Positions 1-61,758 of a stretch of DNA of 61,758 bases are shown here, one piece after another. Source of the DNA: a virus (lineage: Duplodnaviria; Caudoviricetes). The stretch's first letter is position 1; each line of letters begins with the position of its first letter. The position numbers were made by a program, and so were the translations under genes. The notes below the pieces were generated by a model. It worked only from the letters and a program-made list of their open reading frames with translations. It ran no database searches and had not been told where the DNA came from. The stretch is taken from the IMG/VR virus record IMGVR_UViG_3300033145_001155, positions 1 through 61,758 of that record; one strand, 5' to 3'.

Positions 1-101
1 GTCCTTCAATATAACTGTACTTACTCCATTTCCAAGGAGAGGGACTCACGGCACAGGAGGCAACCGATGCTGACAGGGCACATGTTCCGTCTTCCGGCAG
101 A
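1..101. repeat. Terminal direct repeat, left copy (circular contig overlap)
   Basis: Positions 1-101 are identical to 61658-61758, and a reading frame runs cleanly across the junction. Confidence 0.97.
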
Positions 102-1003
102 TGTATGCACCACAAGGCATCGCTCTCATTCCTAATCTTCGCCGTTACCTGTGTCCCGCAATCATCTGTTATTGTAATGTCAGCAACTGCTGAATAATCA
201 TTAGCATCACCTCATGTACCAGCCGCGCAGTCTAACTGCGCACATCGGCTATCGGTCGTGTGCTGGTTCGTGCCGCTGACGTTCCACGTATAGCCAGTAC
301 CGCTCACATTATAAGTAAACGGTGGGCACCCACCATTGACACACACCATAATATTACTGCCCGCCACAATGGTGTCTGGCGTATTATCATCGTCAAACTC
401 AAAGGTCGCTGCCGCTGGACAACAGGGGCACCACATAGTCACTTCTTCTTCACAAATAGAACCACCAGCGTCATAAAAGCGTACTACTAAATCAACCTTC
501 TCCTTGCCTGCGTCCAGATATGTATCCCACGTACCTGCAACCGGGTATATCTTAATAGGACTCACGCCCCCTTCTAATGATATACGAGCCATCGCGAGAA
601 GTACGCCGTCCTTAAATACTTTCCACCTGTCAACCGTTTCTGGTGGGGTGAGAGCCAACCACCCACAGCTAATAGGTCGATCGCAGTCCTTACCCACATA
701 GTTGGAAGAGCAGCTTATAGAACAACCTACAAATCCGCCACCCCAAGCAGGGTCCGTAGGTACAGGACCAGGAAATGAAGGAAAGGCCCAGGATGGCCAA
801 CCCATAAGACCTAACAATGGGTACGGCGGCGGCTGAAAGTGCTCCTGCTCAGCATAACTGTCTACCAAATACGGCTTGTCCATCTCGCTATAGGGCGCGG
901 CCACCTGGTCCTGCATAGCCTTACGCGGTACACGTCTCATACGTGTCACGTAATCGTCATCTTCATCTGCTAAATATGATTTGCGTCCGTATTCACGTGT
1001 CAT
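1..1003 (-). CDS. Cys-rich virion-module protein, N-terminal part; predicted selenoprotein (in-frame TGA at 214-212); continues across the origin to 61476, 394 aa total
   Basis: ORF 212..1003 ends ...LDCAAGT-TGA. The same frame stays open for 130 more codons (GDANDYSAVADITITDDCGTQ...WAALDWCG*), has no in-frame ATG, and ends in a TAATG overlap with the next gene. A SECIS-like hairpin follows the TGA. Confidence 0.8.
175..211 (-). promoter_or_regulatory. Bacterial SECIS-like hairpin after TGA 214-212
   Basis: mRNA UAAUG-AUUAU-UCAGC-AGUU-GCUGA-CAUUA; the loop starts after a 23-nt spacer from UGA, with G at loop position 2 followed by U. Confidence 0.7.
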
Positions 1004-1032
1004 GTCACCTACCCTACCCCACCCTACATCTA

Positions 1033-1242
1033 TTAACGCCTACCCGTTGGTATGCCGCGCACAGGAGCTGGCAATATGCGCCCCTGATTTCGCCAAAATG
1101 CCTCCTGTATTACCCCGGTTGGTCCATCATACTCACTCGGCACACAGGGCATACGTTGCACCAAATGCGGGTTAAGTGTAACCTGTTTTACCCGCTGATC
1201 GGGCCGTAATGCGTGCGGACTCCTCTTCACCTTTGCCATCAT
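1033..1242 (-). CDS. Hypothetical protein (virion module)
   Basis: 69-aa ORF with ATGA overlap to the upstream gene; fills the gap. Confidence 0.7.
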   Translation of the reverse strand: MMAKVKRSPHALRPDQRVKQVTLNPHLVQRMPCVPSEYDGPTGVIQEAFWRNQGRILPAPVRGIPTGRR

Positions 1243-3911
1243 CTGTCCTCCCAGACCAACACTTTCGCCCCTATGGTATATAGTGTACAGTCCTGGCTTT
1301 CCGTTGCGTGTTGTATCTTAAGTGTTATGTGTTGGTCCATTATGTTTAACTGTAACAAGTGACGCCGTATGTCTTGCGTTGCCACTTCCGCCGTCATACT
1401 TAAGGTAAGTGTATGCTGCGTAATGCCATTGGCACTTAGGGTAAGGGTGACGTCACCCGCCGCCTGTACTTCCATCTGTAACAAAAACTCCCTAAGGTCT
1501 ATATACCGCCCACTACCACTTAATTCTGGCTGTATGTAGCTGGTTATGGCTGTGCTAATATCGTTTTGCCCATAGTTATGCTGATAGATAGTGCCGTCCG
1601 CAACGCCACCACCGACCTGCAACGTGGCTATCTGCTCGGACTCTGCCCCTACCTCAGCCATACAGGCCATATTGTTCGCCATGAGGTCAAAGTACCAACC
1701 CTTTCCCATAAGGTCAAACACCGGAAACAGGTTGGGTCGGCAGGATAATACTTCATACGCCTCACCACTAACCATAATATCCGTGTCCAAGGCTAGTACA
1801 GTTGCACTGTCTATGGCGGTTACTAACGCCGTGGTGTTGTCTGTCGTATTTACTACCGTGTCGCCGATCTGTATTGTAGCCGCTATTGGGTGAGCGGAGG
1901 GCGTTTTGCGTGTGGTAAATGCCCCGACAGTGTCCACCAGTTTGTCTGACGTCGTGCTTGTGGCCGTACCTGTTTGTGTTGGGTAACCACTGACAAGACC
2001 CAGGCGCAGTACGTTGTATGCACTATCGTAGCCTAACCAGTGTTCCTTTTCACAGCCACGGCGGATACACTCGGCACGTGTCGCGTCCCAGTAGTTCTGT
2101 ATATCGTCGCTTATTACGTGCATAATATGCCCATCACTCGCTATCGCGCCGTAACGGCTAAGCCAAAATGTCAGCGTCTTAATTTTCTGTTCCGTTTCCG
2201 TACTCGTCATTACGCCTTCAACTACAGTAGCACACTTGGCGTTAAGGATGCCGATACGGACGGAAATAAGTAACTTGCCGTATGTAACTGGACTATAGCC
2301 CTCAAATAAGGTAGTACAACCACCCTCAGCACCTAACTCCTCTTGCAAGACTAACATCTCACTATAGAAGGGTATATAGCGCAAGATTTGGTTGGCGCGA
2401 CCGTCACCCGCCTCTAATATACCATACGTAGGGCCATTGAGGACCATTGGCGCACCAGAAGGGGTTAAGTAGGCATACTCGCTAAACAGGTTGAATGAGT
2501 AGACGGAGTGGCCCTTCCACATAGCAACGGCAGTACCGGCAGTACCAAAATCCTCTACATCATAAAAGGGCATGGTTTGTATGGAAACCACAACGTCAGC
2601 GGCTATAGCAGAGTCCCAGATAAGCTCATACATATAGGCGTAGTATAGGCTGGTCTGAAATTGCCTGGGTTGCGCAGTGGCCTGGCGTGGAAAGGTTATC
2701 CAGCCTGCCTGAGACATACCATTAGTGCCGTCCGTGTCTGTACCTACTGTTGTTAGTCCTGCGCCGTCCCAGTATTTCAGCGACGTCACATTTGTGCCTG
2801 TTGCATTAGGTGTGCCGCCTGGGTCGATATATATGGCGTTTATACGCGTGGCGGACATTATGACGATCTTCTTACCTGACCCCAATTCATCTAAGTCTAC
2901 CGCAGAGGCTGCATACACTTCATACTGGCTGGTGCCTTCTACATACACCTCTACTGCGTCCTGGGGTACGCCATTCCAGACGTTGCGCAAGTCTTGAAAG
3001 GCAGAACCGTAGGTAACAGCGGAAATTTCCACTTCGGCATCTAACTGTGTGTCCGTTTCCCACCTGTACCAGAAGCCAGCCCTGCCATACATGTAGTAAG
3101 GTACTTCGTCTGAGGGATGTGTTAACGTCATAGCACCGCCAGTAGTTGCTAAAGTAGCCCCATCGGAAGTACCATCCGTTTCTGTTGTATCTGCCCACGT
3201 GTTATCATTCTTCCTATACGATAGTGTACCTACTGCCGTTGTGCCATTGGGCTTGGGAATAGTAAAGGTTAGACGGTTTACGGGTATAGGTGTGCAGATG
3301 AATATACACTCGTACGCGGCCAACGTGTTTAACGAGTCGAGGACGGCGTTGCCACTACCACCGGTTACTTCCTTTGTATAATCATACCCGTCATCTGGTA
3401 TGGCAGGCGGGGCCTCGCTGGCGTGATCATACTTAACAAAGGCGGAGACATAATTGGTTGTGCCTGCCCATAGCTGTAATTGGTCGACCCCGTTGGCGTA
3501 GGCAAGTACATCCGACATATTAGCCCAACTGGCCGGTATGTGGCTGGCCGTGCCTGCACCCCAAGCCTCAGCACCAAATACGCCAGTGGTAACTATTGGC
3601 GGATTATTGGTAGCCTCAAGCACGTCGCCGTCCGACATCTGTGCCAGAAAATGTGACTCCGAGTGACGGGCCTTTTTAAATTGGAATAAGGTGCATGCTT
3701 TGTTGGTACTGTCTGCTGTGGAATGAAGTTTGCGGTAACCCTTACGTTTTATTAGGCCGGGATGCCTTCCACGGACATTCTGCGCCATGGAGAAGGCACC
3801 AAAAGGCAATAGCGCAGGTTTGCGCACCGTAATAGCACCACCTTGCAGTGGTACAGCTTTAGTAGAGGCAGGCCATCGTAGCCCACCACTACGTGACTTT
3901 CGTCTTGCCAT
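1239..3911 (-). CDS. Putative tail nozzle/stabilisation protein (P22 gp10/T7 gp12-like position)
   Basis: 890-aa beta-rich ORF directly after the adaptor; N-terminal AQNVR...LIKRKGY pattern typical of podovirus nozzle proteins; GGAGG RBS. Confidence 0.65.
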   Translation of the reverse strand: MARRKSRSGGLRWPASTKAVPLQGGAITVRKPALLPFGAFSMAQNVRGRHPGLIKRKGYRKLHSTADSTNKACTLFQFKKARHSESHFLAQMSDGDVLEATNNPPIVTTGVFGAEAWGAGTASHIPASWANMSDVLAYANGVDQLQLWAGTTNYVSAFVKYDHASEAPPAIPDDGYDYTKEVTGGSGNAVLDSLNTLAAYECIFICTPIPVNRLTFTIPKPNGTTAVGTLSYRKNDNTWADTTETDGTSDGATLATTGGAMTLTHPSDEVPYYMYGRAGFWYRWETDTQLDAEVEISAVTYGSAFQDLRNVWNGVPQDAVEVYVEGTSQYEVYAASAVDLDELGSGKKIVIMSATRINAIYIDPGGTPNATGTNVTSLKYWDGAGLTTVGTDTDGTNGMSQAGWITFPRQATAQPRQFQTSLYYAYMYELIWDSAIAADVVVSIQTMPFYDVEDFGTAGTAVAMWKGHSVYSFNLFSEYAYLTPSGAPMVLNGPTYGILEAGDGRANQILRYIPFYSEMLVLQEELGAEGGCTTLFEGYSPVTYGKLLISVRIGILNAKCATVVEGVMTSTETEQKIKTLTFWLSRYGAIASDGHIMHVISDDIQNYWDATRAECIRRGCEKEHWLGYDSAYNVLRLGLVSGYPTQTGTATSTTSDKLVDTVGAFTTRKTPSAHPIAATIQIGDTVVNTTDNTTALVTAIDSATVLALDTDIMVSGEAYEVLSCRPNLFPVFDLMGKGWYFDLMANNMACMAEVGAESEQIATLQVGGGVADGTIYQHNYGQNDISTAITSYIQPELSGSGRYIDLREFLLQMEVQAAGDVTLTLSANGITQHTLTLSMTAEVATQDIRRHLLQLNIMDQHITLKIQHATESQDCTLYTIGAKVLVWEDR

Positions 3912-3931
3912 AAAACCCCCTCCAACACCAA

Positions 3932-4822
3932 TTACCCGTGTATAGTATAACCCTGCTCAGGAATATTTATTCCACCGCCGCCTCCAGGATCAAAGTCACA
4001 CCACATATCTTCACTTAGCACGTCCACGTCGCCACCGGCGAACGCAAGTAGTGTATCATTTAGCGCTATCTGGAACAGCTTGGCTTCCATATTTCCCGGT
4101 TCCTCTTGGGATACAGGGTTGATACCTTTGGTAATCATTATGGCAAGCTGAGAAATTAAAAAATGAAATGGTTCCGGCAGATCACTAACGATGCCATAGT
4201 ACTTACTGGCCGCACCTGTTTCTGTGCCTATGGTGGCCACGCGGGCCACAGTATAATCGCTAATCGTATCTACCCAATCGTCAGTAATATTTTCAATCTT
4301 CATGCCGTTGTAGTAATCGACCAGCTTCTTAGCACTAGTGGCAAGGGTTATACTTAACGCACCACCAGCACTGGACATACCCATAGTTAGGTCGCGCGGC
4401 ATACGCCAGTACCATAGTGTATACGTCTGGGTACAGCCGGAACGGGTTAGTATTAACGTATTACCCTTACGGTAGTACTCACGTAGTGAACCCGCACCCG
4501 TAGCGGTAGGTCTATCGTCCACACCTACGCGTCCTACCTTGTGGCCGTTTTCATCCGCGAACCGTCGTACTATACCAAAGTCCCATGGCAGGGTAAAAAC
4601 CGAATCAACCCCTACCACAGAAGCACTCTCCAAAAATTCATGTGGGATGCGACGAAAGAGAATGGCATGTAAGTGGCGCTGGGCCTTGTTCGCATTGCTA
4701 ATAAGCTCCTCATTAAGGTGTGCACCACTGGTGTCCGTGGCTTGCATCTTACCGACGCTATACTCGTTCATGCCGCGCCGTATGTCTGCCACTATGTCAT
4801 AACAATTGTCGTATGTTCCCAT
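3932..4822 (-). CDS. Putative head-tail adaptor protein
   Basis: 296 aa; N-terminal helices (LISNANKAQRHL), FTLPWDF and C-terminal SDLPEPFHFLI pattern of podovirus adaptors; synteny. Confidence 0.6.
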   Translation of the reverse strand: MGTYDNCYDIVADIRRGMNEYSVGKMQATDTSGAHLNEELISNANKAQRHLHAILFRRIPHEFLESASVVGVDSVFTLPWDFGIVRRFADENGHKVGRVGVDDRPTATGAGSLREYYRKGNTLILTRSGCTQTYTLWYWRMPRDLTMGMSSAGGALSITLATSAKKLVDYYNGMKIENITDDWVDTISDYTVARVATIGTETGAASKYYGIVSDLPEPFHFLISQLAIMITKGINPVSQEEPGNMEAKLFQIALNDTLLAFAGGDVDVLSEDMWCDFDPGGGGGINIPEQGYTIHG

Positions 4823-4842
4823 GTCGTCTCCCGTTTGGGGGG

Positions 4843-5571
4843 TTAAGCACTCACCAATATTTCATTCGGCATCGTTTTGCCTGGAAAATGTTTGTCCCAC
4901 TGTGTGCGCAGCTCTTCCTTATCCTCTTCCGGGTACTGAACGATGTCGCCTGTGTTGCGAGTTAACCACCCCGCGAAATTGCCTTTGTTCAGCCAGGCAA
5001 ATTTGGGTTTGCGTTTTTCGGTCACGTCTTCACCTGCATTACCTGCACTCCCTGCGTCGTCTGCCTCTTCTATATCTTCCGTATCCTTGGGCAACGACAT
5101 ACTGCCTGACTTCAGCAGGCTAGTTAAGTCCCGTATCTGTTGTTTCATTTCCCCCATGGCCTCTTTCAGATCCTTGTTTTCGGACTCCAGGTTAGAAACG
5201 CGCCCATCCGCCGCCGCTTGAAGAACCTCATAGGGGGCCACCAACTTTACCCTTAGCTCCTTGGCGTGCTCGGCCAACTGTTGCGTTGGATGCACAAACG
5301 GCTTATTTTCGTTTTTACGTGACTCGTTTAGCTGGTTGAAGTTGCTGATCTGCAGCATCCAGAAGTTTTTGTATATCTTTAGCGCTTCTTTCTTGTACTG
5401 CTCCTGGTCCGTCCCGTACTCAATGCGCAGTATGCCACGCCTACTGACTTTGTTCAGTATGTGGTTGCCGCGTGCATCGGCCATCTCCACTATTTCTCCT
5501 GGCAACAATATACCCTGTACGCCAATGTGCGACCACGGTACTTCCTCCGGTGTAAAATTAGCTATAATCAT
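4843..5571 (-). CDS. Hypothetical protein with coiled coil
   Basis: 242-aa ORF in the late operon, tightly packed. Confidence 0.75.
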   Translation of the reverse strand: MIIANFTPEEVPWSHIGVQGILLPGEIVEMADARGNHILNKVSRRGILRIEYGTDQEQYKKEALKIYKNFWMLQISNFNQLNESRKNENKPFVHPTQQLAEHAKELRVKLVAPYEVLQAAADGRVSNLESENKDLKEAMGEMKQQIRDLTSLLKSGSMSLPKDTEDIEEADDAGSAGNAGEDVTEKRKPKFAWLNKGNFAGWLTRNTGDIVQYPEEDKEELRTQWDKHFPGKTMPNEILVSA

Positions 5572-5585
5572 AACATGTACCCCCT

Positions 5586-6092
5586 TTACGCGGCCTGGTC
5601 TGTAATATCCATTGGCGGATTATTATCAGCCAGGCCAAATTTACGTTTGTCTACCACTTTATACCCCCTTGGTTTATGTTCTATGCGACGGAACGTGGCG
5701 TTATTCTTACCCATATTAAACGCCTCCGTGTACGCACGCATTAGCTGTATCTTATCATCTTTGGTAACGTCGCGTATTTCACTGGCGGCTTTCTTATCTT
5801 CGTCTTCCCTATAGGCGCGCATGTAATCTTCCGCGCGCAACTGACGCTTAGCAGGAGACACGCGGTGTAGGTCGCCACCAAAGAGTATGCGCAACTCCCT
5901 ATTGTCCGGTTGACGAAAGTGGCCGTTACGTCCACCGACCATAAGTACTTCATCGGGCGAGCCATAAGCCTTGGGGTGGAAAATAACAAAGCGGCTATGG
6001 CGGCGGCTAAAAGCACATACCAGCTGCGGATCGAACTCGGTCAAACGGGCAACGAAGCCCCTATCTGGTGTTGGTAACATGCCGTGGTACAT
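5586..6092 (-). CDS. Hypothetical protein
   Basis: 168-aa ORF in the late operon. Confidence 0.75.
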   Translation of the reverse strand: MYHGMLPTPDRGFVARLTEFDPQLVCAFSRRHSRFVIFHPKAYGSPDEVLMVGGRNGHFRQPDNRELRILFGGDLHRVSPAKRQLRAEDYMRAYREDEDKKAASEIRDVTKDDKIQLMRAYTEAFNMGKNNATFRRIEHKPRGYKVVDKRKFGLADNNPPMDITDQAA

Positions 6093-6109
6093 AACCCTAA
6101 CCCCCTACA

Positions 6110-6730
6110 TCATATGTCCTGTGCGTACACTTTATCCGCCTGAAAAAGTACCAGTGGTTCCTGTTTCGCCTTAATATCAACCCCTTTCACACGACCGCGC
6201 GGGGTCCGATCTATGGCAGATGCCATCTTGGTTACGTCCAACCCCTCACCCAATGGCCCTAAAAAGTTACATAGGCCCTGAGCAATAGAGCGCGGATAAT
6301 TCACCATCTCCCTATACTGTACATAGTGCGTCGGTATTTCATGTTGCCTTAGTATGCGTATTGCCCACGCCAGTATTTGATCGGGCGAGTCCCATATGGT
6401 GCGCATTGCCATCATGGAGGAAATGATTTCCGTCATGTCCCTCAACATGAAAATAACAAGTAAGGAGCGAGTGCCAACGGGTAAGTGCTCCATATAGGGT
6501 GCAACCAGTTTAACCGCCTTACCGGCGGACCAGGAGGGTGGGTTGCTGGTTAACTTCTCACCCACGTCCTTCACCTCATATATACCATAAGGTGAAAATT
6601 CGTTCATCGCCCCCTGGGTAACCGTGTCCACCAAAACAGGTAGACCGCCATAGTACAACATACGCATCATGGTGGTAGTACCAGTGCGGGGGAGGCCTGA
6701 AACGATAACGGTGGGCAACAGGTCGGCCAT
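6110..6730 (-). CDS. Sulfotransferase-family protein
   Basis: IVSGLPRTGTT PAPS-binding loop, IFMLRD..EIISS 3'-phosphate motif, and YREMV..P...LCNFLG motif. Confidence 0.8.
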   Translation of the reverse strand: MADLLPTVIVSGLPRTGTTTMMRMLYYGGLPVLVDTVTQGAMNEFSPYGIYEVKDVGEKLTSNPPSWSAGKAVKLVAPYMEHLPVGTRSLLVIFMLRDMTEIISSMMAMRTIWDSPDQILAWAIRILRQHEIPTHYVQYREMVNYPRSIAQGLCNFLGPLGEGLDVTKMASAIDRTPRGRVKGVDIKAKQEPLVLFQADKVYAQDI

Positions 6731-7089
6731 TACTTTCCCTTTTTGGTAGCCTTGGGTTTGGGTTTGCCCTTAGGTTCAGCCTTATAACTAACCCCCGCCT
6801 TCATCCCTGTCTCTGGTCCCCATCCTGCCTCGTCTATCACTTCCTGGTTGCGTTCGGCCAGCGTCTTCACCACGACCACCCGTACCGGCATATCGCCGTG
6901 CGCTTTTAGTGCTTCTGCCCCCGTGCTTATTAGCGTTTGCGACACAGGTAGCTCCCCCAGCTTTATCGAGACATAGAATAGCACCAGGGGTATAACACTT
7001 TCCACATTACTTCCTGCTGCCTCGGCTAATACCTTCGCTACACTACACTTCTCGATATCCAACTTGTACACCATCTCTGTTACTTTCAT
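6730..7089 (-). CDS. Hypothetical protein, basic C-terminus
   Basis: 119-aa ORF, GGAGG RBS, TAATG coupling to the sulfotransferase. Confidence 0.7.
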   Translation of the reverse strand: MKVTEMVYKLDIEKCSVAKVLAEAAGSNVESVIPLVLFYVSIKLGELPVSQTLISTGAEALKAHGDMPVRVVVVKTLAERNQEVIDEAGWGPETGMKAGVSYKAEPKGKPKPKATKKGK

Positions 7090-7122
7090 ATCCTACCTCC
7101 CACTCTACTACAATGGCGCGAA

Positions 7123-7161
7123 TGGCCGCGACCCCCAAACCAAAACAGAAGGCCGCGGCCA
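7123..7161 (-). terminator. GC-rich hairpin (terminator or mRNA stabiliser)
   Basis: UGGCCGCGGCC...GGUCGCGGCCA stem in the intergenic gap; no clear U-tract. Confidence 0.45.
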
Positions 7162-7196
7162 GTTAAGGATTAACGGGTTAGTATTACCCCGCGTCA

Positions 7197-8156
7197 TTAG
7201 CTCAGCGTACCGATCGCCGGAAACTCGAAACCGGACAGTGTTGCCTGGTAGCTATAGTAATTCTTTGAGCAGTAAATACCAGTGGCACCAGTCAGGAACG
7301 GTGTCTCACCCGCCACATCCAACGCATAGCAATGATTGTACATCATCCAACCTGTGCTGACCGCTTCCACCATGCTAATACCCGTGGCCGCATCAGCGTC
7401 ATGCAGATTGTGAATAAGATTGCCGAACACCTGAATATTCTTGGCGATCTCATTATCCGCCATATAAATAGGTGCAAACGGTGACGCGTTGAAGTCACCG
7501 GTGATTTTGTTGCCAATGATCTTCACGTCCTGGTTATCCTTGAGCAAATCAATGACGGTCACGTGGGCATCATCGGTAAGGTTGATCTCATTACTGATAA
7601 TCTCAAGCCCGTCATAGTCATTATCTGCCGTACCCGCATGAATAAGGTCCACCCAGTTCTCGTTGGCGGTGTTCTCTTCCCAGTAACAATTGGCGATACG
7701 CACACCCTTGGCGGTCACCTTACCCCAAATGGCAATGTCCGCATGACCTGCATGAAATTTCAGGTTCTCCATAGTGGTATCGGCTGCGGTAAACAGGGCA
7801 GTGACTGTATTCGCCCCATCCATCAGGAAAGTAGGCCGGGCATCATAGCGGCCAAGGCCGAATATGCCGACACCGATCTTGTCGCTCGTGATACCACCCG
7901 CACCAGTAATAGTCTCGGTATGGTATGGACACACATAGATCACATCGCCTCTACTGCTTATGCAGCCCGCAAGTGCATCGTCCAATGTCTTGTGCAAGCG
8001 GTCACCGGCCACACGACTGTCAAGCCAGGTCCGCGCTTGAATACCACTTTTCGCTACATAATGCACCTCGCCCATGAAAGGCCCTTGTGCGCCCATGCCC
8101 TGAATCTTGCTGATATCAATGGCTGCATTCAGGGCTATTCCTCTATTTAGTATCAT
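7197..8156 (-). CDS. Right-handed beta-helix (pectin-lyase-like) virion protein
   Basis: RGDVIYV..YH.ETI motif and repeated I.GN.I / V.GN.I beta-helix turns; follows the major capsid gene. Confidence 0.7.
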   Translation of the reverse strand: MILNRGIALNAAIDISKIQGMGAQGPFMGEVHYVAKSGIQARTWLDSRVAGDRLHKTLDDALAGCISSRGDVIYVCPYHTETITGAGGITSDKIGVGIFGLGRYDARPTFLMDGANTVTALFTAADTTMENLKFHAGHADIAIWGKVTAKGVRIANCYWEENTANENWVDLIHAGTADNDYDGLEIISNEINLTDDAHVTVIDLLKDNQDVKIIGNKITGDFNASPFAPIYMADNEIAKNIQVFGNLIHNLHDADAATGISMVEAVSTGWMMYNHCYALDVAGETPFLTGATGIYCSKNYYSYQATLSGFEFPAIGTLS

Positions 8157-8182
8157 AACATTTCTCCTTTAGCACAGTTTAC

Positions 8183-8209
8183 CCCCACCCCCAAATGTTG
8201 AGGGTGGGA
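8183..8209 (-). terminator. Hairpin downstream of major capsid gene
   Basis: CCCACCCUCAA-CAU-UUGGGGGUGGG stem-loop. Confidence 0.5.
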
Positions 8210-8247
8210 TACTAAGGTTAATGGTTAACGGTTAACTACTCTGCCCA

Positions 8248-9570
8248 TTAGAACGGCATGCTGCTTGGTTCCGTAAGATCGTCAAGCAATGTGAGTGAGG
8301 GACGATCTTCCACGCCAAGGTCCGCGTACATACGCAGGAACATGGTGGCCTCGTCGTAGTCCTCACGCCAGTGCATCATATTTTTGTCAAACCCACCCCA
8401 ACCAATCGGCGTCAGCTCATACTTCTTGATGGCGCTCTTCGGCTCAAAATACATCCTGTTGGGTTGAGTTACCGGGTCGACCAGTATTTCTATGGCCGCG
8501 TTCTGGCTGAACCCAAGGGTTTCATACCCACCCTTGAACACACCAGGTGCGTACCTCCGGTCGGGGGAAAGCAGGCCGAAATACTTACGCCGCTGCCCTA
8601 AGCCCATACGGATTAAGCCAATGGTCGCTTCGGTCCGGGCCGTAGACATGTCCACTGCGGCAAGCATAAGGTCCTCACTGACTTCCCGCACGACGGAACT
8701 GTTGTCCATAATGTTTGCCTTGAACTCCGGGTCGGACGCCACGGTAACACCCTCAAACGTGGCACGTGCAGTACCATCGTCGAATATGGCATTCAGGCCG
8801 GTAAGTTCATAGGACGTGTTGGAGGTGGCGTGGGTAACGGCACGCACACCGTAGCGGACGAGAAAAGACCCGCTGGCTACTGTATTCGCATCATTGGTGT
8901 AAGCCTGCGCAGCGGACTGTGGATTGTAAGCGCGATACGTCGTATCCGACTTCTCGAACGTTACCACCCGCGTGTTGGGGTTAATGCTGCTAATACGCAC
9001 GGAGGAACATGTGATATCCATTACTGTCGACTGGAAAAAGTCACACACCATACCCTTACGCATATAACGTACACCCCGGTCATTGTCAAACGCCACCGTC
9101 CACGTGGCAGAGGTGCTCGGCGTGGCTATGGCGGATGATGTACCGAGCAGACCGAACCCATCACCGTGACACTGCCTGTTAAGATCGCGCAGGAAAGACT
9201 TGTACGCGTTCATTGTCGCGTCACCTTGTGCGTTAACAAACGCAGCCGTGTTACCCTTACCTGCTTCAACGGCCAGGCCGGACATACGAATGACGGCGTA
9301 ATTCAACTTGGGAACGATCAGCCCCTGAACACCATCACCTACCATCGGCTGAGGTAAGAGCGCACCTTCCGCCCTACCACCGATACCCTCGGCGTCACTC
9401 TGGCGTGTGGAGAAGTAATACCCAACGCCAGCGGGTTTAATATCCGCCTTCCGCTCACTCTTACTGAACTGGTTATAAGTCACTGCAGCATTACTGAACA
9501 AGTCAGTAATCTTCTTGCCATACACTCGCTTAAATTGATAAGCGAGAGTGGTAGTAGTTTCTGTTGCCAT
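8248..9570 (-). CDS. Major capsid protein
   Basis: 440 aa; follows scaffold and portal; GGAGG RBS; downstream hairpin. Confidence 0.8.
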   Translation of the reverse strand: MATETTTTLAYQFKRVYGKKITDLFSNAAVTYNQFSKSERKADIKPAGVGYYFSTRQSDAEGIGGRAEGALLPQPMVGDGVQGLIVPKLNYAVIRMSGLAVEAGKGNTAAFVNAQGDATMNAYKSFLRDLNRQCHGDGFGLLGTSSAIATPSTSATWTVAFDNDRGVRYMRKGMVCDFFQSTVMDITCSSVRISSINPNTRVVTFEKSDTTYRAYNPQSAAQAYTNDANTVASGSFLVRYGVRAVTHATSNTSYELTGLNAIFDDGTARATFEGVTVASDPEFKANIMDNSSVVREVSEDLMLAAVDMSTARTEATIGLIRMGLGQRRKYFGLLSPDRRYAPGVFKGGYETLGFSQNAAIEILVDPVTQPNRMYFEPKSAIKKYELTPIGWGGFDKNMMHWREDYDEATMFLRMYADLGVEDRPSLTLLDDLTEPSSMPF

Positions 9571-9603
9571 ATTAAGCCTCCACTATGTAACCCCAAACGC
9601 GAG

Positions 9604-10557
9604 TTACGTCGCAGCGCCAGCGTTGATCATTTCCAGAAGTTCCTTATTGGCGGCGGCAAACGCCTCGTCAACCGACACGCCCGGTACTACACCCTTAACA
9701 GGGGTTCCTTCACCTTCACCTTCACCTTCCCCTTCTTTTTTCCTGGGTGCGCCAGATGGCACTAACTTGGACTTACCAGCGGCATACTCATCCACCGCCT
9801 GTTGCCGCACGTCATCCACGAAGGCCTTAAACTTGTCTACACCAGCCTTAGCCATAATACGTACGGCCTTTACGTCCTCCACGTCCACCTTGTTCGCCGG
9901 GTTATCCACACCAAGTAACATGGCGGCAATACCTATATGCTCCGCTGAAAGGTCCGCTGCCTCCACCACCTTGGTAACTTCCTTGTCATACGCCGCAATA
10001 ATGCGTACACCGTCCTCACTGGACTGCCTATCTTGCTCCGAGCGCCTACTCGCATCTGTTACCTTTTTGTTCTCCTCTTTCAAACGCGCAATAGTCTGCT
10101 CCGGAGTCTCCTTAGCTTCCAATTTCTCGGCGTCCGCCCTGGCCCAATACTCGTTGTACTTCTGTAGTGTTTCAGAGTCCTTTATCAACTTGGCTGCGTC
10201 ATTATCACCAAGAAGCTGCTGTAACGACATGCCCGCCTTTAGGGCCTCGTTTAGCTCCTCTACGGACTCAAAACCACCATCATCGAGTATAGCCGTTAGG
10301 CTTTTTTCTGCTGCCCTCGCGGCTAACCACTTAGGGTCTTTATCAAACTGCAGTACGCCTTCACCCGCGCCACCAGATTCATCAAGGGATGGGGTGCCCT
10401 CTTCACCTGTACCGCCAGGTGGGGAACCTGGCTCTTCTGCCCCAATTGCCCCAGTTGCTGCACCTTCTTCACCAGATGCCGGTGTATCGGACGGGGAACC
10501 CGATTCTTGCCCCGCTTCCGCTTCGTTTAGTATTTCCTGTGTTTCTATCTCTCCCAT
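9604..10557 (-). CDS. Capsid scaffolding protein
   Basis: Acidic low-complexity N-terminus, helical middle, directly upstream of the major capsid gene. Confidence 0.75.
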   Translation of the reverse strand: MGEIETQEILNEAEAGQESGSPSDTPASGEEGAATGAIGAEEPGSPPGGTGEEGTPSLDESGGAGEGVLQFDKDPKWLAARAAEKSLTAILDDGGFESVEELNEALKAGMSLQQLLGDNDAAKLIKDSETLQKYNEYWARADAEKLEAKETPEQTIARLKEENKKVTDASRRSEQDRQSSEDGVRIIAAYDKEVTKVVEAADLSAEHIGIAAMLLGVDNPANKVDVEDVKAVRIMAKAGVDKFKAFVDDVRQQAVDEYAAGKSKLVPSGAPRKKEGEGEGEGEGTPVKGVVPGVSVDEAFAAANKELLEMINAGAAT

Positions 10558-10641
10558 AGCCTTATCCTCCTCTTTTGCCTACCTACCATGTGACACGGGA
10601 CGTGAACACTATGTAGGTGGTATATAGTTGTGTGTTATATG

Positions 10642-10980
10642 TTAGCCAATCGCACCAACCAATTGCCTCAACGTCTTCTTTTCAGTGGCGACTGGTGTTA
10701 ACGATAAATGTGTTATCTGTATAGAGGCGGACATATCTGTACCGTCCTCACTCTCCGATATACGCGCTGAACGTACTTTGGCCTTGCCCACGACGGCGAC
10801 GGTTTGCCCAACGGACAAATCGCTAACGTCTATACCAAGTTTGCCTAATGACTCGTCGTTTAGGTCTAACTCCAGGCCCCAGGGGTATTTTTCGCGCGGT
10901 GCTTTGTCTGATATAGGTACTTCTTCACCACGCTTTTTCAGTTCAGCCGCCGTTAGCCTCATGCTTGTTAATGTTGCCAT
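10642..10980 (-). CDS. Putative capsid decoration/staple-like protein
   Basis: YPWGLELDLNDESLGKLG...ASIQIT.L pattern of small head-module proteins; position. Confidence 0.55.
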   Translation of the reverse strand: MATLTSMRLTAAELKKRGEEVPISDKAPREKYPWGLELDLNDESLGKLGIDVSDLSVGQTVAVVGKAKVRSARISESEDGTDMSASIQITHLSLTPVATEKKTLRQLVGAIG

Positions 10981-10986
10981 CTGTCC

Positions 10987-11148
10987 TTACCCCCCTTTGC
11001 GCGTTACGCGTTGTGTTGCAGACCGTATACCTTTACCCTTTGACGCTCTGTACCCTGCGTAGGCCCTCTCACAGAGGGCTTTACTCTTATACATTCAATC
11101 GCCTGACCCCAGGCGGTATTTACCATTACTTCACTTTAAACACGGCAT
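10987..11148 (-). CDS. 53-aa predicted selenoprotein with two UGA codons: MPCLKUSNGKYRLGSGDUMYKSKALCERAYAGYRASKGKGIRSATQRVTRKGG
   Basis: Hand-translated. Fills the portal-to-10980 gap (ATG 13 nt after the portal stop; its TAA overlaps the TAAGGA RBS of the next gene). TGA at 11133-11131 and 11097-11095, each followed by a SECIS-like hairpin; CxxU motif. Confidence 0.8.
11063..11079 (-). promoter_or_regulatory. SECIS-like hairpin for TGA 11097-11095
   Basis: GCCCUCU-GUG-AGAGGGC perfect 7-bp stem starting at +16 after UGA; GU at the loop start. Confidence 0.72.
11100..11115 (-). promoter_or_regulatory. SECIS-like hairpin for TGA 11133-11131
   Basis: CGCCUG-GGGU-CAGGCG perfect 6-bp stem starting at +16 after UGA; G-rich loop with GU. 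Confidence 0.72.
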
Positions 11149-11161
11149 AATGTCACCAACC

Positions 11162-13180
11162 CTATCCTACCGGTGTAGGTGCAGGTCCTTGCTCTGCCCC
11201 AGCCTCTGCCTCGGCCCCCTCCATTTGACCCACTTGCTCGGCTTGCACCGCCGCTATCTGCGCCGCCATTACTGCCAAATGCATTTCCCTATGCCCGATG
11301 AACCACGCCTGTATTTTGGAAGACAAAGCATGAAACTCGGCCCCAAACATGAATTCGTCCATCACCTGTATATGTACGTCATGCGGATCCATCTTAAACA
11401 ATGGGTCAAAGGTTTGCGGAAACCCACCACCCCCTGGCAACGCCACGCGTTCCACCAGGGACGTATCACCAGATGCGAGTATACTATTTTCGCGCTCCGC
11501 CCTGTCCCTATGTATGCTACTTTCGGCGGGTAAGTCACCCAATCCAAACTTAGTAAGTAGTGCCCTCTGTAACATTGGTTGCACCGTTATATCACCAAAG
11601 AACTGTGCCTCCGTTAAGCGCAGGAAGAATTCATTCTGCCCGGCCTGTGTGGTCGCCATTCCACTACCCGGCTCAAGCCTAACGTCCACATTACCGTGCA
11701 GGTCCGCGCCCTTAAACGTACTAACTATTATTTCGTTGCCCTCACCCACTTCCTTCAATATTCGGCTCTCCTTGAACAGGCGCTGGGCTAATATTAATTG
11801 TTTGCGCCTTACCCTCTGCCATGCACGGTAGAACCGCTTAATATCTGGGGTATGGGACATTTCCGCCGTCTCACGTAATACGTCTACCATATAACCGCTC
11901 GCACCTGAGTGAGGGGACGCACCACGCAATACATTTTTAGGGTCACCGCCTGCGTCCTGTATGACGGAACGTTGGTTCTTGCGCTCTTCCAATACTTGCT
12001 GTGGATAGGGTGTGCCATGGCGTATTTCCGGTTTGGCACCACCACTTAGGCGTGAGTCATACTGTATATGTAGGAGGGCCTGACCGCGCAGGCTTACCCG
12101 CTTCATTATCATCTCTGTAGGTGTGAGTAGGTATGGTCGACCTAAAGACTTACGGTTGATGGAGAGGCCCTGATCTATTTCGTTTACTGTGTTCTGCGGA
12201 CTGATTATGTCATCGACACTACCGGAAGGCCAGAACCCGCCACCCATGCGGTTGTAGGCGAAATGTGTTAACGTGTAGTGCCACTTACCCTCTTTACTAA
12301 CTGGTATGGGTAGGTCCGCACCACCCTTTTTGGTAAGTTCTTTGTCCTCACAACGACATATATACAGACCCTTGGGGTGCTTGGCAGTCGGCTTCCACTC
12401 TACCTCTTTAAGCACCACCATTTCCTTGGCGTGCTTCTCCTCTATATCACCTGCGTCCAAACCCCGCCCCTTCCAGGGCGACACATTGGCGACGAGGACC
12501 ATAAGCTGGCGTTGGTAGTCTATCTCCCCTATGTGCTTGTCACCTCCGGTCAATTCCACACCATAGGTATCCTCGACCCACTCCCTGTCAGCCAAGGAAA
12601 TAATACCAACATATTTCTTATCGGGTAAGAATTGACCTAACAGGGGAACGTGAACGTTGAAGGGGATGGTACACTCCGTACGTATTTCATCTTGTGACAG
12701 TGGCTCACCATTGGCGTTGGCGGTATATTTGCCGGGGTTGACGCCGGGATATGTGCGGCAGAACCCACTACCAGTTAAATGTCGCCACCACTCCACTGAC
12801 TCCTTAATATCTTCCAACACACCATCCGCGTCCATGGAGCGCAATAGGCGTTCACCCGCCTTGGCCCCGTCCTTATCCTTAAGCTCCGCGCTATTGGGCC
12901 AGACGCGCGTAGTATAGCTTTTGTTCATAGTCAGCGCTGATATGGAGCGCACATGATCACGCACCATATTACTAACCGGGGTAGGTACTGAACCGGCTAT
13001 GGAATAGCGGTAGCCGAATGCGCTCGGAGAAGTGAACCAGTTTATATATTGCTCGCCCAGCCAGTATAATATATTGCGGAACCACGTGCGCTCCAGGACG
13101 TCCCGCACTATATCAGGTTCCTTGCTGAATATATCATCGAAGGAAGGTGTAGTAACAGTTAGCCCAACGGATTCATCCAT
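11162..13180 (-). CDS. Portal protein
   Basis: 672 aa after terL; FWPSGSVDDIISPQNTVNEI and C-terminal DPHDVHI..EF motifs typical of podovirus-type portals. Confidence 0.85.
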   Translation of the reverse strand: MDESVGLTVTTPSFDDIFSKEPDIVRDVLERTWFRNILYWLGEQYINWFTSPSAFGYRYSIAGSVPTPVSNMVRDHVRSISALTMNKSYTTRVWPNSAELKDKDGAKAGERLLRSMDADGVLEDIKESVEWWRHLTGSGFCRTYPGVNPGKYTANANGEPLSQDEIRTECTIPFNVHVPLLGQFLPDKKYVGIISLADREWVEDTYGVELTGGDKHIGEIDYQRQLMVLVANVSPWKGRGLDAGDIEEKHAKEMVVLKEVEWKPTAKHPKGLYICRCEDKELTKKGGADLPIPVSKEGKWHYTLTHFAYNRMGGGFWPSGSVDDIISPQNTVNEIDQGLSINRKSLGRPYLLTPTEMIMKRVSLRGQALLHIQYDSRLSGGAKPEIRHGTPYPQQVLEERKNQRSVIQDAGGDPKNVLRGASPHSGASGYMVDVLRETAEMSHTPDIKRFYRAWQRVRRKQLILAQRLFKESRILKEVGEGNEIIVSTFKGADLHGNVDVRLEPGSGMATTQAGQNEFFLRLTEAQFFGDITVQPMLQRALLTKFGLGDLPAESSIHRDRAERENSILASGDTSLVERVALPGGGGFPQTFDPLFKMDPHDVHIQVMDEFMFGAEFHALSSKIQAWFIGHREMHLAVMAAQIAAVQAEQVGQMEGAEAEAGAEQGPAPTPVG

Positions 13181-13211
13181 ATGTTCTCCCTACTATCCAC
13201 TACCTGTGTCT

Positions 13212-13478
13212 TTAACCGACGGGGTAACCCGGTCCGTCTTCCGTGTCAACTTGCGCCTCTATCGCTTTCTGTAGCACCACTGCTTCCGCTTTCATATCGG
13301 CCAAACGTTCCTTGGCGGAAGTAGAGTGCGCCTGGTAATCGGCTAACCCATCCGCCATTACCCGGTCCAATAGCTGTTTCACCCGTTTGTCATTTGTATA
13401 TCGCTCCCACACCAAAAGTGTTACCAGAAACCCTATTACCACTAAAAGCGTACAGGTTGTTATCCAAAAGTATAACAT
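13212..13478 (-). CDS. Small membrane protein
   Basis: N-terminal hydrophobic helix; GGAGG RBS. Confidence 0.65.
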   Translation of the reverse strand: MLYFWITTCTLLVVIGFLVTLLVWERYTNDKRVKQLLDRVMADGLADYQAHSTSAKERLADMKAEAVVLQKAIEAQVDTEDGPGYPVG

Positions 13479-13536
13479 GTCAAGCCCTCCTACACAAGAT
13501 GGTTAACCACACGCGGGTGCTGGGCCACAACAAGCC

Positions 13537-15117
13537 CTATGTTGGCCGCAACCCCTCCTCCTCCGCTATACCCTGCAGTGCTGATATGTGTTGCTCATAT
13601 TCCTCCAGCGCGGCGCGGGACTCCGGGTTCAGCTTCTTCTTCTTTTCTTCCAACGCTTTTGCTTTTGCTTTGGCATCTACAACGGCGTCCGGAATGCCCA
13701 TCGGACGTGCCATACATACTTGGCACGCATCGTCAAACGGATGTATTTCCTGTCCGTCCTCCAGGTACTCACCGGCGTCATCCGTGCATAAAGACGGTAT
13801 GATGCGGATAAATTGATCGCATGTATTATATACCACCAACATGGGCCACGCGTCACGCCCTTCATGCTCTACTACTAAATCACCCGATATATCACCCGCG
13901 GGCGGACCAAGAAGGTCTTCGGGCAGAGTAAGCCGGTTGCGGAACTGCCTTATTTTTAGTTCCCTATTTGGGTCTGCAGGTATCAGCACCAAATTTTCCT
14001 TCTCAAATTCCTCTGCTGTTGAAGGCCCTTGCCCCCCACCCCGGTAATCCGGCTTTTTATTAAAGCAGTCATGTCCCGCAAGGCGGGTAATGAAGCGGTC
14101 GCCGAGACCCATTTCCCTTTCGCGTTCCTTTACACCACGTGCAATTTGCGGGTCGGTGAGGCGGATACCTATGTTAGGGGTAACTTCATCCCACCCGTAC
14201 CATTCCGCAAAACGGTACACTCGGTTGTCGCTGTCTACCCACCACCAGGCCCAGGAGAACGGTGCACCGAAGCCCCAGTCAAATGTAGTGTAGATAGGTG
14301 CTTCCTCCGGAATGGGCCATATAGGCTTAATAACATGCCGTTCGTTGAAGGTAAATGCCTGACCAAGAAACACATCCCAACGCCCATCTAACCACGCGGC
14401 GCGCAATTTAGGGTCACGTATGGAGCGTAGGCGTGCGACGTACTTAGGGTCATTCTCACATAATATGCGGTTGTCTGCTAACGTGGAACGTAGGAAGAGG
14501 CGGGTGAAGACTATATTCGTCAGCGGGTCCTTCATCCGCTGCACGAGGCCAACACCATCCGGGTCCGGGTCAATATACATCATCTTTATGATACTCGCAC
14601 CGGGACCGCCAGGGTTGCCTGTTAGGAACATATGGCATGGTACACCGTGTGGGGAGCGTAAGCAGCCCTTAAGTTTGTCTATTGCCTGTGCGATAAATGG
14701 TATGGTGGGGGCTTCATCTATCGTTACTTCTACGTACTGTTGGCCTTGAAAGGAATCCAACTGTACCTCGTGCATGACAGCAGCCAAAGTACACACGGCA
14801 CCATTGGCCCAACGTACGTAATTAGTTTGGTTTTCCCCACCTACACGCTCCGCTGGCATACCAAGTAGAATAAGTTCGTCAAAGCGACGGCGGATTTCCG
14901 CAAAGTCCTTATACTTACGGCGGATTATTAGGCCGTTCCAATACGCGCTATACTGCTCTGCGCCGTGAACATGGCGACCGATGGCCGTGTCAGACTTGCC
15001 GCCACCACGCGTACCACCAAAAAATATTTCGTCCGCAGGACATACGGCGGCAAAACTTTGCGGACCCTCTTGGGGCATCCAATAGTGTAGTGTTTCCTTA
15101 GCGGCGGCAAGGTTCAC
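13537..15117 (-). CDS. terL: Terminase large subunit
   Basis: Walker A GGTRGGGKS, Walker B VTIDEA, TGNPGG coupling motif, RNaseH-like FDWG and HPFDDA. Confidence 0.95.
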   Translation of the reverse strand: MNLAAAKETLHYWMPQEGPQSFAAVCPADEIFFGGTRGGGKSDTAIGRHVHGAEQYSAYWNGLIIRRKYKDFAEIRRRFDELILLGMPAERVGGENQTNYVRWANGAVCTLAAVMHEVQLDSFQGQQYVEVTIDEAPTIPFIAQAIDKLKGCLRSPHGVPCHMFLTGNPGGPGASIIKMMYIDPDPDGVGLVQRMKDPLTNIVFTRLFLRSTLADNRILCENDPKYVARLRSIRDPKLRAAWLDGRWDVFLGQAFTFNERHVIKPIWPIPEEAPIYTTFDWGFGAPFSWAWWWVDSDNRVYRFAEWYGWDEVTPNIGIRLTDPQIARGVKEREREMGLGDRFITRLAGHDCFNKKPDYRGGGQGPSTAEEFEKENLVLIPADPNRELKIRQFRNRLTLPEDLLGPPAGDISGDLVVEHEGRDAWPMLVVYNTCDQFIRIIPSLCTDDAGEYLEDGQEIHPFDDACQVCMARPMGIPDAVVDAKAKAKALEEKKKKLNPESRAALEEYEQHISALQGIAEEEGLRPT

Positions 15118-15704
15118 TCGGCCACCTCCCCTTCCACAACCTCCATCACTTCATCTACGTCTTGCGCTACACTTGGTTTCAGGCTTGCCTTATGCACACT
15201 ATGCTCCACTAACTTAGGCGGCAACCCAGCTCCCTCAGCATCACGCCGTGCCGTTTCCCTCGCCGAGCGTACCTGTTTTTCCCACTCTTCAATTGTGGTA
15301 GGCTGCGGCGGATAATGTTTGTGTAGGTGCATATGTGCGTGCTGTATTGGCCCGCCACCGGGGCCGACGTGCTCCGTCTTTTTACCATACCCTCTGTGCC
15401 GCGCCTGGGTCTGCAGGAAGAATTTAATAGAACCAACGTCACCGCCGTCTATCGCCTCCAACAGTTTGCTTTCAGTAAAGTCTATCATTCCTTCCCTAAC
15501 ATCAGCCACACTCGCTTTAAATTCCTCGTCTTCTACTATCCAGTTGTAGTATGTGCGACGCGTCACCCCCATCAAGCGGCAGACCTGGCTGATATTACCG
15601 TCGTTGCTATCCAGCAAGATAAGAAACATTACCTTCTTTTCCTCAACGTTCAGCGGTTCGGCTGTAGTGAGACTACCTACCGTAGCTGTCATGTCGTCCC
15701 CCAT
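15114..15704 (-). CDS. terS: Terminase small subunit (HTH)
   Basis: GNISQVCRLMGVTRRTYYNW HTH, AIDGGDVGSIKFFLQT..RHRGY motif; GTGA overlap with terL. Confidence 0.85.
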   Translation of the reverse strand: MGDDMTATVGSLTTAEPLNVEEKKVMFLILLDSNDGNISQVCRLMGVTRRTYYNWIVEDEEFKASVADVREGMIDFTESKLLEAIDGGDVGSIKFFLQTQARHRGYGKKTEHVGPGGGPIQHAHMHLHKHYPPQPTTIEEWEKQVRSARETARRDAEGAGLPPKLVEHSVHKASLKPSVAQDVDEVMEVVEGEVAE

Positions 15705-15931
15705 TTGCGTGCGCGTTTGCGTGCGTTCCGTGCGTTCGTGCGGGCGTCTGTGCGTTGGGGTCCTTCGTCAGGCTCTTTGTACGGCCCAGGGCGCGGCCCA
15801 GGTACGTGTTTACCCGCTACCCCACTTGGCCTAACTTTGGCCGTTACCTGATTGGGCTGCACATTACGCGCCTTACCCCAAACCCTCTGCCAGCCAGCCT
15901 TACACAACGTCGCTAACATAACCTCTGCCAT
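15689..15931 (-). CDS. Hypothetical basic protein
   Basis: 80-aa ORF with AGGGGG upstream; partly low complexity. Confidence 0.4.
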   Translation of the reverse strand: MAEVMLATLCKAGWQRVWGKARNVQPNQVTAKVRPSGVAGKHVPGPRPGPYKEPDEGPQRTDARTNARNARKRARKWGTT

Positions 15932-16060
15932 ATAACCCCCTAACTACCCAACCAACTACCTAACCGGGTCCCCGCGCGGGTCCCTTGCCATATAATATTT
16001 GTGGGTGGGACGAGCAACCCATGTCGACAATCGGCAATATATGATATACATCACGGTTCT

Positions 16061-16132
16061 CCCCTACCCCATCCTGGCCTACCCACTACCCACTACCCAT
16101 TACCCGCGCGTGGCTACCCATTACCCGACCCC
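16061..16132 (-). repeat. GGGTA-type G-tract array (G-quadruplex potential)
   Basis: Minus strand GGGTAATGGGTAGTGGGTAGTGGG plus further GGG tracts. Confidence 0.6.
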
Positions 16133-16309
16133 ATCGTACCATATTGGGCAGGTCGCACGCAAGTAGGGTGAGGTGCAAGCAAGGGTAGCGCACCGCAAGC
16201 AAAGGGCGTGATACGGCGCATACCGCGATGTATACAGCGTATGGTGGTGCATACAGCGGTGTATGGTGCATACATCATACTGGGGTTGGGTAGTTAGCTA
16301 CCTCGCGCC

Positions 16310-16438
16310 CACACAACTCGTTTGGCACACCAAAGCCTTGTAGTTGTGCCAAAGCCTGTTCGTCTGGCCAAAGCTCGTTAGGTGTGCCAAAGCCTTGTAG
16401 TTGCCCCTAACGAGCTTTGGTGTGCCGAATTGTGTGTG
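16310..16438. repeat. Iteron-like array with nested inverted repeats
   Basis: CCAAAGC at 16330, 16349, 16368, 16387 (exact 19-bp period); inverted copy at 16414-16420; perfect 15-bp IR 16368-16382/16406-16420. Confidence 0.85.
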
Positions 16439-16503
16439 GTCGTCCGGCACATTGTGGCACGAACGCCACACCGGCGAGCTAAGCGGGACTCAAGCGGACT
16501 AAG

Positions 16504-16540
16504 CGGAGCTAAGCAGAGCATAGTTGGCACGGCGGTTGCA
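16504..16540 (+). promoter_or_regulatory. Sigma54 (-24/-12) promoter with upstream CGGAGCTAAGC box
   Basis: TTGGCAC-GGCGG-TTGCA consensus at the head of the early genes. Confidence 0.75.
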
Positions 16541-16648
16541 GGAAAGAAAGGCAGGGGCAGCGCACCAACGCAACCTCGCACACAAGGGCAACACAAGGGT
16601 AGCACCAAGGGCAGGCCGAGGCCCACAGACAGACAGGAGGTACGGACC

Positions 16649-17005
16649 ATGACAGCAGAAGGAAGAGTAGGGACATACGCGGTAAGAGCGTTACGGGTAC
16701 AGGTAGCTGAACTGGAAGCCAAGGGTAACGGCAGGGCCAAGAAGGAACCGGTTTGGGTGGAGCAGAAGGCACCCAATGGGGCAACAGAAATGGTCGACCT
16801 GAACCTACACCCAAACGTGATGGTCTGCGAATGCGGTGACACGCGCTACGTGGCTAACGGGGACAGGCACCAAGTAACCCACTGCAAGCCCTGTACGAAG
16901 CGAGCACGGAAGGTGAAGCGGAACGTAAGGGCCAGGGTAAGGCGCGCGGGACAGGCTGCGGTGAGGGCAGAACGACAGAAAGAGACAGAGGCGGTGCTGA
17001 GCTAA
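16649..17005 (+). CDS. Zn-ribbon protein (CECG...CKPC), basic C-terminus
   Basis: AGGAGG RBS before ATG 16649; the longer ORF-track start overlaps the promoter. Confidence 0.75.
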   Translation: MTAEGRVGTYAVRALRVQVAELEAKGNGRAKKEPVWVEQKAPNGATEMVDLNLHPNVMVCECGDTRYVANGDRHQVTHCKPCTKRARKVKRNVRARVRRAGQAAVRAERQKETEAVLS

Positions 17006-17121
17006 CAGGACAGGTTGGGCCGTCCCCCGGACAACAAGAACCAACACCTACGTGACACAACACGCAACACACGTCACGTTGGGGATGGCCCACAGACAGC
17101 CTACGGGCGAAGGAGAACGAC

Positions 17122-17412
17122 ATGGGCGAAGACAAAGTAGCGCGGGACACATTGGCGGTCACGCCGATATGGGTGAGGGAAAAGACAGACACACAAACGG
17201 AGATAGAGAAATGGGCTTGGTGCCCCATGTTCGGCGAAGATGGTCCTGCTTTTCTGGTCGTGCACGTAGTTGGCCTGAACGAAGACCAGGACTACTGGGT
17301 GGCGCGCTACAGGGAAGCACCCATGAGCCGAGCAGAAGAGCTGAACGACGAAGTATGGGGCACAAAGGAAGAAGCAATGGCGGAAGCAGAAGGATACGTT
17401 GCGGACAAGTAA
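17122..17412 (+). CDS. Hypothetical early protein (acidic)
   Basis: AAGGAG RBS, 96 aa. Confidence 0.75.
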   Translation: MGEDKVARDTLAVTPIWVREKTDTQTEIEKWAWCPMFGEDGPAFLVVHVVGLNEDQDYWVARYREAPMSRAEELNDEVWGTKEEAMAEAEGYVADK

Positions 17413-17489
17413 GGGCAAGACCCACAACGACACAACAGCCCTCTATGGAGGGTGAAAGGGGTAACACCATGACAAAGGAGGGATTGGCT

Positions 17490-17756
17490 ATGACAGGTAG
17501 GCAGACCAAGGGCATGAGGGCGCGGCAAGCGGCAATGGACACATTGGGTGAGGTAGCCCCACACTTTGAGCAGAGCAAGCAGTACCCGCGGGTCTGGTAT
17601 CACTCAAGCAAAAAGGTGCGGTTCGTGTTCAAGCAGAACAAGGTCCGCAAAGAGATGAGGTTTAGTGGTAGATGGGTAAGGCTGTGGAGCGAGTACTACA
17701 GCAAGGTGACGAAGGGTGAGCTGGAGCTAAGGGCAAGGATAACGGACAAACAGTAA
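17490..17756 (+). CDS. Hypothetical early protein
   Basis: AAGGAGG RBS before ATG 17490; 3' part of ORF 17052..17756. Confidence 0.7.
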   Translation: MTGRQTKGMRARQAAMDTLGEVAPHFEQSKQYPRVWYHSSKKVRFVFKQNKVRKEMRFSGRWVRLWSEYYSKVTKGELELRARITDKQ

Positions 17757-17852
17757 GCGGGAAAGGATGAGGAAGACGAACGGTAACCAGACGGCTTGCC
17801 CTAAGCACGGTGCACGGTGTAAAGTAGCGGGTGAGGGGCAAGCGGAAGGAAG

Positions 17853-18260
17853 GTGAAACACGTGTACATAGACGAGACAGATCGGTACTACGACAGTGAA
17901 GGGCAACACACACGGCGCGCGCCATTCCTGCTACTGGTGCAGGAAGACGGCGAACCTTGTGCAAGCAACCTGCGGGGCCTGGTAAGGCAGGTAGCACTAA
18001 AGCAATGCGGACAGTGGATGATGGGGTTCGCCCGTATAGCAGGGCAAACATTAACCGTTAGTGGTACGTACGGGTCGGACGGGTTGCCCATAACAGTTGG
18101 CAAGAAGGCATACGCTAAAGGCACGCCGATGCCAGGGTTCCTGTACGACCTATGGAACAAGGGCGGCGGCTGGAATAGCGCGGGTAGTGAAGCGGCCATG
18201 CTGAGGGAGTGGGGCAAGTGGTTGATGCACGAAACGTACAAAGGAGGTAACAGATTATGA
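17853..18260 (+). CDS. Hypothetical early protein
   Basis: 135 aa; ATGA overlap with the next gene. Confidence 0.75.
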   Translation: MKHVYIDETDRYYDSEGQHTRRAPFLLLVQEDGEPCASNLRGLVRQVALKQCGQWMMGFARIAGQTLTVSGTYGSDGLPITVGKKAYAKGTPMPGFLYDLWNKGGGWNSAGSEAAMLREWGKWLMHETYKGGNRL

Positions 18261-18556
18261 TAACGTTGGAAGAGGCAAAGGGGTTGCAGTACGGGCAAAC
18301 CCTATACCATGTGGTAAACCGGAACGCAGACGGCACGCCCCAAAGGTGGCGGGTTAATGGCAAACCAAAGACCTGGGTAAGGACGCCTGAGCGAGTGCAG
18401 GTGCCAATTAAGCACGGGCTAGGGACGTACGACTACCTAACGGAAATTGGCCTGAGCCTGGTCTGCCTGGAAGAAGGGGCAGAAGAACGACAGGCTGAGG
18501 TGGAAGAGGCAAACACCTGTAATGAACAATACGGACGGAAAAGGGGTAAAGGCTAA
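18257..18556 (+). CDS. Hypothetical early protein
   Basis: AAGGAGG RBS; NADGTPQRWRVNG..KTW motif. Confidence 0.75.
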   Translation: MITLEEAKGLQYGQTLYHVVNRNADGTPQRWRVNGKPKTWVRTPERVQVPIKHGLGTYDYLTEIGLSLVCLEEGAEERQAEVEEANTCNEQYGRKRGKG

Positions 18557-18867
18557 TGGCAGGGCAAAAAGGGCAAAAGGCGACAGCGGAGCTGATCATG
18601 CCCAAGGTAGAGGAACGGGCCTTGTGGCATGGTGCGACGTTGACGGAGGGCGCGGAGGGCGCAGAAGAGGACGACCGTAGTGTACGCGTAGTGCCGGAGG
18701 ACGTCTTGCCTGGCTACAAGGCACTCTGGGATCCGGAAGGCGGGCAGGCGTACGCGGTGGTGACGGAAGACTACACACTGGTGCGGCACGAAGAGGTACT
18801 GGTGATGGCAAATATGACGCCGGAGCAACGTCTGGTGAAGGCCATATTCGACGACAAAGAAGAGTAA
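18556..18867 (+). CDS. Hypothetical early protein
   Basis: TAATG coupling; 103 aa. Confidence 0.7.
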   Translation: MAGQKGQKATAELIMPKVEERALWHGATLTEGAEGAEEDDRSVRVVPEDVLPGYKALWDPEGGQAYAVVTEDYTLVRHEEVLVMANMTPEQRLVKAIFDDKEE

Positions 18868-18939
18868 TGCGGAGTACGTGGTGGGCGAGCCACATGGGGT
18901 GTGGTACGTCCGCCACGCTCGGCACGGTAGGCAACCCAA

Positions 18940-18996
18940 CGGAGCTAAGCGGGGCCGAACGGAGCTAAGCGGAACTTAATTGGCACGGGCCTTGCA
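18940..18996 (+). promoter_or_regulatory. Second sigma54 promoter with two CGGAGCTAAGC boxes
   Basis: TTGGCAC-GGGCC-TTGCA at 18980-18996; boxes at 18940-18950 and 18960-18970. Confidence 0.75.
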
Positions 18997-19060
18997 ACGT
19001 TGAAGGGTAGGGTTGGCGCGAACACAAGGCGCATAAAGGTTGTAAAGGAGGTAGCGAGCG

Positions 19061-19261
19061 ATGGCGAAGATGTACGTGGCAACGGTGCAGGTGTTAATGC
19101 GCGAGTGTGATAGCGCGGACCAGGCGACGGACGCAATACAGGGGCTAATGGAGAACGAATACGTTAAGGACTGGGCCTTCCTGCGCGTTGGTGGCCAGTA
19201 TATGTTTCCACAGGAGCGCACAGTGATGGAGGATTATGAAGAGGGGGACTTCTTAAGATGA
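19061..19261 (+). CDS. Hypothetical early protein
   Basis: AAGGAGG RBS; 66 aa. Confidence 0.75.
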   Translation: MAKMYVATVQVLMRECDSADQATDAIQGLMENEYVKDWAFLRVGGQYMFPQERTVMEDYEEGDFLR

Positions 19262-19542
19262 GCATACACAGGACGTGTAGGACGTGCGGGGAGATGTTCG
19301 ACCCTGAGGGCAAGCTACCCGGTGGGTATACTGACCAATGTAACCAGTGTAGTGCCGCTGACAGAGAGACACGGTACGTTGGGCGCGCCGGAGCGGTGCA
19401 CAAAGGGGCGAACATAGAAATCTTTAGGACGAACCTGGTGACGGTAAAGGCAGTACTAAGGCGCGAAAGTGTGGTAGGGCCAACGGCAAACCTAAGCCTG
19501 GGCAACCCTAAGGCACCGCCACCGTTCGGGCGCGAAGAGTGA
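19258..19542 (+). CDS. Zn-finger protein (CxxC...CxxC)
   Basis: ATGA overlap; CRTC and CNQC. Confidence 0.75.
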   Translation: MSIHRTCRTCGEMFDPEGKLPGGYTDQCNQCSAADRETRYVGRAGAVHKGANIEIFRTNLVTVKAVLRRESVVGPTANLSLGNPKAPPPFGREE

Positions 19543-19564
19543 AGAGTGAAAGGAGGAATAGGTT

Positions 19565-19936
19565 ATGACAAAGGTAGACCAGGTAGCACAGACGTGTAAG
19601 GGGTACGGCACATGTATACGGCGGACCGCAGGAGAAAGTACACCGCTATCCTGTACGGGATGCCCACACAGAGACAGAAGTGAGTTGGACGAACGGCTTA
19701 CCCCATACCACAAAAGTGGGGAACGTGTGGAAGTGGTATGGGCGTGGGGATGTGAAGTGTGGGAAGGGTACGGACTGAGGTGCGATGGTGAGAGGGGTAG
19801 GTTTTACGTTGGGTGTAGTACCGGTTGGCGTCCCACTTACGTAGTGCTGCACAGGACGGACAGCACAGGTGGTGGGTCTATGGGCGGCAAGGAAATAGTG
19901 AGTGTGAGGGGATTGGGCAAGTATCGGCCCGTGTAA
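19565..19936 (+). CDS. Hypothetical early protein
   Basis: AGGAGG RBS; RFYVGCSTGW.P...L.RTDS.GG motif. Confidence 0.75.
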   Translation: MTKVDQVAQTCKGYGTCIRRTAGESTPLSCTGCPHRDRSELDERLTPYHKSGERVEVVWAWGCEVWEGYGLRCDGERGRFYVGCSTGWRPTYVVLHRTDSTGGGSMGGKEIVSVRGLGKYRPV

Positions 19937-19948
19937 GGAGGAAGAGTG

Positions 19949-20122
19949 ATGCAGGCGGATGAATACATATATATTGATGAGGCTGAGGTTTGGGTATGCG
20001 GTAACTGTGGTGCATACGCGGGTAAAAAGGAAGAAGTAGCGCACTACGACACGTGCAAACCGGGGGAAGGTAAGAAGTGGGAAATATACAGTAAGGCAAA
20101 CGAAGAGGAGGTGGACGTATGA
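19949..20122 (+). CDS. 57-aa putative Zn-binding protein (CGNC...HYDTC), not in ORF track
   Basis: TAAGGAGG RBS; ATGA overlap with 20119. Confidence 0.7.
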   Translation: MQADEYIYIDEAEVWVCGNCGAYAGKKEEVAHYDTCKPGEGKKWEIYSKANEEEVDV

Positions 20123-20391
20123 ATATGGACAGGATAGGGCGGCAGGAGAGCCTGCTTAAGGACGCGCTACAGTACACGCACCCGGACAGCGGGGCAAGCG
20201 TGGACAAGGGGTACGGCGTACTGGTTGGTATGGCGGTGACGTTCATGGCAGTGCATAAAGAGGACCTGTTTCACGCAGCGGCAAGGGTAGGGCGGCTACT
20301 GCCCAATGGGTGGAGGAAAGAGTGTTGGCCGAGGCATTGGCAAGGGTTGCCAGGGCCGAACCCACAGGCGGAGGCAAGTGACATAGGGTAA
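20119..20391 (+). CDS. Hypothetical early protein
   Basis: GAGGAGG RBS; 90 aa. Confidence 0.7.
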   Translation: MNMDRIGRQESLLKDALQYTHPDSGASVDKGYGVLVGMAVTFMAVHKEDLFHAAARVGRLLPNGWRKECWPRHWQGLPGPNPQAEASDIG

Positions 20392-20457
20392 CGGGTAACA
20401 GGTAACGGAGGTGGGCGCATGGCAGTACACGCGGCAAAGGGCGAACATGGTGCAACA

Positions 20458-20809
20458 TAACCTTAACGGAACAAGGAGGTGGGCACATGGCAGACAAAGC
20501 AAACGTGGTACAGGTAAAGGCGACGTATGACAAGGACAGCAAACGTTACCACAGGTACACCATTGACGAAGGCCAGGGTGTGGTGGGCAACCTGTACATA
20601 CCAAAAGAGGACGGGCCTGAACTGGTGGGCCTGGTGGTTGAGGTGCAGGTGCAGAACCAGGCATAACACACCACACCGTGCACTACCCACGGCACTTCAC
20701 GCAGAGCGGGTAGGGGATTTGACATAGGGGCGTCGTGGGTAGTAAACTAAGGGTAGAGGCAAACGAGTGGCAAGAACGAGGTTGGTTAACCTTAACGGAA
20801 CAAGGAGGT
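20458..20809 (+). repeat. 23-bp direct repeat TAACCTTAACGGAACAAGGAGGT (20458-20480, 20787-20809) including the RBS
   Basis: Identical copies directly before two consecutive genes. Confidence 0.9.
20487..20666 (+). CDS. 59-aa hypothetical protein (MADKANVVQVKATYDKDSKRYHRY...), not in ORF track
   Basis: AAGGAGGT RBS; hand-translated. Confidence 0.75.
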   Translation: MADKANVVQVKATYDKDSKRYHRYTIDEGQGVVGNLYIPKEDGPELVGLVVEVQVQNQA

Positions 20810-20816
20810 ACGACAG

Positions 20817-21545
20817 ATGGAAAAAGGTAGCGTACGTGTGACAATAACAGGTAAGGGTAAGGTCGGCGAGTGCACCGGTGACGGGTGGGGTGCAAAGGGT
20901 GCGGGCAAGGGCTTAGTGGCCGCATTAGGCACCTTCAGCGCAGAGGCGGTGTATGAGGGGTTGATAGTACCGCCCCTGACCACCAAAGAGGCCATATTTA
21001 CTTTGGTGGCAACAAAGAACGCGGAGCGGCTATTTCCGCGCGCAAGCAGGGAGCTGAACCTGCTCGGCATCACGTTCATCGGTGCTGAGGCCGTGGGTAA
21101 AGGTGAGGAAGCACAGGAGGAGTACACCTTTGCCTATGAGGGTATCGTGGAAGACGTGGTTAACGTGGCGCGGCTGTTGAGTGCCGTAATGGTGCGCGGC
21201 GACCGGAAGTTGGGCCACACCGAACACCCGCTGACCTGGTTCGACCTAAAGCAAGCGGCAGGGTTGATACATTTGGCAAAGGAAGGCGATGCCGTAGCGG
21301 CAGAGGTTATTGGCTGGGGCAACGACATACTGGGTACCATAAAGGACGCGGCCAAGGCAGACGCCAAGGCCAAACGGGAAGCCATGATGGCGGCAAAGAA
21401 GGTGGAAACGAAAGCTAAGGCAGAGGCCAAGGCTAAAGCGGAAGGTGCGGCCAAGGCTAAGGCAGAGGCCAAAGCGGAGCTGGCACCCAATGCGGCAGAG
21501 GTTGACGAGGTCCCTGAGGACGAAGATAGAGGCACGAGTGAGTAG
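20817..21545 (+). CDS. Hypothetical protein with KAKAEA repeats
   Basis: 242 aa; strong RBS; Lys/Ala-rich tail. Confidence 0.8.
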   Translation: MEKGSVRVTITGKGKVGECTGDGWGAKGAGKGLVAALGTFSAEAVYEGLIVPPLTTKEAIFTLVATKNAERLFPRASRELNLLGITFIGAEAVGKGEEAQEEYTFAYEGIVEDVVNVARLLSAVMVRGDRKLGHTEHPLTWFDLKQAAGLIHLAKEGDAVAAEVIGWGNDILGTIKDAAKADAKAKREAMMAAKKVETKAKAEAKAKAEGAAKAKAEAKAELAPNAAEVDEVPEDEDRGTSE

Positions 21546-21988
21546 TGGTAAACCTTGACGTGGACTGCACACCCTTCAACGCCCGGCTAACGGAGTTGGG
21601 GTGTGCAGATAACCAAAGGCGGGCCAAGCGCGCAGCGCGTTTGTTGGCAGGAGGTTTGCCGCTTGGCCTAATTGACCACGCCGACATGGACCGGCTACTG
21701 GTATGTGGTAGGTGTGAACGCAGCACAGTGCGCATAAACGAAAAGGTGTTGCTGACTGCGGTAAGAGCTGACCTACAAAGCATAATGGACCGTGTTGAGG
21801 GTATGGACTGGTGGCGCGGGGAACCAGAAATAGCTGAGGTGAGGCGCAAGGCAAGAAAGGTGCGCTACAGGAAAGCCGCGAAGGAATGGGAAGAGCAGTG
21901 GTACGCCAAGCAAGAAAGGATGGATAAAGTGGTAGCCCAGGCTACGTTGGCAGAACTGACCACAGATGAAGGTGCAATGGTGCACTAA
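21545..21988 (+). CDS. Hypothetical protein (Cys motifs)
   Basis: 147 aa; coupled to the upstream stop. Confidence 0.7.
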   Translation: MVNLDVDCTPFNARLTELGCADNQRRAKRAARLLAGGLPLGLIDHADMDRLLVCGRCERSTVRINEKVLLTAVRADLQSIMDRVEGMDWWRGEPEIAEVRRKARKVRYRKAAKEWEEQWYAKQERMDKVVAQATLAELTTDEGAMVH

Positions 21989-21989
21989 C

Positions 21990-22033
21990 GGGTTGGGCCA
22001 GGGGTACACTCGTACGTACCCTGGCCCGAACCC
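21990..22033. terminator. Strong hairpin between convergent transcription units
   Basis: GGGTTGGGCCAGGGGTAC...GTACCCTGGCCCGAACCC. Confidence 0.7.
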
Positions 22034-22058
22034 ACTACACCCAACACCCCCCTCCTAC

Positions 22059-22451
22059 CTAATTTTTCGGCAGCCTAAATTCCACCGTTTCGTACGTACT
22101 GACGCGTGTGGCGTGTGCCAGCGCATCACCAACCAGTGCTACCTTTACACCCTCCTTAACCAGGAAGTCAGACAGAGCCTCCTTATCGAGCCGCGAGCTA
22201 CTACCCTGTTTATACCGGATAGTGCCAAACGTGTCCGAACCCGCTACCTTGGCATCGGCGAAGGCAAACGCAGGCATAAGCATTTCGTTTGCCTCCTTCT
22301 TAAGCGCCTTGGCCTGGTCTTCCAGGGCGCGACACTGGGCGCGCAACATCAGGCCCGCAGTTAACGCTTCCGTAACCCACTCTGGCTGTCCTTCCAACAC
22401 CGCCTTGGTTTTGTCATTCCACTCCCACGCTTTTGGTTTTGCTGTTGTCAT
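22059..22451 (-). CDS. Hypothetical protein (coiled coil plus beta, weakly Gp157/Gam-like layout)
   Basis: 130 aa; ATGA overlap. Confidence 0.7.
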   Translation of the reverse strand: MTTAKPKAWEWNDKTKAVLEGQPEWVTEALTAGLMLRAQCRALEDQAKALKKEANEMLMPAFAFADAKVAGSDTFGTIRYKQGSSSRLDKEALSDFLVKEGVKVALVGDALAHATRVSTYETVEFRLPKN

Positions 22452-22702
22452 ATGCCGTTACCTTCCTTTCGCGCCTGCAACTGCTCTATCACCTTGCGCA
22501 GGTATTTAACCTTGCACACGTTACAGTAACGCCGCCTGCGCGGTTCTTCCGGCAGATTAGGTCCTGTTAGTATAGGTGTGGAAAACAGAATTTCCATCTC
22601 CAACTTCCTATCACCGTTGCGAAAACGGAACACGAACTCCTCGTGCTTCGGCATACTATCTGCCAACGCACCACAATCATTACACTTTGCTGCATAAGCC
22701 AT
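22448..22702 (-). CDS. Zn-ribbon protein (CNDC...CNVC)
   Basis: ATG 22702 with GGGGGG upstream; internal start of ORF 22448..22759. Confidence 0.7.
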   Translation of the reverse strand: MAYAAKCNDCGALADSMPKHEEFVFRFRNGDRKLEMEILFSTPILTGPNLPEEPRRRRYCNVCKVKYLRKVIEQLQARKEGNGI

Positions 22703-23243
22703 TTTGTCCCCCCCTTGTGTTTGTGGGTGTACCCGGTGGCCCTGCCAACGCCACGGCAAACATTAGCCTGGCGAACGCGTGCCCCAGGTGGTCATTGCTA
22801 ACGTCGTGCGACATATGGGCAAAAATATGGGTTAACGCATGCCCCAGGTGGTCTACCACACTAACCTGCCTCCACCCCTCCGGTTCGTGTGTTTGCAGGC
22901 CCAGGTGCATGATGTTGGCCAGGCGCAACACGGCATGCGCGTCTAACAGGTCACACCGATATGGCCGCTTGCTTTGTAGCTCGTCACGCAACACGTCGGG
23001 TTGAAGGCCGTCCAACTCCATGTGTTCCGCAACCTTTTCCCAACTACCGTCTAAAAAAGTACGTCTAAGTTCTTCCTCTTTCATTATTCTATCTACAGCT
23101 TCCCCTGTTCTGTATACTTCATTACGCACTACTCGTTCTGCTTCCGTGTATACCCATTCGCCGTTAAGACATAGTTTTTGTGCAATCCTTTTATCCCTCT
23201 CTAATTCCTTCACACGGGCTTCTTTATCTTCGTCGTTCAGCAT
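22680..23243 (-). CDS. DUF5664-type dATP/dGTP diphosphohydrolase-like protein
   Basis: RCDLLD..AV.RLA.IM.LG...EGWR...HLGHALTH...DHLGHAFARLMF pattern; adjacent to purZ. Confidence 0.65.
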   Translation of the reverse strand: MLNDEDKEARVKELERDKRIAQKLCLNGEWVYTEAERVVRNEVYRTGEAVDRIMKEEELRRTFLDGSWEKVAEHMELDGLQPDVLRDELQSKRPYRCDLLDAHAVLRLANIMHLGLQTHEPEGWRQVSVVDHLGHALTHIFAHMSHDVSNDHLGHAFARLMFAVALAGPPGTPTNTRGGQNGLCSKV

Positions 23244-23255
23244 ACTACATACCCC

Positions 23256-24347
23256 CTAACCCAAATGCCGCACAATCATTTCGTCATGCTTCGGCCCCGT
23301 ACCAACGTACTGTACCGCACACCCTGCCGTTGCTTCCAGTTCAGCTATAAATGCAAACGTCCTTGCTGACAGGTCTTCCTCCTTGGTTGCCCCGTAGTTT
23401 GACCAGTCTATGTAGTTGGCAAACTGTAGGCACAAACACGTTGGGGCGCACACGCGTACAAAATGCTCGAATCGCGCCCAGGAAAAGCTAAACACGCGCC
23501 GCAACAGTTTTGTCGTTGTGGTTATTTCTGCTAACTGCTCTACCTTACCAGGATAACCACACGCCGTAGCTACGTCCTGCCACGTCAGCTCTTCGCTACC
23601 TGTGTAAGGCCCGCTGGTGCCGGTGCGGTTGTTGACACGTATGGGATAAGGGCGCAACACACCATAAACATTGCGTAGGTAGTGGGGTGGTACGCCCGCC
23701 TCGGCCAGTGCCATTGCAGGTACAATTAATTTGGACGTAACATACCTACCCGGCGCGATACCGTGCTCTAAGCAGAGGTCAAACCCTTGTGTCATTTCGC
23801 ACAGAACGGTGCCACCCTGCTCTAACATACGTGCCAGAAGTGTGCTAGTATTATACTCCATATTAACCCCACTGGCCTGTAGTATTGGGTCCTGGCTGAC
23901 AAACGCCATATCCGCACCGCGCATCATTTTTGCCATACGTGCACCACCAACGCCTTGCATGGTGCTTCCTATGTCGGTTAGGCTACGTTCCTCTTCCATC
24001 GCTAATGCCTGCGCCGTTATACATACGGCATGTGGGTCTATATGTACGCGCGATGGGTCAATATCTAACGCATGTAGCTCGGCCATAAAATTTTGCACGT
24101 GAATGAGCGACGAAGGCCCAAGGAAGATAGGACAATCCGTCACCACGCAAGCGATGGGCAGGTGGTAGGACACCTTTTTTGTGCCGTCGGGCAGTACCAT
24201 CGTATGCCCCGCGTTAGGGCTTGCGGCCATGACCAACGCGTCGGGCGGCGTACGTGCTGTTGCCAAATAGGCACTTAGTTTGCCCTTAGACTCTGAGCCC
24301 GCTTGGCCCCCAATTATCACGTTATACCCTGGTTTTAGTCCGCTCAT
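23256..24347 (-). CDS. purZ: PurZ, N6-succino-2-amino-2'-deoxyadenylate synthase (PurA paralogue)
   Basis: PurA fold (PNAGHT, EMTQGFDL) with PurZ-type substitutions: GGQAGSESKGK (Ser for the PurA Asp), RPYPIRV, TTTTKLLRR (Leu for Arg), QFANY instead of TKLD. Confidence 0.88.
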   Translation of the reverse strand: MSGLKPGYNVIIGGQAGSESKGKLSAYLATARTPPDALVMAASPNAGHTMVLPDGTKKVSYHLPIACVVTDCPIFLGPSSLIHVQNFMAELHALDIDPSRVHIDPHAVCITAQALAMEEERSLTDIGSTMQGVGGARMAKMMRGADMAFVSQDPILQASGVNMEYNTSTLLARMLEQGGTVLCEMTQGFDLCLEHGIAPGRYVTSKLIVPAMALAEAGVPPHYLRNVYGVLRPYPIRVNNRTGTSGPYTGSEELTWQDVATACGYPGKVEQLAEITTTTKLLRRVFSFSWARFEHFVRVCAPTCLCLQFANYIDWSNYGATKEEDLSARTFAFIAELEATAGCAVQYVGTGPKHDEMIVRHLG

Positions 24348-24382
24348 ATGCTTTTCTCCTTATCTGATATTAGGTTTTGGGT

Positions 24383-24547
24383 TTAAAGAGGTATATCATC
24401 AGTCTCTTTGACGTCCACATCTATACGGATGATGTTACCCATCCTATACGCTTTTATTGTACCCTCTTCCACTTCCACGTCGGCGCGTTTAATACCAGCA
24501 CGAACCTTTAAGTACAACTCTTGTATTATATCCAGAATATTAACCAT
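24383..24547 (-). CDS. 54-aa hypothetical protein, not in ORF track
   Basis: AAGGAGG RBS; MVNILDIIQELYLKV...; hand-translated. Confidence 0.65.
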   Translation of the reverse strand: MVNILDIIQELYLKVRAGIKRADVEVEEGTIKAYRMGNIIRIDVDVKETDDIPL

Positions 24548-24640
24548 AACTTCCTCCTTGTTAAAGTTGTTGGCTCAGGGTATGGTCGATCTCATGTAGA
24601 TTGGTTAAACCACATGAAACCTGCTACCCAAGTCGTGGTA

Positions 24641-25559
24641 CTGGCAGATAGCGGTTTAATGAGTAAGTAGAGTAGCACACTCCTGGGAGTCTCCCACCCG
24701 CTATATTAAAGCCCTCACCCGGAATCTATTTAGGGCTTCCTCACTTCCCCTTAAAGAGAAAGAAATTCTCACTGCCGCTACTGCCAGCATAAAGTTAATC
24801 TATACCACATAAAACATCTAATACTAACATAATCACTCCTCTTTAGTTTAGTGCTAACAGCGGAGGGAACTAAACTGCAAACGGATCTTGCTTCCTTATT
24901 TCCTCTGCAAACCTCTCAATATTCCCGCCCACTGGGTCAGCCTGATGGGTGCGTATAGTGTACTCAGCAATGCGCTGAATAAACTCGCCTAAGTTTTCTT
25001 TCCGTATGTTGTCATCATCAGACCAGTAATCCGCAAAAGCGTTTACTACGGACTCCGGTAAAACATTCGTCAATTTGAAACTCAATATATCTTTCATAAT
25101 AAACACCTAACGTAAAGTTAAGCTGGCAGAGCGGGTAGCAACTGTTCCCATGCAATAGCAATCCATAATAACCAGTCTTCCCAGGTGTCCTTATCCGCCA
25201 GATAAGTCTCACACCCTCTCACTGCCCCGCTACTGCCAGCATAAAAGGTTAAAATAACCGGCGGAATGCAATTTTTACGCAATACACAACCGGCGTTCCA
25301 CTCGGACCTTATGACCCTGCATCCTGGGCGTAGACCTCTTGTGGTCTCAAAGAAGCTGGTTAGGCTTCACCTTTAGGATCGCCCTTTGTATCAGGCCCCA
25401 AACCAAGAGTTATTTACTGGTCAAAAAACTCTTGTAATTGCTAATGTTAAGCTGACCTGCAGCGGCTGGTGAGCCTATCTCCACCCCTCAAGATAGTAAA
25501 GGACTTCCCGATCAAAAGTCGCCCGTTTCAGCCCAGCTCACCAGTTCCGCCACGTCAGC
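24641..25559. mobile_element. Cluster of four attC-like imperfect palindromes (no integrase; CALIN-like)
   Basis: Elements at about 24641-24800, 25105-25254, 25284-25365, 25439-25559; AAC...GTT ends (ACCTAAC, GTTAGGC) and inner arms pairing with single extra bases; some ends degenerate. Confidence 0.6.
24870..25106 (-). CDS. Hypothetical protein in cassette-like position
   Basis: Starts immediately after GTTAGGT (R'-like) on the minus strand. Confidence 0.65.
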   Translation of the reverse strand: MFIMKDILSFKLTNVLPESVVNAFADYWSDDDNIRKENLGEFIQRIAEYTIRTHQADPVGGNIERFAEEIRKQDPFAV

Positions 25560-25618
25560 ACCCCCATTTTACCCCGAACCCCGTCCTTCTGTCAAACCCT
25601 CTTCTTCCTTGTACTTCC

Positions 25619-25834
25619 TTACTTCCTGTACTTACCAGAACCGATAAACACTGTGCCAGGCCCTTTGTCCCAATCCATTCGCCCTTCATGCCCTGGGCAG
25701 TAGTTAGCGGGAAATGCTTGTTTATAGAATTCACTGTAGTAGGCATCAGCCAAATGCGCCCCGTGAGTGCAACCACAGTTAGTACGCACCTCCCTGTTAA
25801 TTGCCAGATGTGGTTCGTACACGTTACTGCTCAT
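25619..25834 (-). CDS. Hypothetical Cys-containing protein
   Basis: ATGA overlap with the HNH gene; AAGGAGG RBS. Confidence 0.6.
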   Translation of the reverse strand: MSSNVYEPHLAINREVRTNCGCTHGAHLADAYYSEFYKQAFPANYCPGHEGRMDWDKGPGTVFIGSGKYRK

Positions 25835-26409
25835 ACCCTATCCTCCTTCCGGACCAGTTCGTTCGCCTTTGTGTGCGCCGTAGCGTGTGGGTGTGTGTGT
25901 ACGTGTGTCTGGTGAGGGCAATAGCCGTAAGCCCCCAGTGCAAAGTTGCAGTTATGACACAGCACCCTAAAGTCATCCGGGCAATTGTTCTTTACTAACC
26001 ACCTATATATTGCGTTTCCACCTCGCGTTTTTAACTCGCGTCTATGTTCATTTCCTCCCCCGTTAACATGATCCATACATAGGAACTCCAACTTGTCTTC
26101 ACCACAGCATGCACATACACCGCCATAGTGATCTATAACCCGCTTGCGGTACGCCGCAGTTCTCCTTCGTCTACCCACTTTCTGTGATTCGTGCGCCACC
26201 GGGTCCGCCTTAGTTTTTGCCCATTTCCTTTGTGACGCCGTACCCGGCTTCTTTAGATTAAGTTTGTGCACCGGGTTAGCACTGCCATGCGGGAAACCGC
26301 GTAAATGTGAACGCGGGTTGTGCCCTGTACAGTACCTACTATTCTTGCCTTTAGGATTACCGCCGCAGCCACACGCACACGCGGAAAGTGAACTACCCAT
26401 TAGTCCCAT
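25831..26409 (-). CDS. HNH endonuclease
   Basis: N-terminal CACGCG; CACCGE...LCMDHVNGGG...VLCHNCN. Confidence 0.85.
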   Translation of the reverse strand: MGLMGSSLSACACGCGGNPKGKNSRYCTGHNPRSHLRGFPHGSANPVHKLNLKKPGTASQRKWAKTKADPVAHESQKVGRRRRTAAYRKRVIDHYGGVCACCGEDKLEFLCMDHVNGGGNEHRRELKTRGGNAIYRWLVKNNCPDDFRVLCHNCNFALGAYGYCPHQTHVHTHPHATAHTKANELVRKEDRV

Positions 26410-26496
26410 TGCTTTTCTCCTTTCGTATTAGTCGTTCCCTGTATTATACCACAAACAGCTAATACGAAACAAGTACACTTACACATACTACACACG

Positions 26497-26901
26497 TCAT
26501 CCGTCGCTCGCGTTCGTCTTTTGTTTTTTGCCCGATGTACATTCGTTGTCAACGGTCGTCTCTTGCGTCCGCGCCCTTGTGTCCTTGTGCGTTGAGCGCT
26601 TGTGCGTGTCCTTGTGCGTTCGTGCGTGGGGATTTTGGTCTTCGGGCGCATAGGTCGGCTGATCTGACACAGCATTAACGAACAGTGCATATTGCCCACT
26701 TGCGCGTCGCCTAACCTCTGCCACACGCCCTTCACACACCCCAATACGTTCCGCTTCCAACGTCAACCAGCGATGGTAGGGTATATACCCATACTGCGTA
26801 TGCATCCACCCAACACCAACACCTTTGGTTAAGTCCGGACCCCAATCCGTGTGCTGTATTAGCTCGTCCTCACCGGTCTGTCTGCCTGCTTGTGGCATCA
26901 C
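26497..26901 (-). CDS. Hypothetical protein
   Basis: 134-aa ORF, low-complexity C-terminus. Confidence 0.5.
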   Translation of the reverse strand: MMPQAGRQTGEDELIQHTDWGPDLTKGVGVGWMHTQYGYIPYHRWLTLEAERIGVCEGRVAEVRRRASGQYALFVNAVSDQPTYAPEDQNPHARTHKDTHKRSTHKDTRARTQETTVDNECTSGKKQKTNASDG

Positions 26902-27100
26902 TCAACCCCCCTTCCCCTGGAATGGATATGGATGCAAGTTTAATTTCAGTTGGGGTCAATATTATTCCTTTCCCCAAACAGACTCTACAAGTGTAGGGTC
27001 CCACGTCTGCCGAATCCCAAACTTCCTGGTCCCCTGCGATACCAGGTGGCTTACTCACCAAACCAGTACCGTCGCATACTGGACATTTTTGGTACATCAT
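26870..27100 (-). CDS. CxxCxGxG Zn-finger protein
   Basis: CPVCDGTG...CRVCLGKG. Confidence 0.7.
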   Translation of the reverse strand: MMYQKCPVCDGTGLVSKPPGIAGDQEVWDSADVGPYTCRVCLGKGIILTPTEIKLASISIPGEGGLSDATSRQTDR

Positions 27101-27209
27101 TTACCCCCCTATTATTAGTTACCCCTCTACCCTTTACCCCACGTTAAACAACCAAGTTGGCACTAACAATGTCACCAGTGCGGCCAAATATACCCACCGT
27201 AAAATTTGA

Positions 27210-27473
27210 TCACTCACCTTGTGTACCACCCCCTTCGCGCCTCTCATACCCGCGTAGTAGTTTACCTATATCTGTGCTTCGCCCACACCCAGGGCAGTGT
27301 GTCTTTTTGCTTAGTACCAGGCAGTTAAACTCTGTGCCACATATGCACCTAACCCTGACCTTCGTTCCACCTTCTGTTATCCATTTGTACTCTATACTCT
27401 GCTGTACCCCTCCGTCACCACCGCCACGGTGTGAAAGCCCACGCCACACTTTACTTTTTATGTGCTCACCCAT
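27210..27473 (-). CDS. Zn-ribbon protein
   Basis: CICG...CPGCG. Confidence 0.65.
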   Translation of the reverse strand: MGEHIKSKVWRGLSHRGGGDGGVQQSIEYKWITEGGTKVRVRCICGTEFNCLVLSKKTHCPGCGRSTDIGKLLRGYERREGGGTQGE

Positions 27474-27792
27474 CTACCAAACCCCTTCGCCCCTCAAGCA
27501 ATACCACATCGTCTGTTTTGCCATCGAATACCTTCACAAATTCTTCGTACATTCTATCCTTGACGAATGTAAGCGTATGAGTATAATCTTTCATCTCCTC
27601 TTTATCCCCAGCCATCAATGCAAGGTGTTTGTTGCGTGCTATCTCAATCACACCATACATGTACTTAGCATCTTTAATGGGGGAACCCTTACGTAGGAAG
27701 CAACCAACAACATACCTACGCATTTGAGTTGCTTGGGCCTCCTCTCTCCAAGATGAATAATGCAGGTTTTCAGTAAATTCTTTCTTATTCAT
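27466..27792 (-). CDS. Hypothetical protein
   Basis: 108 aa; AGGAGG RBS. Confidence 0.7.
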   Translation of the reverse strand: MNKKEFTENLHYSSWREEAQATQMRRYVVGCFLRKGSPIKDAKYMYGVIEIARNKHLALMAGDKEEMKDYTHTLTFVKDRMYEEFVKVFDGKTDDVVLLEGRRGLVDG

Positions 27793-27826
27793 ACCTTCCT
27801 CCTTTCCCTCTTTCTATACTACCCTA

Positions 27827-30481
27827 TTATCCTATCCACTTATGTAGGCTACCCCACCTTTTGCCTACTTTCGGGTCTACCGGTAGTGGCACACTTATCT
27901 GTACCGCGCTTTCCATCACTGCCACTTGTATCGGCACCACCACACTTAACATGTCGTCTCTAACTTCAATCACCAAATCGTCATGCACCTGTATCAGTGG
28001 CCTATACGCCTTCCATCCTTCCTCTCTGCACCACCCCCTATACACTGGCACCAACTGGCCCATCGCTTCCTTTATTACCCCTTGCGCGCCCATCTGTATA
28101 GGTGCGTTACCTGCTTGCCTTTCCGCTTCTGCCCTAACCCATCTGTCAGTGGAACGTATGTTCGGTATGAGCCGCATACGGCCCCACATGTCGCGCACAT
28201 ACCCATAACGCCTTGCATATATACATGTGTTCTTCATATAGGCCGCAACACCTTTGTACACGTCAAACCACGCGCGTATTAGGTCAGCACACGCACCTAC
28301 AGGCCAATCCTCTTCCTTTGCCCCACCGCTTATCATTTCCCTCTGCAGTCCCCTATCAGACAAACCATTTAAGATACCAAATCCCACTCGCTTCGATGGA
28401 TACCTGTGTTTCATTTCATCTACATCTTGCTCCTTTATACCGAACATACGTGCCGCCGTTTGTGTGTGTATGTCCAGGTCGTTATGGAAGATGCGCAACA
28501 TTTCCGGGTCTTGGCTATCGTGTGCAGTAACCCTTAATTCAACCTGTGAGTAGTCATTGCTAAGGTACGTGTACCCCTCGTCCGCAACAAACCCGTTCCT
28601 TATTTCACGTCCTTCTGCCGTCCGCACCGGCTGAGCCATTAGGTTCGGTGAACTGCTCGCTAAACGCCCGGTAATTACCCGTGTCATCCGTAGTGTGGTA
28701 TGCACTCGCCCATCAGCACTTTGTTCCGCCTTGCCCGGCAACACGTTTATATAGCTGGACTGCAGTTTATCATACCCGCGCCAGTCACGCACCATCTGCA
28801 CCACGGGTGATGCATCTACCAAGCGTGCCAGTACTTTCTCACTCGTGCTATTACCACCCTTACCCGTCTTTACCCCTGCCTTAAGTTTTAACCGCTTAAA
28901 GAGTAGGTCCGACATCTGTGGGTAGGAACCTGGGTTAACCGCTGCTCCACCCGCGTACTTGTTACTTATTACCCCCGCTATGTCATCCTTACGCCGTGTA
29001 AACGTGTCGTTCAACTTCACAAAGTGTTGTTTGTCTATACCCATGCCGCTCGCCATCATGTCGCATATCATCGGTGCGGCACGCATATCTCGTTCCAACG
29101 TAGGTGTTAAGCCCCAGCTTTCTATACGTGGGGCAAGTACCGCATGTAACCGTAGCGTTGCGTCCGCATCACGTGCCGCATACCATGTCGCTACAGCGCT
29201 GGGTACGTCACCCAGGTCTGCTACTGGCATTGGGCCTAACACTGCCTGTACTGCCTCCGCACCCCCGTCCTTCACCGCCTTGTCCCATCGGGGTCTTGGG
29301 TCGGCCTTGCCCGCCTCGACGTCCCTCAGTATTGCGTGTACCCTACGGCTGACGTTTTGGGGCTGACGCACGTGTGGTGCCCGCTCCCCATCCTTCATTT
29401 TCCACTCCAGAATGGGTTCGGGGTCAGGCCATGTTGCCTCGGCAACACGTTTTAGGTAGGCCAGTGCCTTTGCCCAGGACGCTTGGCCGATAACCTCGTC
29501 GTAGTCCTGCATGATCATACAAAGGTGGCGTGCGGCTAAGGCCTTCAAACCTTGTGACTCTGTCTGCAGCAGGTAGGCCATGCTCATAGTGTCAGTAAAG
29601 ATGGTAGGATGTATGTCCACCTGGGCGAGCACAGGCAGATCGAATAACACACTATGAAAGATGGTTGTGGTGGCAGGGTTAGCCAGGTGTTTAGCCAATA
29701 CGGCCAGGGCCTGAGTAGCGTGCTTTGGTATTACATAGGCACGGCCCGGTGTGAGGGCGAACGACAGACACCAAAACCGGTCCTTGTATGGGCCCGTGGT
29801 TTCGGTATCAACCGCTATGTGATGCGGCATACCAATAAATTGTTCTTCATGCAGGTGGGTTACCAGCTCGTACCTTTCCTTACCTGCCCAAGGGTCCACC
29901 CTGGGTTGAGGCTTAAGTTTGCTGTGCACCACATCGGCCAACACCTTAAAGTCCTGCTGAACCATAGCCATGACGGTCGGTTCATGTTTACCTGCGGCTG
30001 GGTGGTACACAGGTACGACAATAGTAGGTATTCCTTCCTCACCCAGAGGTATTTCGACCGGTATGCCGTGTACCACCTCCATATTGACGTCGCCCAGGAA
30101 GTAGCGGGCAGCAATGCGGCCGACGGCAGCTACCACACGTGGTTGGATAGTACTGAGTTCTTCGCGTAGCCACAGGGTGCAACGCTTAATTTCACCGGGC
30201 TTTGGGTCCTCGTTACCCGGCGGGTGACACTTTACTATGTTGGTAATGAAACAGGTGTGACGTGGCATACCGTTGCGGATTAACAGGTGGGTTATTTCAC
30301 GTCCGGTCTGGGCGTACTCATAGAAAGGCGTACCGTGCTTGTCTTCTTCCTCGCCAGGTGATTCACCAACTAACATGGTGCGGGCGTTGGTAGGGCCGAT
30401 GCCCCAGACGTTCTGCTTGGCGTTCTGCCATAAGGGGCAGCGCCTACAGTGAGTGGTGAGCTGTAATTGGTCAGTCATCAT
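27827..30481 (-). CDS. polA: Family A DNA polymerase with N-terminal family-4 uracil-DNA glycosylase and 3'-5' exonuclease domains
   Basis: UDG: CRRC, VGESPG..ED..G.PF, TNIVKC.PP.N..P...EI..C, YHPAA. Exo: DTET, YAARDA. Pol: TGRLASSSPNL, motif A DYSQVELR, motif B RYPSKRVGFGILNG, motif C VHDD. Confidence 0.95.
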   Translation of the reverse strand: MMTDQLQLTTHCRRCPLWQNAKQNVWGIGPTNARTMLVGESPGEEEDKHGTPFYEYAQTGREITHLLIRNGMPRHTCFITNIVKCHPPGNEDPKPGEIKRCTLWLREELSTIQPRVVAAVGRIAARYFLGDVNMEVVHGIPVEIPLGEEGIPTIVVPVYHPAAGKHEPTVMAMVQQDFKVLADVVHSKLKPQPRVDPWAGKERYELVTHLHEEQFIGMPHHIAVDTETTGPYKDRFWCLSFALTPGRAYVIPKHATQALAVLAKHLANPATTTIFHSVLFDLPVLAQVDIHPTIFTDTMSMAYLLQTESQGLKALAARHLCMIMQDYDEVIGQASWAKALAYLKRVAEATWPDPEPILEWKMKDGERAPHVRQPQNVSRRVHAILRDVEAGKADPRPRWDKAVKDGGAEAVQAVLGPMPVADLGDVPSAVATWYAARDADATLRLHAVLAPRIESWGLTPTLERDMRAAPMICDMMASGMGIDKQHFVKLNDTFTRRKDDIAGVISNKYAGGAAVNPGSYPQMSDLLFKRLKLKAGVKTGKGGNSTSEKVLARLVDASPVVQMVRDWRGYDKLQSSYINVLPGKAEQSADGRVHTTLRMTRVITGRLASSSPNLMAQPVRTAEGREIRNGFVADEGYTYLSNDYSQVELRVTAHDSQDPEMLRIFHNDLDIHTQTAARMFGIKEQDVDEMKHRYPSKRVGFGILNGLSDRGLQREMISGGAKEEDWPVGACADLIRAWFDVYKGVAAYMKNTCIYARRYGYVRDMWGRMRLIPNIRSTDRWVRAEAERQAGNAPIQMGAQGVIKEAMGQLVPVYRGWCREEGWKAYRPLIQVHDDLVIEVRDDMLSVVVPIQVAVMESAVQISVPLPVDPKVGKRWGSLHKWIG

Positions 30482-30518
30482 CCACCAACTTTTTAAATAT
30501 CATCTCCAACCTATTCAA

Positions 30519-30662
30519 TCAGTCGTCCATACCAGTGTACTCATGCTTGTTAGTCAACCACTGTAGGAAGTCCAGACGTTCCTTATCATTCAGCAGGATA
30601 TATCCTCCATAGTTGAGAATGGGTTCGGCCTTCCCCTCGTTTATGTTAGCTCTATATCGCAT
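30519..30662 (-). CDS. 47-aa hypothetical protein, not in ORF track
   Basis: MRYRANINEGKAEPILNYGG...; weak RBS. Confidence 0.4.
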   Translation of the reverse strand: MRYRANINEGKAEPILNYGGYILLNDKERLDFLQWLTNKHEYTGMDD

Positions 30663-30668
30663 CACATC

Positions 30669-30757
30669 TGGCCCTTGCTACCTAAGCCCCGCTGAGTGTC
30701 GTAGCAAGACGTACTCTGGGCTTGTGTCGGCCAAGCAGAGGAGAAGGCCGAGGGCTA
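30669..30757 (-). ncRNA. Candidate structured RNA (three-way junction plus pseudoknot)
   Basis: Intergenic; stems GCCC/GGGC, UCGGCC/GGCCGA, AAGCCC/GGGCUU, GAGU/ACUC; loop UUGCUAC complementary to downstream GUAGCAA. Confidence 0.45.
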
Positions 30758-31348
30758 TTTACTGTCGTCGGGTAGTACAAACTCTGCTACTTGCTTCGCC
30801 TGATGCTTAAGTGATTTAAATATTGCCTCTGCGTCCGGCCCTCGCGCTTCGATGAAGAAGTTGTGGCACGTCATACCACAATACATGCGCTTCTCACCGT
30901 CCCTTATGTAGTGGTTAATGGCAACTATGTACCACTTATCGAGCGGCGGCTCCTCCCAGGGCATACGCCATTGTACACTGGGCGGCGTCTCGCGCGGAAC
31001 CCATGTGGCGTCACTGTAGCTGGGCACTACTGTGGCCCCTGCCGCGTGGGCAACGTTTAGCTCGTCTCGCGTACCGTCGCTATCCTCCCAACCCGGCAGT
31101 AACTTAAAAGTACCACACATGCGGGCCAGTTCCAAGTGCCCTGCCATAAGTATGTCCTCGTTTACATCCATGTCAACCATAGGGCCACCGTTTAGGTGTG
31201 GGCATATTACCACATAACCACTACGCCACCCGTCCGCCGCCACTACTTTTGCTGCATGCACGTTGGCATCAAATTCCTCTTTTGACCGTGCCCGCATAGG
31301 CCCACCCACATACATTAAGCGTTTGCTACCTGCTGTTAGTTTATCCAT
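30755..31348 (-). CDS. DUF4406/DUF1937-like (nucleoside deoxyribosyltransferase-like fold) protein with extra C-terminal domain
   Basis: YVGGPM...ICPH...LLPGWEDSDGTRDE motif; C-terminal ~65 aa resembles ORF 38357..38572. Confidence 0.7.
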   Translation of the reverse strand: MDKLTAGSKRLMYVGGPMRARSKEEFDANVHAAKVVAADGWRSGYVVICPHLNGGPMVDMDVNEDILMAGHLELARMCGTFKLLPGWEDSDGTRDELNVAHAAGATVVPSYSDATWVPRETPPSVQWRMPWEEPPLDKWYIVAINHYIRDGEKRMYCGMTCHNFFIEARGPDAEAIFKSLKHQAKQVAEFVLPDDSK

Positions 31349-31362
31349 CCGTTGTTACCCCT

Positions 31363-32112
31363 TTACCCTTTGTCTGACAAGTGTTTAACCACGTTCTCCG
31401 CTATTACTTTGCCCACACCAGGTACATCCTTCAATTTCTTTTTCGCGTCGCGCGCTAACATTGCTACCAACATAGCCCTGGCGCTACCAAAGTGTTTCGC
31501 TATCGCCTCTGCCTTATCCCATCCCACGTCCTTAAACTCTTTAGCCAACCTTACTGCCAACGTAGGTTTACTCAGGTACGCGTGCGGGGGAGACGGTGTA
31601 TGTGCGGCCATGTGTGATCTGTGCTTATCCCACGGCTTCTGCCACCAGTGATATGTATCGCTCAACCAACGCGCGCTATGGTCCGGCCCATCCGTGCGCC
31701 AGATGTAGACGCCGCAGGCCACGGCCAATGTGTTGAGGAAATTACCTACTTCCTTCGCCATGAAGCGGCGTTGCCCTAAGGTAGCTGGTTGCCATTTCCC
31801 TTTGCCCACCCACCTCTCCAATATGCCGTCCCTCTGACGGGGCCTCCACAACCCCTCCACCAACAAATATACTACATCATACTCTGCAAGCAAGCCAATA
31901 AGTTGATGGCCGCTGAGCCTGCCCGTCGTCATGGAGGATAGTAAGTCCATGACGGTCTTACGTTCGATGCCTATGGTAGATATGGTGTCGTTGGGGCCGA
32001 AGCCAATGAAGTGAAAGTCAGCATAAGGAAGACGGGTGATCTGGCGTGGAGTGGACTTGGGTATGAGTGGAGCAAGCTCCGCAGAGCCTTTGCGGTCATC
32101 CACGTATATCAT
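31363..32112 (-). CDS. ERCC4/XPF-type nuclease with C-terminal HhH
   Basis: IYVDDR, ADF, GIERKTVMDL, LLVEG, VPGVGKVIA. Confidence 0.88.
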   Translation of the reverse strand: MIYVDDRKGSAELAPLIPKSTPRQITRLPYADFHFIGFGPNDTISTIGIERKTVMDLLSSMTTGRLSGHQLIGLLAEYDVVYLLVEGLWRPRQRDGILERWVGKGKWQPATLGQRRFMAKEVGNFLNTLAVACGVYIWRTDGPDHSARWLSDTYHWWQKPWDKHRSHMAAHTPSPPHAYLSKPTLAVRLAKEFKDVGWDKAEAIAKHFGSARAMLVAMLARDAKKKLKDVPGVGKVIAENVVKHLSDKG

Positions 32113-32297
32113 TCGTCCTCCTTTATTAGTCCCGCTACCACATCAGATATAACATTTATTAAAGCAGGCTCGGAGATAAACACGCTTTTAATACTGCCTT
32201 TATTTGTCTGCTGTATAGGGTGAGCGCGGCTCCATTCCATAGTGGCCTTTATCCATTCCTTGCTGCCTTCATATACTAACACGCGTACAACTTTCAT
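32109..32297 (-). CDS. Hypothetical protein
   Basis: 62 aa; ATGA overlap. Confidence 0.65.
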   Translation of the reverse strand: MKVVRVLVYEGSKEWIKATMEWSRAHPIQQTNKGSIKSVFISEPALINVISDVVAGLIKEDE

Positions 32298-32321
32298 ATG
32301 CTACCCCCTCATTGAATTGGT

Positions 32322-32603
32322 TTAGCCGTCAACAAACTTTTTTAGTATATCCCCATGACAAGGCTTTGGCGAGCACCAACAACCGAGAATTTTATCTTTC
32401 AACTCTACTTTAGCTTCTGAGAGTATTGGTCGTCTTTGACTATTAGGGGCTGATCTTATACCTAATAACCATTCTTCATATTTTTCTATGACTTCTTTTC
32501 TATCCCCGTGAGTATTTACAAGGAATGGATTTCCCCACTTGGACGGCCTGCCAATGTACACGTCATAAGGCCCCTTCTTACAATGTACTACTGTGGTAGC
32601 CAT
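32322..32603 (-). CDS. DUF4326-family protein
   Basis: DVYIGRPSKWGNPF...LGCWCSPKPCHGDIL. Confidence 0.9.
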   Translation of the reverse strand: MATTVVHCKKGPYDVYIGRPSKWGNPFLVNTHGDRKEVIEKYEEWLLGIRSAPNSQRRPILSEAKVELKDKILGCWCSPKPCHGDILKKFVDG

Positions 32604-32615
32604 GCGTTGTCCTCC

Positions 32616-33431
32616 TTATTCTGCCCCCCAATCTGCTGGGCTTGTACCTTCTATTACCATGCTCGCCAAGAAAGGAAAGGTGCACATAGGTTCTCCCATA
32701 TCTTCCCCAGCAAGCAAGGGGTTATGCCTGCAGTCGCGCACGTGTAGGTGGAACGCACCCGGTAGGATTTTCCCATTCTCATCCGTGATCGCCTCTTCCC
32801 TCCACATCTGGCAGTTGACTTGCGCCAAATACCCTGTATCGCCAAACCCGGCCCGTTCATACTCCCCATTAAACTTGTCATTGACGTACACCTTACGCAT
32901 CTTGTGCAGCATCACCAGATTCTTGTTGCTTTTGTATGCGGCACGTATGAGCGCGCGAAATTCGGCGTTAACCGGTGCATACTGGAATGGCATAGCAGGT
33001 TTAGTGCCGAACCGCGCCATACGGATTAATTCCCACAGTTCGCTGGAAGTGTCGAACACTATGCTGCATATGTCTTTGCGCGCCAGCATGGTATGGTAAG
33101 AACCGATGAAGGACTTTTTATACTGCGCCGGTGTCACACTGCCACCCTTAACACACCCATCCCATAGCTCTTCTGCCATGTCTTGACTTTTTGGCACCGT
33201 CATGTCCTTACGTATGATACGCTTACCTTCGGTTATAAATTTCTGCACTACACCTTCGTCGCCCATATCAATGGAAAAGTAAGCTAATGGGTCAGGTGCA
33301 GTGAGGCCAAAGTGTGTCTTGCCTTCCTTCTCCATACCGCAGGCCGATACGATTAAGCGCTGTGCCAGTTCAGCAGATGCCCACTCAAATCCGGCATCGG
33401 TTAATTCCTTGTCTAACTTTTTGTCTACCAT
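32616..33431 (-). CDS. P-loop ATPase (Sak4/AAA_24-like ssDNA-annealing protein)
   Basis: Walker A GMEKEGKT, Walker B SIVFDT; clustered with Cas4-like nuclease and SSB-like genes. Confidence 0.7.
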   Translation of the reverse strand: MVDKKLDKELTDAGFEWASAELAQRLIVSACGMEKEGKTHFGLTAPDPLAYFSIDMGDEGVVQKFITEGKRIIRKDMTVPKSQDMAEELWDGCVKGGSVTPAQYKKSFIGSYHTMLARKDICSIVFDTSSELWELIRMARFGTKPAMPFQYAPVNAEFRALIRAAYKSNKNLVMLHKMRKVYVNDKFNGEYERAGFGDTGYLAQVNCQMWREEAITDENGKILPGAFHLHVRDCRHNPLLAGEDMGEPMCTFPFLASMVIEGTSPADWGAE

Positions 33432-33445
33432 CCGCTGCTACCTCC

Positions 33446-34072
33446 TTAGCGTACCGTTACGGGTTTCATTTCTTCCGCGTACTCCGTTATCATCCGCCAG
33501 TTCTCATATAACTCCCTTTCCGTGTAGGCTATGCGAGCTACCCTGTACAGAGGCCCGCTACCTTTGTAATTGCCCATGATGTGACATATGCGCATTACCA
33601 CCGTGTCCAACCCTAACATGTGACAGTAGGACTTACACTGCGTCATCCAATACCAGTTGGTACTTGGGCTGTTCTTACTAGACTTCCACGTAAACTTGTA
33701 CTCTTCCAACACCACCTTGCCCGGTATAGGTGGCACGACCAAGGTAGGTTTGCCGTCAACCGTCTTTACTACCCCTGTGTCAGGACCCTTGCCGTCCGGG
33801 CTACCGATAATGTCGTCCTTCTCCACCTCACCTATGCGTACCGCATGTCGGTTTGCGTGTACCATACCGAGCATTTCCTCCCACCAAAAACCAACCTCCA
33901 TCGTCAGGTCCCTATCCTCAAATCCGTTACCCTTGTAATGTCGGTCGAGGCGGTGCTCTATGGCGTGTATGACGTCGGTTAAATGTAGTTTGCCCTTGGT
34001 GCCACCAGACGGGGTACGTGGGACACCACTGCCGCGCGGGATAAAAGGTTCGTCTATCATCACACATTCCAA
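33446..34072 (-). CDS. PD-(D/E)XK exonuclease (Cas4-like, solo)
   Basis: GSPDG...LEEYKFT...TQCKSY. Confidence 0.8.
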   Translation of the reverse strand: MECVMIDEPFIPRGSGVPRTPSGGTKGKLHLTDVIHAIEHRLDRHYKGNGFEDRDLTMEVGFWWEEMLGMVHANRHAVRIGEVEKDDIIGSPDGKGPDTGVVKTVDGKPTLVVPPIPGKVVLEEYKFTWKSSKNSPSTNWYWMTQCKSYCHMLGLDTVVMRICHIMGNYKGSGPLYRVARIAYTERELYENWRMITEYAEEMKPVTVR

Positions 34073-34242
34073 TACTCTCCCTCCTTCTCCTGTTCCTCCA
34101 GTTCGTCCAAGATAACCTGCTCACCTGCCTGCTCAAACAACGCCTTTATGTCGTCCACCTCCCAAATTATCCGCCCTCGCAGGTTGTTTAACCTTTCATA
34201 AAAGGCGTCACGCAGCCTCTGTCTGTAGTCGGAAATACGCAT
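34060..34242 (-). CDS. Hypothetical protein
   Basis: 60 aa; TAATG coupling with thyX. Confidence 0.65.
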   Translation of the reverse strand: MRISDYRQRLRDAFYERLNNLRGRIIWEVDDIKALFEQAGEQVILDELEEQEKEGEYWNV

Positions 34243-34898
34243 TAGAACACCTCCGGTATACGCTTGTGCATCTCCTGACTTAGTGGTATCATTACTTCAC
34301 GCATCTGCGGGTGAGCGGCCTTACCGCAACGCAAGCTAAATATGTGCTGCCACTCACGGAAGTTGGCGGTTACCACTATTTCTGTTTTGAGGCTGTTTGG
34401 TAATACCGAGCGTGCTTGTTGAGGAGTCCATCCATCTGTTAGAAGAGAGATGTAGCGCAACTCCTGGTCCCTTAAAGAGTTGAACCACATACCATCTGCA
34501 TTCATATATGAACTCTTTAAGGCGTTGGCATAGTCGTTATACTCCCCGGGTTCTATTGCCACCCATGATGGTATGACGAACGTTACCCCGCCGCCGTAGT
34601 TACAGTACCTGGTACTCTCCTGGCTGAATGCACACAGCCTATGCCTTACCAGCTCGTGGCTTACCCCTCTGTCAATAACAAACCTTACTGTGAGTGCTGA
34701 ATGTTCCAGCACACTATGGTGCCCCCGCCTGTCGATCATGGCCACGAATGCACTCGCACTATCCTTGGTTATCTTATCCTCAGACTTGTAGCAGGTGCGA
34801 CCAGCGTCCTCTATTAAAGCCAGGGGTCCTGCCTTTGATTGCCCTTCACCTTCACCATACACCGCCATGATCTCAGTGCTGGGCTTGACTAATATCAT
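34242..34898 (-). CDS. thyX: FAD-dependent thymidylate synthase
   Basis: GHHSVLEH, SHELVRHR..AFSQESTRY, ARSVLPNS, AHPQMRE. Confidence 0.96.
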   Translation of the reverse strand: MILVKPSTEIMAVYGEGEGQSKAGPLALIEDAGRTCYKSEDKITKDSASAFVAMIDRRGHHSVLEHSALTVRFVIDRGVSHELVRHRLCAFSQESTRYCNYGGGVTFVIPSWVAIEPGEYNDYANALKSSYMNADGMWFNSLRDQELRYISLLTDGWTPQQARSVLPNSLKTEIVVTANFREWQHIFSLRCGKAAHPQMREVMIPLSQEMHKRIPEVF

Positions 34899-35205
34899 AT
34901 ACCTTACCCCCTTCTCCCATTTCCGTTTCAGCCACCTTTACGAATGATGTTTTGCACATGGGACACCATTTTGCGCTTACCGCTACCAACAGTGTACCAC
35001 ATGCTTCACACGGCCTCATACTGCCCATGGGTATGTTTTTCTCCCACGCTACACACCCCTCGCAATAGGGCCACCATGGGCCAGGCAACAGGTTCGATCT
35101 GTAATGGCAGACCTCAACGCTAAACCAGCGCCCATAGTGTTTATCTGTCAGCCTCTTGTCATCAAAACCGTCAAGCCAACGCCTGCAAAATGTAAAGCCG
35201 CGCAT
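34873..35205 (-). CDS. Cys-rich Zn-binding protein
   Basis: CEGC, CEAC, CPMC. Confidence 0.6.
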   Translation of the reverse strand: MRGFTFCRRWLDGFDDKRLTDKHYGRWFSVEVCHYRSNLLPGPWWPYCEGCVAWEKNIPMGSMRPCEACGTLLVAVSAKWCPMCKTSFVKVAETEMGEGGKVYDISQAQH

Positions 35206-35229
35206 TAACCCCCCTGTACGCCGCTTAGA

Positions 35230-35336
35230 GTGCCAACAGACATAGCGCTTTGGTTGTTATCCGCACTATGGGATGCTGATTGCCTATACAACCAACGGCC
35301 TCACTGGTCACATCCCTTCTCATCGTCTGCCGACAC
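35230..35336 (-). ncRNA. Candidate structured RNA downstream of SSB-like gene
   Basis: 12-bp closing stem GUGUCGGCAGAC/GUCUGUUGGCAC, GGGAUG/CAUCCC, UGACCAGUG/CGUUGGUUG, AUAGUGC/GCGCUAU; many G-U pairs that work only on the minus strand. Confidence 0.55.
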
Positions 35337-35356
35337 ACAAGCACGCCTGTTTAACC

Positions 35357-36163
35357 TTAGCCCATCTTTATTACTGTTCCGTCGTACACCCATGGCCCCG
35401 CTGACAGGAAATCTTCCTCGTACACCCGCTTGGCGATCGCGTTGCGGTTGGGGTTGCCGGTCAATTTCTGAAATGCCACCGTCGGTATGGTCTTACGTGG
35501 AATACCGTCATCACCTGCATCGGCTAGCGCTTCCATCATGAACGTGGTTGCCTCTTCATCAATGGGTTGGGCCTCACCCTCTGCCGGAGGTGCCGCTTTG
35601 GTTGGTGCCGCCGCTTTAGCTGTACCCACCCCCGCTGTTTTTGGTGCGCCCGTAGGTTTTGCCTTCTCCCACGGCATATTGTGTATGTCGCTCACGACCA
35701 GGATGGTGTCTTCATACTCCGTTCCGTCTGCCGCCGTCCGTTTGGCTTTTGCCAGCCCAGGACGTTTTGGTGCGGCAACGCGGGACATGTGAGCACGCAA
35801 CCCTTGTAGCTCGCTGATGTCATTCCCCAACTTGTCCTCCGGGAACTTGCAGTCCACCAGGGACTTAAGTAGCACGAACACATTACTACTGGTGCGGATG
35901 GCTGTGGCACTACCCACGGCAACCAACTGCTTGCCGTCGTTGCTCGGTGCCCAATCTTGCGCCCTACCGCAGGACCAGTACTGCGTATGCTCTTCTTTTG
36001 TATCGGGCTCCTCCATTGCCACCTTGAGTGCGGGCACTGGTGCGGGAATTTTGCCATTGTAGTCCCACATCTCAAATGCACATTCCTTCCAGTCTACCGT
36101 TACATCATCCAATAGGCCACCCGCTACTGCTTCGGACGGCTTCAAACTTACGCCTTTGTCCAT
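35357..36163 (-). CDS. Putative ssDNA-binding protein
   Basis: Beta-rich N-domain, Ala/Pro/Lys linker, small C-domain; position in the recombination cluster. Confidence 0.5.
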   Translation of the reverse strand: MDKGVSLKPSEAVAGGLLDDVTVDWKECAFEMWDYNGKIPAPVPALKVAMEEPDTKEEHTQYWSCGRAQDWAPSNDGKQLVAVGSATAIRTSSNVFVLLKSLVDCKFPEDKLGNDISELQGLRAHMSRVAAPKRPGLAKAKRTAADGTEYEDTILVVSDIHNMPWEKAKPTGAPKTAGVGTAKAAAPTKAAPPAEGEAQPIDEEATTFMMEALADAGDDGIPRKTIPTVAFQKLTGNPNRNAIAKRVYEEDFLSAGPWVYDGTVIKMG

Positions 36164-36165
36164 GT

Positions 36166-36330
36166 TTAGTCTCCTTTTTCTTCTTTGTTTGTGTTACCAG
36201 AACCTGCACGTGCCACACAATGCGAACACGTTATACCAACTACATCCTTCGGGTGCTTGTGCTCGCGCTTACCGCCTACTCTTGATACAAACGAACGCTC
36301 CGTGCGCCCGCATTCACATAGCACCGCCAT
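36166..36330 (-). CDS. 54-aa Zn-ribbon protein (CECG...CSHC), not in ORF track
   Basis: GGAGGTG RBS; hand-translated. Confidence 0.7.
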   Translation of the reverse strand: MAVLCECGRTERSFVSRVGGKREHKHPKDVVGITCSHCVARAGSGNTNKEEKGD

Positions 36331-36353
36331 CAGCTCTCACCTCCCTTCATTAC

Positions 36354-36680
36354 TCATTCCGTTAATCCGTTCGCTGGGTACTTTACCCAGTCTCGCTTGC
36401 TAACCTCGCTCCATGTCACTTCCAGCGTGTCTGCCATATTTATACCACTTCTATGGCAATAATCCAACAAGTAGATAAGTATGTCGCCTACTGCATCTTC
36501 CTTAGCGTCAAATATTTCCTCCTTTGACATTCGTATACCTTGTTCGCCTTTTAGATGTGCGTGGCATAGCTCCCCTACTTCCTCCATTATACCAAGTAAA
36601 GGATGCATCGGCGTATTGTTAGGAAAATTATTCCTGGACCATAGACCAACTTCTCTTTGTGTCCACAATAAATCTATCAC
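36354..36680 (-). CDS. MazG-like NTP pyrophosphohydrolase (possible MazZ role)
   Basis: MEEVGEL...EDAVGDILIYL all-alpha NTP-PPase motif. Confidence 0.85.
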   Translation of the reverse strand: MIDLLWTQREVGLWSRNNFPNNTPMHPLLGIMEEVGELCHAHLKGEQGIRMSKEEIFDAKEDAVGDILIYLLDYCHRSGINMADTLEVTWSEVSKRDWVKYPANGLTE

Positions 36681-36761
36681 ACGTCATTCCTCCTCATCCT
36701 GTTAACCTATTATACACTGTCCGACGCACCCAGGCCAAGCCCGTTCTTCGCTCGGTGTGTA

Positions 36762-38360
36762 CTACCCGCTACCCGGTACCCATTTCCCCTCTATCAACCC
36801 AGGCGGTACTGGCACCGTGGCCCTACACTGGAATGCACCGGTAAACCAACGTGGCGCAAATTTCGCGTGCCGCTTCATAAACCAGCCAATGTTGTCGTCA
36901 ATTATTATGTTCTCGCACCAATCATCTTTGGCACGAGTCGCCCTACCTGCAGCTTGAACCAGTTGTTGCATAGCTACATACGCCCCATAATCTGCATCTT
37001 CCTTCGTGCGCGCCTTTACTATTCTGTTTCTTGTGTCTGGGTATGCTATCTTTCCGATAATTTGGAAACGGCATGTATCGTACGGAAAGTCCCAGCCTGT
37101 GGACATACTGGGGCTAACCAGAACCGCCGGAGGCCGCATCTGCTTAAACCTTTGTACCGTTTCCTCCGCGTTGCGTCTCGCGTGCGTCACCATTAGGTCC
37201 GCATATTTGCTGTTTGCCAATACCTCGTCGCGCCTCTTATAGGATACTGTATGTATTATACCGTTTCTATCTCGCCGCGCCTTCACTATTTGGTCTATCT
37301 GATTCAGCCACTTTCTAATACCCATTTTATCTGTGCGAAAGTTCATACGCACGGTAGGTACGTGAGTCAGCATCCGGTTTTCTATAGGAAAAGAATGAGG
37401 AAACTCTGTCATATCGTTGTGCTCCGCTACCACGCCCAACATGTCGGCTGACTTCTGACATACAGTGGCCGAAGTTAGCACTATGCGGTTCACCTGCCTA
37501 AACAGGGCCTTCTCACAATAGGGTGCAGGCCATACAGGGGAAAAGGAAACATGATAGGCGTCATTATCCATCACCCACGTGTTGTCTACGTCTGTTGATA
37601 TTTTCCTTAGCTTGGTCTGCAAGGACTTTATCTTGGACAACTTGCGCCGCAAATTCCTGCTTCCGGCCCCGCCTGCAACGCGCCTTTTTAATTCCTCGCT
37701 CGCGCGTGTCACATGTTGGTAGTTTGCCTTTGCCCACGCCTTCCACTCTATCACGGACAGGTGTATCAGGTCACCTTTGGGTATTATCTCACGTAGTATT
37801 TCGTCCTTCCTGTCTAACACTATGGTTAGGAAGGACGATACTGTGTCCGGCGTAGAGTGGGCCTCGTCACACACCATCAGGTCGAACATACCAAGTCCTT
37901 CACCATACTCATTAGCCGTCATCCAATAGGCATAGTTAGTACTGACCACGCGAGCCAAACGTGCCGCTCGCAGCGCGTCATAGTAGTCACAGCCACCTTC
38001 ATCCTTCAACTGGCACTTCACACCTGCTATGCACGGGCCATGATCACATGTCGTGCCATCCTTCTCCATCCGGCACACATAGGCGTTGCGACCGCGTATG
38101 TCGACCATACCCATACAGGAAAAGTCCCTTAGTAGCTGTGATTGTAGTCCCTTGGTACTGGTTAATATTATGGTGCGCCCACCGAGTAACACGGCGGCGG
38201 ATACATAGGCGAGAGACTTGCCGAAGCCTGTCGGGGCTACCTGGGTTATAAACCGGCTCTGGCTGTCTACTATCTGCAGTATTGCGGAAGGCTGATTGTC
38301 TCGCCACTCTGTGTACGGTAGGCCGAATGCATCAGGTGGCGGCAGCGCGTGGTCTGTCAT
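36762..38360 (-). CDS. DinG/XPD-family SF2 helicase with putative Fe-S cluster
   Basis: APTGFGKS, DEAH, TSAT, GWDFP, QAAGRATR..DD; Cys cluster after RGRNAYVC. Confidence 0.9.
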   Translation of the reverse strand: MTDHALPPPDAFGLPYTEWRDNQPSAILQIVDSQSRFITQVAPTGFGKSLAYVSAAVLLGGRTIILTSTKGLQSQLLRDFSCMGMVDIRGRNAYVCRMEKDGTTCDHGPCIAGVKCQLKDEGGCDYYDALRAARLARVVSTNYAYWMTANEYGEGLGMFDLMVCDEAHSTPDTVSSFLTIVLDRKDEILREIIPKGDLIHLSVIEWKAWAKANYQHVTRASEELKRRVAGGAGSRNLRRKLSKIKSLQTKLRKISTDVDNTWVMDNDAYHVSFSPVWPAPYCEKALFRQVNRIVLTSATVCQKSADMLGVVAEHNDMTEFPHSFPIENRMLTHVPTVRMNFRTDKMGIRKWLNQIDQIVKARRDRNGIIHTVSYKRRDEVLANSKYADLMVTHARRNAEETVQRFKQMRPPAVLVSPSMSTGWDFPYDTCRFQIIGKIAYPDTRNRIVKARTKEDADYGAYVAMQQLVQAAGRATRAKDDWCENIIIDDNIGWFMKRHAKFAPRWFTGAFQCRATVPVPPGLIEGKWVPGSG

Positions 38361-38572
38361 ATATATGTGGTTACCCCTTTCTCACGTACTTGTTTATTCA
38401 GGCTGTCGAAAACATATGCACTACTGCACCCCTCGGCCTGAATACGTATATCATCCTTAGTCATAGCTACGAATAAATGCTTGACGTTGTGAGTATAGTA
38501 ATGGTTCATACCTACGATATTCCAATCATCTAATGGAGCCTCGTCCCATGGAAACCTAACATCCGGTGGCAT
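38357..38572 (-). CDS. Small hypothetical protein, paralogue of the C-terminal domain of 30755..31348
   Basis: PWDEAPLDDWNIVGMNHY...LFVAMT; ATGA overlap with the helicase. Confidence 0.75.
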   Translation of the reverse strand: MPPDVRFPWDEAPLDDWNIVGMNHYYTHNVKHLFVAMTKDDIRIQAEGCSSAYVFDSLNKQVREKGVTTYI

Positions 38573-38603
38573 ATATTTCCTCCTCTTGATGTTGCCCTAT
38601 GCT

Positions 38604-39146
38604 CTATTCTTCCTTCTTCACACGTAGGCTTGCTTTAGGTGCGTCTTTTATGATGTGACCCCAGCGGTCATCAATTTCCTTGTGATATTTGTCCTTCCAA
38701 TACCCATCCGGCATGCGCCCGATACGGCCTTGCACCTGCAACAGCAACCGGCGCGCTTCACCTACTGCGCCCTGGCCCATGTGCGAGTTTATACGCTCCG
38801 ATAGTTTTTCAAACACAAGCTGGAATTCATTGTTGAATTCCTCGTCTCGCATTATATCCAAGATAGCGTCCACTTCCGCCGTGACACTGGGTATAGGGGC
38901 TAATACTTCCAACCAACGCAAGTGCCTTGCCATAGCATGGCGTAACAGATCGCCCTTGGTGCGGTAGGGATAACGCTTAGACTCTATACATACGACTACT
39001 TGGTGGGAGTGTCCTGGTTGACAACGAAAGTACATCCGGTTAGTGTGTCCGCGTGTGTCCGTAGCCGGTACGCGGAACTCAATTGGGTTTAATGTTCTGT
39101 CTTCTACTACGGTTAGTCCATCTGTTGCGTTTGACCCCTCTGGCAT
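38604..39146 (-). CDS. Putative ribbon-helix-helix DNA-binding protein
   Basis: RMYFRC...YRTKGDLLRHAM pattern; AAGGAG RBS. Confidence 0.5.
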   Translation of the reverse strand: MPEGSNATDGLTVVEDRTLNPIEFRVPATDTRGHTNRMYFRCQPGHSHQVVVCIESKRYPYRTKGDLLRHAMARHLRWLEVLAPIPSVTAEVDAILDIMRDEEFNNEFQLVFEKLSERINSHMGQGAVGEARRLLLQVQGRIGRMPDGYWKDKYHKEIDDRWGHIIKDAPKASLRVKKEE

Positions 39147-39162
39147 GGCTGCTCCTTTCGTG

Positions 39163-39483
39163 TTATGTTGGCTGTGAATGTAAGATGGTTGCTAGTATGT
39201 TCCTTACTGACGTGCGTACCGACATATCGGCCTTTTCCTTAATTGTTAGTGCGCCAACCCTATTGCCCACAGTTAGGTAGCGCGGGCTTGGGTCATATAT
39301 GCGGGCGAGTAACACGTTACGCCTTCTGTGTGCCCAGGAACGGTCGGCGTTGGAAAGGTCACCCATATCTATTATAAGGTCTAAGGAGTGCAACTCCGTT
39401 TGCGGGTACTTGAACGTACATGCCTTGTGCTCCAGCAAGCGGGTACTACTAACGCCTATGTGACTTTCGCTCAATGGCACCAA
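39163..39483 (-). CDS. Hypothetical protein
   Basis: 106 aa; AAGGAGG RBS. Confidence 0.6.
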   Translation of the reverse strand: MVPLSESHIGVSSTRLLEHKACTFKYPQTELHSLDLIIDMGDLSNADRSWAHRRRNVLLARIYDPSPRYLTVGNRVGALTIKEKADMSVRTSVRNILATILHSQPT

Positions 39484-39643
39484 CCTCCTTCCTTATCCTG
39501 GCGCGGCGGATTGGTCCTGCAGTTTCATACTCCTTCTCAAGCCGTTGTACTTTGCGACGGATTGGGTCACGCGGTGCGACCTTAACTAAATACTTGGCGC
39601 GCGAGTAGGTGCCACGACCTCTCGCTATGTCTTGTGCTTGCAT
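39449..39643 (-). CDS. Small basic protein
   Basis: First ORF after the leftward sigma70 promoter; GGAG RBS. Confidence 0.6.
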   Translation of the reverse strand: MQAQDIARGRGTYSRAKYLVKVAPRDPIRRKVQRLEKEYETAGPIRRARIRKEVGAIERKSHRR

Positions 39644-39718
39644 TGAACTCTCCGTTCGCTGTGATGTGCGTTAGTGTCAATGTGCCACATTGCTGCGTTG
39701 CGCCACGGACACCTCAAC

Positions 39719-39747
39719 ATTATACCACGCCGGACGGCCCGCGTCAA
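39719..39747 (-). promoter_or_regulatory. Sigma70 promoter for the replication module
   Basis: TTGACG-17 nt-TATAAT with extended TG. Confidence 0.85.
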
Positions 39748-39785
39748 GCGTCTTTTGTTAGGCCGCGCTGTGTTGCAGAGTTGGA

Positions 39786-39815
39786 TTGCGGGCGGCACTG
39801 GCCACGTGGTATACT
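39786..39815 (+). promoter_or_regulatory. Divergent sigma70 promoter
   Basis: TTGCGG-18 nt-TATACT with extended TG; shares CGTGGTATA with the leftward promoter. Confidence 0.65.
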
Positions 39816-39821
39816 ATGTGT

Positions 39822-40013
39822 ATGAAACGGACTGCGATTACACTACGGGTAAAGAAGGAAATAGCACGCCTACATAAAGATGGGTTGAAGGCTGAGGAAG
39901 TAGTAGTCAGAACAGGCATCGCGCCCGAGCGCGTGTGCAAAATATTAAGGATTTATGAAGATAACATACGTAAAAAGTATGGGGTGAAGGCGGTACGAGA
40001 TGCGGATAGTTAG
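39822..40013 (+). CDS. Small HTH protein, probably leaderless
   Basis: GLKAEEVVVRTGIAPERVCKIL HTH pattern; ATG is the 7th nt after the -10 box, no RBS. Confidence 0.6.
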   Translation: MKRTAITLRVKKEIARLHKDGLKAEEVVVRTGIAPERVCKILRIYEDNIRKKYGVKAVRDADS

Positions 40014-40158
40014 GGTTGGCGAGCAATACTGTATAGACTGCAAGCACCACGGTACTGACGTAAATAAAGAACCGTGCAAAGAGTGTATGGAGATGTATGA
40101 GCAAGGAGGGCCAATACGAGTATACTGGGAGAAGGAGGACGAAGGACAAGATGGATGA
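40000..40158 (+). CDS. 52-aa CxxC...PCxxC protein, not in ORF track
   Basis: MRIVRVGEQYCIDCKHH...EPCKEC; overlaps both neighbours. Confidence 0.65.
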   Translation: MRIVRVGEQYCIDCKHHGTDVNKEPCKECMEMYEQGGPIRVYWEKEDEGQDG

Positions 40159-40807
40159 CCCATACCGAACGCTGAACGTCAATAATACCGTAACGCCTAA
40201 CGGTATAAAGCGCGCGTATAGGGATGCTGCACGTAAGGCGCATCCTGACCAAGGGGGTAGCATCGATGCGTTCGACCAAGCGCATAAGGCATACCTACTG
40301 CTATCTGACCCTGAGGCGCGGGATGAGTACGATCGAACCGGGCAATATACACACCATGTCGTGTCTGAGGAATACCAGGTACAGCAAGGGGCTATTGGGC
40401 TGCTTGGTAGTATGTTCAATATGTACCTAAGTCAGGCAAGTGATGATATGCTATACCAAGATTGTACTGAGGTGTTACGGCAAACCCTGGACGACAGGTT
40501 AGATAAGCTGGAAGGACAGTTAGACGACAACAATGAGAAGGACAAATTGTTTAGCGACATGAAAGGGCGTCTAAGGTTCACGGGGCAAAGCATAGATGTT
40601 ATGGGCGGTGTAATAAAAGGGGTATTGGATAGTATAAGCAAGGCCAGGCCGCGCTTGGAATTTGAAATAAAGTGTTGTAAGGTGGCAATAGAAATGCTGG
40701 AGGATTATAAATTTAACGCAAAGGAAGATAACGCGGGTCCTTGGGTTGACGTTGGGTACGGGTATAGTGGGAACGACAACAGCACTACAGCGAGAGGTAA
40801 TTGGTAA
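40151..40807 (+). CDS. J-domain (DnaJ-like) protein
   Basis: DPYRTL...IKRAYR..ARKAHPDQGG...AYLLLSDPEAR.EYDRTG; HPD motif intact. Confidence 0.92.
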   Translation: MDDPYRTLNVNNTVTPNGIKRAYRDAARKAHPDQGGSIDAFDQAHKAYLLLSDPEARDEYDRTGQYTHHVVSEEYQVQQGAIGLLGSMFNMYLSQASDDMLYQDCTEVLRQTLDDRLDKLEGQLDDNNEKDKLFSDMKGRLRFTGQSIDVMGGVIKGVLDSISKARPRLEFEIKCCKVAIEMLEDYKFNAKEDNAGPWVDVGYGYSGNDNSTTARGNW

Positions 40808-40808
40808 T

Positions 40809-41072
40809 ATGCTAAGCAAACGTGAAAAAGATGACTGGAAAGGTGTTATACAGACACTACTTATAATAGGGGCTATTTTTGCCATCATATTGTTCATAAA
40901 CACTAGCTTGTCTTCACTCTTCCAGCCGAGTGGCAGTGGCAAGTACCTGCAACAGCAAATTACCGACCTATCCGAGCAAGTGCACAGATTAGAGTGCAGG
41001 TACACTAACATCTGCAAGTGGGCCAAGGAGTACAAGTGGAATGAATATGAAAAGGGAATGGGAGGTGGGTGA
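40809..41072 (+). CDS. Small membrane protein
   Basis: One TM helix; GAGG RBS. Confidence 0.65.
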   Translation: MLSKREKDDWKGVIQTLLIIGAIFAIILFINTSLSSLFQPSGSGKYLQQQITDLSEQVHRLECRYTNICKWAKEYKWNEYEKGMGGG

Positions 41073-41413
41073 TGGTTAAGCCAGAACCAAAGCCGGAAAA
41101 GAAGTGGTGGGGTGTAGTTTATGCGTGGAAGGAGCACAGTGACGTCAACTTCACCAGTTTCAAGCGGGTAATGAAGATACTCGACCCCTACATAACACGT
41201 GTAGACGTTGAGGTATATGCCCTGCCGGATGAAGTTACTGTGATGTTGGACAACGAAATAGCTGGGGCGGGGTTCGATCTGCGCGAAAAGGAGTACTTGG
41301 GGGATGAGCCTGGACCGCAATTTGATAACGTGCGTTGTCCGGCGTGTGGTATGGGTAACGCAAAGGACAAGAAATTACCGGAAGAATGCTTCTGGTGTAA
41401 AAGGTTGGTATAG
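41069..41413 (+). CDS. Hypothetical protein with C-terminal CxxC...CxxC
   Basis: GGAGG RBS; GTGA overlap. Confidence 0.65.
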   Translation: MMVKPEPKPEKKWWGVVYAWKEHSDVNFTSFKRVMKILDPYITRVDVEVYALPDEVTVMLDNEIAGAGFDLREKEYLGDEPGPQFDNVRCPACGMGNAKDKKLPEECFWCKRLV

Positions 41414-41438
41414 GTGTAGGTCAAACGGAGGACGGCTA

Positions 41439-41618
41439 ATGTCAGACCAGGAATACTACATGCCTTGGGGCAAACATAGTGGCAAGAACATAGATGATGT
41501 GCCACGGCATTACCTGACGTGGATATCGGAACAGGAGTGGATAGAGGAACACCCTGAACTGGAAGAAGCCATAGAGGAACAATTAGCGATGCGAGACAGA
41601 AGCCACGTTACGTTTTAG
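41439..41618 (+). CDS. DUF3820/ExoX C-terminal-like small protein
   Basis: MPWGKHSGKNIDDVPRHYLTW; GGAGG RBS. Confidence 0.8.
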   Translation: MSDQEYYMPWGKHSGKNIDDVPRHYLTWISEQEWIEEHPELEEAIEEQLAMRDRSHVTF

Positions 41619-42219
41619 CCGCAGGGTTTGGCTCGTACACACCGTACACTTCATACCTCTTCTGTTGCTTGAACCAGCCGTGAACCTCAGTCGGAGTCGG
41701 GTGACGCTTGTAAAATGAGAAGTACCAGGCATCCAGTATCTTAATTAAATCGGCATAGTCACTACATACCCGCCGATCCGGATGATTGAATCTCCGCCAT
41801 CCTATTAATATGCCCCAAATCTGTTGCCAATCATAGAATCTATCCGCTTTTGGTAAGGCCAGTAGCCGTCTGATCTCTGTTTGAAAAGCCTTTGTTTTAT
41901 CGGCGTTACCATACCAGGTCGGACAGTACCAAAGCTTGATGCGGTATTTGGCCAAGTACCGTTCAATGGGCACCTCCTCAAAGTAAGCATCCTGTGAGGC
42001 GAAATATCCGGGCCGGTGCAACCACATGAAGTGACTATATTCACCGTGCTGGTGTGCTTTTATCTGCCTTGTGAACCAGCCCATGATACCACCGCCCAGG
42101 TAATCAGACAACGCAGCCAGAGGATAATGGCGCAGTGGGATGCTTAATAGATCGTCTGCTGTCAGCGCCCTTATACCCGTACGATCTTGAACATGAAGTT
42201 CTGTTTCTCCGGTATCCAT
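41608..42219 (-). CDS. Permuted papain-like (YaeF/YiiX, NlpC/P60) amidase
   Basis: GEYSH...YDW..I.G...RVCSD (His before Cys). Confidence 0.7.
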   Translation of the reverse strand: MDTGETELHVQDRTGIRALTADDLLSIPLRHYPLAALSDYLGGGIMGWFTRQIKAHQHGEYSHFMWLHRPGYFASQDAYFEEVPIERYLAKYRIKLWYCPTWYGNADKTKAFQTEIRRLLALPKADRFYDWQQIWGILIGWRRFNHPDRRVCSDYADLIKILDAWYFSFYKRHPTPTEVHGWFKQQKRYEVYGVYEPNPAAKT

Positions 42220-42878
42220 TCTATCTCCCTATACCACATATCTTTTGTAGTTTTACCACTGGCAACAATCCAGTCAATACCGGCTTTATCCTGCCAAATA
42301 TCCGCCTGGTGTTGGTGACCCATTAAGATCAGATTGACTTTATGATATCTGAGCATGCGCATTAAATCAGAGCTGTCGTCAAGCTCCATAGTAAAGCCAC
42401 GATTGAACACATGATGGTGAAGGGGAACCACAGTAGGCAGGTCGGGGTAGCCGCTCAGGATTACGTCCAATGTGGTCAACTGTTTCGTGCCGATCTCGCC
42501 ACTGGCAAATTCCAGCTTGGATTTTGCGTTACCGATACAGGAGTCCAAAGCAACGAACCTGACTCCATCTATAATCTCCACTATTGGATATGTCCTAAGC
42601 TCGACTAAGTCTCTGAAATGCACATGTGCCTTTTTGGAGTACGTGTTTCCGAGCCTCCCGTAGTCGTGGTTGCCTGGCACAAACAGAAACTTAATGCCTG
42701 CTGCCTTAGCAGGCGCTATCATGTCAAAAAAGGTTATATATTCTTTCTGTGTTCCATTCTTGGTCAGATCGCCTGTACAAACCACCAATGTACCTTTGGG
42801 GTAGTTGCGGATAATATGCTGAAGGATAGCCGGGAACCGGCTGCTTATGTGTGGGTCGCTTATGTGGGTAAATTTCAT
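42171..42878 (-). CDS. Calcineurin-like metallophosphoesterase
   Basis: HISDPH, TGDLT, PGNHD, LHHH, GHQH. Confidence 0.92.
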   Translation of the reverse strand: MKFTHISDPHISSRFPAILQHIIRNYPKGTLVVCTGDLTKNGTQKEYITFFDMIAPAKAAGIKFLFVPGNHDYGRLGNTYSKKAHVHFRDLVELRTYPIVEIIDGVRFVALDSCIGNAKSKLEFASGEIGTKQLTTLDVILSGYPDLPTVVPLHHHVFNRGFTMELDDSSDLMRMLRYHKVNLILMGHQHQADIWQDKAGIDWIVASGKTTKDMWYREIEWIPEKQNFMFKIVRV

Positions 42879-42909
42879 ATTTCCTCACCGTCCTCTTCCA
42901 ATAACCATT

Positions 42910-43257
42910 TCACTTACCTCCATTATACTGAGCGTGTATCCACTCGGCCCGTAAGGTCTTTTTATAGTAAATATAATACATTGGCCCAAGACCTCTTTGC
43001 ATTCGGCTAACAATTTCATTGCGATCTACATCAAGAGCAAGATGCCGTGTCCTGAAATCAAAGGCGCAGCAAATCAAATGCTTACTGTTAGGTTTCCCAC
43101 TCTCAACTGGTTCTGCACCCCTGGTAATCCAGACGGGATACTCAGAAGGAATGCACGCACTAAAAGCATTAATAATTACCCCCACAGGCAAAAACAGAAA
43201 ATGCTCGGGTCGCAACAGTACGTCTTCCTTTATATACAGGTCTCTGTCAATCATCAT
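42910..43257 (-). CDS. Putative endolysin (peptidase M15-like)
   Basis: ITRG...SKHL...AFDFR...WIHAQY Zn-peptidase pattern; next to a holin-like gene. Confidence 0.7.
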   Translation of the reverse strand: MMIDRDLYIKEDVLLRPEHFLFLPVGVIINAFSACIPSEYPVWITRGAEPVESGKPNSKHLICCAFDFRTRHLALDVDRNEIVSRMQRGLGPMYYIYYKKTLRAEWIHAQYNGGK

Positions 43258-43274
43258 CTTAGTCTTCCTCTCCC

Positions 43275-43604
43275 TTAACTGCTCCGGTCCAACAGCAATC
43301 CAACACCAACCTTGATACCCGCTATGTCTTTGCCCTGGCTGACCTGTTCCTTTGTGAGATCAGTTAGCTGTCCATCTATAGCATCGAAGCGCTCACTGCC
43401 CTGTTCGAGGTTTTTGTCTAATGCGGCATGAACGGGGGCATGGTCCTTGACCTCTACGTATAGGTCAGACTTAGATTCCGTTACTGCTTTCTTTGCCTTG
43501 ATGTTTCCATTGAATTTGAGTCCGACCTTTCTTGCTCCGACAAAGACAATCCCTAAGAGCCCAAGCGCTCCCCAAATAGCTTCTGGTGAAATTTCAATTC
43601 CCAT
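43275..43604 (-). CDS. Holin-like membrane protein
   Basis: N-terminal TM helix plus coiled coil, upstream of the peptidase. Confidence 0.5.
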   Translation of the reverse strand: MGIEISPEAIWGALGLLGIVFVGARKVGLKFNGNIKAKKAVTESKSDLYVEVKDHAPVHAALDKNLEQGSERFDAIDGQLTDLTKEQVSQGKDIAGIKVGVGLLLDRSS

Positions 43605-45931
43605 TAGTTTGCTCCTTTCAATCTATCTGCCAACCACTTAGGTAGTTGTGGCTCATAAGCATCTCGTACCAGTTTAATTTCCTGTTTAGTTGGTAAGACT
43701 TTCCTATATAATGTGCCGGTAATGCTATCAAAATGTACATCAGCTTTTAGCTGTACACGGTCTACTTGCTTTTTAAGATAGACCTCTTTAAATCTGGGAA
43801 CTACTTTACCATCCTTGATCTGATACTCTACCAATTCAAGGACAGATGCGGGACTCGTATCGCCTGTTTCAAAATCAATAATAACTGCTTCGGGATCGTC
43901 TACTTCAACCTGCACGGTTTCAAACGCCTCAGATTGTGGTATTTCAACCTTAATAGTATTATCCTCAATCCATTCTTGGGTGTAGGATTCTCTTTGTCTC
44001 TCTTTCCATTCATTAATTGGTTTCTGTATTATTTGAGTAAATTTCACAAAAGTCTTATTTTTCCCAAAAACTTCCTTATATAGCTCCTGCGTTGCCAGAG
44101 CCATGGCTACCAGGTCGCCTTCAACAGACCATCCGACATACGGGTTAGAGGATTTGAACCCATGAGTCATTTTGATTTCTGGATTGTATGTCTCTGACAG
44201 GAAAGGTGGGTGACTGGTTAGTTGCGTCTTATTACCACTTTCATCTATGCCGTGCAATTCTACTGTACCACCCTCATCGGTGCCATAAATACCAGCAGTA
44301 TCTGTACCCACCCTAAGCCAGCCATCTCCACCAAGATCGCCAAAGAATAAGACCTTACCGCCATCAGACGGTTCAGCAGTCGATCCAATCCCAACATCTC
44401 CACTACCACAAATTGTCATAGCCGTTACAGCGTCATCTCCGACTTTAAAATTTATCTTCTGGTCAGCGGCAGTTACATTGTGGTCATACTCAATCCGACC
44501 TCTGGCGGTCCCGCCGGACTCAAATATGATCTCGCTATCTTGTAGTTCATCGGTATCAGAATTGAGTATCAGGTAGGCGTCTCCGGTTGTGGACTCGATT
44601 TCTATTGCAGTGTTGCCGGAGGTCTTTTTAGCATGGAAGATTTCATTAGGACTCGGTGTTCCCAGGCCGATATTGCCATCTGTTTGAATTGTCAAGAAAT
44701 TAGATCCGGCACTTGGATTTGAGCCACTTCCGATCTTAAACTTATCGGAATCGCTGTTATCAATTCCAATATAATATTCCGTTATCCCCAAAACAGATAA
44801 AACAAACCGTGGGTCACCAGAACTTGAGCCTCCTGTTGCAACAATGCTTCTTGCGGCACTTGCAGAATTTGTATTGTCAGTGTTTATAATCCTAAACGAC
44901 TCAAGCCCACCAGCAGTTGACCTTGCTGCCTCTAATAGATAATTTGGGCTTCCTCCGACCCCAAAATTAGCCCCCATCACACTAATATCGCCAGCAGCAT
45001 CAAAGACAATACGCTCGGCTCCAAAGAGTCCAATGTATTTGCCGTCAGCCATGAGGAGATTGTCGGAGAGTGTAATTCCTGTAAAGGTAGGTGAGTTACC
45101 TGTGCCAAGCCCAATAGCGGTTCTGGCAGTAGTATGATTAGCAAGGCCAAGAGAGTCACCTGTGAGAGTAAGTTCATCAGCATCAACAGCAAGGTTTGTA
45201 TCATCACTAATATCAAGTCCGCTTATCGTTGCGCTGGTATGATTATGGCTGTCATCGCCAACCACCGTGGCATCATAAGTCCCCGTGACATCTCCAACAA
45301 AAGCATCCTCAAGCTCGACATACTCATCATCATGTATTCCGCTGTCAACTGTGGGGCTGGCCCATGTATTGCCTAATTCCCCGCCAGGAGAAGCACCGCC
45401 ATCAAAATTTAATGTGCCAGTTGGTGAGTGTGTAATGGCATTACCACCGCTTAAGTTAATGTAATCATCTGCTTCCGGCACATCGTCATTCATATCATCA
45501 ACAACAAAATCAAAGGCGTTATTGACATCATCATAAGTAATCGTTATTCGAGTATGTACGGAATCGGCGTCTTTAATGAGTGCATTTACAAAATCGTCTA
45601 CCTCTTCTTGAGTTCGTTCGTCGTCAGTCCCGCCTATATTATGAAAATCATTTGTGCAGGCCCCTTGAACATCGGCAAGCGTTACATCATCGTCATTTAA
45701 CGCACCGTCATTATTAGTGAAAACATTAGTCACGTCACCAAGTAAGGCTTCGAGTTTGGCCTCAGTATCTATTTCCGTAGAGACAATGAAATTCAGCGTA
45801 GCGCATATCGCCTCAAACTCCGCCTCAGTATCTATATCCCCCTCAAGTAGTTCATCACCCGCAGCACCCCAAGCGCAAGTACACAGCACCAAGCTAAACA
45901 GCACCACTATCATTTGCATTATCTTACGCAT
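43604..45931 (-). CDS. Tail fibre-like protein with signal-peptide-like N-terminus
   Basis: DDSHNH motif, GNIGLGTPSP-type repeats; N-terminus MRKIMQMIVVLFSLVLCTCAWG. Confidence 0.65.
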   Translation of the reverse strand: MRKIMQMIVVLFSLVLCTCAWGAAGDELLEGDIDTEAEFEAICATLNFIVSTEIDTEAKLEALLGDVTNVFTNNDGALNDDDVTLADVQGACTNDFHNIGGTDDERTQEEVDDFVNALIKDADSVHTRITITYDDVNNAFDFVVDDMNDDVPEADDYINLSGGNAITHSPTGTLNFDGGASPGGELGNTWASPTVDSGIHDDEYVELEDAFVGDVTGTYDATVVGDDSHNHTSATISGLDISDDTNLAVDADELTLTGDSLGLANHTTARTAIGLGTGNSPTFTGITLSDNLLMADGKYIGLFGAERIVFDAAGDISVMGANFGVGGSPNYLLEAARSTAGGLESFRIINTDNTNSASAARSIVATGGSSSGDPRFVLSVLGITEYYIGIDNSDSDKFKIGSGSNPSAGSNFLTIQTDGNIGLGTPSPNEIFHAKKTSGNTAIEIESTTGDAYLILNSDTDELQDSEIIFESGGTARGRIEYDHNVTAADQKINFKVGDDAVTAMTICGSGDVGIGSTAEPSDGGKVLFFGDLGGDGWLRVGTDTAGIYGTDEGGTVELHGIDESGNKTQLTSHPPFLSETYNPEIKMTHGFKSSNPYVGWSVEGDLVAMALATQELYKEVFGKNKTFVKFTQIIQKPINEWKERQRESYTQEWIEDNTIKVEIPQSEAFETVQVEVDDPEAVIIDFETGDTSPASVLELVEYQIKDGKVVPRFKEVYLKKQVDRVQLKADVHFDSITGTLYRKVLPTKQEIKLVRDAYEPQLPKWLADRLKGAN

Positions 45932-46751
45932 AATTACTCCTCCATACTATGCAGACAGTACCGTCTAAACAAAATACGATTGCTCCATCATATTGGCTAT
46001 CAAGTTCAAAGTCCAGTCTGCATTTGATGTTTGTACCATCCTTAACAACAACCGTTTTGGCATCATCACTCGCCATTAGTATCACGAATTGCCCGGCAGC
46101 GAGACCCGTGATCTGTACCATGTCGTCTGTGGCAGCGCCATCATACGTAGCTATTTTATAGTAGCCAGGGCCGGATAGCGCTGCAACCCCAGCATCAGTT
46201 AGTGTTATTGTGACCGCTGCACCAAGATCCCCCCCAGCAGTGATATCATCGAGTGTGTCTAATGCCTTTTGTACAGTATCATCATTGGCGCTCAAGTGCC
46301 CGTTAAAATTAGCAGTATCGGTTGTGATAGCACTGGCAATATTTACACCGGCCTCGCCCTCCATCTTGGCAATGAAATCTTCCCGGTAGTAATCAATGAG
46401 TTTGTCGCTGGCACGGAGTTCGTACCAGTACCATATGTAAAAATCAATACCATCACGTGGTGCATGGCTAAGTGTGCAAAGGCTGGCGCTTGATATGCTT
46501 GATACCTGTACGCGATTGCGAATCAGCGGTAATAGTGAGTCCCATAGTGCACCACCATTGGTTTTGGTAGCATGTGCTGGCAGTGTTGTCTTTACGTGAT
46601 CCACTACCCAGCCGCCATATTCAAACGTACCATTACCGAGCGTGCCATCCAACTGGAAAGTAGTGTCTGAACCATCGCCGACGAATGACTCTCGCACCAC
46701 GAGGCGCGGGTACAGGTGCTGCACTATTTCCCATCCGCCTATGATCTCCAC
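45924..46751 (-). CDS. Putative tail-associated structural protein
   Basis: FVGDGSDTTF and LSANDDTVQKALDTLD fibre-type motifs. Confidence 0.55.
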   Translation of the reverse strand: MEIIGGWEIVQHLYPRLVVRESFVGDGSDTTFQLDGTLGNGTFEYGGWVVDHVKTTLPAHATKTNGGALWDSLLPLIRNRVQVSSISSASLCTLSHAPRDGIDFYIWYWYELRASDKLIDYYREDFIAKMEGEAGVNIASAITTDTANFNGHLSANDDTVQKALDTLDDITAGGDLGAAVTITLTDAGVAALSGPGYYKIATYDGAATDDMVQITGLAAGQFVILMASDDAKTVVVKDGTNIKCRLDFELDSQYDGAIVFCLDGTVCIVWRSNYA

Positions 46752-46772
46752 GAGATTATCCTTGTTTACAGT

Positions 46773-47195
46773 TTACAGGTTGTCCACTAAGCTAATCAGT
46801 ACCCATGTAGTCCCCGTCCATAGTAAGGTAGCATTCTCGCCCACCTTATCGAACACTATGGCGGCACAGTTAGTGCAAGTTGTATCTGTGACAGCTACAG
46901 TGCAAGTATCATCGGAGTCGATATCGGCAGTAGCGATCAGCACAACTTGCTGACCTGGTATTGTACCATTCTGCAAGTCCACAGATTCGTTGGTGCTGTC
47001 ATTATCGCCATCGAGTAATAATACAGGTACCAGTATGGTAGGCAAGTTGCCAGACGCAGTATAAGCATGCGTGCGCGGGACTGTTACAGCCGGGATGTCT
47101 ATACCCCCGAGAAGGTCCATGCTGTACACCAATGTACCCATAGTTGCAATCGTGAGAAATATGGCCGCACTCCATATTAGGATTTGTTTTCGCAT
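46773..47195 (-). CDS. Beta-rich protein with signal-peptide-like N-terminus
   Basis: MRKQILIWSAAIFLTIATMGTLVYS; L.NG...GQ and LLWTGTTW fibre-tip pattern. Confidence 0.6.
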   Translation of the reverse strand: MRKQILIWSAAIFLTIATMGTLVYSMDLLGGIDIPAVTVPRTHAYTASGNLPTILVPVLLLDGDNDSTNESVDLQNGTIPGQQVVLIATADIDSDDTCTVAVTDTTCTNCAAIVFDKVGENATLLWTGTTWVLISLVDNL

Positions 47196-47782
47196 TATGC
47201 TAACCTCCGTAGTTTAATAGTGAGACCAAACGTGCGAGCATCGCTGTTGGCGTACGTGGCAACAATGAGATCATCTGCCGCACACCGGATCGGCGTATCA
47301 AAGCTATATACTGCATCCGGTGGGTCAATGCCATTAAGGTCTCGGTTATAATATACCTCATCGAATGCAGCGCCTTTGGCTGCATCCTTTTGAACCTTGA
47401 GGTACTCAGCGGTGGCGCTGGCAGCAGACAAGTGCAATTCAAACCCGATGAACTCAAAGGGCTCATCCAGTGTTGCCACACAGCGAATGGTCTCGGTGCC
47501 TTCTGGCGTGCCTGCCGCATAGGTGCCAGGCTTCAACCGGACATCGAACGTATTGGTGCCCACGGCATTAATGAGTTTGAGGCCATTCAGGTACTCTAAC
47601 GGCGCAATAAACCCCGATAGGTATACTAGGCTACCGGCTAAGTAGCCATGGCCAGTACACTCCAACTGCACTGTATCGAAGTCGGAGCCCTCTGTAACCA
47701 CCTCAGCGATTGCAGTGGCTATAATGGTGTTGCTTAACACCGCTGCTCCCTTAAATTCAAATACGTCTGCTTTAGTTCCCAT
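47195..47782 (-). CDS. Structural protein with four-strand beta (FCCH-like) domain
   Basis: HGYLAGSLVYLSG...LNG...I....NTF pattern. Confidence 0.55.
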   Translation of the reverse strand: MGTKADVFEFKGAAVLSNTIIATAIAEVVTEGSDFDTVQLECTGHGYLAGSLVYLSGFIAPLEYLNGLKLINAVGTNTFDVRLKPGTYAAGTPEGTETIRCVATLDEPFEFIGFELHLSAASATAEYLKVQKDAAKGAAFDEVYYNRDLNGIDPPDAVYSFDTPIRCAADDLIVATYANSDARTFGLTIKLRRLA

Positions 47783-47805
47783 ACCGTCACCCCTCTTTGC
47801 CTAGA

Positions 47806-50800
47806 TTAGCGTTTACCTCTACCCCTCATTCTACCATACGCGCCCCGTAGAGTCAAGCCCCGTCTTTGTTCACCCTCACGTCCGCGCTCACCCTTCCACG
47901 TTTCTGCCGTCCGGGCCGCGTGTTCCCGCAGTACTTTAGGCGTACCCGCGCCCGGCTCTCTTTCCCTGTACTCCACCGCCTTATCTATATCTATCATTTG
48001 ATGCGGTTTAGCTCGCATGTGCCACTCTGCCATTTCCCTGTTCACATCAACCATACCCTGTATGTCGCCCCTACGCTTAGCGTTAACGTATCGGTCAGCC
48101 CAGGCCCTCTTCTTAGCCCCCAAAGCTTCCTGCGTCTTACGTGTGGCTTTATATGCTTTATACAAGGAAGAAACGGACGTGGGTTGAAAACCGAACACAC
48201 CCTTACGTATCGCCTCAAAGAAGTTAATGCGATTAGGGCCAGGTTCTCCATAATAGTTAATGTCCATACCGGAACGCGAACGCTGCCCCGTTGTGTACAG
48301 CTCCAACCCACGCATAGCGTTGCGTACCGCAATAGGTGTTATAGGCGTTTCCGATAAGGCACGTGCGGTTGCCCCACTACGGAAGCTATCTCGCATATTT
48401 ATCGTGTCTTCATACACGCTGTAAGGTACACCAATAACTTCCTTCCAGTTACGCGGCACCTCAATACTCATTGAACCCGTCATATCTATACCGGTGCCGC
48501 CAAATAGGCCATATACCACTACATCCTTTAGCCAGTCATTCGGCATAGCCGCGCGTATGCGGGTCAGTAGGTCTTCATCATCGTCCTCAATGATGTAGGA
48601 TAGCAGTAGCGACAGAGAACCGAAAAATGGTGTAGACCGCAACCCACCCATAAGTATTAGGTTGCGCATTGCGCGCCCAAATGCCATCTTACCTTCCCAC
48701 CCCTGGTGTATCAACAAACTCCACATACAATGTAGGTAGTTGTGCGTAAAGGAACGGAACGTATAGCCCGCGCGCATATATTTCTGCAGGTCCCCTCCAC
48801 GGAACGCAGTGGGCATATTCGCCATTCCATATAGAAAATGTGTGTCGTATATAATGTCCTTAGCAAATTTTAGTGACGCACCGTAATCACCACGCGTATT
48901 GTTACCGTCCGGAGCTATTACGCCCTCGTTATAAGCCACACGGAAGGCGCATAGGCCGGTGCTGGTGCGGTTAAACTTTTCCGCTATGCGCATGAATATA
49001 CCACTCTTAGTAACAAACTTCTTTAGGTACTTGGTCCACCCTATACCAGGCATATTACCAGTTAGCTCACGAAGGAACAAGTCTGCAGTAGACCCGGCCT
49101 CATGCATATCCTTAATAGCACGCTGGTCTATAGCAGGCAAATGTTCATATATAACCTCCTTACCTGCCCAGGCTTTCTCTGCCGTTAACCCTTGGCGTAC
49201 ATCGTGCATGGCCTTGGTTAACTTCACGTGAGAGAACTTGGTATAAACGGACAGTACCGGTGCGGCAACTATGACGTTCTGCGTTAGGTTTAACACACCA
49301 GTCTTAATAACAAACCCAAGGTACTTGGCAAAAAATAGGCCGCGTAGAGTATCTACCACCCTATCCGTCTTGGTCTGGTTTGCCAGCATATCCGTTGTGT
49401 ACTTGTCTAAGTGCCTATACTCCTGTGGGTTCTTGGCCGCATTAATTTTATGTAACGTAGCCGAATGACGTTTGGCCCTCTCTATTTTCGTCTTGAAGCC
49501 AACATATCCGCTAAGGTAGTCGTACGTTATACCCCATATGTCATCCGTTTCATGTCCCGGTATATTCTTGCTTGCTATGGCGTGACGCGCCCAGCCAGGT
49601 GAACGCAATACTTCGGTAAAGGCGTGGGTTAAGGCGCGCTCCATACGGTTAGCCAGCATGGTCTGGGCCTTGGCCAGCGGTATACCTTTCTCCGCCGCAT
49701 ATGCCTTTGCGTCTTCCACAGTAACTTTAGCCCCAGCAGCGGCGGCAATTTGCTGCATGGCCTCCCTTGGTATCTGGAAAAAGACCTCGATGGGCAACTC
49801 CTTAACTTCGTCCTGTTGTAGGTCGTAGTCAGCAAAGGCACCAGGTAAATCCCCAGAGGTAATTTGGTCCGCCAACCAACGCTGGGCAGTCTGTTTGGCT
49901 TTACCCTTAACAGGGCGCAACATGTCCACTTTACTGTTGTAGTGCGTACGGTAGACTACATCGCCCTCTTTGTTGATTAGCTGCACATAGGCATCACCGG
50001 TACGGCGATGGGGGAAATAGTTGGGTGTACGGCCTATAAGCTCCATATACTTGTCTATTTCTTCCTTGTTGACCTTGTTGGACTTCATCATAGCACGTAT
50101 GTCAAGCAAGGTGTTGTCATATGTACGACGCAAAGTTAAAAAGGCGTCAACGGCAGGTTGTGTTGCCCCCTCCTTAAGCAGGAAGGCCTCTGTCTCTTTA
50201 TAGTGTTGCTCGCTTGGGCCAGTGGTGCCGTCAGCTAAACGGACGGACCAGCCGGTGGGTACGGCTTCCTTGGGAAAGGCAACGCGATCCCACTTCCAAA
50301 TTAAAGCGGCTACTTCCTTGTTAAGGCGTTTGTTGGACGACACAGCCTGTTGGGTATCAGCCAGGCCCAGCGGCCCATCATATAGGTCAAATAGTTCCTT
50401 GGCGCGGGCTTCCTGTGCCCATACTTCCGTCGCCTCCGCTTCACGCATGGAAGCAAAACGCTTGCTGAGCCAATGTGGCATACCGAAGGCGCGATGATAC
50501 CAGCGCATGTCAGTACGAGCGAACCCACGGCCAAAACGTTCCTGTGCCCAGGTAAACAGGGCGTTAGACTCCTTGGTAGAAGGCATGGCGTGCGGGTTAC
50601 GGGCGTAGCGTGACCATGCGGCGCGGTACTGCTGAGCGTCCGGGGTTTGAGTGTGAGCGGACATACCCCTGGCAAGGTCGAGCGCAAACTGGGTCTGTCC
50701 GTCGAAGAGGATTGCGTCACGCATGGTGGGGGTAATGGGCACAGACCAGACCTTCTCGTAAAACGTTTCTTTTTTAACAACAACTTTATACTCTCCCTGC

Positions 50801-53800
50801 GGTATATCCTGCGCACCCTCTTCATACACCCACAGTGTCCCCTCGCGTGCTTGTCGCACAGTGTCTTCTGCAGACTCCAGCGTAGAGGTGCGTTCTACTT
50901 CCCTACCCCAGCGGTCTACCACTGCATACTCACCCACAAATGTTGGTATCTGTACTTCCTCTATCCCCCCACCCCACTGCTTGACATACTTACCCGCGAA
51001 CGAGGGTAGCAGCTTGTCATAGAAGAACTTCATACCCTGTCCACCTACGGTCAGGTCCTCACCACTTACCACACCCTGTTGCTGACTACTTTCAGCAATA
51101 GACCGGGCAATGTCCTCACCGACCACACCGACCAAGGTGGTAGTATAGCCCTGTACCATGGTTTCACCCTTAAGGGGTATAACAGCGTCAAGGACCGGTA
51201 CGGCAGGCGCGACATCCTCAGCGCGGCTGTAGGCAAGAATACGTACCGCCGCTCCCTTTATAGCTGTCTCTGGTTCAGTCAGTCGGCCATATTCAGATAC
51301 CTCTTCTGCCGTCATTTCAGACTTAATAGTATCAACCCACGCGTCAAATGACATTACAAAATCCTCTGGGCTATCCCCCTTCAAGCGCTTACGTGCCACA
51401 CCTACCTCATCCGGTTTGTATTTCTCTACCATTTTCAACAAAAATTCGTCAGCAGACAGACCCGAATCTGTTACTGCCACCTTGCTCCACTTTATATGGT
51501 GCACCACTTGCCTTAGCGCCATCTTGTACCGCCCTACCTGGGTGACCCCTTTAGTCCATCCCAGACTTTCGAACCCGTACTCCGCTGCCCAGCGTAACAT
51601 GCGCTTAAATGCTACCTCAGGCCAAATACCAACGTCACGTATAATAACGGGTTTGCCCTCTTTGTCACGCTTGACACGTTCCTTGGTAGGACCAAACGGG
51701 GCAAGGGGAACTCCGGGAAAAAGCTGCCCAGACCCCTCCTCAGCCAAATTACCAAGCGTGTTTAGTTTCCTGTTCTCCTCTATCGTTACGACGTTCCACA
51801 AATCTGCCTTCTGTGTTAAATCGTATTTCCCAAGTAGCGTGGTAACATATTCGTTCAATTCCTTCCTGTGCGCCTTTGCTTTCTCCTCAATAGCCGCGTC
51901 CCTGAATCCCACTCGTTTGGCGTCCTGTAGCCAGTCTGACTGAATTTCCTCCACAAACAGCATGCGCTTGCCATCAGCACTAACCCGTTCGTTGAACCGC
52001 ATGTGCACCAGAACGTCTTCCGTTGAACCCCAATGCGCCGAGAAGTAGAGTTTGCCACCCTCTTTACGCGGGTAAACCAAAAGTAACTCGCGATACTTCT
52101 CACCCATGGGCAGTACCAATCGGCCATGGCGCGTAGGTGGAACGAAGGGCACAGTGGGTAACATTCCCGCCTCCATAGCTTGTGCCGCTTGTTGCGCCTC
52201 AGCCAATGTGTTATACCTCTCTCTCTCTACCCTTGCGGCACCTTCTTCTATAGTACTGGATAACACAAATGCACTGTCTATTTGTTCTATATCCCACATA
52301 AAGTTATCACTTATAGCACCCCACATAGGAAGGGCCGGAGTTTCCTGTCGCCACTCTAAGATGACTGGTTGCGCCAATACCCTCTGCCCACGCACCCTTT
52401 GCTCAGGGCTTAACACCGGCTCAGGGCTTAACACCGGGTCTAACCCCATACGCCCTAACACGTCCGCATATAGTGTGTCGTCGCTCCACAGAAGAGCAAT
52501 ATTCTCATCACGTATATCGTTTGCTGACTGCTCAGCCTCGGCCTCCGTCAGGTCATCCATGGTAGCCATTTCATTAGACAAGCCATCCATGACGTAGTAA
52601 CCACCCCCTTCCGCCATCTCGTCTCGATCTACCTTTGCCATAACCTGCCATAGGTCGCTGTTGCGCACGTCCTCCATATGGGTGCCAGTAGCGACATACA
52701 TTTCGGGGCGCTCGTCTATAGCACGCAACTTGGCTACCGTCTCGATACCATCCTCGTAGTAACGACCTGTTGCATGGTCAACATTTACTTCTTCCCCAGC
52801 TCTCCGGATGCGTTCTGCATGACTTTCTTCCAACGCTTCAACATCGTCAACAGTGTACTGTACAGGTGCGGGTAGGGCTTGGGCTGGCGCTTGCTGAACC
52901 GGAATCGTTCTATCCCACGGCAGCTCCATTACCGCGTCTATTCCCGCCCTATCCTCTGCAGCCCCTCTGGCTTCGTCAGCACTACCGTATACCGTGGTTC
53001 CACCTGTAGGTTCCGCATCACCTACTGTTTCGTACAAACGCCACCCACCATTATAACGTACTTCATATTGTGTTTGGCCTACACGTGTAGTGTGTATACC
53101 GAGTTGGGCAGGTACGGGTGCGATGGGTTGCCCCGCTTCAACGTCGTCCTCTGTATAAGTCTGTGGCGCACCTACCTGTGGCGCGATAACGCCAAGATCG
53201 ACTGCAAGATCAGTTAATTCATCCATTTCCAGTTCGTCTACATTAGCCATACTCTCTGTTGCAAGAACTGCGTCTTCTCGATTATCATACTCAAGTGTGT
53301 TGTCTGATCGTTCATCATACACTACCCACTGCTCTGCGTCATTACGACTAATAGTACCAATCAGCCGTAATTCCAGCGCTTCCGACACTTGTTCCCGCAA
53401 TTGCGGCATATCAAATGCAGGTGCAGGCAATGGTGTAAGTTGAGCAGATGTAGACATGCTAGGTGGTGGGCCATACTGTATTTCCTTTAATTCAACTTGG
53501 TTCGCCCTTATCCACTCCACAAACTCCTCTTTGTTTATTTTCCCGTCTTTACCTGTGTTCTCCTTCACCCACTGCTCGACCCCTAACCACTTTAGCTCAG
53601 CAGGTTTGACGTGTTTACCTAACCACTTTACCAAAGACTGTGGCTTACGCGGCATATCTGTCGCTTCCTCTACCACGTGCAACAGTTGGCTGTACGCCCA
53701 AGGCACAGGTTTACTTTCCGTTGCCAACTGCAGGCTTGGTTGCGCTAATGCCGCCGCGCCCAGGTCCTTACGTGGCGCAAACTTACCAGCGTACAGGTCG

Positions 53801-56800
53801 GCAAACAGGTCCTCAGGTCGGTTGTACCCCTTACTCCTTAACCAATTAGCCACGCGCTGTAATGTAGCGCGTATCTGCCCAAACAGCTTACGTACCCAAT
53901 TCGGCTGCAGCCTTGCTGTCTGTGCCCCGGCTACATAATCTGCGTAGGCCCACGCTGCAGCTTCCTTGTTCTTGTAGTGTTTCATCAGCCGCGTAATACG
54001 TTCCTGTGATATTAGCCATGGTAGCGCCAGCTCAAACGCTTCATGGCGCGCGGTGCGTCGCATAGTTGCTCTGTCTTGTATAGCGGCCAACTCCACCAAC
54101 GCCCGCCAGCGGTTTATGGTAGTAGCACCCAACGGTACTGCCTCCTCAATAGCTTCACGCGGCAGATCATAACTGGCCATGGCCGCCAGTTTATCGTGCT
54201 CCGTCATGTTAATCCAGTCGGTAATTTCCACTTCCACGTCGGCCATAAGCTCCGGGGGTAGCGTTTCGGCTAACACGTCACGCATTTCAACTAACAACGC
54301 GCCGTTAAATTCCGCCTGTGTTTGGGCCGTGGTAAAGGGTAGGCCACCTTCACGTGGCCCCAACCCCATCTGCTTATGCTTACTAAATGCCGCCGCAACC
54401 ATGCGCACTACTTCCTGTATGTCAACGTCCGGCGTATTAACATCCGGTAATCTGTATGCCGCTATGGCGTCGCCGTGAGGCACACTTACGTCAAGTATAA
54501 GGTTGTTACGCTTTTCCAGCTCTGGGGCTAATATGGCTTGTTGCTCAGGTGTAGGCACACCTATTACGTCTATCAGCACTTGATTAGGGGCAACACTTAT
54601 ACGCGCCGCACCGGTTTCACTAAGAAACTTGTATACCCCCTCATATGCACCTTCCTGTACGTCCATATTAAGGGCGATGGGTATGTCCACATGCACCTTG
54701 CTTGGCCTGTGCCGAGAGCTGTAAAAATCGATCATCGTGCCGTCGAGCATGATCAGACCGGCCTCTTCTATATTATCCGTAGTACCCCAGAGGTCCGCGA
54801 GCTGCGCGGCCCAGCGTTGGCCCTGCTCCGTCGGCTGCACGTACGTCTGTTCAGCCTCGGCCTGAAAAAATGATGCCGTGTACTGAGTTAACAAATCGCG
54901 CGTTTGAGTGCGTGCGGAAAGTAGCGGTGTACCGTCAAGCCGCAGACGTCGCATAATGCGCGCGCCGACCTTGGCCGGATGTAACCAGTCGCGGTATGTG
55001 TCGCGCCCTTGCTCAGTAAAAACGGTACGCAAGGTAGGGGTGACGTCCTCCCCCACCTGTACCGCATCTAACAAGTCACCCATGGTGATGTCAGGGGTAA
55101 GGAGTGTGTCAGAGGAAATGCCGCCTGCGGCTAAAGCAAACTGTTTGTGGGAAACAATTTGCACTTGGGTCGGGTCGAACACGGCGTAATTAAACTTGCC
55201 GGATACAGCATTCTTGCTCCCAAAGACCCCTACAGGGACCTTCATACCATCTATACCTATACGGGAGAGAAACTTAGAAGCCATATGTTCGCGTTCTGGG
55301 CCTGTAAACTTGTCCCCCATCGATGCGCTCAACGAATTATAAACATCTACGCCAACATGTTTGGCCTCTGGATTAGGGACCAAGTTAGATATCTTCAACT
55401 TTAGTAAAAGATTCTCCTTTTTAGCCTGTCCCTTAATCCTGTCTAATAGACTGTTCGGCACTGGTTTATCCCACTCCAGCCATGTCATATCTTTTGGGTC
55501 CTTACGCAATCTCACCTTGTATACGTTGCGAACAGGTTTTATTCCTATCTCAGAGGACGGAATGTCAAGCTCGAAAAGCATTAGCTGATCTGTCTTGCCA
55601 TCTTTCCTAAAGGATGCCAGCCTATCCGAACTCCACCAGGCAATATTATAATAATCCCTTTCCTTCTTCCGTTTTGTAATAGCATTTAATAACTTATCGG
55701 CTACAGCATTTCTCTCTCCGGGCGCAACTACTTTTGGTGTTCCACCGTACTCCGCATAAAATTTGCCAACACCTTCCTCCTCACTAATATACACACCCCA
55801 ACCAGCACCTAAACCTTGGCCTGTACCAATCATTTCGTCAGTAAAGTGGGTAAACGGTGCACCCGCCTTGGTTTGGCCGTGCCATAGTGCGAACTGCCTA
55901 CCCGGCTTTTGTATAGCGGTGCCTACCCAGCCCTCAGCTGCGCGCGCTGGCCTGTGCGTACCCATCTTACCTGCCGCTTTAATAGCGCGGCGCGCCCACG
56001 CTTCCGTCTTAAACGGTTTACCCGCCTTGTTTAGCACGTCTGGCAGACCTATACCCTCTGCCTTAAGACGGGCCAAATTTTCCGCTGCGGTTAGGGGTCC
56101 GCGTTTGGACGCACCCTCCGCACGTACACCCTTGGGTAAAAACGTTGGGCGTGGGCCAGGTGGTCTAACACCTAACTTTGCCGCCGTAGGTGGGCGTGTT
56201 GGCCCCTTCACTTGCCTGGCAGGTTCCGGCTTGAGCAGTTCGGGCATTGCCTGCTTGTATACCAGCGCATACTTTTGTATGGCGCGTTTAACTTCCAACC
56301 CACGCCTGCCCGTTCCGCCAACCAAACCCTCAAACTCCTTGGGTGTTAGTGGCGTAGGTACTTTACCCGCCTGTACTTGGGTTATGTATTCCTTAGCGCG
56401 CTTACCGCCTGCTACCCTCTGCTCTTCCGTAAATTTGGCCTGTTTGGCCTTGGTGAGCATAGCGGCACGTGCCTTACCTTTAGCAGCGGTATATGCAAAC
56501 GGGTCTACCACAAGAAAGAGGCCCTCACCGCGCTTGATGCGTATGGGCGGCACCTTACGTTCTTCTTCCCGCACCCGGCGCGCCTCAGCCAATGCACCAG
56601 GGCCTACAGGGCGTTTAGCACGAATGAGCTTACGCTTGAGCTTAACCTTACCTATGTCGGCCAACTTAGCGCGTGGGTCATAAGTTACCAACGCATCACG
56701 CGTCTTTGCGGCCATGTCTAACTTAAGCCCCGCTGCTTCTAACGCAGACTGTAGTAGTGCTGAGTCTTGCTGGCCTAAAGCACGCTCCTTTACTTGCTCA

Positions 56801-58965
56801 GGCTTTAGTGCCACCCACGATTGGGACCCGACATCCTCTACTTTATTAGTATACACTAGGCCGTCATATCCAGCCCTCCCCAGCGCATCTACCAGTATAT
56901 CACTAACCAACTTCCACGTTTTAGCATCTGATTTCTCCTTAGCGGCTATGGCCGACACCTCAGCTATTTCATTCTTAGTCAGCACATCGGCCTTACGTAG
57001 CTGTGCCGCTAACGATTCAGGGCTGGTATCTCCAAAATCAGTTACGCGTAGCGGATTCTTTATGTCTATACTGCTGGCAACTATCCTCCTGTCCCTTTCG
57101 GCCACAGCCCTACCACCCATAGCTGTGTCTAATCTGTCTTCCGCAGCTTTTCTGGTGCCAAAATGTGATAGGGGTTGGAAACTATCAAACTTGTCAGCGG
57201 TTCCGTGGTATAATACTTTAGGAGGAGTAGTAGTCGGCTCTTTGTCTAATACAGCCTCTATCCCTACCGGCGACAAATTACTACTATCCGTATACCTGCT
57301 CATCTCGGTTATAGACCTTTCCGCCGCAGCCTTAGTAGGATACGTTTCCCCGGTAATATGACCAAGCTTTACATTAGCGTCAGCATCAAGTATGTCCCAT
57401 CTACCTATTTTCTGCTCTGCGGCAGGCACGAATGGTTTAATTTCAGCCGCCTTGGCCTCCCATAGTTGGTCTACCATTGCCTCCCTTTGCTTTTCACTTG
57501 CCCTACGCCCAAACTGCTCAGCCTGTGCCTTATCCTTTAGGACGGGTACGGCGGCAGGTGCCTCGCGCGGAGGTTTTGGAGTGGGTTCCACCGCAGCCTC
57601 GGCTTCCACACCGGGTTTAGGTGGAACCTCCCCACGGGGGGCAGGAGGTGGACCCCCCTCTTCAACGCCCCGGCCAGGAGCACCTTTACCTTCACCTATG
57701 CCTTCGGTTCCCCATGCTACTGTCTGTACAGCACCGCCGCCTAATATTCCAGCACCTAACGCAGGCCAAAACGCCTGCTTAGCTGCTTCCCACGGGGGTG
57801 GAGCGGGCATACCTATATCACGTCTGAGCCAGGATTGTTCAGCCGCTGTAATCATTTCACCACTAGTCTCTACACCAGATACTAACGCCATACGTCCAAT
57901 AAACCTGGTTAGTGCGGCCATAATACCTTGCTTAACGGGTTTGGTAACTGCCTTACCACCTATTAGCTTCATTATGCGGCCTATGGCAACATCCTGTAGA
58001 AACTCCATACCACCTTCGGCTATACCGCTCATAATTGCATGGCCGCGCACTTCGTCCCAGTTAAGTTTGACGTTACCCGCCTCCGCTATTTCACGGGCCT
58101 CTTCCAGGAATTTGTCGTACTCCGCTAAACCAAATATAGCACCAGCACCTATAGCAAAGCCAAACGTACCAGCAACCTTGCCGCCAATAGGACCGGTAAT
58201 GGATGTTGCTATGCCAGCACTAAGTAATGCGCCAGGCGCGCCAGCAATTGCGGACTGAACCACAGCCTCAATACCGCCGTGTACCATTTCCCACCCAGGC
58301 CCCTCTTTACGTCTGGCATACTCCTTACCCGCCTCGGATATTTCATCTATTTGCTCACCTGTGTTATACCCAGCGACGCGCGCCACGCGGGCATACATTT
58401 CCGCCGCACCATAAAAACCTGCACTAAACGCTGCTTCAACCTCGCCTAATATGGTACGCTCTTCCAGCGAAATGTCCTCCCCAGCCTCAGGTGGGCGCGA
58501 GGGTCCTGGTTCACCACCTGCGAATATCGCCTGTAGAAATTCGTCACTTGGGTCAACCAGGCGCTTACCCGTGATGGTATCGACGCCGTTCCAGAAGCGG
58601 TTAGGGTGGTCCGGGGCCTTAAACGCGGAAGGCCAGTGCCAGCCGTCTTCACCCTTTTCTGGCTCTGCCCCTGCATGCCACGCCGCTCTATAGTCATATT
58701 TGTGGTCCGGGTGGTCCGGGTCTACATTTAGCCCCGTTTGCTTTGCCCAGCCACCATACCAATCCCTGAACCCAAACTCCTCACTTTCCTTCTCTACAAA
58801 GTTATGGCGTATGCGTATCTGCTCGGTAATGGGCAAGGCGGCATACTCCTCGTCACCAGCCACAACGTCGCGCAGAAAATAATTCTCCAGTATTTGTTCC
58901 CGCTCGACAATGGGCAGATCGAGAAACGCACTATCGTTACACCACTGTGCTACGGGTGATGTCAT
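47806..58965 (-). CDS. Giant (3,719 aa) polyvalent internal virion/ejection protein with two ART-PolyVal-like domains
   Basis: YHGT...GYDG...WVALKPEQVK (~57215-56790); WHG...GWGVY...GIDG...NYAVFD (~55885-55145); degenerate HEAFE zincin motif; YSQL...YRELLL...VEEIQSDW domain; helical C-terminus. Confidence 0.85.
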   Translation of the reverse strand: MTSPVAQWCNDSAFLDLPIVEREQILENYFLRDVVAGDEEYAALPITEQIRIRHNFVEKESEEFGFRDWYGGWAKQTGLNVDPDHPDHKYDYRAAWHAGAEPEKGEDGWHWPSAFKAPDHPNRFWNGVDTITGKRLVDPSDEFLQAIFAGGEPGPSRPPEAGEDISLEERTILGEVEAAFSAGFYGAAEMYARVARVAGYNTGEQIDEISEAGKEYARRKEGPGWEMVHGGIEAVVQSAIAGAPGALLSAGIATSITGPIGGKVAGTFGFAIGAGAIFGLAEYDKFLEEAREIAEAGNVKLNWDEVRGHAIMSGIAEGGMEFLQDVAIGRIMKLIGGKAVTKPVKQGIMAALTRFIGRMALVSGVETSGEMITAAEQSWLRRDIGMPAPPPWEAAKQAFWPALGAGILGGGAVQTVAWGTEGIGEGKGAPGRGVEEGGPPPAPRGEVPPKPGVEAEAAVEPTPKPPREAPAAVPVLKDKAQAEQFGRRASEKQREAMVDQLWEAKAAEIKPFVPAAEQKIGRWDILDADANVKLGHITGETYPTKAAAERSITEMSRYTDSSNLSPVGIEAVLDKEPTTTPPKVLYHGTADKFDSFQPLSHFGTRKAAEDRLDTAMGGRAVAERDRRIVASSIDIKNPLRVTDFGDTSPESLAAQLRKADVLTKNEIAEVSAIAAKEKSDAKTWKLVSDILVDALGRAGYDGLVYTNKVEDVGSQSWVALKPEQVKERALGQQDSALLQSALEAAGLKLDMAAKTRDALVTYDPRAKLADIGKVKLKRKLIRAKRPVGPGALAEARRVREEERKVPPIRIKRGEGLFLVVDPFAYTAAKGKARAAMLTKAKQAKFTEEQRVAGGKRAKEYITQVQAGKVPTPLTPKEFEGLVGGTGRRGLEVKRAIQKYALVYKQAMPELLKPEPARQVKGPTRPPTAAKLGVRPPGPRPTFLPKGVRAEGASKRGPLTAAENLARLKAEGIGLPDVLNKAGKPFKTEAWARRAIKAAGKMGTHRPARAAEGWVGTAIQKPGRQFALWHGQTKAGAPFTHFTDEMIGTGQGLGAGWGVYISEEEGVGKFYAEYGGTPKVVAPGERNAVADKLLNAITKRKKERDYYNIAWWSSDRLASFRKDGKTDQLMLFELDIPSSEIGIKPVRNVYKVRLRKDPKDMTWLEWDKPVPNSLLDRIKGQAKKENLLLKLKISNLVPNPEAKHVGVDVYNSLSASMGDKFTGPEREHMASKFLSRIGIDGMKVPVGVFGSKNAVSGKFNYAVFDPTQVQIVSHKQFALAAGGISSDTLLTPDITMGDLLDAVQVGEDVTPTLRTVFTEQGRDTYRDWLHPAKVGARIMRRLRLDGTPLLSARTQTRDLLTQYTASFFQAEAEQTYVQPTEQGQRWAAQLADLWGTTDNIEEAGLIMLDGTMIDFYSSRHRPSKVHVDIPIALNMDVQEGAYEGVYKFLSETGAARISVAPNQVLIDVIGVPTPEQQAILAPELEKRNNLILDVSVPHGDAIAAYRLPDVNTPDVDIQEVVRMVAAAFSKHKQMGLGPREGGLPFTTAQTQAEFNGALLVEMRDVLAETLPPELMADVEVEITDWINMTEHDKLAAMASYDLPREAIEEAVPLGATTINRWRALVELAAIQDRATMRRTARHEAFELALPWLISQERITRLMKHYKNKEAAAWAYADYVAGAQTARLQPNWVRKLFGQIRATLQRVANWLRSKGYNRPEDLFADLYAGKFAPRKDLGAAALAQPSLQLATESKPVPWAYSQLLHVVEEATDMPRKPQSLVKWLGKHVKPAELKWLGVEQWVKENTGKDGKINKEEFVEWIRANQVELKEIQYGPPPSMSTSAQLTPLPAPAFDMPQLREQVSEALELRLIGTISRNDAEQWVVYDERSDNTLEYDNREDAVLATESMANVDELEMDELTDLAVDLGVIAPQVGAPQTYTEDDVEAGQPIAPVPAQLGIHTTRVGQTQYEVRYNGGWRLYETVGDAEPTGGTTVYGSADEARGAAEDRAGIDAVMELPWDRTIPVQQAPAQALPAPVQYTVDDVEALEESHAERIRRAGEEVNVDHATGRYYEDGIETVAKLRAIDERPEMYVATGTHMEDVRNSDLWQVMAKVDRDEMAEGGGYYVMDGLSNEMATMDDLTEAEAEQSANDIRDENIALLWSDDTLYADVLGRMGLDPVLSPEPVLSPEQRVRGQRVLAQPVILEWRQETPALPMWGAISDNFMWDIEQIDSAFVLSSTIEEGAARVERERYNTLAEAQQAAQAMEAGMLPTVPFVPPTRHGRLVLPMGEKYRELLLVYPRKEGGKLYFSAHWGSTEDVLVHMRFNERVSADGKRMLFVEEIQSDWLQDAKRVGFRDAAIEEKAKAHRKELNEYVTTLLGKYDLTQKADLWNVVTIEENRKLNTLGNLAEEGSGQLFPGVPLAPFGPTKERVKRDKEGKPVIIRDVGIWPEVAFKRMLRWAAEYGFESLGWTKGVTQVGRYKMALRQVVHHIKWSKVAVTDSGLSADEFLLKMVEKYKPDEVGVARKRLKGDSPEDFVMSFDAWVDTIKSEMTAEEVSEYGRLTEPETAIKGAAVRILAYSRAEDVAPAVPVLDAVIPLKGETMVQGYTTTLVGVVGEDIARSIAESSQQQGVVSGEDLTVGGQGMKFFYDKLLPSFAGKYVKQWGGGIEEVQIPTFVGEYAVVDRWGREVERTSTLESAEDTVRQAREGTLWVYEEGAQDIPQGEYKVVVKKETFYEKVWSVPITPTMRDAILFDGQTQFALDLARGMSAHTQTPDAQQYRAAWSRYARNPHAMPSTKESNALFTWAQERFGRGFARTDMRWYHRAFGMPHWLSKRFASMREAEATEVWAQEARAKELFDLYDGPLGLADTQQAVSSNKRLNKEVAALIWKWDRVAFPKEAVPTGWSVRLADGTTGPSEQHYKETEAFLLKEGATQPAVDAFLTLRRTYDNTLLDIRAMMKSNKVNKEEIDKYMELIGRTPNYFPHRRTGDAYVQLINKEGDVVYRTHYNSKVDMLRPVKGKAKQTAQRWLADQITSGDLPGAFADYDLQQDEVKELPIEVFFQIPREAMQQIAAAAGAKVTVEDAKAYAAEKGIPLAKAQTMLANRMERALTHAFTEVLRSPGWARHAIASKNIPGHETDDIWGITYDYLSGYVGFKTKIERAKRHSATLHKINAAKNPQEYRHLDKYTTDMLANQTKTDRVVDTLRGLFFAKYLGFVIKTGVLNLTQNVIVAAPVLSVYTKFSHVKLTKAMHDVRQGLTAEKAWAGKEVIYEHLPAIDQRAIKDMHEAGSTADLFLRELTGNMPGIGWTKYLKKFVTKSGIFMRIAEKFNRTSTGLCAFRVAYNEGVIAPDGNNTRGDYGASLKFAKDIIYDTHFLYGMANMPTAFRGGDLQKYMRAGYTFRSFTHNYLHCMWSLLIHQGWEGKMAFGRAMRNLILMGGLRSTPFFGSLSLLLSYIIEDDDEDLLTRIRAAMPNDWLKDVVVYGLFGGTGIDMTGSMSIEVPRNWKEVIGVPYSVYEDTINMRDSFRSGATARALSETPITPIAVRNAMRGLELYTTGQRSRSGMDINYYGEPGPNRINFFEAIRKGVFGFQPTSVSSLYKAYKATRKTQEALGAKKRAWADRYVNAKRRGDIQGMVDVNREMAEWHMRAKPHQMIDIDKAVEYREREPGAGTPKVLREHAARTAETWKGERGREGEQRRGLTLRGAYGRMRGRGKR

Positions 58966-60086
58966 TTGTAGTCCCTCCAGTCAACTTTGGTAGGCTCTGG
59001 TGAAGGTATAGCCGGTGCTGGTTCTTGTGCAGACGCCGGGGCTGCACCAAACTCTTCCTGGTACGCATCCATAGCGTCTTGGTATGCGGCACGCGCATCG
59101 TTGAACGCCACGTTGATGATGTACTCCTCCAGTTGCCCCTGGTCCTTAATTTTCCGCATCTCTACTGCATGCGGGTCCTCACTTAACCTAAAGGCGCTAA
59201 TAAGTTTAGCGATGGTGCCTGGGTCCCGGTTCTTGATCTTTACTAACGTATCCCACAGCCCACCTAATTCCTTCTGTGTATGTTTTTTGCGTTCGGTCTT
59301 GCCCATACTGGCCAACTTCTTATCTTCCTTCGCTTTCGTCGCTGCCACCTTCTTCGCCTCCTTGACGTCCGCCGCGTCTTCCTTTGCTCCTGCTTCGGCC
59401 TCGCCTTCCTGTTTCTTCTTAATGTCCTTGTAGTACGCTTCCTGCTCCTTTTGTATACGGGCTAAGTTGCCCTTGTATTGCGCTACCAGATCGTCAAACT
59501 TCTTCATATGCCGGGCCTCTTTACCCTTTAGGTACTTCTGCTTACTTTCGGCCTCACGGAACACGTCACTATGGAAGCGCGCCACAACCATGTCCCAGTG
59601 CTTCTGCATATCAGGGGTAAGCTTGTCGCCAAATACGGCATGACCACTAAAGATATAGTTAAATAGCTGCGGTAGCTGGTCGTCCGAATCCTTAACCGCT
59701 TGCCACGGGTCTATGTCTAATGGGTCACCACCTATTATCTTATGCACATGGGTAAGGTAATCGTCACGCCTACTATAGTCTGGGGAAACCCAGGCAGCTA
59801 TATCGGGCGGTGCGGATAGTGCGCCGGGCGGTGCTTCGGGTGCGGTTGATTTACCTGCGGGTAACGCTGTGGGTGACGCCGGTGCGCCCTGACCTGGCAC
59901 GTTCCACTCTGCTGGCGGCGGTTCCACATCTACCCCTGCCCCGCGTGCCGACTCCAGCACACGACCCAACGCCGCCGCATCTTCCTCCGTCACCGGTCTA
60001 CTACTACCCCAGCCAGGTTCCCGTTCCGGGTAGTCTTCCGCGTCATACCCCGGTCGGCCTGGTATATTGCTGTAAACGTTTGCCAT
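58962..60086 (-). CDS. Putative internal virion/ejection protein
   Basis: 374 aa, helical, ATGA overlap with the giant gene. Confidence 0.65.
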   Translation of the reverse strand: MANVYSNIPGRPGYDAEDYPEREPGWGSSRPVTEEDAAALGRVLESARGAGVDVEPPPAEWNVPGQGAPASPTALPAGKSTAPEAPPGALSAPPDIAAWVSPDYSRRDDYLTHVHKIIGGDPLDIDPWQAVKDSDDQLPQLFNYIFSGHAVFGDKLTPDMQKHWDMVVARFHSDVFREAESKQKYLKGKEARHMKKFDDLVAQYKGNLARIQKEQEAYYKDIKKKQEGEAEAGAKEDAADVKEAKKVAATKAKEDKKLASMGKTERKKHTQKELGGLWDTLVKIKNRDPGTIAKLISAFRLSEDPHAVEMRKIKDQGQLEEYIINVAFNDARAAYQDAMDAYQEEFGAAPASAQEPAPAIPSPEPTKVDWRDYK

Positions 60087-60244
60087 TGTTCGTCTCCCGT
60101 ACCTGTTGCTTGTTTACTCATTACCACTTTACCCAAACATCGGTCGTTCGCGTTTCGGGTTGGTAAATATAGCCATACTCTCACCAGCGTAGGCCATACC
60201 ACCAGATAGACGTCGCGGGATGATAGGCTCAGCACTACCTACAC

Positions 60245-61039
60245 TTATATACCTAGACTTACACTACCCCCACCATCCCCACCACCTTCGCCACCACCTC
60301 TATCCGCGTACTGATATGTCTGCGTTGTAGTGCGTTGCGCTGTACCCAACCAGGCGTTCATAATTGTCTGAAACTCCATGTTTTCCCTATTAACCTCAGC
60401 ACGCCAATTTGCCTCTCTCACCCTACTCTCTTCATGCCGTTCCCGCATATATTCGTCACGTGCCGCTGCACCACCTCGCCCAAGTATGGCCCCTGCGCCA
60501 ATACCATACGCGGCCAACGCTTCACCTATACCACGCTGCGTGACGTTGGGGTTCTCACTCGATACAGTAAGGGCGGCCAACTGGTACTGTCTGCGTAGGC
60601 CCGCCATCTGAGGCCCAACAATTTTCTGCGTTAGTGCGCGCACTCTACGTTTGTCATATGGCATTACTTCCAACGTAGGTACGTCGCCTAACTCAGGCCG
60701 TGGACCGCTTGGCGTAGTGGTAGAAACGGATGTAGAACCCGTAGGCGGCCTATACTGCGTAGGGGTTGTGCCTGTCATACCCCTACCACCTTTGGCTGCC
60801 TCTTTCCCCTGCCAACGCATACCCGCGTACCTATTATAACCAGGGGTTGAGGTTGGGGGCGCTTCATACCCACCCGGCTCGTACATCGGGTTCCAGTAGT
60901 CCCTACCCGCATCATCGTACACATCAGCGCCAGAGGTATCACCGTAAAAGCCAGGCAAGAACTGGTCCGGGGGCACTGCAGAAGGTAGAGTAGGCTCTAT
61001 ATCTTGCAACCAGTACGAATCATCTTTTTCGCTAAACAT
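60245..61039 (-). CDS. Putative internal virion/ejection protein
   Basis: 264 aa, Gly/Ala-rich helical segment, AGGAG RBS. Confidence 0.65.
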   Translation of the reverse strand: MFSEKDDSYWLQDIEPTLPSAVPPDQFLPGFYGDTSGADVYDDAGRDYWNPMYEPGGYEAPPTSTPGYNRYAGMRWQGKEAAKGGRGMTGTTPTQYRPPTGSTSVSTTTPSGPRPELGDVPTLEVMPYDKRRVRALTQKIVGPQMAGLRRQYQLAALTVSSENPNVTQRGIGEALAAYGIGAGAILGRGGAAARDEYMRERHEESRVREANWRAEVNRENMEFQTIMNAWLGTAQRTTTQTYQYADRGGGEGGGDGGGSVSLGI

Positions 61040-61053
61040 TTTATGTCTCCTCT

Positions 61054-61476
61054 TTACCTTTTCGTCTTTACCTTTGCCCCTACTACTTCTTGTACTTCCT
61101 TGACATAATCCACGCGCTGCATTTCCGCTACCAAGTCCTCAACACTTTGTGGGTTATAGAAACTAATATCACACTTTGGGCACCACCACTGGCTCTTGTG
61201 TGAACCGCCTACCTGGTTGCCGGGCAACGTGTTAACCGGGTGCAACTTCATAACGCCACCACAGTCCGTACAATGGCGCGCCTGTGCTGCCCAATATGTA
61301 CGCTGCTGATCTACCTGTCGCTGCTGTAAGTTCAGCCCATCCATATAGACCAGGAACTCTTGCATACCGGCACCGATCTCACGATCATTCTGCCTAAAGT
61401 TAATTATCAGGTTGCGTAACTCCTGCCGTACCTTGCCTGTCTTTCCCGCTGTAAGTTGTTCCATTGTTTTAAGCAT
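61054..61476 (-). CDS. Zn-ribbon protein (CTDC...CPKC)
   Basis: ATG 61476 overlaps the TAA of the upstream read-through frame (TAATG). Confidence 0.7.
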   Translation of the reverse strand: MLKTMEQLTAGKTGKVRQELRNLIINFRQNDREIGAGMQEFLVYMDGLNLQQRQVDQQRTYWAAQARHCTDCGGVMKLHPVNTLPGNQVGGSHKSQWWCPKCDISFYNPQSVEDLVAEMQRVDYVKEVQEVVGAKVKTKR

Positions 61477-61657
61477 TAGCCACACCAGTCCAAGGCTGCC
61501 CAATCATCCCCATCACAATTACAACGCCAATAGGCAACTCGTAAAGTCTCTGCACAGTACCCGTCTTCTACTCTCCAAGGATCATTTTCTCCATCAATAC
61601 AATTAGCATAACAAGGATCATCGGGATAATACGTTGTGACCTGGACTTGTCTTTTTT
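61476..61657 (-). CDS. C-terminal end of the predicted 394-aa selenoprotein starting at 1003
   Basis: Same frame across the circular junction (...YIEG|QKRQVQ...WCG*); Cys/Trp-rich like the N-terminal part. Confidence 0.75.
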
Positions 61658-61758
61658 GTCCTTCAATATAACTGTACTTACTCCATTTCCAAGGAGAGGG
61701 ACTCACGGCACAGGAGGCAACCGATGCTGACAGGGCACATGTTCCGTCTTCCGGCAGA
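61658..61758. repeat. Terminal direct repeat, right copy
   Basis: Identical to 1-101. Confidence 0.97.

What the first reader, a model, noticed from the sequence alone, without database searches (positions are those of the whole stretch)
1..1003. Second UGA read-through gene: 394-aa Cys-rich tail-module protein spanning the contig junction
Seen: ORF 1003->212 stops at TGA in ...AQLDCAAGT*. The frame continues for 130 sense codons across the circular junction to TAA at 61478-61476, which overlaps the next ATG (TAATG coupling). The extension has no in-frame ATG and is Cys/Trp-rich like the first part. A hairpin UCAGC-AGUU-GCUGA with lower stem UAAUG/CAUUA follows the TGA, with the loop after a 23-nt spacer. 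Inference: TGA 214-212 is Sec (CxxxxU), and Sec availability could switch between 263-aa and 394-aa isoforms of a virion protein.
Basis: partly seen in the sequence, partly recalled or inferred. Interest (0 to 1): 0.88.

Follow-up and report, generated by a model that had tools for sequence, protein, structure and literature searches.

The report
Phage tail-module gene encoding selenocysteine
An uncultured phage has an internal UGA "stop" exactly where related phages keep a conserved cysteine in a particle protein, followed by the kind of RNA hairpin bacteria use to insert selenocysteine, so it most likely builds selenium into its virion.

Summary
ORF 1003->215 (263 codons) meets TGA 214-212. 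The frame then stays open for 130 codons across the 101-nt terminal repeat to TAA 61478-61476.

Four standard signs point to selenocysteine (Sec):
- TGA is kept at this codon in 14 of 21 distinct loci. The other 7 have Cys, and none has another residue or stop.
- Of the 150 best cluster representatives, 119 have Cys there, 1 has Gly and 26 end exactly there.
- The extension is coding: pN is below pS in 55 of 55 pairs. Models place it inside an Ig-like domain that spans the UGA.
- A 5-bp hairpin with a [A/G]GU-type loop lies 17 or 23 nt after the UGA and covaries. It forms 58/60 pairs in TGA loci against 19/35 in Cys loci.

No selB or tRNA-Sec lies in the phage, and the host is unknown.

CxxxxU is not a family-wide motif.

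A second small gene (11148->10989) has UGA at both invariant Cys of its family.

This scan's notes report similar signatures in other phage genomes, but not this family. I found no paper on it.

The parts
215..1003 (-). First 263 codons of the gene: a poorly modelled N-terminal part, a first beta-sandwich (about residues 95-195) and the first strands of a second, Ig-like beta-sandwich
   Evidence: ORF list; homologues; model; Foldseek matches to tandem Ig/FN3/cadherin-like domains, E about 2e-6
212..214 (-). In-frame TGA, read here as a selenocysteine codon (residue 264)
   Evidence: TGA in 14 of 21 distinct loci and TGT/TGC in the other 7. Among the 150 best cluster representatives: Cys in 119, Gly in 1, and 26 end here
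180..193 (-). SECIS-like hairpin: stem UCAGC (193-189), loop AGUU (188-185), stem GCUGA (184-180). The loop starts 23 nt after the UGA
   Evidence: Covariation over 13 TGA sequences: 96.9% of 65 cells paired, 3 of 5 pairs changed on both sides, 0 of 500 shuffles as high. 58/60 pairs in TGA loci against 19/35 in Cys loci
1..211 (-). First 70 codons (plus one base) of the 130-codon extension. They hold the last strands of the Ig-like domain (ADITIT, TQVTAKIRN) and the start of a variable Cys-rich C-terminal domain
   Evidence: One BLASTP alignment with the Cys form P0058 runs over residues 1-292 across the site, E 6e-43
61479..61657 (-). Rest of the extension: a hypervariable Cys/Trp-rich C-terminal domain ending ...LDWCG. 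Bases 61658-61758 repeat bases 1-101
   Evidence: pN below pS in 55 of 55 pairs of extensions. No pairwise similarity of the last 93 aa to P0058
61476..61478 (-). TAA that ends the 394-residue reading frame. It overlaps the ATG (61476-61474) of the next gene
   Evidence: The same arrangement, stop followed by ...CLKQWNNL... in frame, is seen in L003, L005, L006 and L007
10989..11148 (-). A second probable selenoprotein gene of the same phage: a 53-codon ORF after the portal gene, with UGAs at 11133-11131 and 11097-11095
   Evidence: Both UGAs fall on the two Cys columns that are invariant in all 31 homologues. A hairpin follows each UGA and none follows the Cys codons of L030

Best explanation
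TGA 214-212 is a selenocysteine codon. The gene encodes one 394-residue virion-module protein, not a 263-residue one.

Inferred mechanism: a small in-frame hairpin 18 nt downstream, with the loop starting at +23, acts as a bacterial-type SECIS. It would recruit the host's SelB with Sec-tRNA(Sec) to the ribosome paused at the UGA. The phage brings no such machinery of its own.

Selenocysteine replaces one of about twelve nearly invariant cysteines. It sits in a loop of an Ig-like beta-sandwich that continues for two or three more strands after the UGA. A hypervariable Cys-rich C-terminal domain follows.

Shown: the conserved UGA, Cys in homologues, a coding extension, a covarying hairpin specific to UGA forms, and a domain that spans the site.

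Inferred: SelB dependence, actual selenium incorporation, and the role of the residue. That role could be a selenylsulfide or diselenide-type cross-link, or a metal ligand, in a surface or tail protein made in few copies.
For: 1. Conservation of the codon. Of 25 related loci (8 viral, 17 metagenomic), 16 have TGA and 9 have TGT/TGC at the aligned codon. With the window this makes 21 distinct sequences: 14 TGA, 7 Cys, no other residue and no TAA/TAG.

2. Protein databases. Of 17 homologues, 15 end exactly at ...G[T/D] and 2 read on with Cys. Of the 150 best of 1031 cluster representatives, 119 have Cys, 1 has Gly, 26 end at the site and 4 alignments stop earlier.

3. The extension is coding. 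It is 124-145 codons long and open in all 11 sequences where it is complete. pN is below pS in 55 of 55 pairs, and dN/dS is 0.18-0.62 where dS is not saturated. A single alignment with the Cys form P0058 crosses the site.

4. The hairpin. Over 13 TGA sequences, 96.9% of 65 cells are paired, against 32-68% for slid partners. Twelve cells changed on both sides, and 0 of 500 shuffles reach the paired share, those cells or the covariation score. The pair made by the third bases of two codons takes the forms GC, CG, AU and UA, so the constraint is on the RNA. The loop is [A/G]G[U/C]N, with GU in 11 of 12, and starts 17 or 23 nt after the UGA.

5. Specificity. My strict rule is met by 9 of 12 TGA loci. 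It is met by 0 of 7 Cys loci, 0 of 2 terminal TGA stops of homologues, and 0 of 6 ordinary TGA stops of the window.

6. The domain spans the site.

7. TGA is otherwise a stop. Five other genes of 26 examined end in TGA, and long ORFs have no internal TGA.

8. A second gene of the same phage has UGA at both invariant Cys of its family.
Against: - No direct evidence of selenium or of the full-length protein exists.
- The host is unknown, so its Sec machinery could not be checked. Neither selB nor tRNA-Sec is in the phage or in four related virus records. I did not search for selA or selD.
- The hairpin is short. In the window alone it is not better than shuffles (z = -0.98).
- Two of the five measures are not exceptional: pairs with a change on both sides is reached by 82 of 500 shuffles, and further pair types by 54 of 500.
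- The sequences are related, so shuffle counts overstate significance.
- The spacing comes in two classes, 17 and 23 nt.
- L026 has loop GGCU, without GU.
- One Cys locus (L008) also forms 5 of 5 pairs, though with loop UAAU.
- Rfam gave nothing.
Confidence: 0.85

Rival explanations
1. Programmed stop-codon read-through without selenocysteine. The hairpin slows or perturbs termination and a near-cognate tRNA (Trp, Cys or Arg) reads the UGA. This would give a major 263-residue and a minor 394-residue isoform, as in the A1 protein of phage Qbeta.
For: A UGA followed by a structured element and a long open extension fits read-through as well. No Sec machinery is seen in the phage.
Against: The aligned residue is Cys in 119 of 120 full-length representatives. 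Trp, which I recall as the usual UGA read-through residue in bacteria, would therefore destroy a conserved position. The short product would end inside a beta-sandwich. The loop keeps G and U at fixed places, as SelB-binding loops do (recalled from E. coli fdhF), which simple read-through would not require.
Confidence: 0.07
2. The TGA is a true stop. The 130 codons are a separate gene, or are made by re-initiation, so two polypeptides result.
For: Gene callers end the protein here in 15 of 17 database homologues. In-frame TTG and GTG codons exist at extension codons 33, 55 and 126.
Against: There is no ATG in the extension. The best-conserved part of the extension, its first 30 or so residues, lies before any candidate start. 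Seven distinct loci and 119 representatives encode both parts as one protein with Cys at the joint. The models show one domain across the site.
Confidence: 0.03
3. The phage or its host reads every TGA as an amino acid (genetic code 4 or 25, or a suppressor tRNA).
For: Stop-codon reassignment is known in some phages (recalled, not from a call).
Against: Five other genes of 26 examined end in TGA, several in ATGA-type overlaps with the next gene. The 3719-codon ORF and other long ORFs hold no internal TGA. ARAGORN finds no tRNA. Codes 4 and 25 would give Trp or Gly where the family has Cys.
Confidence: 0.01
4. A recent nonsense mutation, pseudogene, sequencing error or mis-joined contig end.
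For: TGA is one base away from TGT or TGC. The ORF crosses the contig junction.
Against: TGA is kept in 13 other distinct loci at 35-57% protein identity, each with an open, selected extension. Relatives carry the same gene unbroken inside linear contigs, followed by the same next gene. No sequencing run could be listed for a read-level check.
Confidence: 0.01

Closest known systems
Bacterial selenoprotein genes with an in-ORF SECIS read by SelB (prototype E. coli fdhF; the bSECIS consensus is recalled from Zhang and Gladyshev, not from a call)
   Same: An in-frame UGA, Cys in homologues, and a stem-loop inside the coding sequence shortly after the UGA. There is G/U in the apical loop (GGUC in L005 and L007). 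The loop starts 17-23 nt after the UGA, within the recalled 16-37 nt range.
   Different: The gene belongs to a virus of bacteria and sits in its particle-building block. The protein is a non-enzymatic Ig-like, Cys-rich structural protein, not an oxidoreductase. The stem is short at 5-6 bp. SelB binding and selenium content are untested.
Poxvirus glutathione peroxidase selenoproteins (molluscum contagiosum virus, fowlpox virus)
   Same: Viral genes that depend on the host's Sec machinery. In fowlpox the SECIS lies in the coding region (PMC8310308, passages read).
   Different: Those are captured cellular enzymes of eukaryotic viruses, with eukaryotic SECIS elements. Here the gene is a phage structural protein with a bacterial-type element.
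UGA read-through in phage Qbeta (A1 protein; recalled)
   Same: A phage virion protein made by reading through a UGA.
   Different: In Qbeta both products are functional and the inserted residue does not matter. Here the site is a conserved Cys inside a domain, and a covarying hairpin is tied to the UGA.
SU10 / Kuravirus-type podophage tail (adaptor gp11, nozzle gp17, tail needle gp18; PMC9509320, passages read)
   Same: The capsid protein is SU10_MCP-like. The adaptor matches SU10_adaptor weakly, at 25.4 bits against a cut-off of 27. The gene lies two genes after the adaptor, directly after an 890-aa gene.
   Different: No sequence match links the 890-aa protein or this protein to SU10 tail proteins. 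The SU10 needle is described as a coiled coil plus beta-prism, whereas this protein is modelled as tandem beta-sandwiches. Its place in the virion is therefore inferred from gene order only.
Ig-like / FN3-like domains on phage surface proteins (Hoc-type outer capsid proteins, tip attachment protein J; BFVD matches)
   Same: The fold of residues about 200-295.
   Different: The matches are weak and generic (E 1e-4 to 1e-3, TM 0.1-0.6). No Pfam or PHROG family matches. None of those proteins is known to me to contain Sec.

Membership tests
Bacterial-type selenoprotein gene (UGA plus in-ORF SECIS) | In-frame UGA with a conserved, selected coding region downstream | tested here: met
   130 open codons. 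Extensions of 124-145 codons in 11 complete sequences. pN below pS in 55 of 55 pairs.
Bacterial-type selenoprotein gene (UGA plus in-ORF SECIS) | Homologues with Cys aligned to the UGA | tested here: met
   7 of 21 distinct loci have TGT/TGC. 119 of 120 full-length representatives have Cys.
Bacterial-type selenoprotein gene (UGA plus in-ORF SECIS) | Stem-loop shortly after the UGA with G in the apical loop (recalled consensus: loop 16-37 nt after the UGA), conserved as a structure | tested here: met
   96.9% of cells paired, 3 of 5 pairs with compensatory changes, and 0 of 500 shuffles as high on three of five measures. Loop at +17 or +23. 19/35 pairs in Cys loci, only L008 fully paired (UAAU loop, no G/GU); 0 of 7 meet my strict rule.
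Bacterial-type selenoprotein gene (UGA plus in-ORF SECIS) | selA, selB, selC (tRNA-Sec) and selD available in the cell | not testable with these tools
   The host is unknown. There is no selB, no tRNA-Sec and no tRNA at all in the phage. selA and selD were not searched. No relative was found in 185,579 species genomes.
Bacterial-type selenoprotein gene (UGA plus in-ORF SECIS) | Selenium in the protein | not testable with these tools
   Needs 75Se labelling or mass spectrometry.
Reassigned stop codon (code 4 or 25) | TGA used as a sense codon throughout the genes and not as a stop | tested here: not met
   Five other genes of 26 examined end in TGA. There is no internal TGA in the long ORFs.
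Programmed read-through giving two functional isoforms | The short product is a complete, foldable protein, and the residue inserted at the stop is unimportant | tested here: not met
   The stop lies inside a beta-sandwich in two models. The aligned column is Cys in 119 of 120.
SU10-type tail needle (gp18) | Trimeric coiled coil with a C-terminal beta-prism, encoded after the nozzle gene | tested here: inconclusive
   Only the gene position is comparable. The monomer models show beta-sandwiches and no long helix. No trimer was modelled.

The most novel reading that the evidence does not exclude
Tailed phages build selenocysteine into their particles as a structural residue. In this phage, three UGAs in two virion-module genes replace invariant cysteines. 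One small protein carries Sec at both partners of a Cys pair, which could form a diselenide. The tail-module protein carries Sec at one of twelve conserved Cys.

Such selenylsulfide or diselenide links, or Sec metal ligands, would hold under reducing conditions in which disulfides open. Infectivity would then depend on the host's Sec machinery and on selenium supply.

The scattered Sec forms on the family tree (at least 5 switches) would reflect repeated adaptation to hosts or habitats.
Probability: 0.35. Interest if true: 0.9.

Novelty: new variant of a known kind. Interest (0 to 1): 0.8.

Why it matters
Selenocysteine is known as a catalytic residue of a few cellular redox enzymes. Among viruses it is known only from captured glutathione peroxidases of poxviruses (PMC8310308, passages read).

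A phage structural protein family in which Sec and Cys forms replace each other repeatedly would have four consequences:
- It would be a non-enzymatic, probably structural use of Sec.
- It would show that phages exploit host recoding machinery for late genes.
- It would mean that gene callers truncate such proteins. Here 26 of the 150 best cluster representatives end at the site.
- It would predict that selenium supply and the host's sel genes can limit phage infectivity, which can be tested directly.

The natural Cys/Sec pairs, such as P0013 and P0016, are ready-made controls.

Tried and rejected
- Phage records: DNA similarity of the first 4 kb found no match. tblastn of the 263-aa part found no match. 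The capsid protein matches only Arthrobacter and Microbacterium phages at 24% identity, too distant to suggest a host.
- Host through a provirus: the record holding L004 is classed as a provirus, but all 10 ORFs I scanned are phage-type or unknown (methylases, ERF, helicase, HNH, M23, DUF1353). No host flank was found.
- Species genomes: no relative was found.
- Rfam: nothing at gathering scores. Only two chance-level hits at E 5 and 8.5 near the site.
- TGA 6112-6110, which I first took for another candidate, is an ordinary stop. The next gene starts at ATG 6092 after AGGGGG, and the in-frame continuation is 22 codons followed by another TGA.
- Sequencing runs: none was listed and no RNA holder was listed, so there was no read-level check and read laying was not used.
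- Small ORF: no match in four related virus records.
- The CxxxxU association: raw Fisher p = 1.7e-5, but only 5 independent pairs on supported branches, so there is no result.
- Function: Foldseek gave only generic Ig/FN3 matches. The PDB sequence search of the 890-aa neighbour found nothing. The second model's C-terminal domain is partly low-confidence (residues 403-445).
- Supplementary files of papers were not opened. The supplements of PMC9402790 might list viral selenoprotein hits that I could not see.

Full report
What is there. The window is a complete virus record of 61758 nt whose first and last 101 nt are identical, giving a circular length of 61657 nt at 51% G+C. On the minus strand, ORF 1003->215 (263 codons) ends at TGA 214-212. 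Read across the junction, the same frame continues for 130 sense codons to TAA 61478-61476, which overlaps the ATG of the next gene. The extension has no Met, 10 Cys and 7 Trp. Only 27 of 1568 TGA trinucleotides in the genome are followed by so long an open run.

Setting. Going down the minus strand, the gene order is:
- large terminase (PHROG E 1e-27);
- portal (E 3e-6);
- a 53-codon ORF;
- major head protein (E 1e-23; SU10_MCP-like in the Atlas);
- an adaptor-like gene (SU10_adaptor, 25.4 bits, just under the cut-off of 27);
- an 890-aa gene;
- this gene;
- three small genes;
- a 3719-codon ORF.
The phage is a distant SU10-like podophage. The gene stands where SU10 has distal tail genes (PMC9509320, passages read), but no sequence match supports a specific tail role.

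Homologues at the UGA. A word-indexed search gave 17 homologues besides the window's own protein. Fifteen end exactly at ...G[T/D], the residue before the UGA. Two (P0005, P0013) read on with Cys at that place and with clear similarity afterwards.

This gave 8 viral and 17 metagenomic loci, and none in species genomes. Sixteen loci have TGA and nine have TGT or TGC at the aligned codon. After collapsing copies, and counting the window, the tally is 14 TGA and 7 Cys of 21 distinct sequences, with no other residue and no other stop.

In the 10 loci (besides the window) where the contig reaches the end, the frame after the TGA stays open for 124-145 codons. It ends in a shared ...W-x-C terminus overlapping the next gene.

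A full HMM search found 1031 cluster representatives at E <= 1e-3, of which 195 score <= 1e-30. Of the best 150:
- 119 have Cys in the column;
- 1 has Gly;
- 26 end exactly there;
- 4 alignments stop earlier.
The Cys form P0058 aligns with the window's product in one piece over residues 1-292, E 6e-43.

The extension is coding and part of the same domain. Non-synonymous differences are fewer than synonymous ones in 55 of 55 pairs of extensions. Synonymous sites are mostly saturated; where dS is computable, dN/dS is 0.18-0.62.

Two AlphaFold models agree on the domain:
- Window product, first 334 residues (mean pLDDT 64.7): two beta-sandwiches. The second has strand 254-259 before residue 264 and strands 274-279 and 285-293 after it.
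- Full-length relative from L006, with a 112-row alignment: this domain has pLDDT 94-98 over residues 261-360, including the block that holds the site (residue 323). Three strands follow the site.
Foldseek finds only generic tandem Ig, FN3 or cadherin-like folds. A product ending at the UGA would thus be a cut domain, which argues against a useful 263-residue isoform.

The hairpin. In every TGA locus, five codons (X1-X2-Val-Ala-X5) form a 5-bp stem with a 4-nt loop, [A/G]G[U/C]N. The loop starts 17 or 23 nt after the UGA.

On an alignment of 13 TGA sequences:
- 96.9% of 65 cells pair, against 32-68% when the 3' partners are slid.
- 3 of 5 pairs show changes on both sides (12 cells).
- 0 of 500 shuffles reach the observed paired share, the number of such cells or the covariation score.
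- The two coarser measures are unexceptional, at 82 and 54 of 500.
RNAalifold predicts the same stem plus one more pair.

One covarying pair joins the third bases of codon X1 and of the Ala codon (GC, CG, AU, UA). Protein selection cannot explain that. In register, TGA loci form 58 of 60 pairs and Cys loci 19 of 35. The one Cys locus with 5 of 5 pairs has loop UAAU.

A strict ad hoc rule is met by 9 of 12 TGA loci. It is met by 0 of 7 Cys loci, 0 of 2 terminal TGA stops of homologues, 0 of 6 ordinary TGA stops of the window, and 23 of 1568 of all TGAs.

In the window alone the hairpin is not better than shuffles.

GGUC, the loop in L005 and L007, is also the apical loop I recall for the E. coli fdhF SECIS. 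That comparison is from memory, not from a call.

Not a reassigned codon. Five other genes of 26 examined end in TGA, and long ORFs lack internal TGA. There is no tRNA in the phage. No selB or tRNA-Sec is found in it or in four related records. selA and selD were not searched. The phage must rely on a host whose identity I could not establish.

Evolution. I built a FastTree tree of 151 representatives from columns upstream of the site only. On it the Sec label needs 19 changes, against a shuffled mean of 24.3, with 0 of 500 shuffles as low. Well-supported branches alone force at least 5 changes. Examples are P0016 (ends at the site) beside P0013 (Cys), and P0043 beside P0028. Sec and Cys forms have therefore replaced each other repeatedly.

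In the 119 Cys forms the conserved cysteines are at window positions 94, 107, 184, 192, 195, 264 and 282, present in 102-119 of 119. It is commoner in Sec forms, at 22 of 26 against 45 of 120, but the tree-controlled test has no power.

A second gene. Its 31 homologues (one viral locus and 30 database proteins) all have Cys at both positions, and these are the only invariant Cys of the family. A hairpin follows each UGA at the same distance (-10.7 and -14.2 kcal/mol). None follows the Cys codons of the homologue. All three in-frame UGAs of this phage thus fall on invariant Cys columns.

Literature and earlier notes. Five text searches returned no paper describing a natural selenoprotein gene of a bacteriophage:
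- A 2021 review of viral recoding names only the poxvirus peroxidases (PMC8310308, passages read).
- A marine survey says its selenoprotein families have few or no viral sequences (PMC9402790, passages read).
Subscription journals and supplements were not searched.

Notes of this scan describe the same signature in other phage genomes: 88 notes in at least 69 genomes hold the search words. They are unchecked by me and are not independent evidence. This protein family was not among them.

Verdict. The UGA is most likely a selenocysteine codon (0.85) in a 394-residue virion-module protein. The role of the residue, and the protein's place in the particle, remain inferences.

Noticed in passing
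window 10989-11148 (-): A 53-codon ORF after the portal gene has UGA at codons 6 and 18. Both fall on the only two invariant Cys of a family of 31 small phage proteins (MPV.KC.NGKYRIGSGKCMY...). A hairpin follows each UGA. The window's copy also has extra Cys at positions 3 and 26, where the family has Val and Ala.
   Followed up: partly
window 1-101 and 61658-61758: An exact 101-nt terminal repeat. The gene under study crosses it, and relatives carry the gene unbroken inside linear contigs.
   Followed up: yes
window 61479-61757 (-) and the matching parts of L003-L026: The last 90 or so residues of the protein are hypervariable between relatives, with no pairwise similarity to P0058. They keep several Cys and a terminal W-x-C. 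This pattern would suit a receptor-binding or otherwise fast-evolving tip.
   Followed up: partly
L025 626-628; L026 1298-1300; L020 1424-1426: In these homologues the full-length frame itself ends in TGA, and no SECIS-like hairpin follows where that could be checked (L025, L020). In L025 and L026 the same mRNA would therefore use UGA once as Sec and once as stop.
   Followed up: partly
L021 805-900: This homologue starts with a basic, then hydrophobic, signal-peptide-like N-terminus (MPKGKIFKTSLLMLILIFCMHLVKPGHAQ...), unlike the others.
   Followed up: no
L005 2638-3951; L014 564-2255; P0019: Some family members carry two copies of the Ig-like FDD.NTPDTI...SGTGYTW module. In L005 only the second copy has the UGA.
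   Followed up: no
window 47806-58965 (-): A 3719-codon ORF without any internal TGA lies at the end of the virion module. I did not examine it further.
   Followed up: no
window 6110-6112 (-): The TGA ending the 206-aa gene has a 22-codon in-frame continuation, but it is an ordinary stop. The next gene starts at ATG 6092 behind AGGGGG.
   Followed up: yes

Follow-up and report, generated by a model that had tools for sequence, protein, structure and literature searches.

We analyzed a 61,758-nt window that spans the whole IMG/VR record IMGVR_UViG_3300033145_001155 (Caudoviricetes). The last 101 nt repeat the first, so the genome is treated as circular. A late structural gene block on the minus strand holds the portal and major head protein genes and two genes that are interrupted by in-frame TGA codons (Table 1). 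The first is a 394-codon gene that crosses the circular junction and has one TGA (site A). It encodes a Cys-rich, possibly Ig-like protein, of which gene calling recovers only a 263-aa ORF, although the frame stays open for 130 more codons. The second is a 53-codon gene just after the portal gene with two TGAs (sites B and C) in the frame between ATG 11148 and TAA 10989-10987. We predict that all three UGAs are probably recoded, most likely as selenocysteine (Sec).

Table 1. Features of the late structural block that relate to the candidate recoding sites (window coordinates).
Feature	Coordinates	Strand	Description
Predicted selenoprotein A, first part	1..1003	-	First 334 codons, from ATG 1003; leaves the window at base 1; residues about 93-294 model as two Ig-like beta-sandwich domains, with U264 inside the second
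Predicted selenoprotein A, last part	61476..61657	-	Last 60 codons and TAA stop, after the circular junction (61658-61758 repeats 1-101); Cys-rich C-terminal domain ending ...WCG; whole protein 263 + U + 130 = 394 residues
263-aa ORF	212..1003	-	ORF ended by UGA-A
UGA-A	212..214	-	Codon 264 of predicted selenoprotein A
SECIS-like hairpin A	174..210	-	Upper stem TCAGC/GCTGA starting at +19, 193-189 paired with 184-180, on codons S-A-V-A-D; loop AGUU at 188-185; possible lower stem 210-205 with 179-174
Predicted mini-selenoprotein gene	10987..11148	-	53 codons plus TAA, MPCLK-U-SNGKYRLGSGD-U-MYKSKALCERAYAGYRAS..., 13 nt after the portal stop
UGA-B	11131..11133	-	Codon 6 of the mini-protein
SECIS-like hairpin B	11100..11115	-	CGCCUG-GGGU-CAGGCG, starting at +16 after UGA-B
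UGA-C	11095..11097	-	Codon 18 of the mini-protein
SECIS-like hairpin C	11063..11079	-	GCCCUCU-GUG-AGAGGGC, starting at +16 after UGA-C
Portal gene	11162..13180	-	Start of the late structural block that holds both predicted selenoprotein genes
Major head protein gene	8248..9570	-	Context

A first-pass annotation had proposed three SECIS-coupled UGAs in the late structural operon, with shared hairpin geometry and no phage-encoded Sec machinery. A scan of every minus-strand TGA between positions 170 and 11200 recovered these three sites with that geometry, and GU falls at +23 to +26 in each loop. All three sites fit the published bacterial SECIS (bSECIS) model (PMC13188914), which requires a 4-16 bp upper stem, a 3-9 nt apical loop with G in its first two positions, 16-37 nt from the UGA to the loop, and an MFE of at most -7.5 kcal/mol. 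Spacing, stem, loop, and MFE are 23, 5 bp, AGUU, and -9.5 for site A; 21, 6 bp, GGGU, and -10.7 for site B; and 22, 7 bp, GUG, and -16.6 for site C. The hairpins alone are not beyond chance. Of 1568 TGA triplets, 351 have a hairpin of 5 bp or more at +11..+20, 17 have one as strong as those at sites B and C, and 202 (12.9%) pass the generic bSECIS model, as do 4 of the 16 ordinary TGA stops. Generic hairpins are in fact equally common after ordinary TGA stops, which the first-pass annotation had listed as a finding that would refute its reading, but the Sec/Cys exchange in related sequences overrides this. Rfam gave no match at gathering threshold over the whole window and nothing relevant at E up to 10 around the sites.

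At site A, 11 of 13 aligned homologues end exactly before the UGA and 2 of 13 continue with Cys and a conserved extension. In the DNA of 26 related loci, 17 (14 distinct) carry TGA at this codon, 8 (6 distinct) carry TGT/TGC, and 1 is cut. The frame beyond it contains the conserved extension DY[GSDA]AVA[SD]ITITDxCGT and stays open for 124-160 codons in the 15 complete extensions, which end W-x-C. Among 159 database homologues, 116 have Cys at the site, 34 called proteins end exactly before it, 2 have Gly, 1 has Ala, and 6 do not reach it.

The hairpin downstream of site A (5-6 bp, 12-18 nt after the codon) co-varies in the TGA-bearing sequences and is not kept in those that carry Cys. In 14 TGA sequences, 94.0% of cells are paired and 4 of 6 pairs show changes on both sides (15 cells); the third-codon-position pair occurs as GC, CG, UA, and AU. 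None of 500 shuffles reached the observed value, and slid controls gave 26-63%. In 6 Cys sequences, 61.1% of cells are paired, there are no double changes, and 385 of 500 shuffles were as high. Some observations on hairpin A count against this. The inner two base pairs and the loop GU follow from the conserved peptide A-V-A (GCN GUN GCN), only 7 of 12 full-length family sequences show the conserved hairpin in their single-sequence MFE fold, and two Cys-bearing loci keep part or all of a stem (3 bp in locus L014, and 5 bp with a UAAU loop in locus L006).

The product of the site A gene may be a surface-type protein with two Ig-like domains and a variable Cys-rich C-terminal domain. The structural model has a mean pLDDT of 61.9 and is confident only for residues 93-294. 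Fold matches to tandem Ig-like domains have E-values of 1e-6 to 1e-7 but low TM-scores (0.2-0.35 on the query), and no Pfam or PHROG family is matched by sequence. Strands 273-279 and 285-293 (block pLDDT 81-87) lie after U264, so a stop there would truncate the protein within the confidently modelled region, before these strands.

For sites B and C, the 112-aa neighbor and the portal gave no close relatives, the closest portal relative has an unrelated 53-aa ORF after its portal, and the regions downstream of the portal vary in 80 portal loci. Neither the mini-ORF nor the intergenic DNA matched 113 loci (best E 3.4 and 0.082), and the intergenic fold as a whole is unremarkable (z = -0.56). 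However, a protein search with Cys placed at the UGAs found three homologues (E 1e-12 to 1.5e-8, 53-67% identical) that have Cys at both positions, and one of them has only those two Cys. The two UGAs align with the two invariant cysteines of a large phage mini-protein family. We identified 517 relatives in viral contigs; 77 of the 80 kept parse as TGY/TGY and the other 3 show Cys by eye, although these searches used patterns that demand Cys codons. In 33 Cys/Cys loci, strong hairpins occur in 3 of 33 at site 1 and 0 of 33 at site 2, with a mean dG of -4.3, compared to -10.7 and -12.9 in the window. Two pattern scans found no other TGA-bearing member, so sites B and C rest on one genome, without read data. 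The mini-protein has no PDB match (best E 2.8) and no Pfam family, and PHROG 31267 matches only weakly.

It is very unlikely that the three TGAs are ordinary stops, or mark decaying genes, followed by chance hairpins. Gene callers treat all three as stops, and a 35-aa basic ORF from ATG 11094 resembles the small basic genes that follow the portal in relatives. In this case, site A would end a 263-aa protein followed by an untranslated remnant, and the mini-ORF would be a pseudogene or a 35-aa gene. This is strongly disfavored by the long conserved extension at site A, which has no start codon nearby, and by the covariation of its hairpin. In addition, both TGAs of the mini-ORF fall exactly on the two invariant Cys codons, the rest of the protein resembles intact homologues, and each TGA is followed by a hairpin in the top 17 of 1568 at the same offset.

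Reassignment of TGA to an amino acid, by the host (codes 4 or 25) or by a switch during late infection, is close to refuted, although the in-frame stops do lie in late structural genes. There are 17 TGA-terminated genes in 73 rough gene calls, 16 of them other than site A, and all six ATGA/GTGA overlaps named in the first-pass annotation are present. Read-through of the other 16 gives short or junk-like extensions overlapped by the next gene. A related record that IMG/VR calls a provirus also ends many ORFs in TGA, no suppressor tRNA was found, and homologues show Cys at site A, never Trp, and Gly in only 2 of 119. Only three in-frame TGAs were found in genes supported by homologues. Ten small gap ORFs also have in-frame TGA; one (35393..35205) has a C-x-x-U-like motif, but its hairpin is too close to the UGA and it has no homologue, and the other nine were not compared by homology.

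Leaky read-through by a near-cognate tRNA (Trp or Cys), stimulated by the hairpin, is also unlikely. UGA is the leakiest stop, a hairpin present only in UGA-bearing members would fit a read-through stimulator as well, and both a 263-aa and a 394-aa form could be useful to a tail structure. However, of the 119 homologues with a residue at site A, 116 have Cys and none has Trp or Arg, and the short form would lack the two confidently modelled strands. The mini-protein would need two successive read-throughs, at exactly its two invariant Cys.

The phage appears to rely on the Sec machinery of its host. We found no tRNA, tRNA-Sec, selA, selB, or selD in the window, and four related viral records also lack the Sec genes. 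Reliance on host SelB and tRNA-Sec follows by inference only. No host could be named. The site A family has no relative in the genome contigs searched, and a cluster look-up gave no names. A portal profile matched a single 3.9-kb contig of a WOR-3 MAG, which has only sub-threshold selB matches, and the record called a provirus shows only phage-like ORFs. The suggestion in the first-pass annotation of a Desulfobacterota-like host, based partly on sigma-54 promoters, is not supported: a sigma-54 consensus gives 9 matches against 6.4 expected, with none in this operon.

Insertion of cysteine rather than Sec, by a SelC*-type tRNA that may occur in some Deltaproteobacteria, was also raised in the first-pass annotation. 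The evidence for SECIS-dependent recoding fits this equally, and the aligned residue is Cys in nearly all homologues. It remains open, but we consider it unlikely, as it would give no chemical gain over a plain TGY codon. TGA plus hairpin is kept in 14 distinct relatives within one clade, which suggests that the UGA form offers something Cys does not, and such tRNAs appear to be rare.

We therefore favor, with fair confidence but without selenium chemistry or protein data, the interpretation that the phage encodes two selenoproteins in its late structural gene block. Each UGA is followed, 12-19 nt downstream and inside the coding sequence, by a short stem-loop with G/GU in its loop. The host's SelB-GTP-Sec-tRNA(Sec) would bind the hairpin and deliver Sec to the UGA, so that full-length proteins would be made only in a Sec-using host with selenium. 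The proteins may be part of the virion. The Sec residues would replace cysteines that are nearly invariant in the families, and the most likely role, which is only inferred, is in cross-links: a selenylsulfide in the large protein and a U6-U18 diselenide in the small one. Neither protein has a known redox-enzyme fold, which is where Sec usually occurs. More tentatively, phages of anoxic or reducing habitats may use Sec as a structural element of the virion, with bonds that form and persist at redox potentials where disulfides cannot, such as in the host cytoplasm or in sulfidic water. This would be a rare natural diselenide and would make host range and particle assembly depend on the host's Sec trait and on selenium supply.

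If the three UGAs are Sec, these would be the first selenoproteins described for a bacterial virus. We found no paper on phage selenoproteins, although lists of predicted families in supplements, for example of PMC13188914 or of the deep-Sep paper PMC12013277, could contain these families. A 2021 review of viral recoding names only two poxviruses, and a 2026 review of prokaryotic selenoproteomes does not contain the words phage, virus, or viral. Phage genomes would then contain selenoprotein families that standard gene calling truncates, with Sec in structural-type proteins at cross-linking cysteines rather than in enzyme active sites. Productive host range would be limited to Sec-decoding bacteria. 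The site A family would offer more than a dozen natural SECIS variants in one reading-frame context, useful for studying SelB recognition. In-frame TGA at conserved Cys positions should be considered before phage genes are called split or truncated.

The arrangement resembles bacterial selenoprotein genes with an in-ORF SECIS read by SelB, such as E. coli fdhF (PMC13188914), in its in-frame UGA, its stem-loop inside the coding sequence, its Cys-containing homologues, and the use of TGA as a stop elsewhere. In two relatives (L003 and L005), the loop is GGUC on a 6-bp stem starting 11-12 nt after the UGA, which may be the fdhF arrangement. It differs in that the genes sit in a virus with none of the Sec machinery, that the proteins are a possibly Ig-like structural-type protein and a 53-residue mini-protein, and that the mini-protein has two UGAs 12 codons apart, each with its own hairpin. 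The model of residues 93-294 also matches, with low TM-scores, tandem Ig-like domains in PDB and in predicted viral structures, including tail-fiber and virion structural proteins, but only at the level of a very common fold. Phages with reassigned stop codons appear to have in-frame stops concentrated in late or structural genes, whereas here there are three sites only, each at a conserved Cys and each with a hairpin. In the Qbeta A1 protein, a UGA at the end of a shorter virion-protein ORF is probably likewise read through to add a C-terminal domain, but there the residue seems incidental and the short form the main product, whereas here the codon replaces an almost invariant Cys. The molluscum contagiosum and fowlpox glutathione peroxidases (PMC8310308) are virus-encoded selenoproteins that depend entirely on host Sec machinery. 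Those are captured host redox enzymes of eukaryotic viruses with eukaryotic-type SECIS elements, and here the proteins are phage-specific families with bacterial-type hairpins.

The genome is a complete circular phage assembly with an exact terminal direct repeat, and its unique length is 61,657 bases. The record is a virus record with direct terminal repeats and is estimated to be complete. Almost all genes lie on the minus strand. The genes of interest belong to a late structural block that encodes, in order, the portal (PHROG 156), a 180-nt "intergenic" gap, a Gp10-like 112-aa gene (Pfam PF21628), a scaffold-like gene, the major head protein (PHROG 14242, E 1e-23), several unknown genes, an SU10-adaptor-like gene, an 890-aa structural protein, a 69-aa gene, and a 263-aa ORF. 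Coordinates are listed in the table.

Coordinates of the features discussed in the text; positions refer to the window unless another contig or locus is named.
Feature	Coordinates	Strand	Details
Terminal direct repeat	1-101 and 61658-61758		exact, 101 nt; the selenoprotein A gene crosses the junction
263-aa ORF ended by UGA-A	212-1003	minus	frame runs on for 130 codons over the circular junction to a TAA at 61476
Site A	TGA 214	minus	stem TCAGC, loop AGTT, from +19
Site B	TGA 11133	minus	stem CGCCTG, loop GGGT, from +16
Site C	TGA 11097	minus	stem GCCCTCT, loop GTG, from +16
Mini-protein ORF	ATG 11148 to TAA 10987	minus	53 codons; shares its frame with sites B and C
SU10-adaptor-like gene	3932-4822		
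ORF with P-loop-like motif	6110-6730	minus	206 aa; GLPRTGTT near the N-terminus
Major head protein	8248-9570		
Portal	11162-13180		
Sigma-54-like matches and direct repeats	16312-16410 and 16525-16539, 18981-18995	plus	two perfect TGGCAC-N5-TTGC matches; three overlapping 42-nt direct repeats
Small protein-like ORF	30444-30665	minus	ends in TGA; frame runs on through a second TGA
Gap ORF with in-frame TGA	35205-35393	minus	62 codons; C-D-Q-U-G context
3719-aa ORF	47806-58965	minus	three genes beyond the selenoprotein A gene; possibly a giant internal or ejection protein
Tandem module in the relative L014	L014, about 564-2255		
Tandem module in the relative L003	L003, 5638-6951		
Frame matching part of SelB	WOR-3 MAG (G006), contig C100:2462-3070		221 aa

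We scanned every minus-strand TGA between 170 and 11200 for downstream hairpins, and exactly three fit the recoding sites proposed in the first-pass annotation, which are here named sites A, B, and C. The six ATGA/GTGA overlaps named in that annotation exist, and among 73 rough gene calls, 17 genes end in TGA. The genome contains no tRNA, and no tRNA-Sec, selA, selB, or selD. The observation is confirmed.

The hairpins alone are not evidence of recoding. Of 1568 TGA triplets in the genome, 351 are followed by a hairpin of 5 bp or more that starts at +11 to +20; 100 of those have at least 3 G-C pairs (the class of hairpin A) and 17 have at least 6 bp and 4 G-C pairs (the class of hairpins B and C). 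Based on the published bacterial SECIS constraints (PMC13188914), 202 of 1568 TGA triplets pass, as do 5 of the 17 TGA stops, namely site A and four ordinary stops. By one criterion set in the first-pass annotation, that similar hairpins should not be equally common after ordinary TGA stops, the hairpins would fail, and the case rests on comparison with relatives.

A search with the read-through protein of site A found 17 database homologues plus the window's own entry. We aligned 13 of them, leaving out four that cover only 21-28% of the query. Eleven end exactly at LDCA[AD]G[TD], the residue before the UGA, and two (454 and 398 aa) continue with Cys at the UGA position and a conserved extension. 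We then recovered DNA for 26 loci, 10 from viral contigs and 16 from metagenome contigs. Of these, 17 (14 distinct) carry TGA at the aligned codon, 8 (6 distinct) carry TGT or TGC, and 1 is cut before the site. After the TGA the frame stays open and the peptide DY[GSDA]AVA[SD]ITITDxCGTxVxAxIxN is conserved, with no start codon nearby. In the 15 loci where the end is reached, the extension is 124-160 residues, Cys-rich, and ends W-x-C. Interestingly, in three of the TGA-bearing relatives (L009, L024, and L025) the gene uses TGA both as the in-frame (presumed Sec) codon and as its true stop about 140-155 codons later, and only the first is followed by the conserved hairpin position. A profile search of 1.84 billion representatives found 892 family members at E up to 0.001. 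In the 159 homologues that could be aligned (the 150 listed plus earlier hits, with the window's own three excluded), 116 have Cys in the column of the UGA, 34 called proteins end exactly before it, 2 have Gly, 1 has Ala, and 6 do not reach it. This is the classical Sec/Cys signature.

The upper stem of hairpin A lies on the five codons after the conserved Tyr. In 14 TGA-bearing sequences (the cut locus L013 and three duplicate loci were left out), 94.0% of cells in the structure are paired, and 4 of 6 pairs change on both sides (15 cells in all). None of 500 shuffles reaches the observed pairing or covariation score, and slid controls give 26-63% pairing. The most telling pair joins the third position of codon 1 to the third position of codon 4 and reads GC in 6 sequences, CG in 3, UA in 3, and AU in 2; these are synonymous positions that co-vary. 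The outer pairs change together with the amino acids (S...D with UCA...GAC, against G...S with GGG...UCG). The loop is AGUU, GGUC, GGUU, GGU or, once, GGCU, and the stem starts 12 or 18 nt after the UGA. The inner two pairs and the loop GU follow from the conserved A-V-A peptide, and in single-sequence MFE folds only 7 of the 12 full-length TGA sequences show the hairpin. In the 6 Cys-bearing sequences the structure is 61.1% paired, with no compensatory change, and is no better than shuffles (385 of 500), although the Cys-bearing locus L014 keeps 3 bp and another, L006, has a 5-bp stem with a UAAU loop.

A tree was built from 28 module sequences with X at the site: 12 TGA rows, 4 DNA-verified Cys rows, and 12 Cys proteins picked by hand from the top full-length hits (the loci L006, L009, L013, L017, and L023 were not included). 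All TGA rows fall in one clade of 17 rows with 100/97 support, together with 5 Cys rows. Parsimony needs 5 changes, though well-supported branches force only one. One gain followed by several reversions to Cys is the simplest reading.

An AlphaFold model of the site A protein built from a 25-row alignment has a mean pLDDT of 61.9; it is confident for residues 93-294 and poor for 1-92 and 295-334. The whole model resembles tandem Ig-like domains in PDB and in predicted viral structures, but with low TM-scores, and there is no Pfam or PHROG match. Predicted strands 273-279 and 285-293 (block pLDDT 81-87) lie after U264. We infer that they belong to the second sandwich, in which case a stop at the UGA would remove two of its strands, but the block 261-270 that holds U264 has a pLDDT of only 57. 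The Cys at position 282 is as conserved as the U column (116 of 119) and may be the bonding partner, although this is a guess. Some relatives carry the Ig-like module, with its C-x4-C/U loop, twice in tandem: L014 has Cys in both copies and L003 has TGA only in the second. The position of the gene after the adaptor and the 890-aa protein, the apparent Ig-like fold, and the variable Cys-rich tip suggest that it may encode a tail or receptor-binding component. The 206-aa ORF in the structural block also has no PHROG match.

For sites B and C, comparative searches at first gave nothing. A protein search with the 53-codon ORF read with C at both UGAs then found three homologues of 60-62 aa (E from 1e-12 to 1.5e-8), which read MPC[IV][PK]-C-SNGKYRLGSG[GP]-C-[VM][FY]KSK and MPVKK-C-SNGKWRIGSGD-C-MYHTK. 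Both window UGAs align with Cys in all three, and one homologue has only those two cysteines. A profile scan of viral contigs found 517 relatives; of the 80 kept, 77 parse as TGY at both positions and the other three show Cys at both by eye, but the scan patterns contain Cys codons and the count is biased towards Cys forms. Two pattern scans with TGA at one or the other position found no other record, in a collection from which the window's own record may be excluded. The window is therefore the only TGA-bearing member seen, and support for these sites comes from Cys homologues rather than from covariation. Many related phages have a small basic gene starting MP that overlaps or directly follows the portal stop (often TAATG), and several look like Cys-free cousins of the mini-protein (MPxKxxKxxxGYxV). 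This points to a common small post-portal protein of unknown role.

The hairpins mostly do not come with the peptide. In 33 distinct Cys/Cys loci, a hairpin of 5 bp or more follows codon 6 in 10 of 33 and codon 18 in 2 of 33, and a strong hairpin is found in 3 of 33 and 0 of 33, respectively. The mean folding energy of the 30-nt stretch is -4.3 at both sites, against -10.7 and -12.9 in the window, and the window's value after codon 18 is lower than in any homologue. Two nonsense changes hit exactly the two invariant Cys codons of an otherwise intact, 53-67% identical gene, each accompanied at the same offset by a hairpin of the top 1% class; decay or chance does not plausibly explain this. The model of the mini-protein has a pLDDT of about 90 over residues 1-30, with three short predicted strands (3-5, 11-13, and 18-20) and a predicted helix (23-37), and has no PDB fold match. 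Residues 6 and 18 flank the first hairpin-like unit, so a 6-18 bridge is plausible; it may be a disulfide in relatives and a diselenide here.

TGA is an ordinary stop for 16 other genes, and their read-through frames look like junk overlapped by the next gene, which all but excludes a reassigned code. The 62-codon gap ORF has a CxxU-like motif at its in-frame TGA, but the hairpin is too close to the UGA for the SECIS model and no homologue was found. The small protein-like ORF (...DKERLDFLQWLTNKHEYTGMDD) is probably an ordinary 48-aa gene missed by length cut-offs. The best explanation for sites A, B, and C is bacterial-type Sec insertion, in which host SelB with Sec-tRNA(Sec) would bind each in-frame hairpin and decode the UGA. 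The phage and four related viral records carry no tRNA-Sec, selA, selB, or selD, so the machinery must be the host's. In the absence of host or protein data, two alternatives that use the same signals are not excluded: Cys delivered by a Sec-shaped tRNA(Cys), and hairpin-stimulated near-cognate read-through. The near-invariance of Cys at all three positions argues against read-through with an arbitrary residue.

The host is unknown. The site A family has no relative in one genome per prokaryote species. The portal profile hits only a 3.9-kb contig binned with a WOR-3 MAG, and the link between this MAG and the phage is weak. The MAG shows only sub-threshold selB matches, one of them a frame that matches only the SelB-specific C-terminal part (positions 398-579, E 6e-9) and may be a split or partial selB; this is too weak to use. 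The first-pass annotation took the UGA recoding together with sigma-54 promoters as a hint of a Desulfobacterota-like anaerobe. A sigma-54 consensus is not enriched (9 matches with at most one mismatch against 6.4 expected, and 17 of 100 shuffles reach 9) and is absent from this operon. Two perfect matches lie in the plus-strand block, the first about 115 nt downstream of a family of three overlapping 42-nt direct repeats rich in TGTGCCAAA.

Literature searches, which did not extend to supplementary lists of predicted families, turned up no paper on phage selenoproteins; a phrase search brought only papers on viruses of eukaryotes. A 2026 review of prokaryotic selenoproteomes contains the words phage, virus, and viral zero times (PMC13188914), and a marine trace-element survey states that the other protein families it examined, selenoprotein families among them, have few or no viral sequences (PMC9402790). 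A 2021 review of viral recoding names only two poxvirus glutathione peroxidases (PMC8310308). The finding in this phage is real and, as far as we can tell, new: it comprises one widespread family of probable phage selenoproteins, supported by TGA/Cys exchange and hairpin covariation, and one probable double-Sec mini-protein, supported by TGA/Cys pairs in a single genome.
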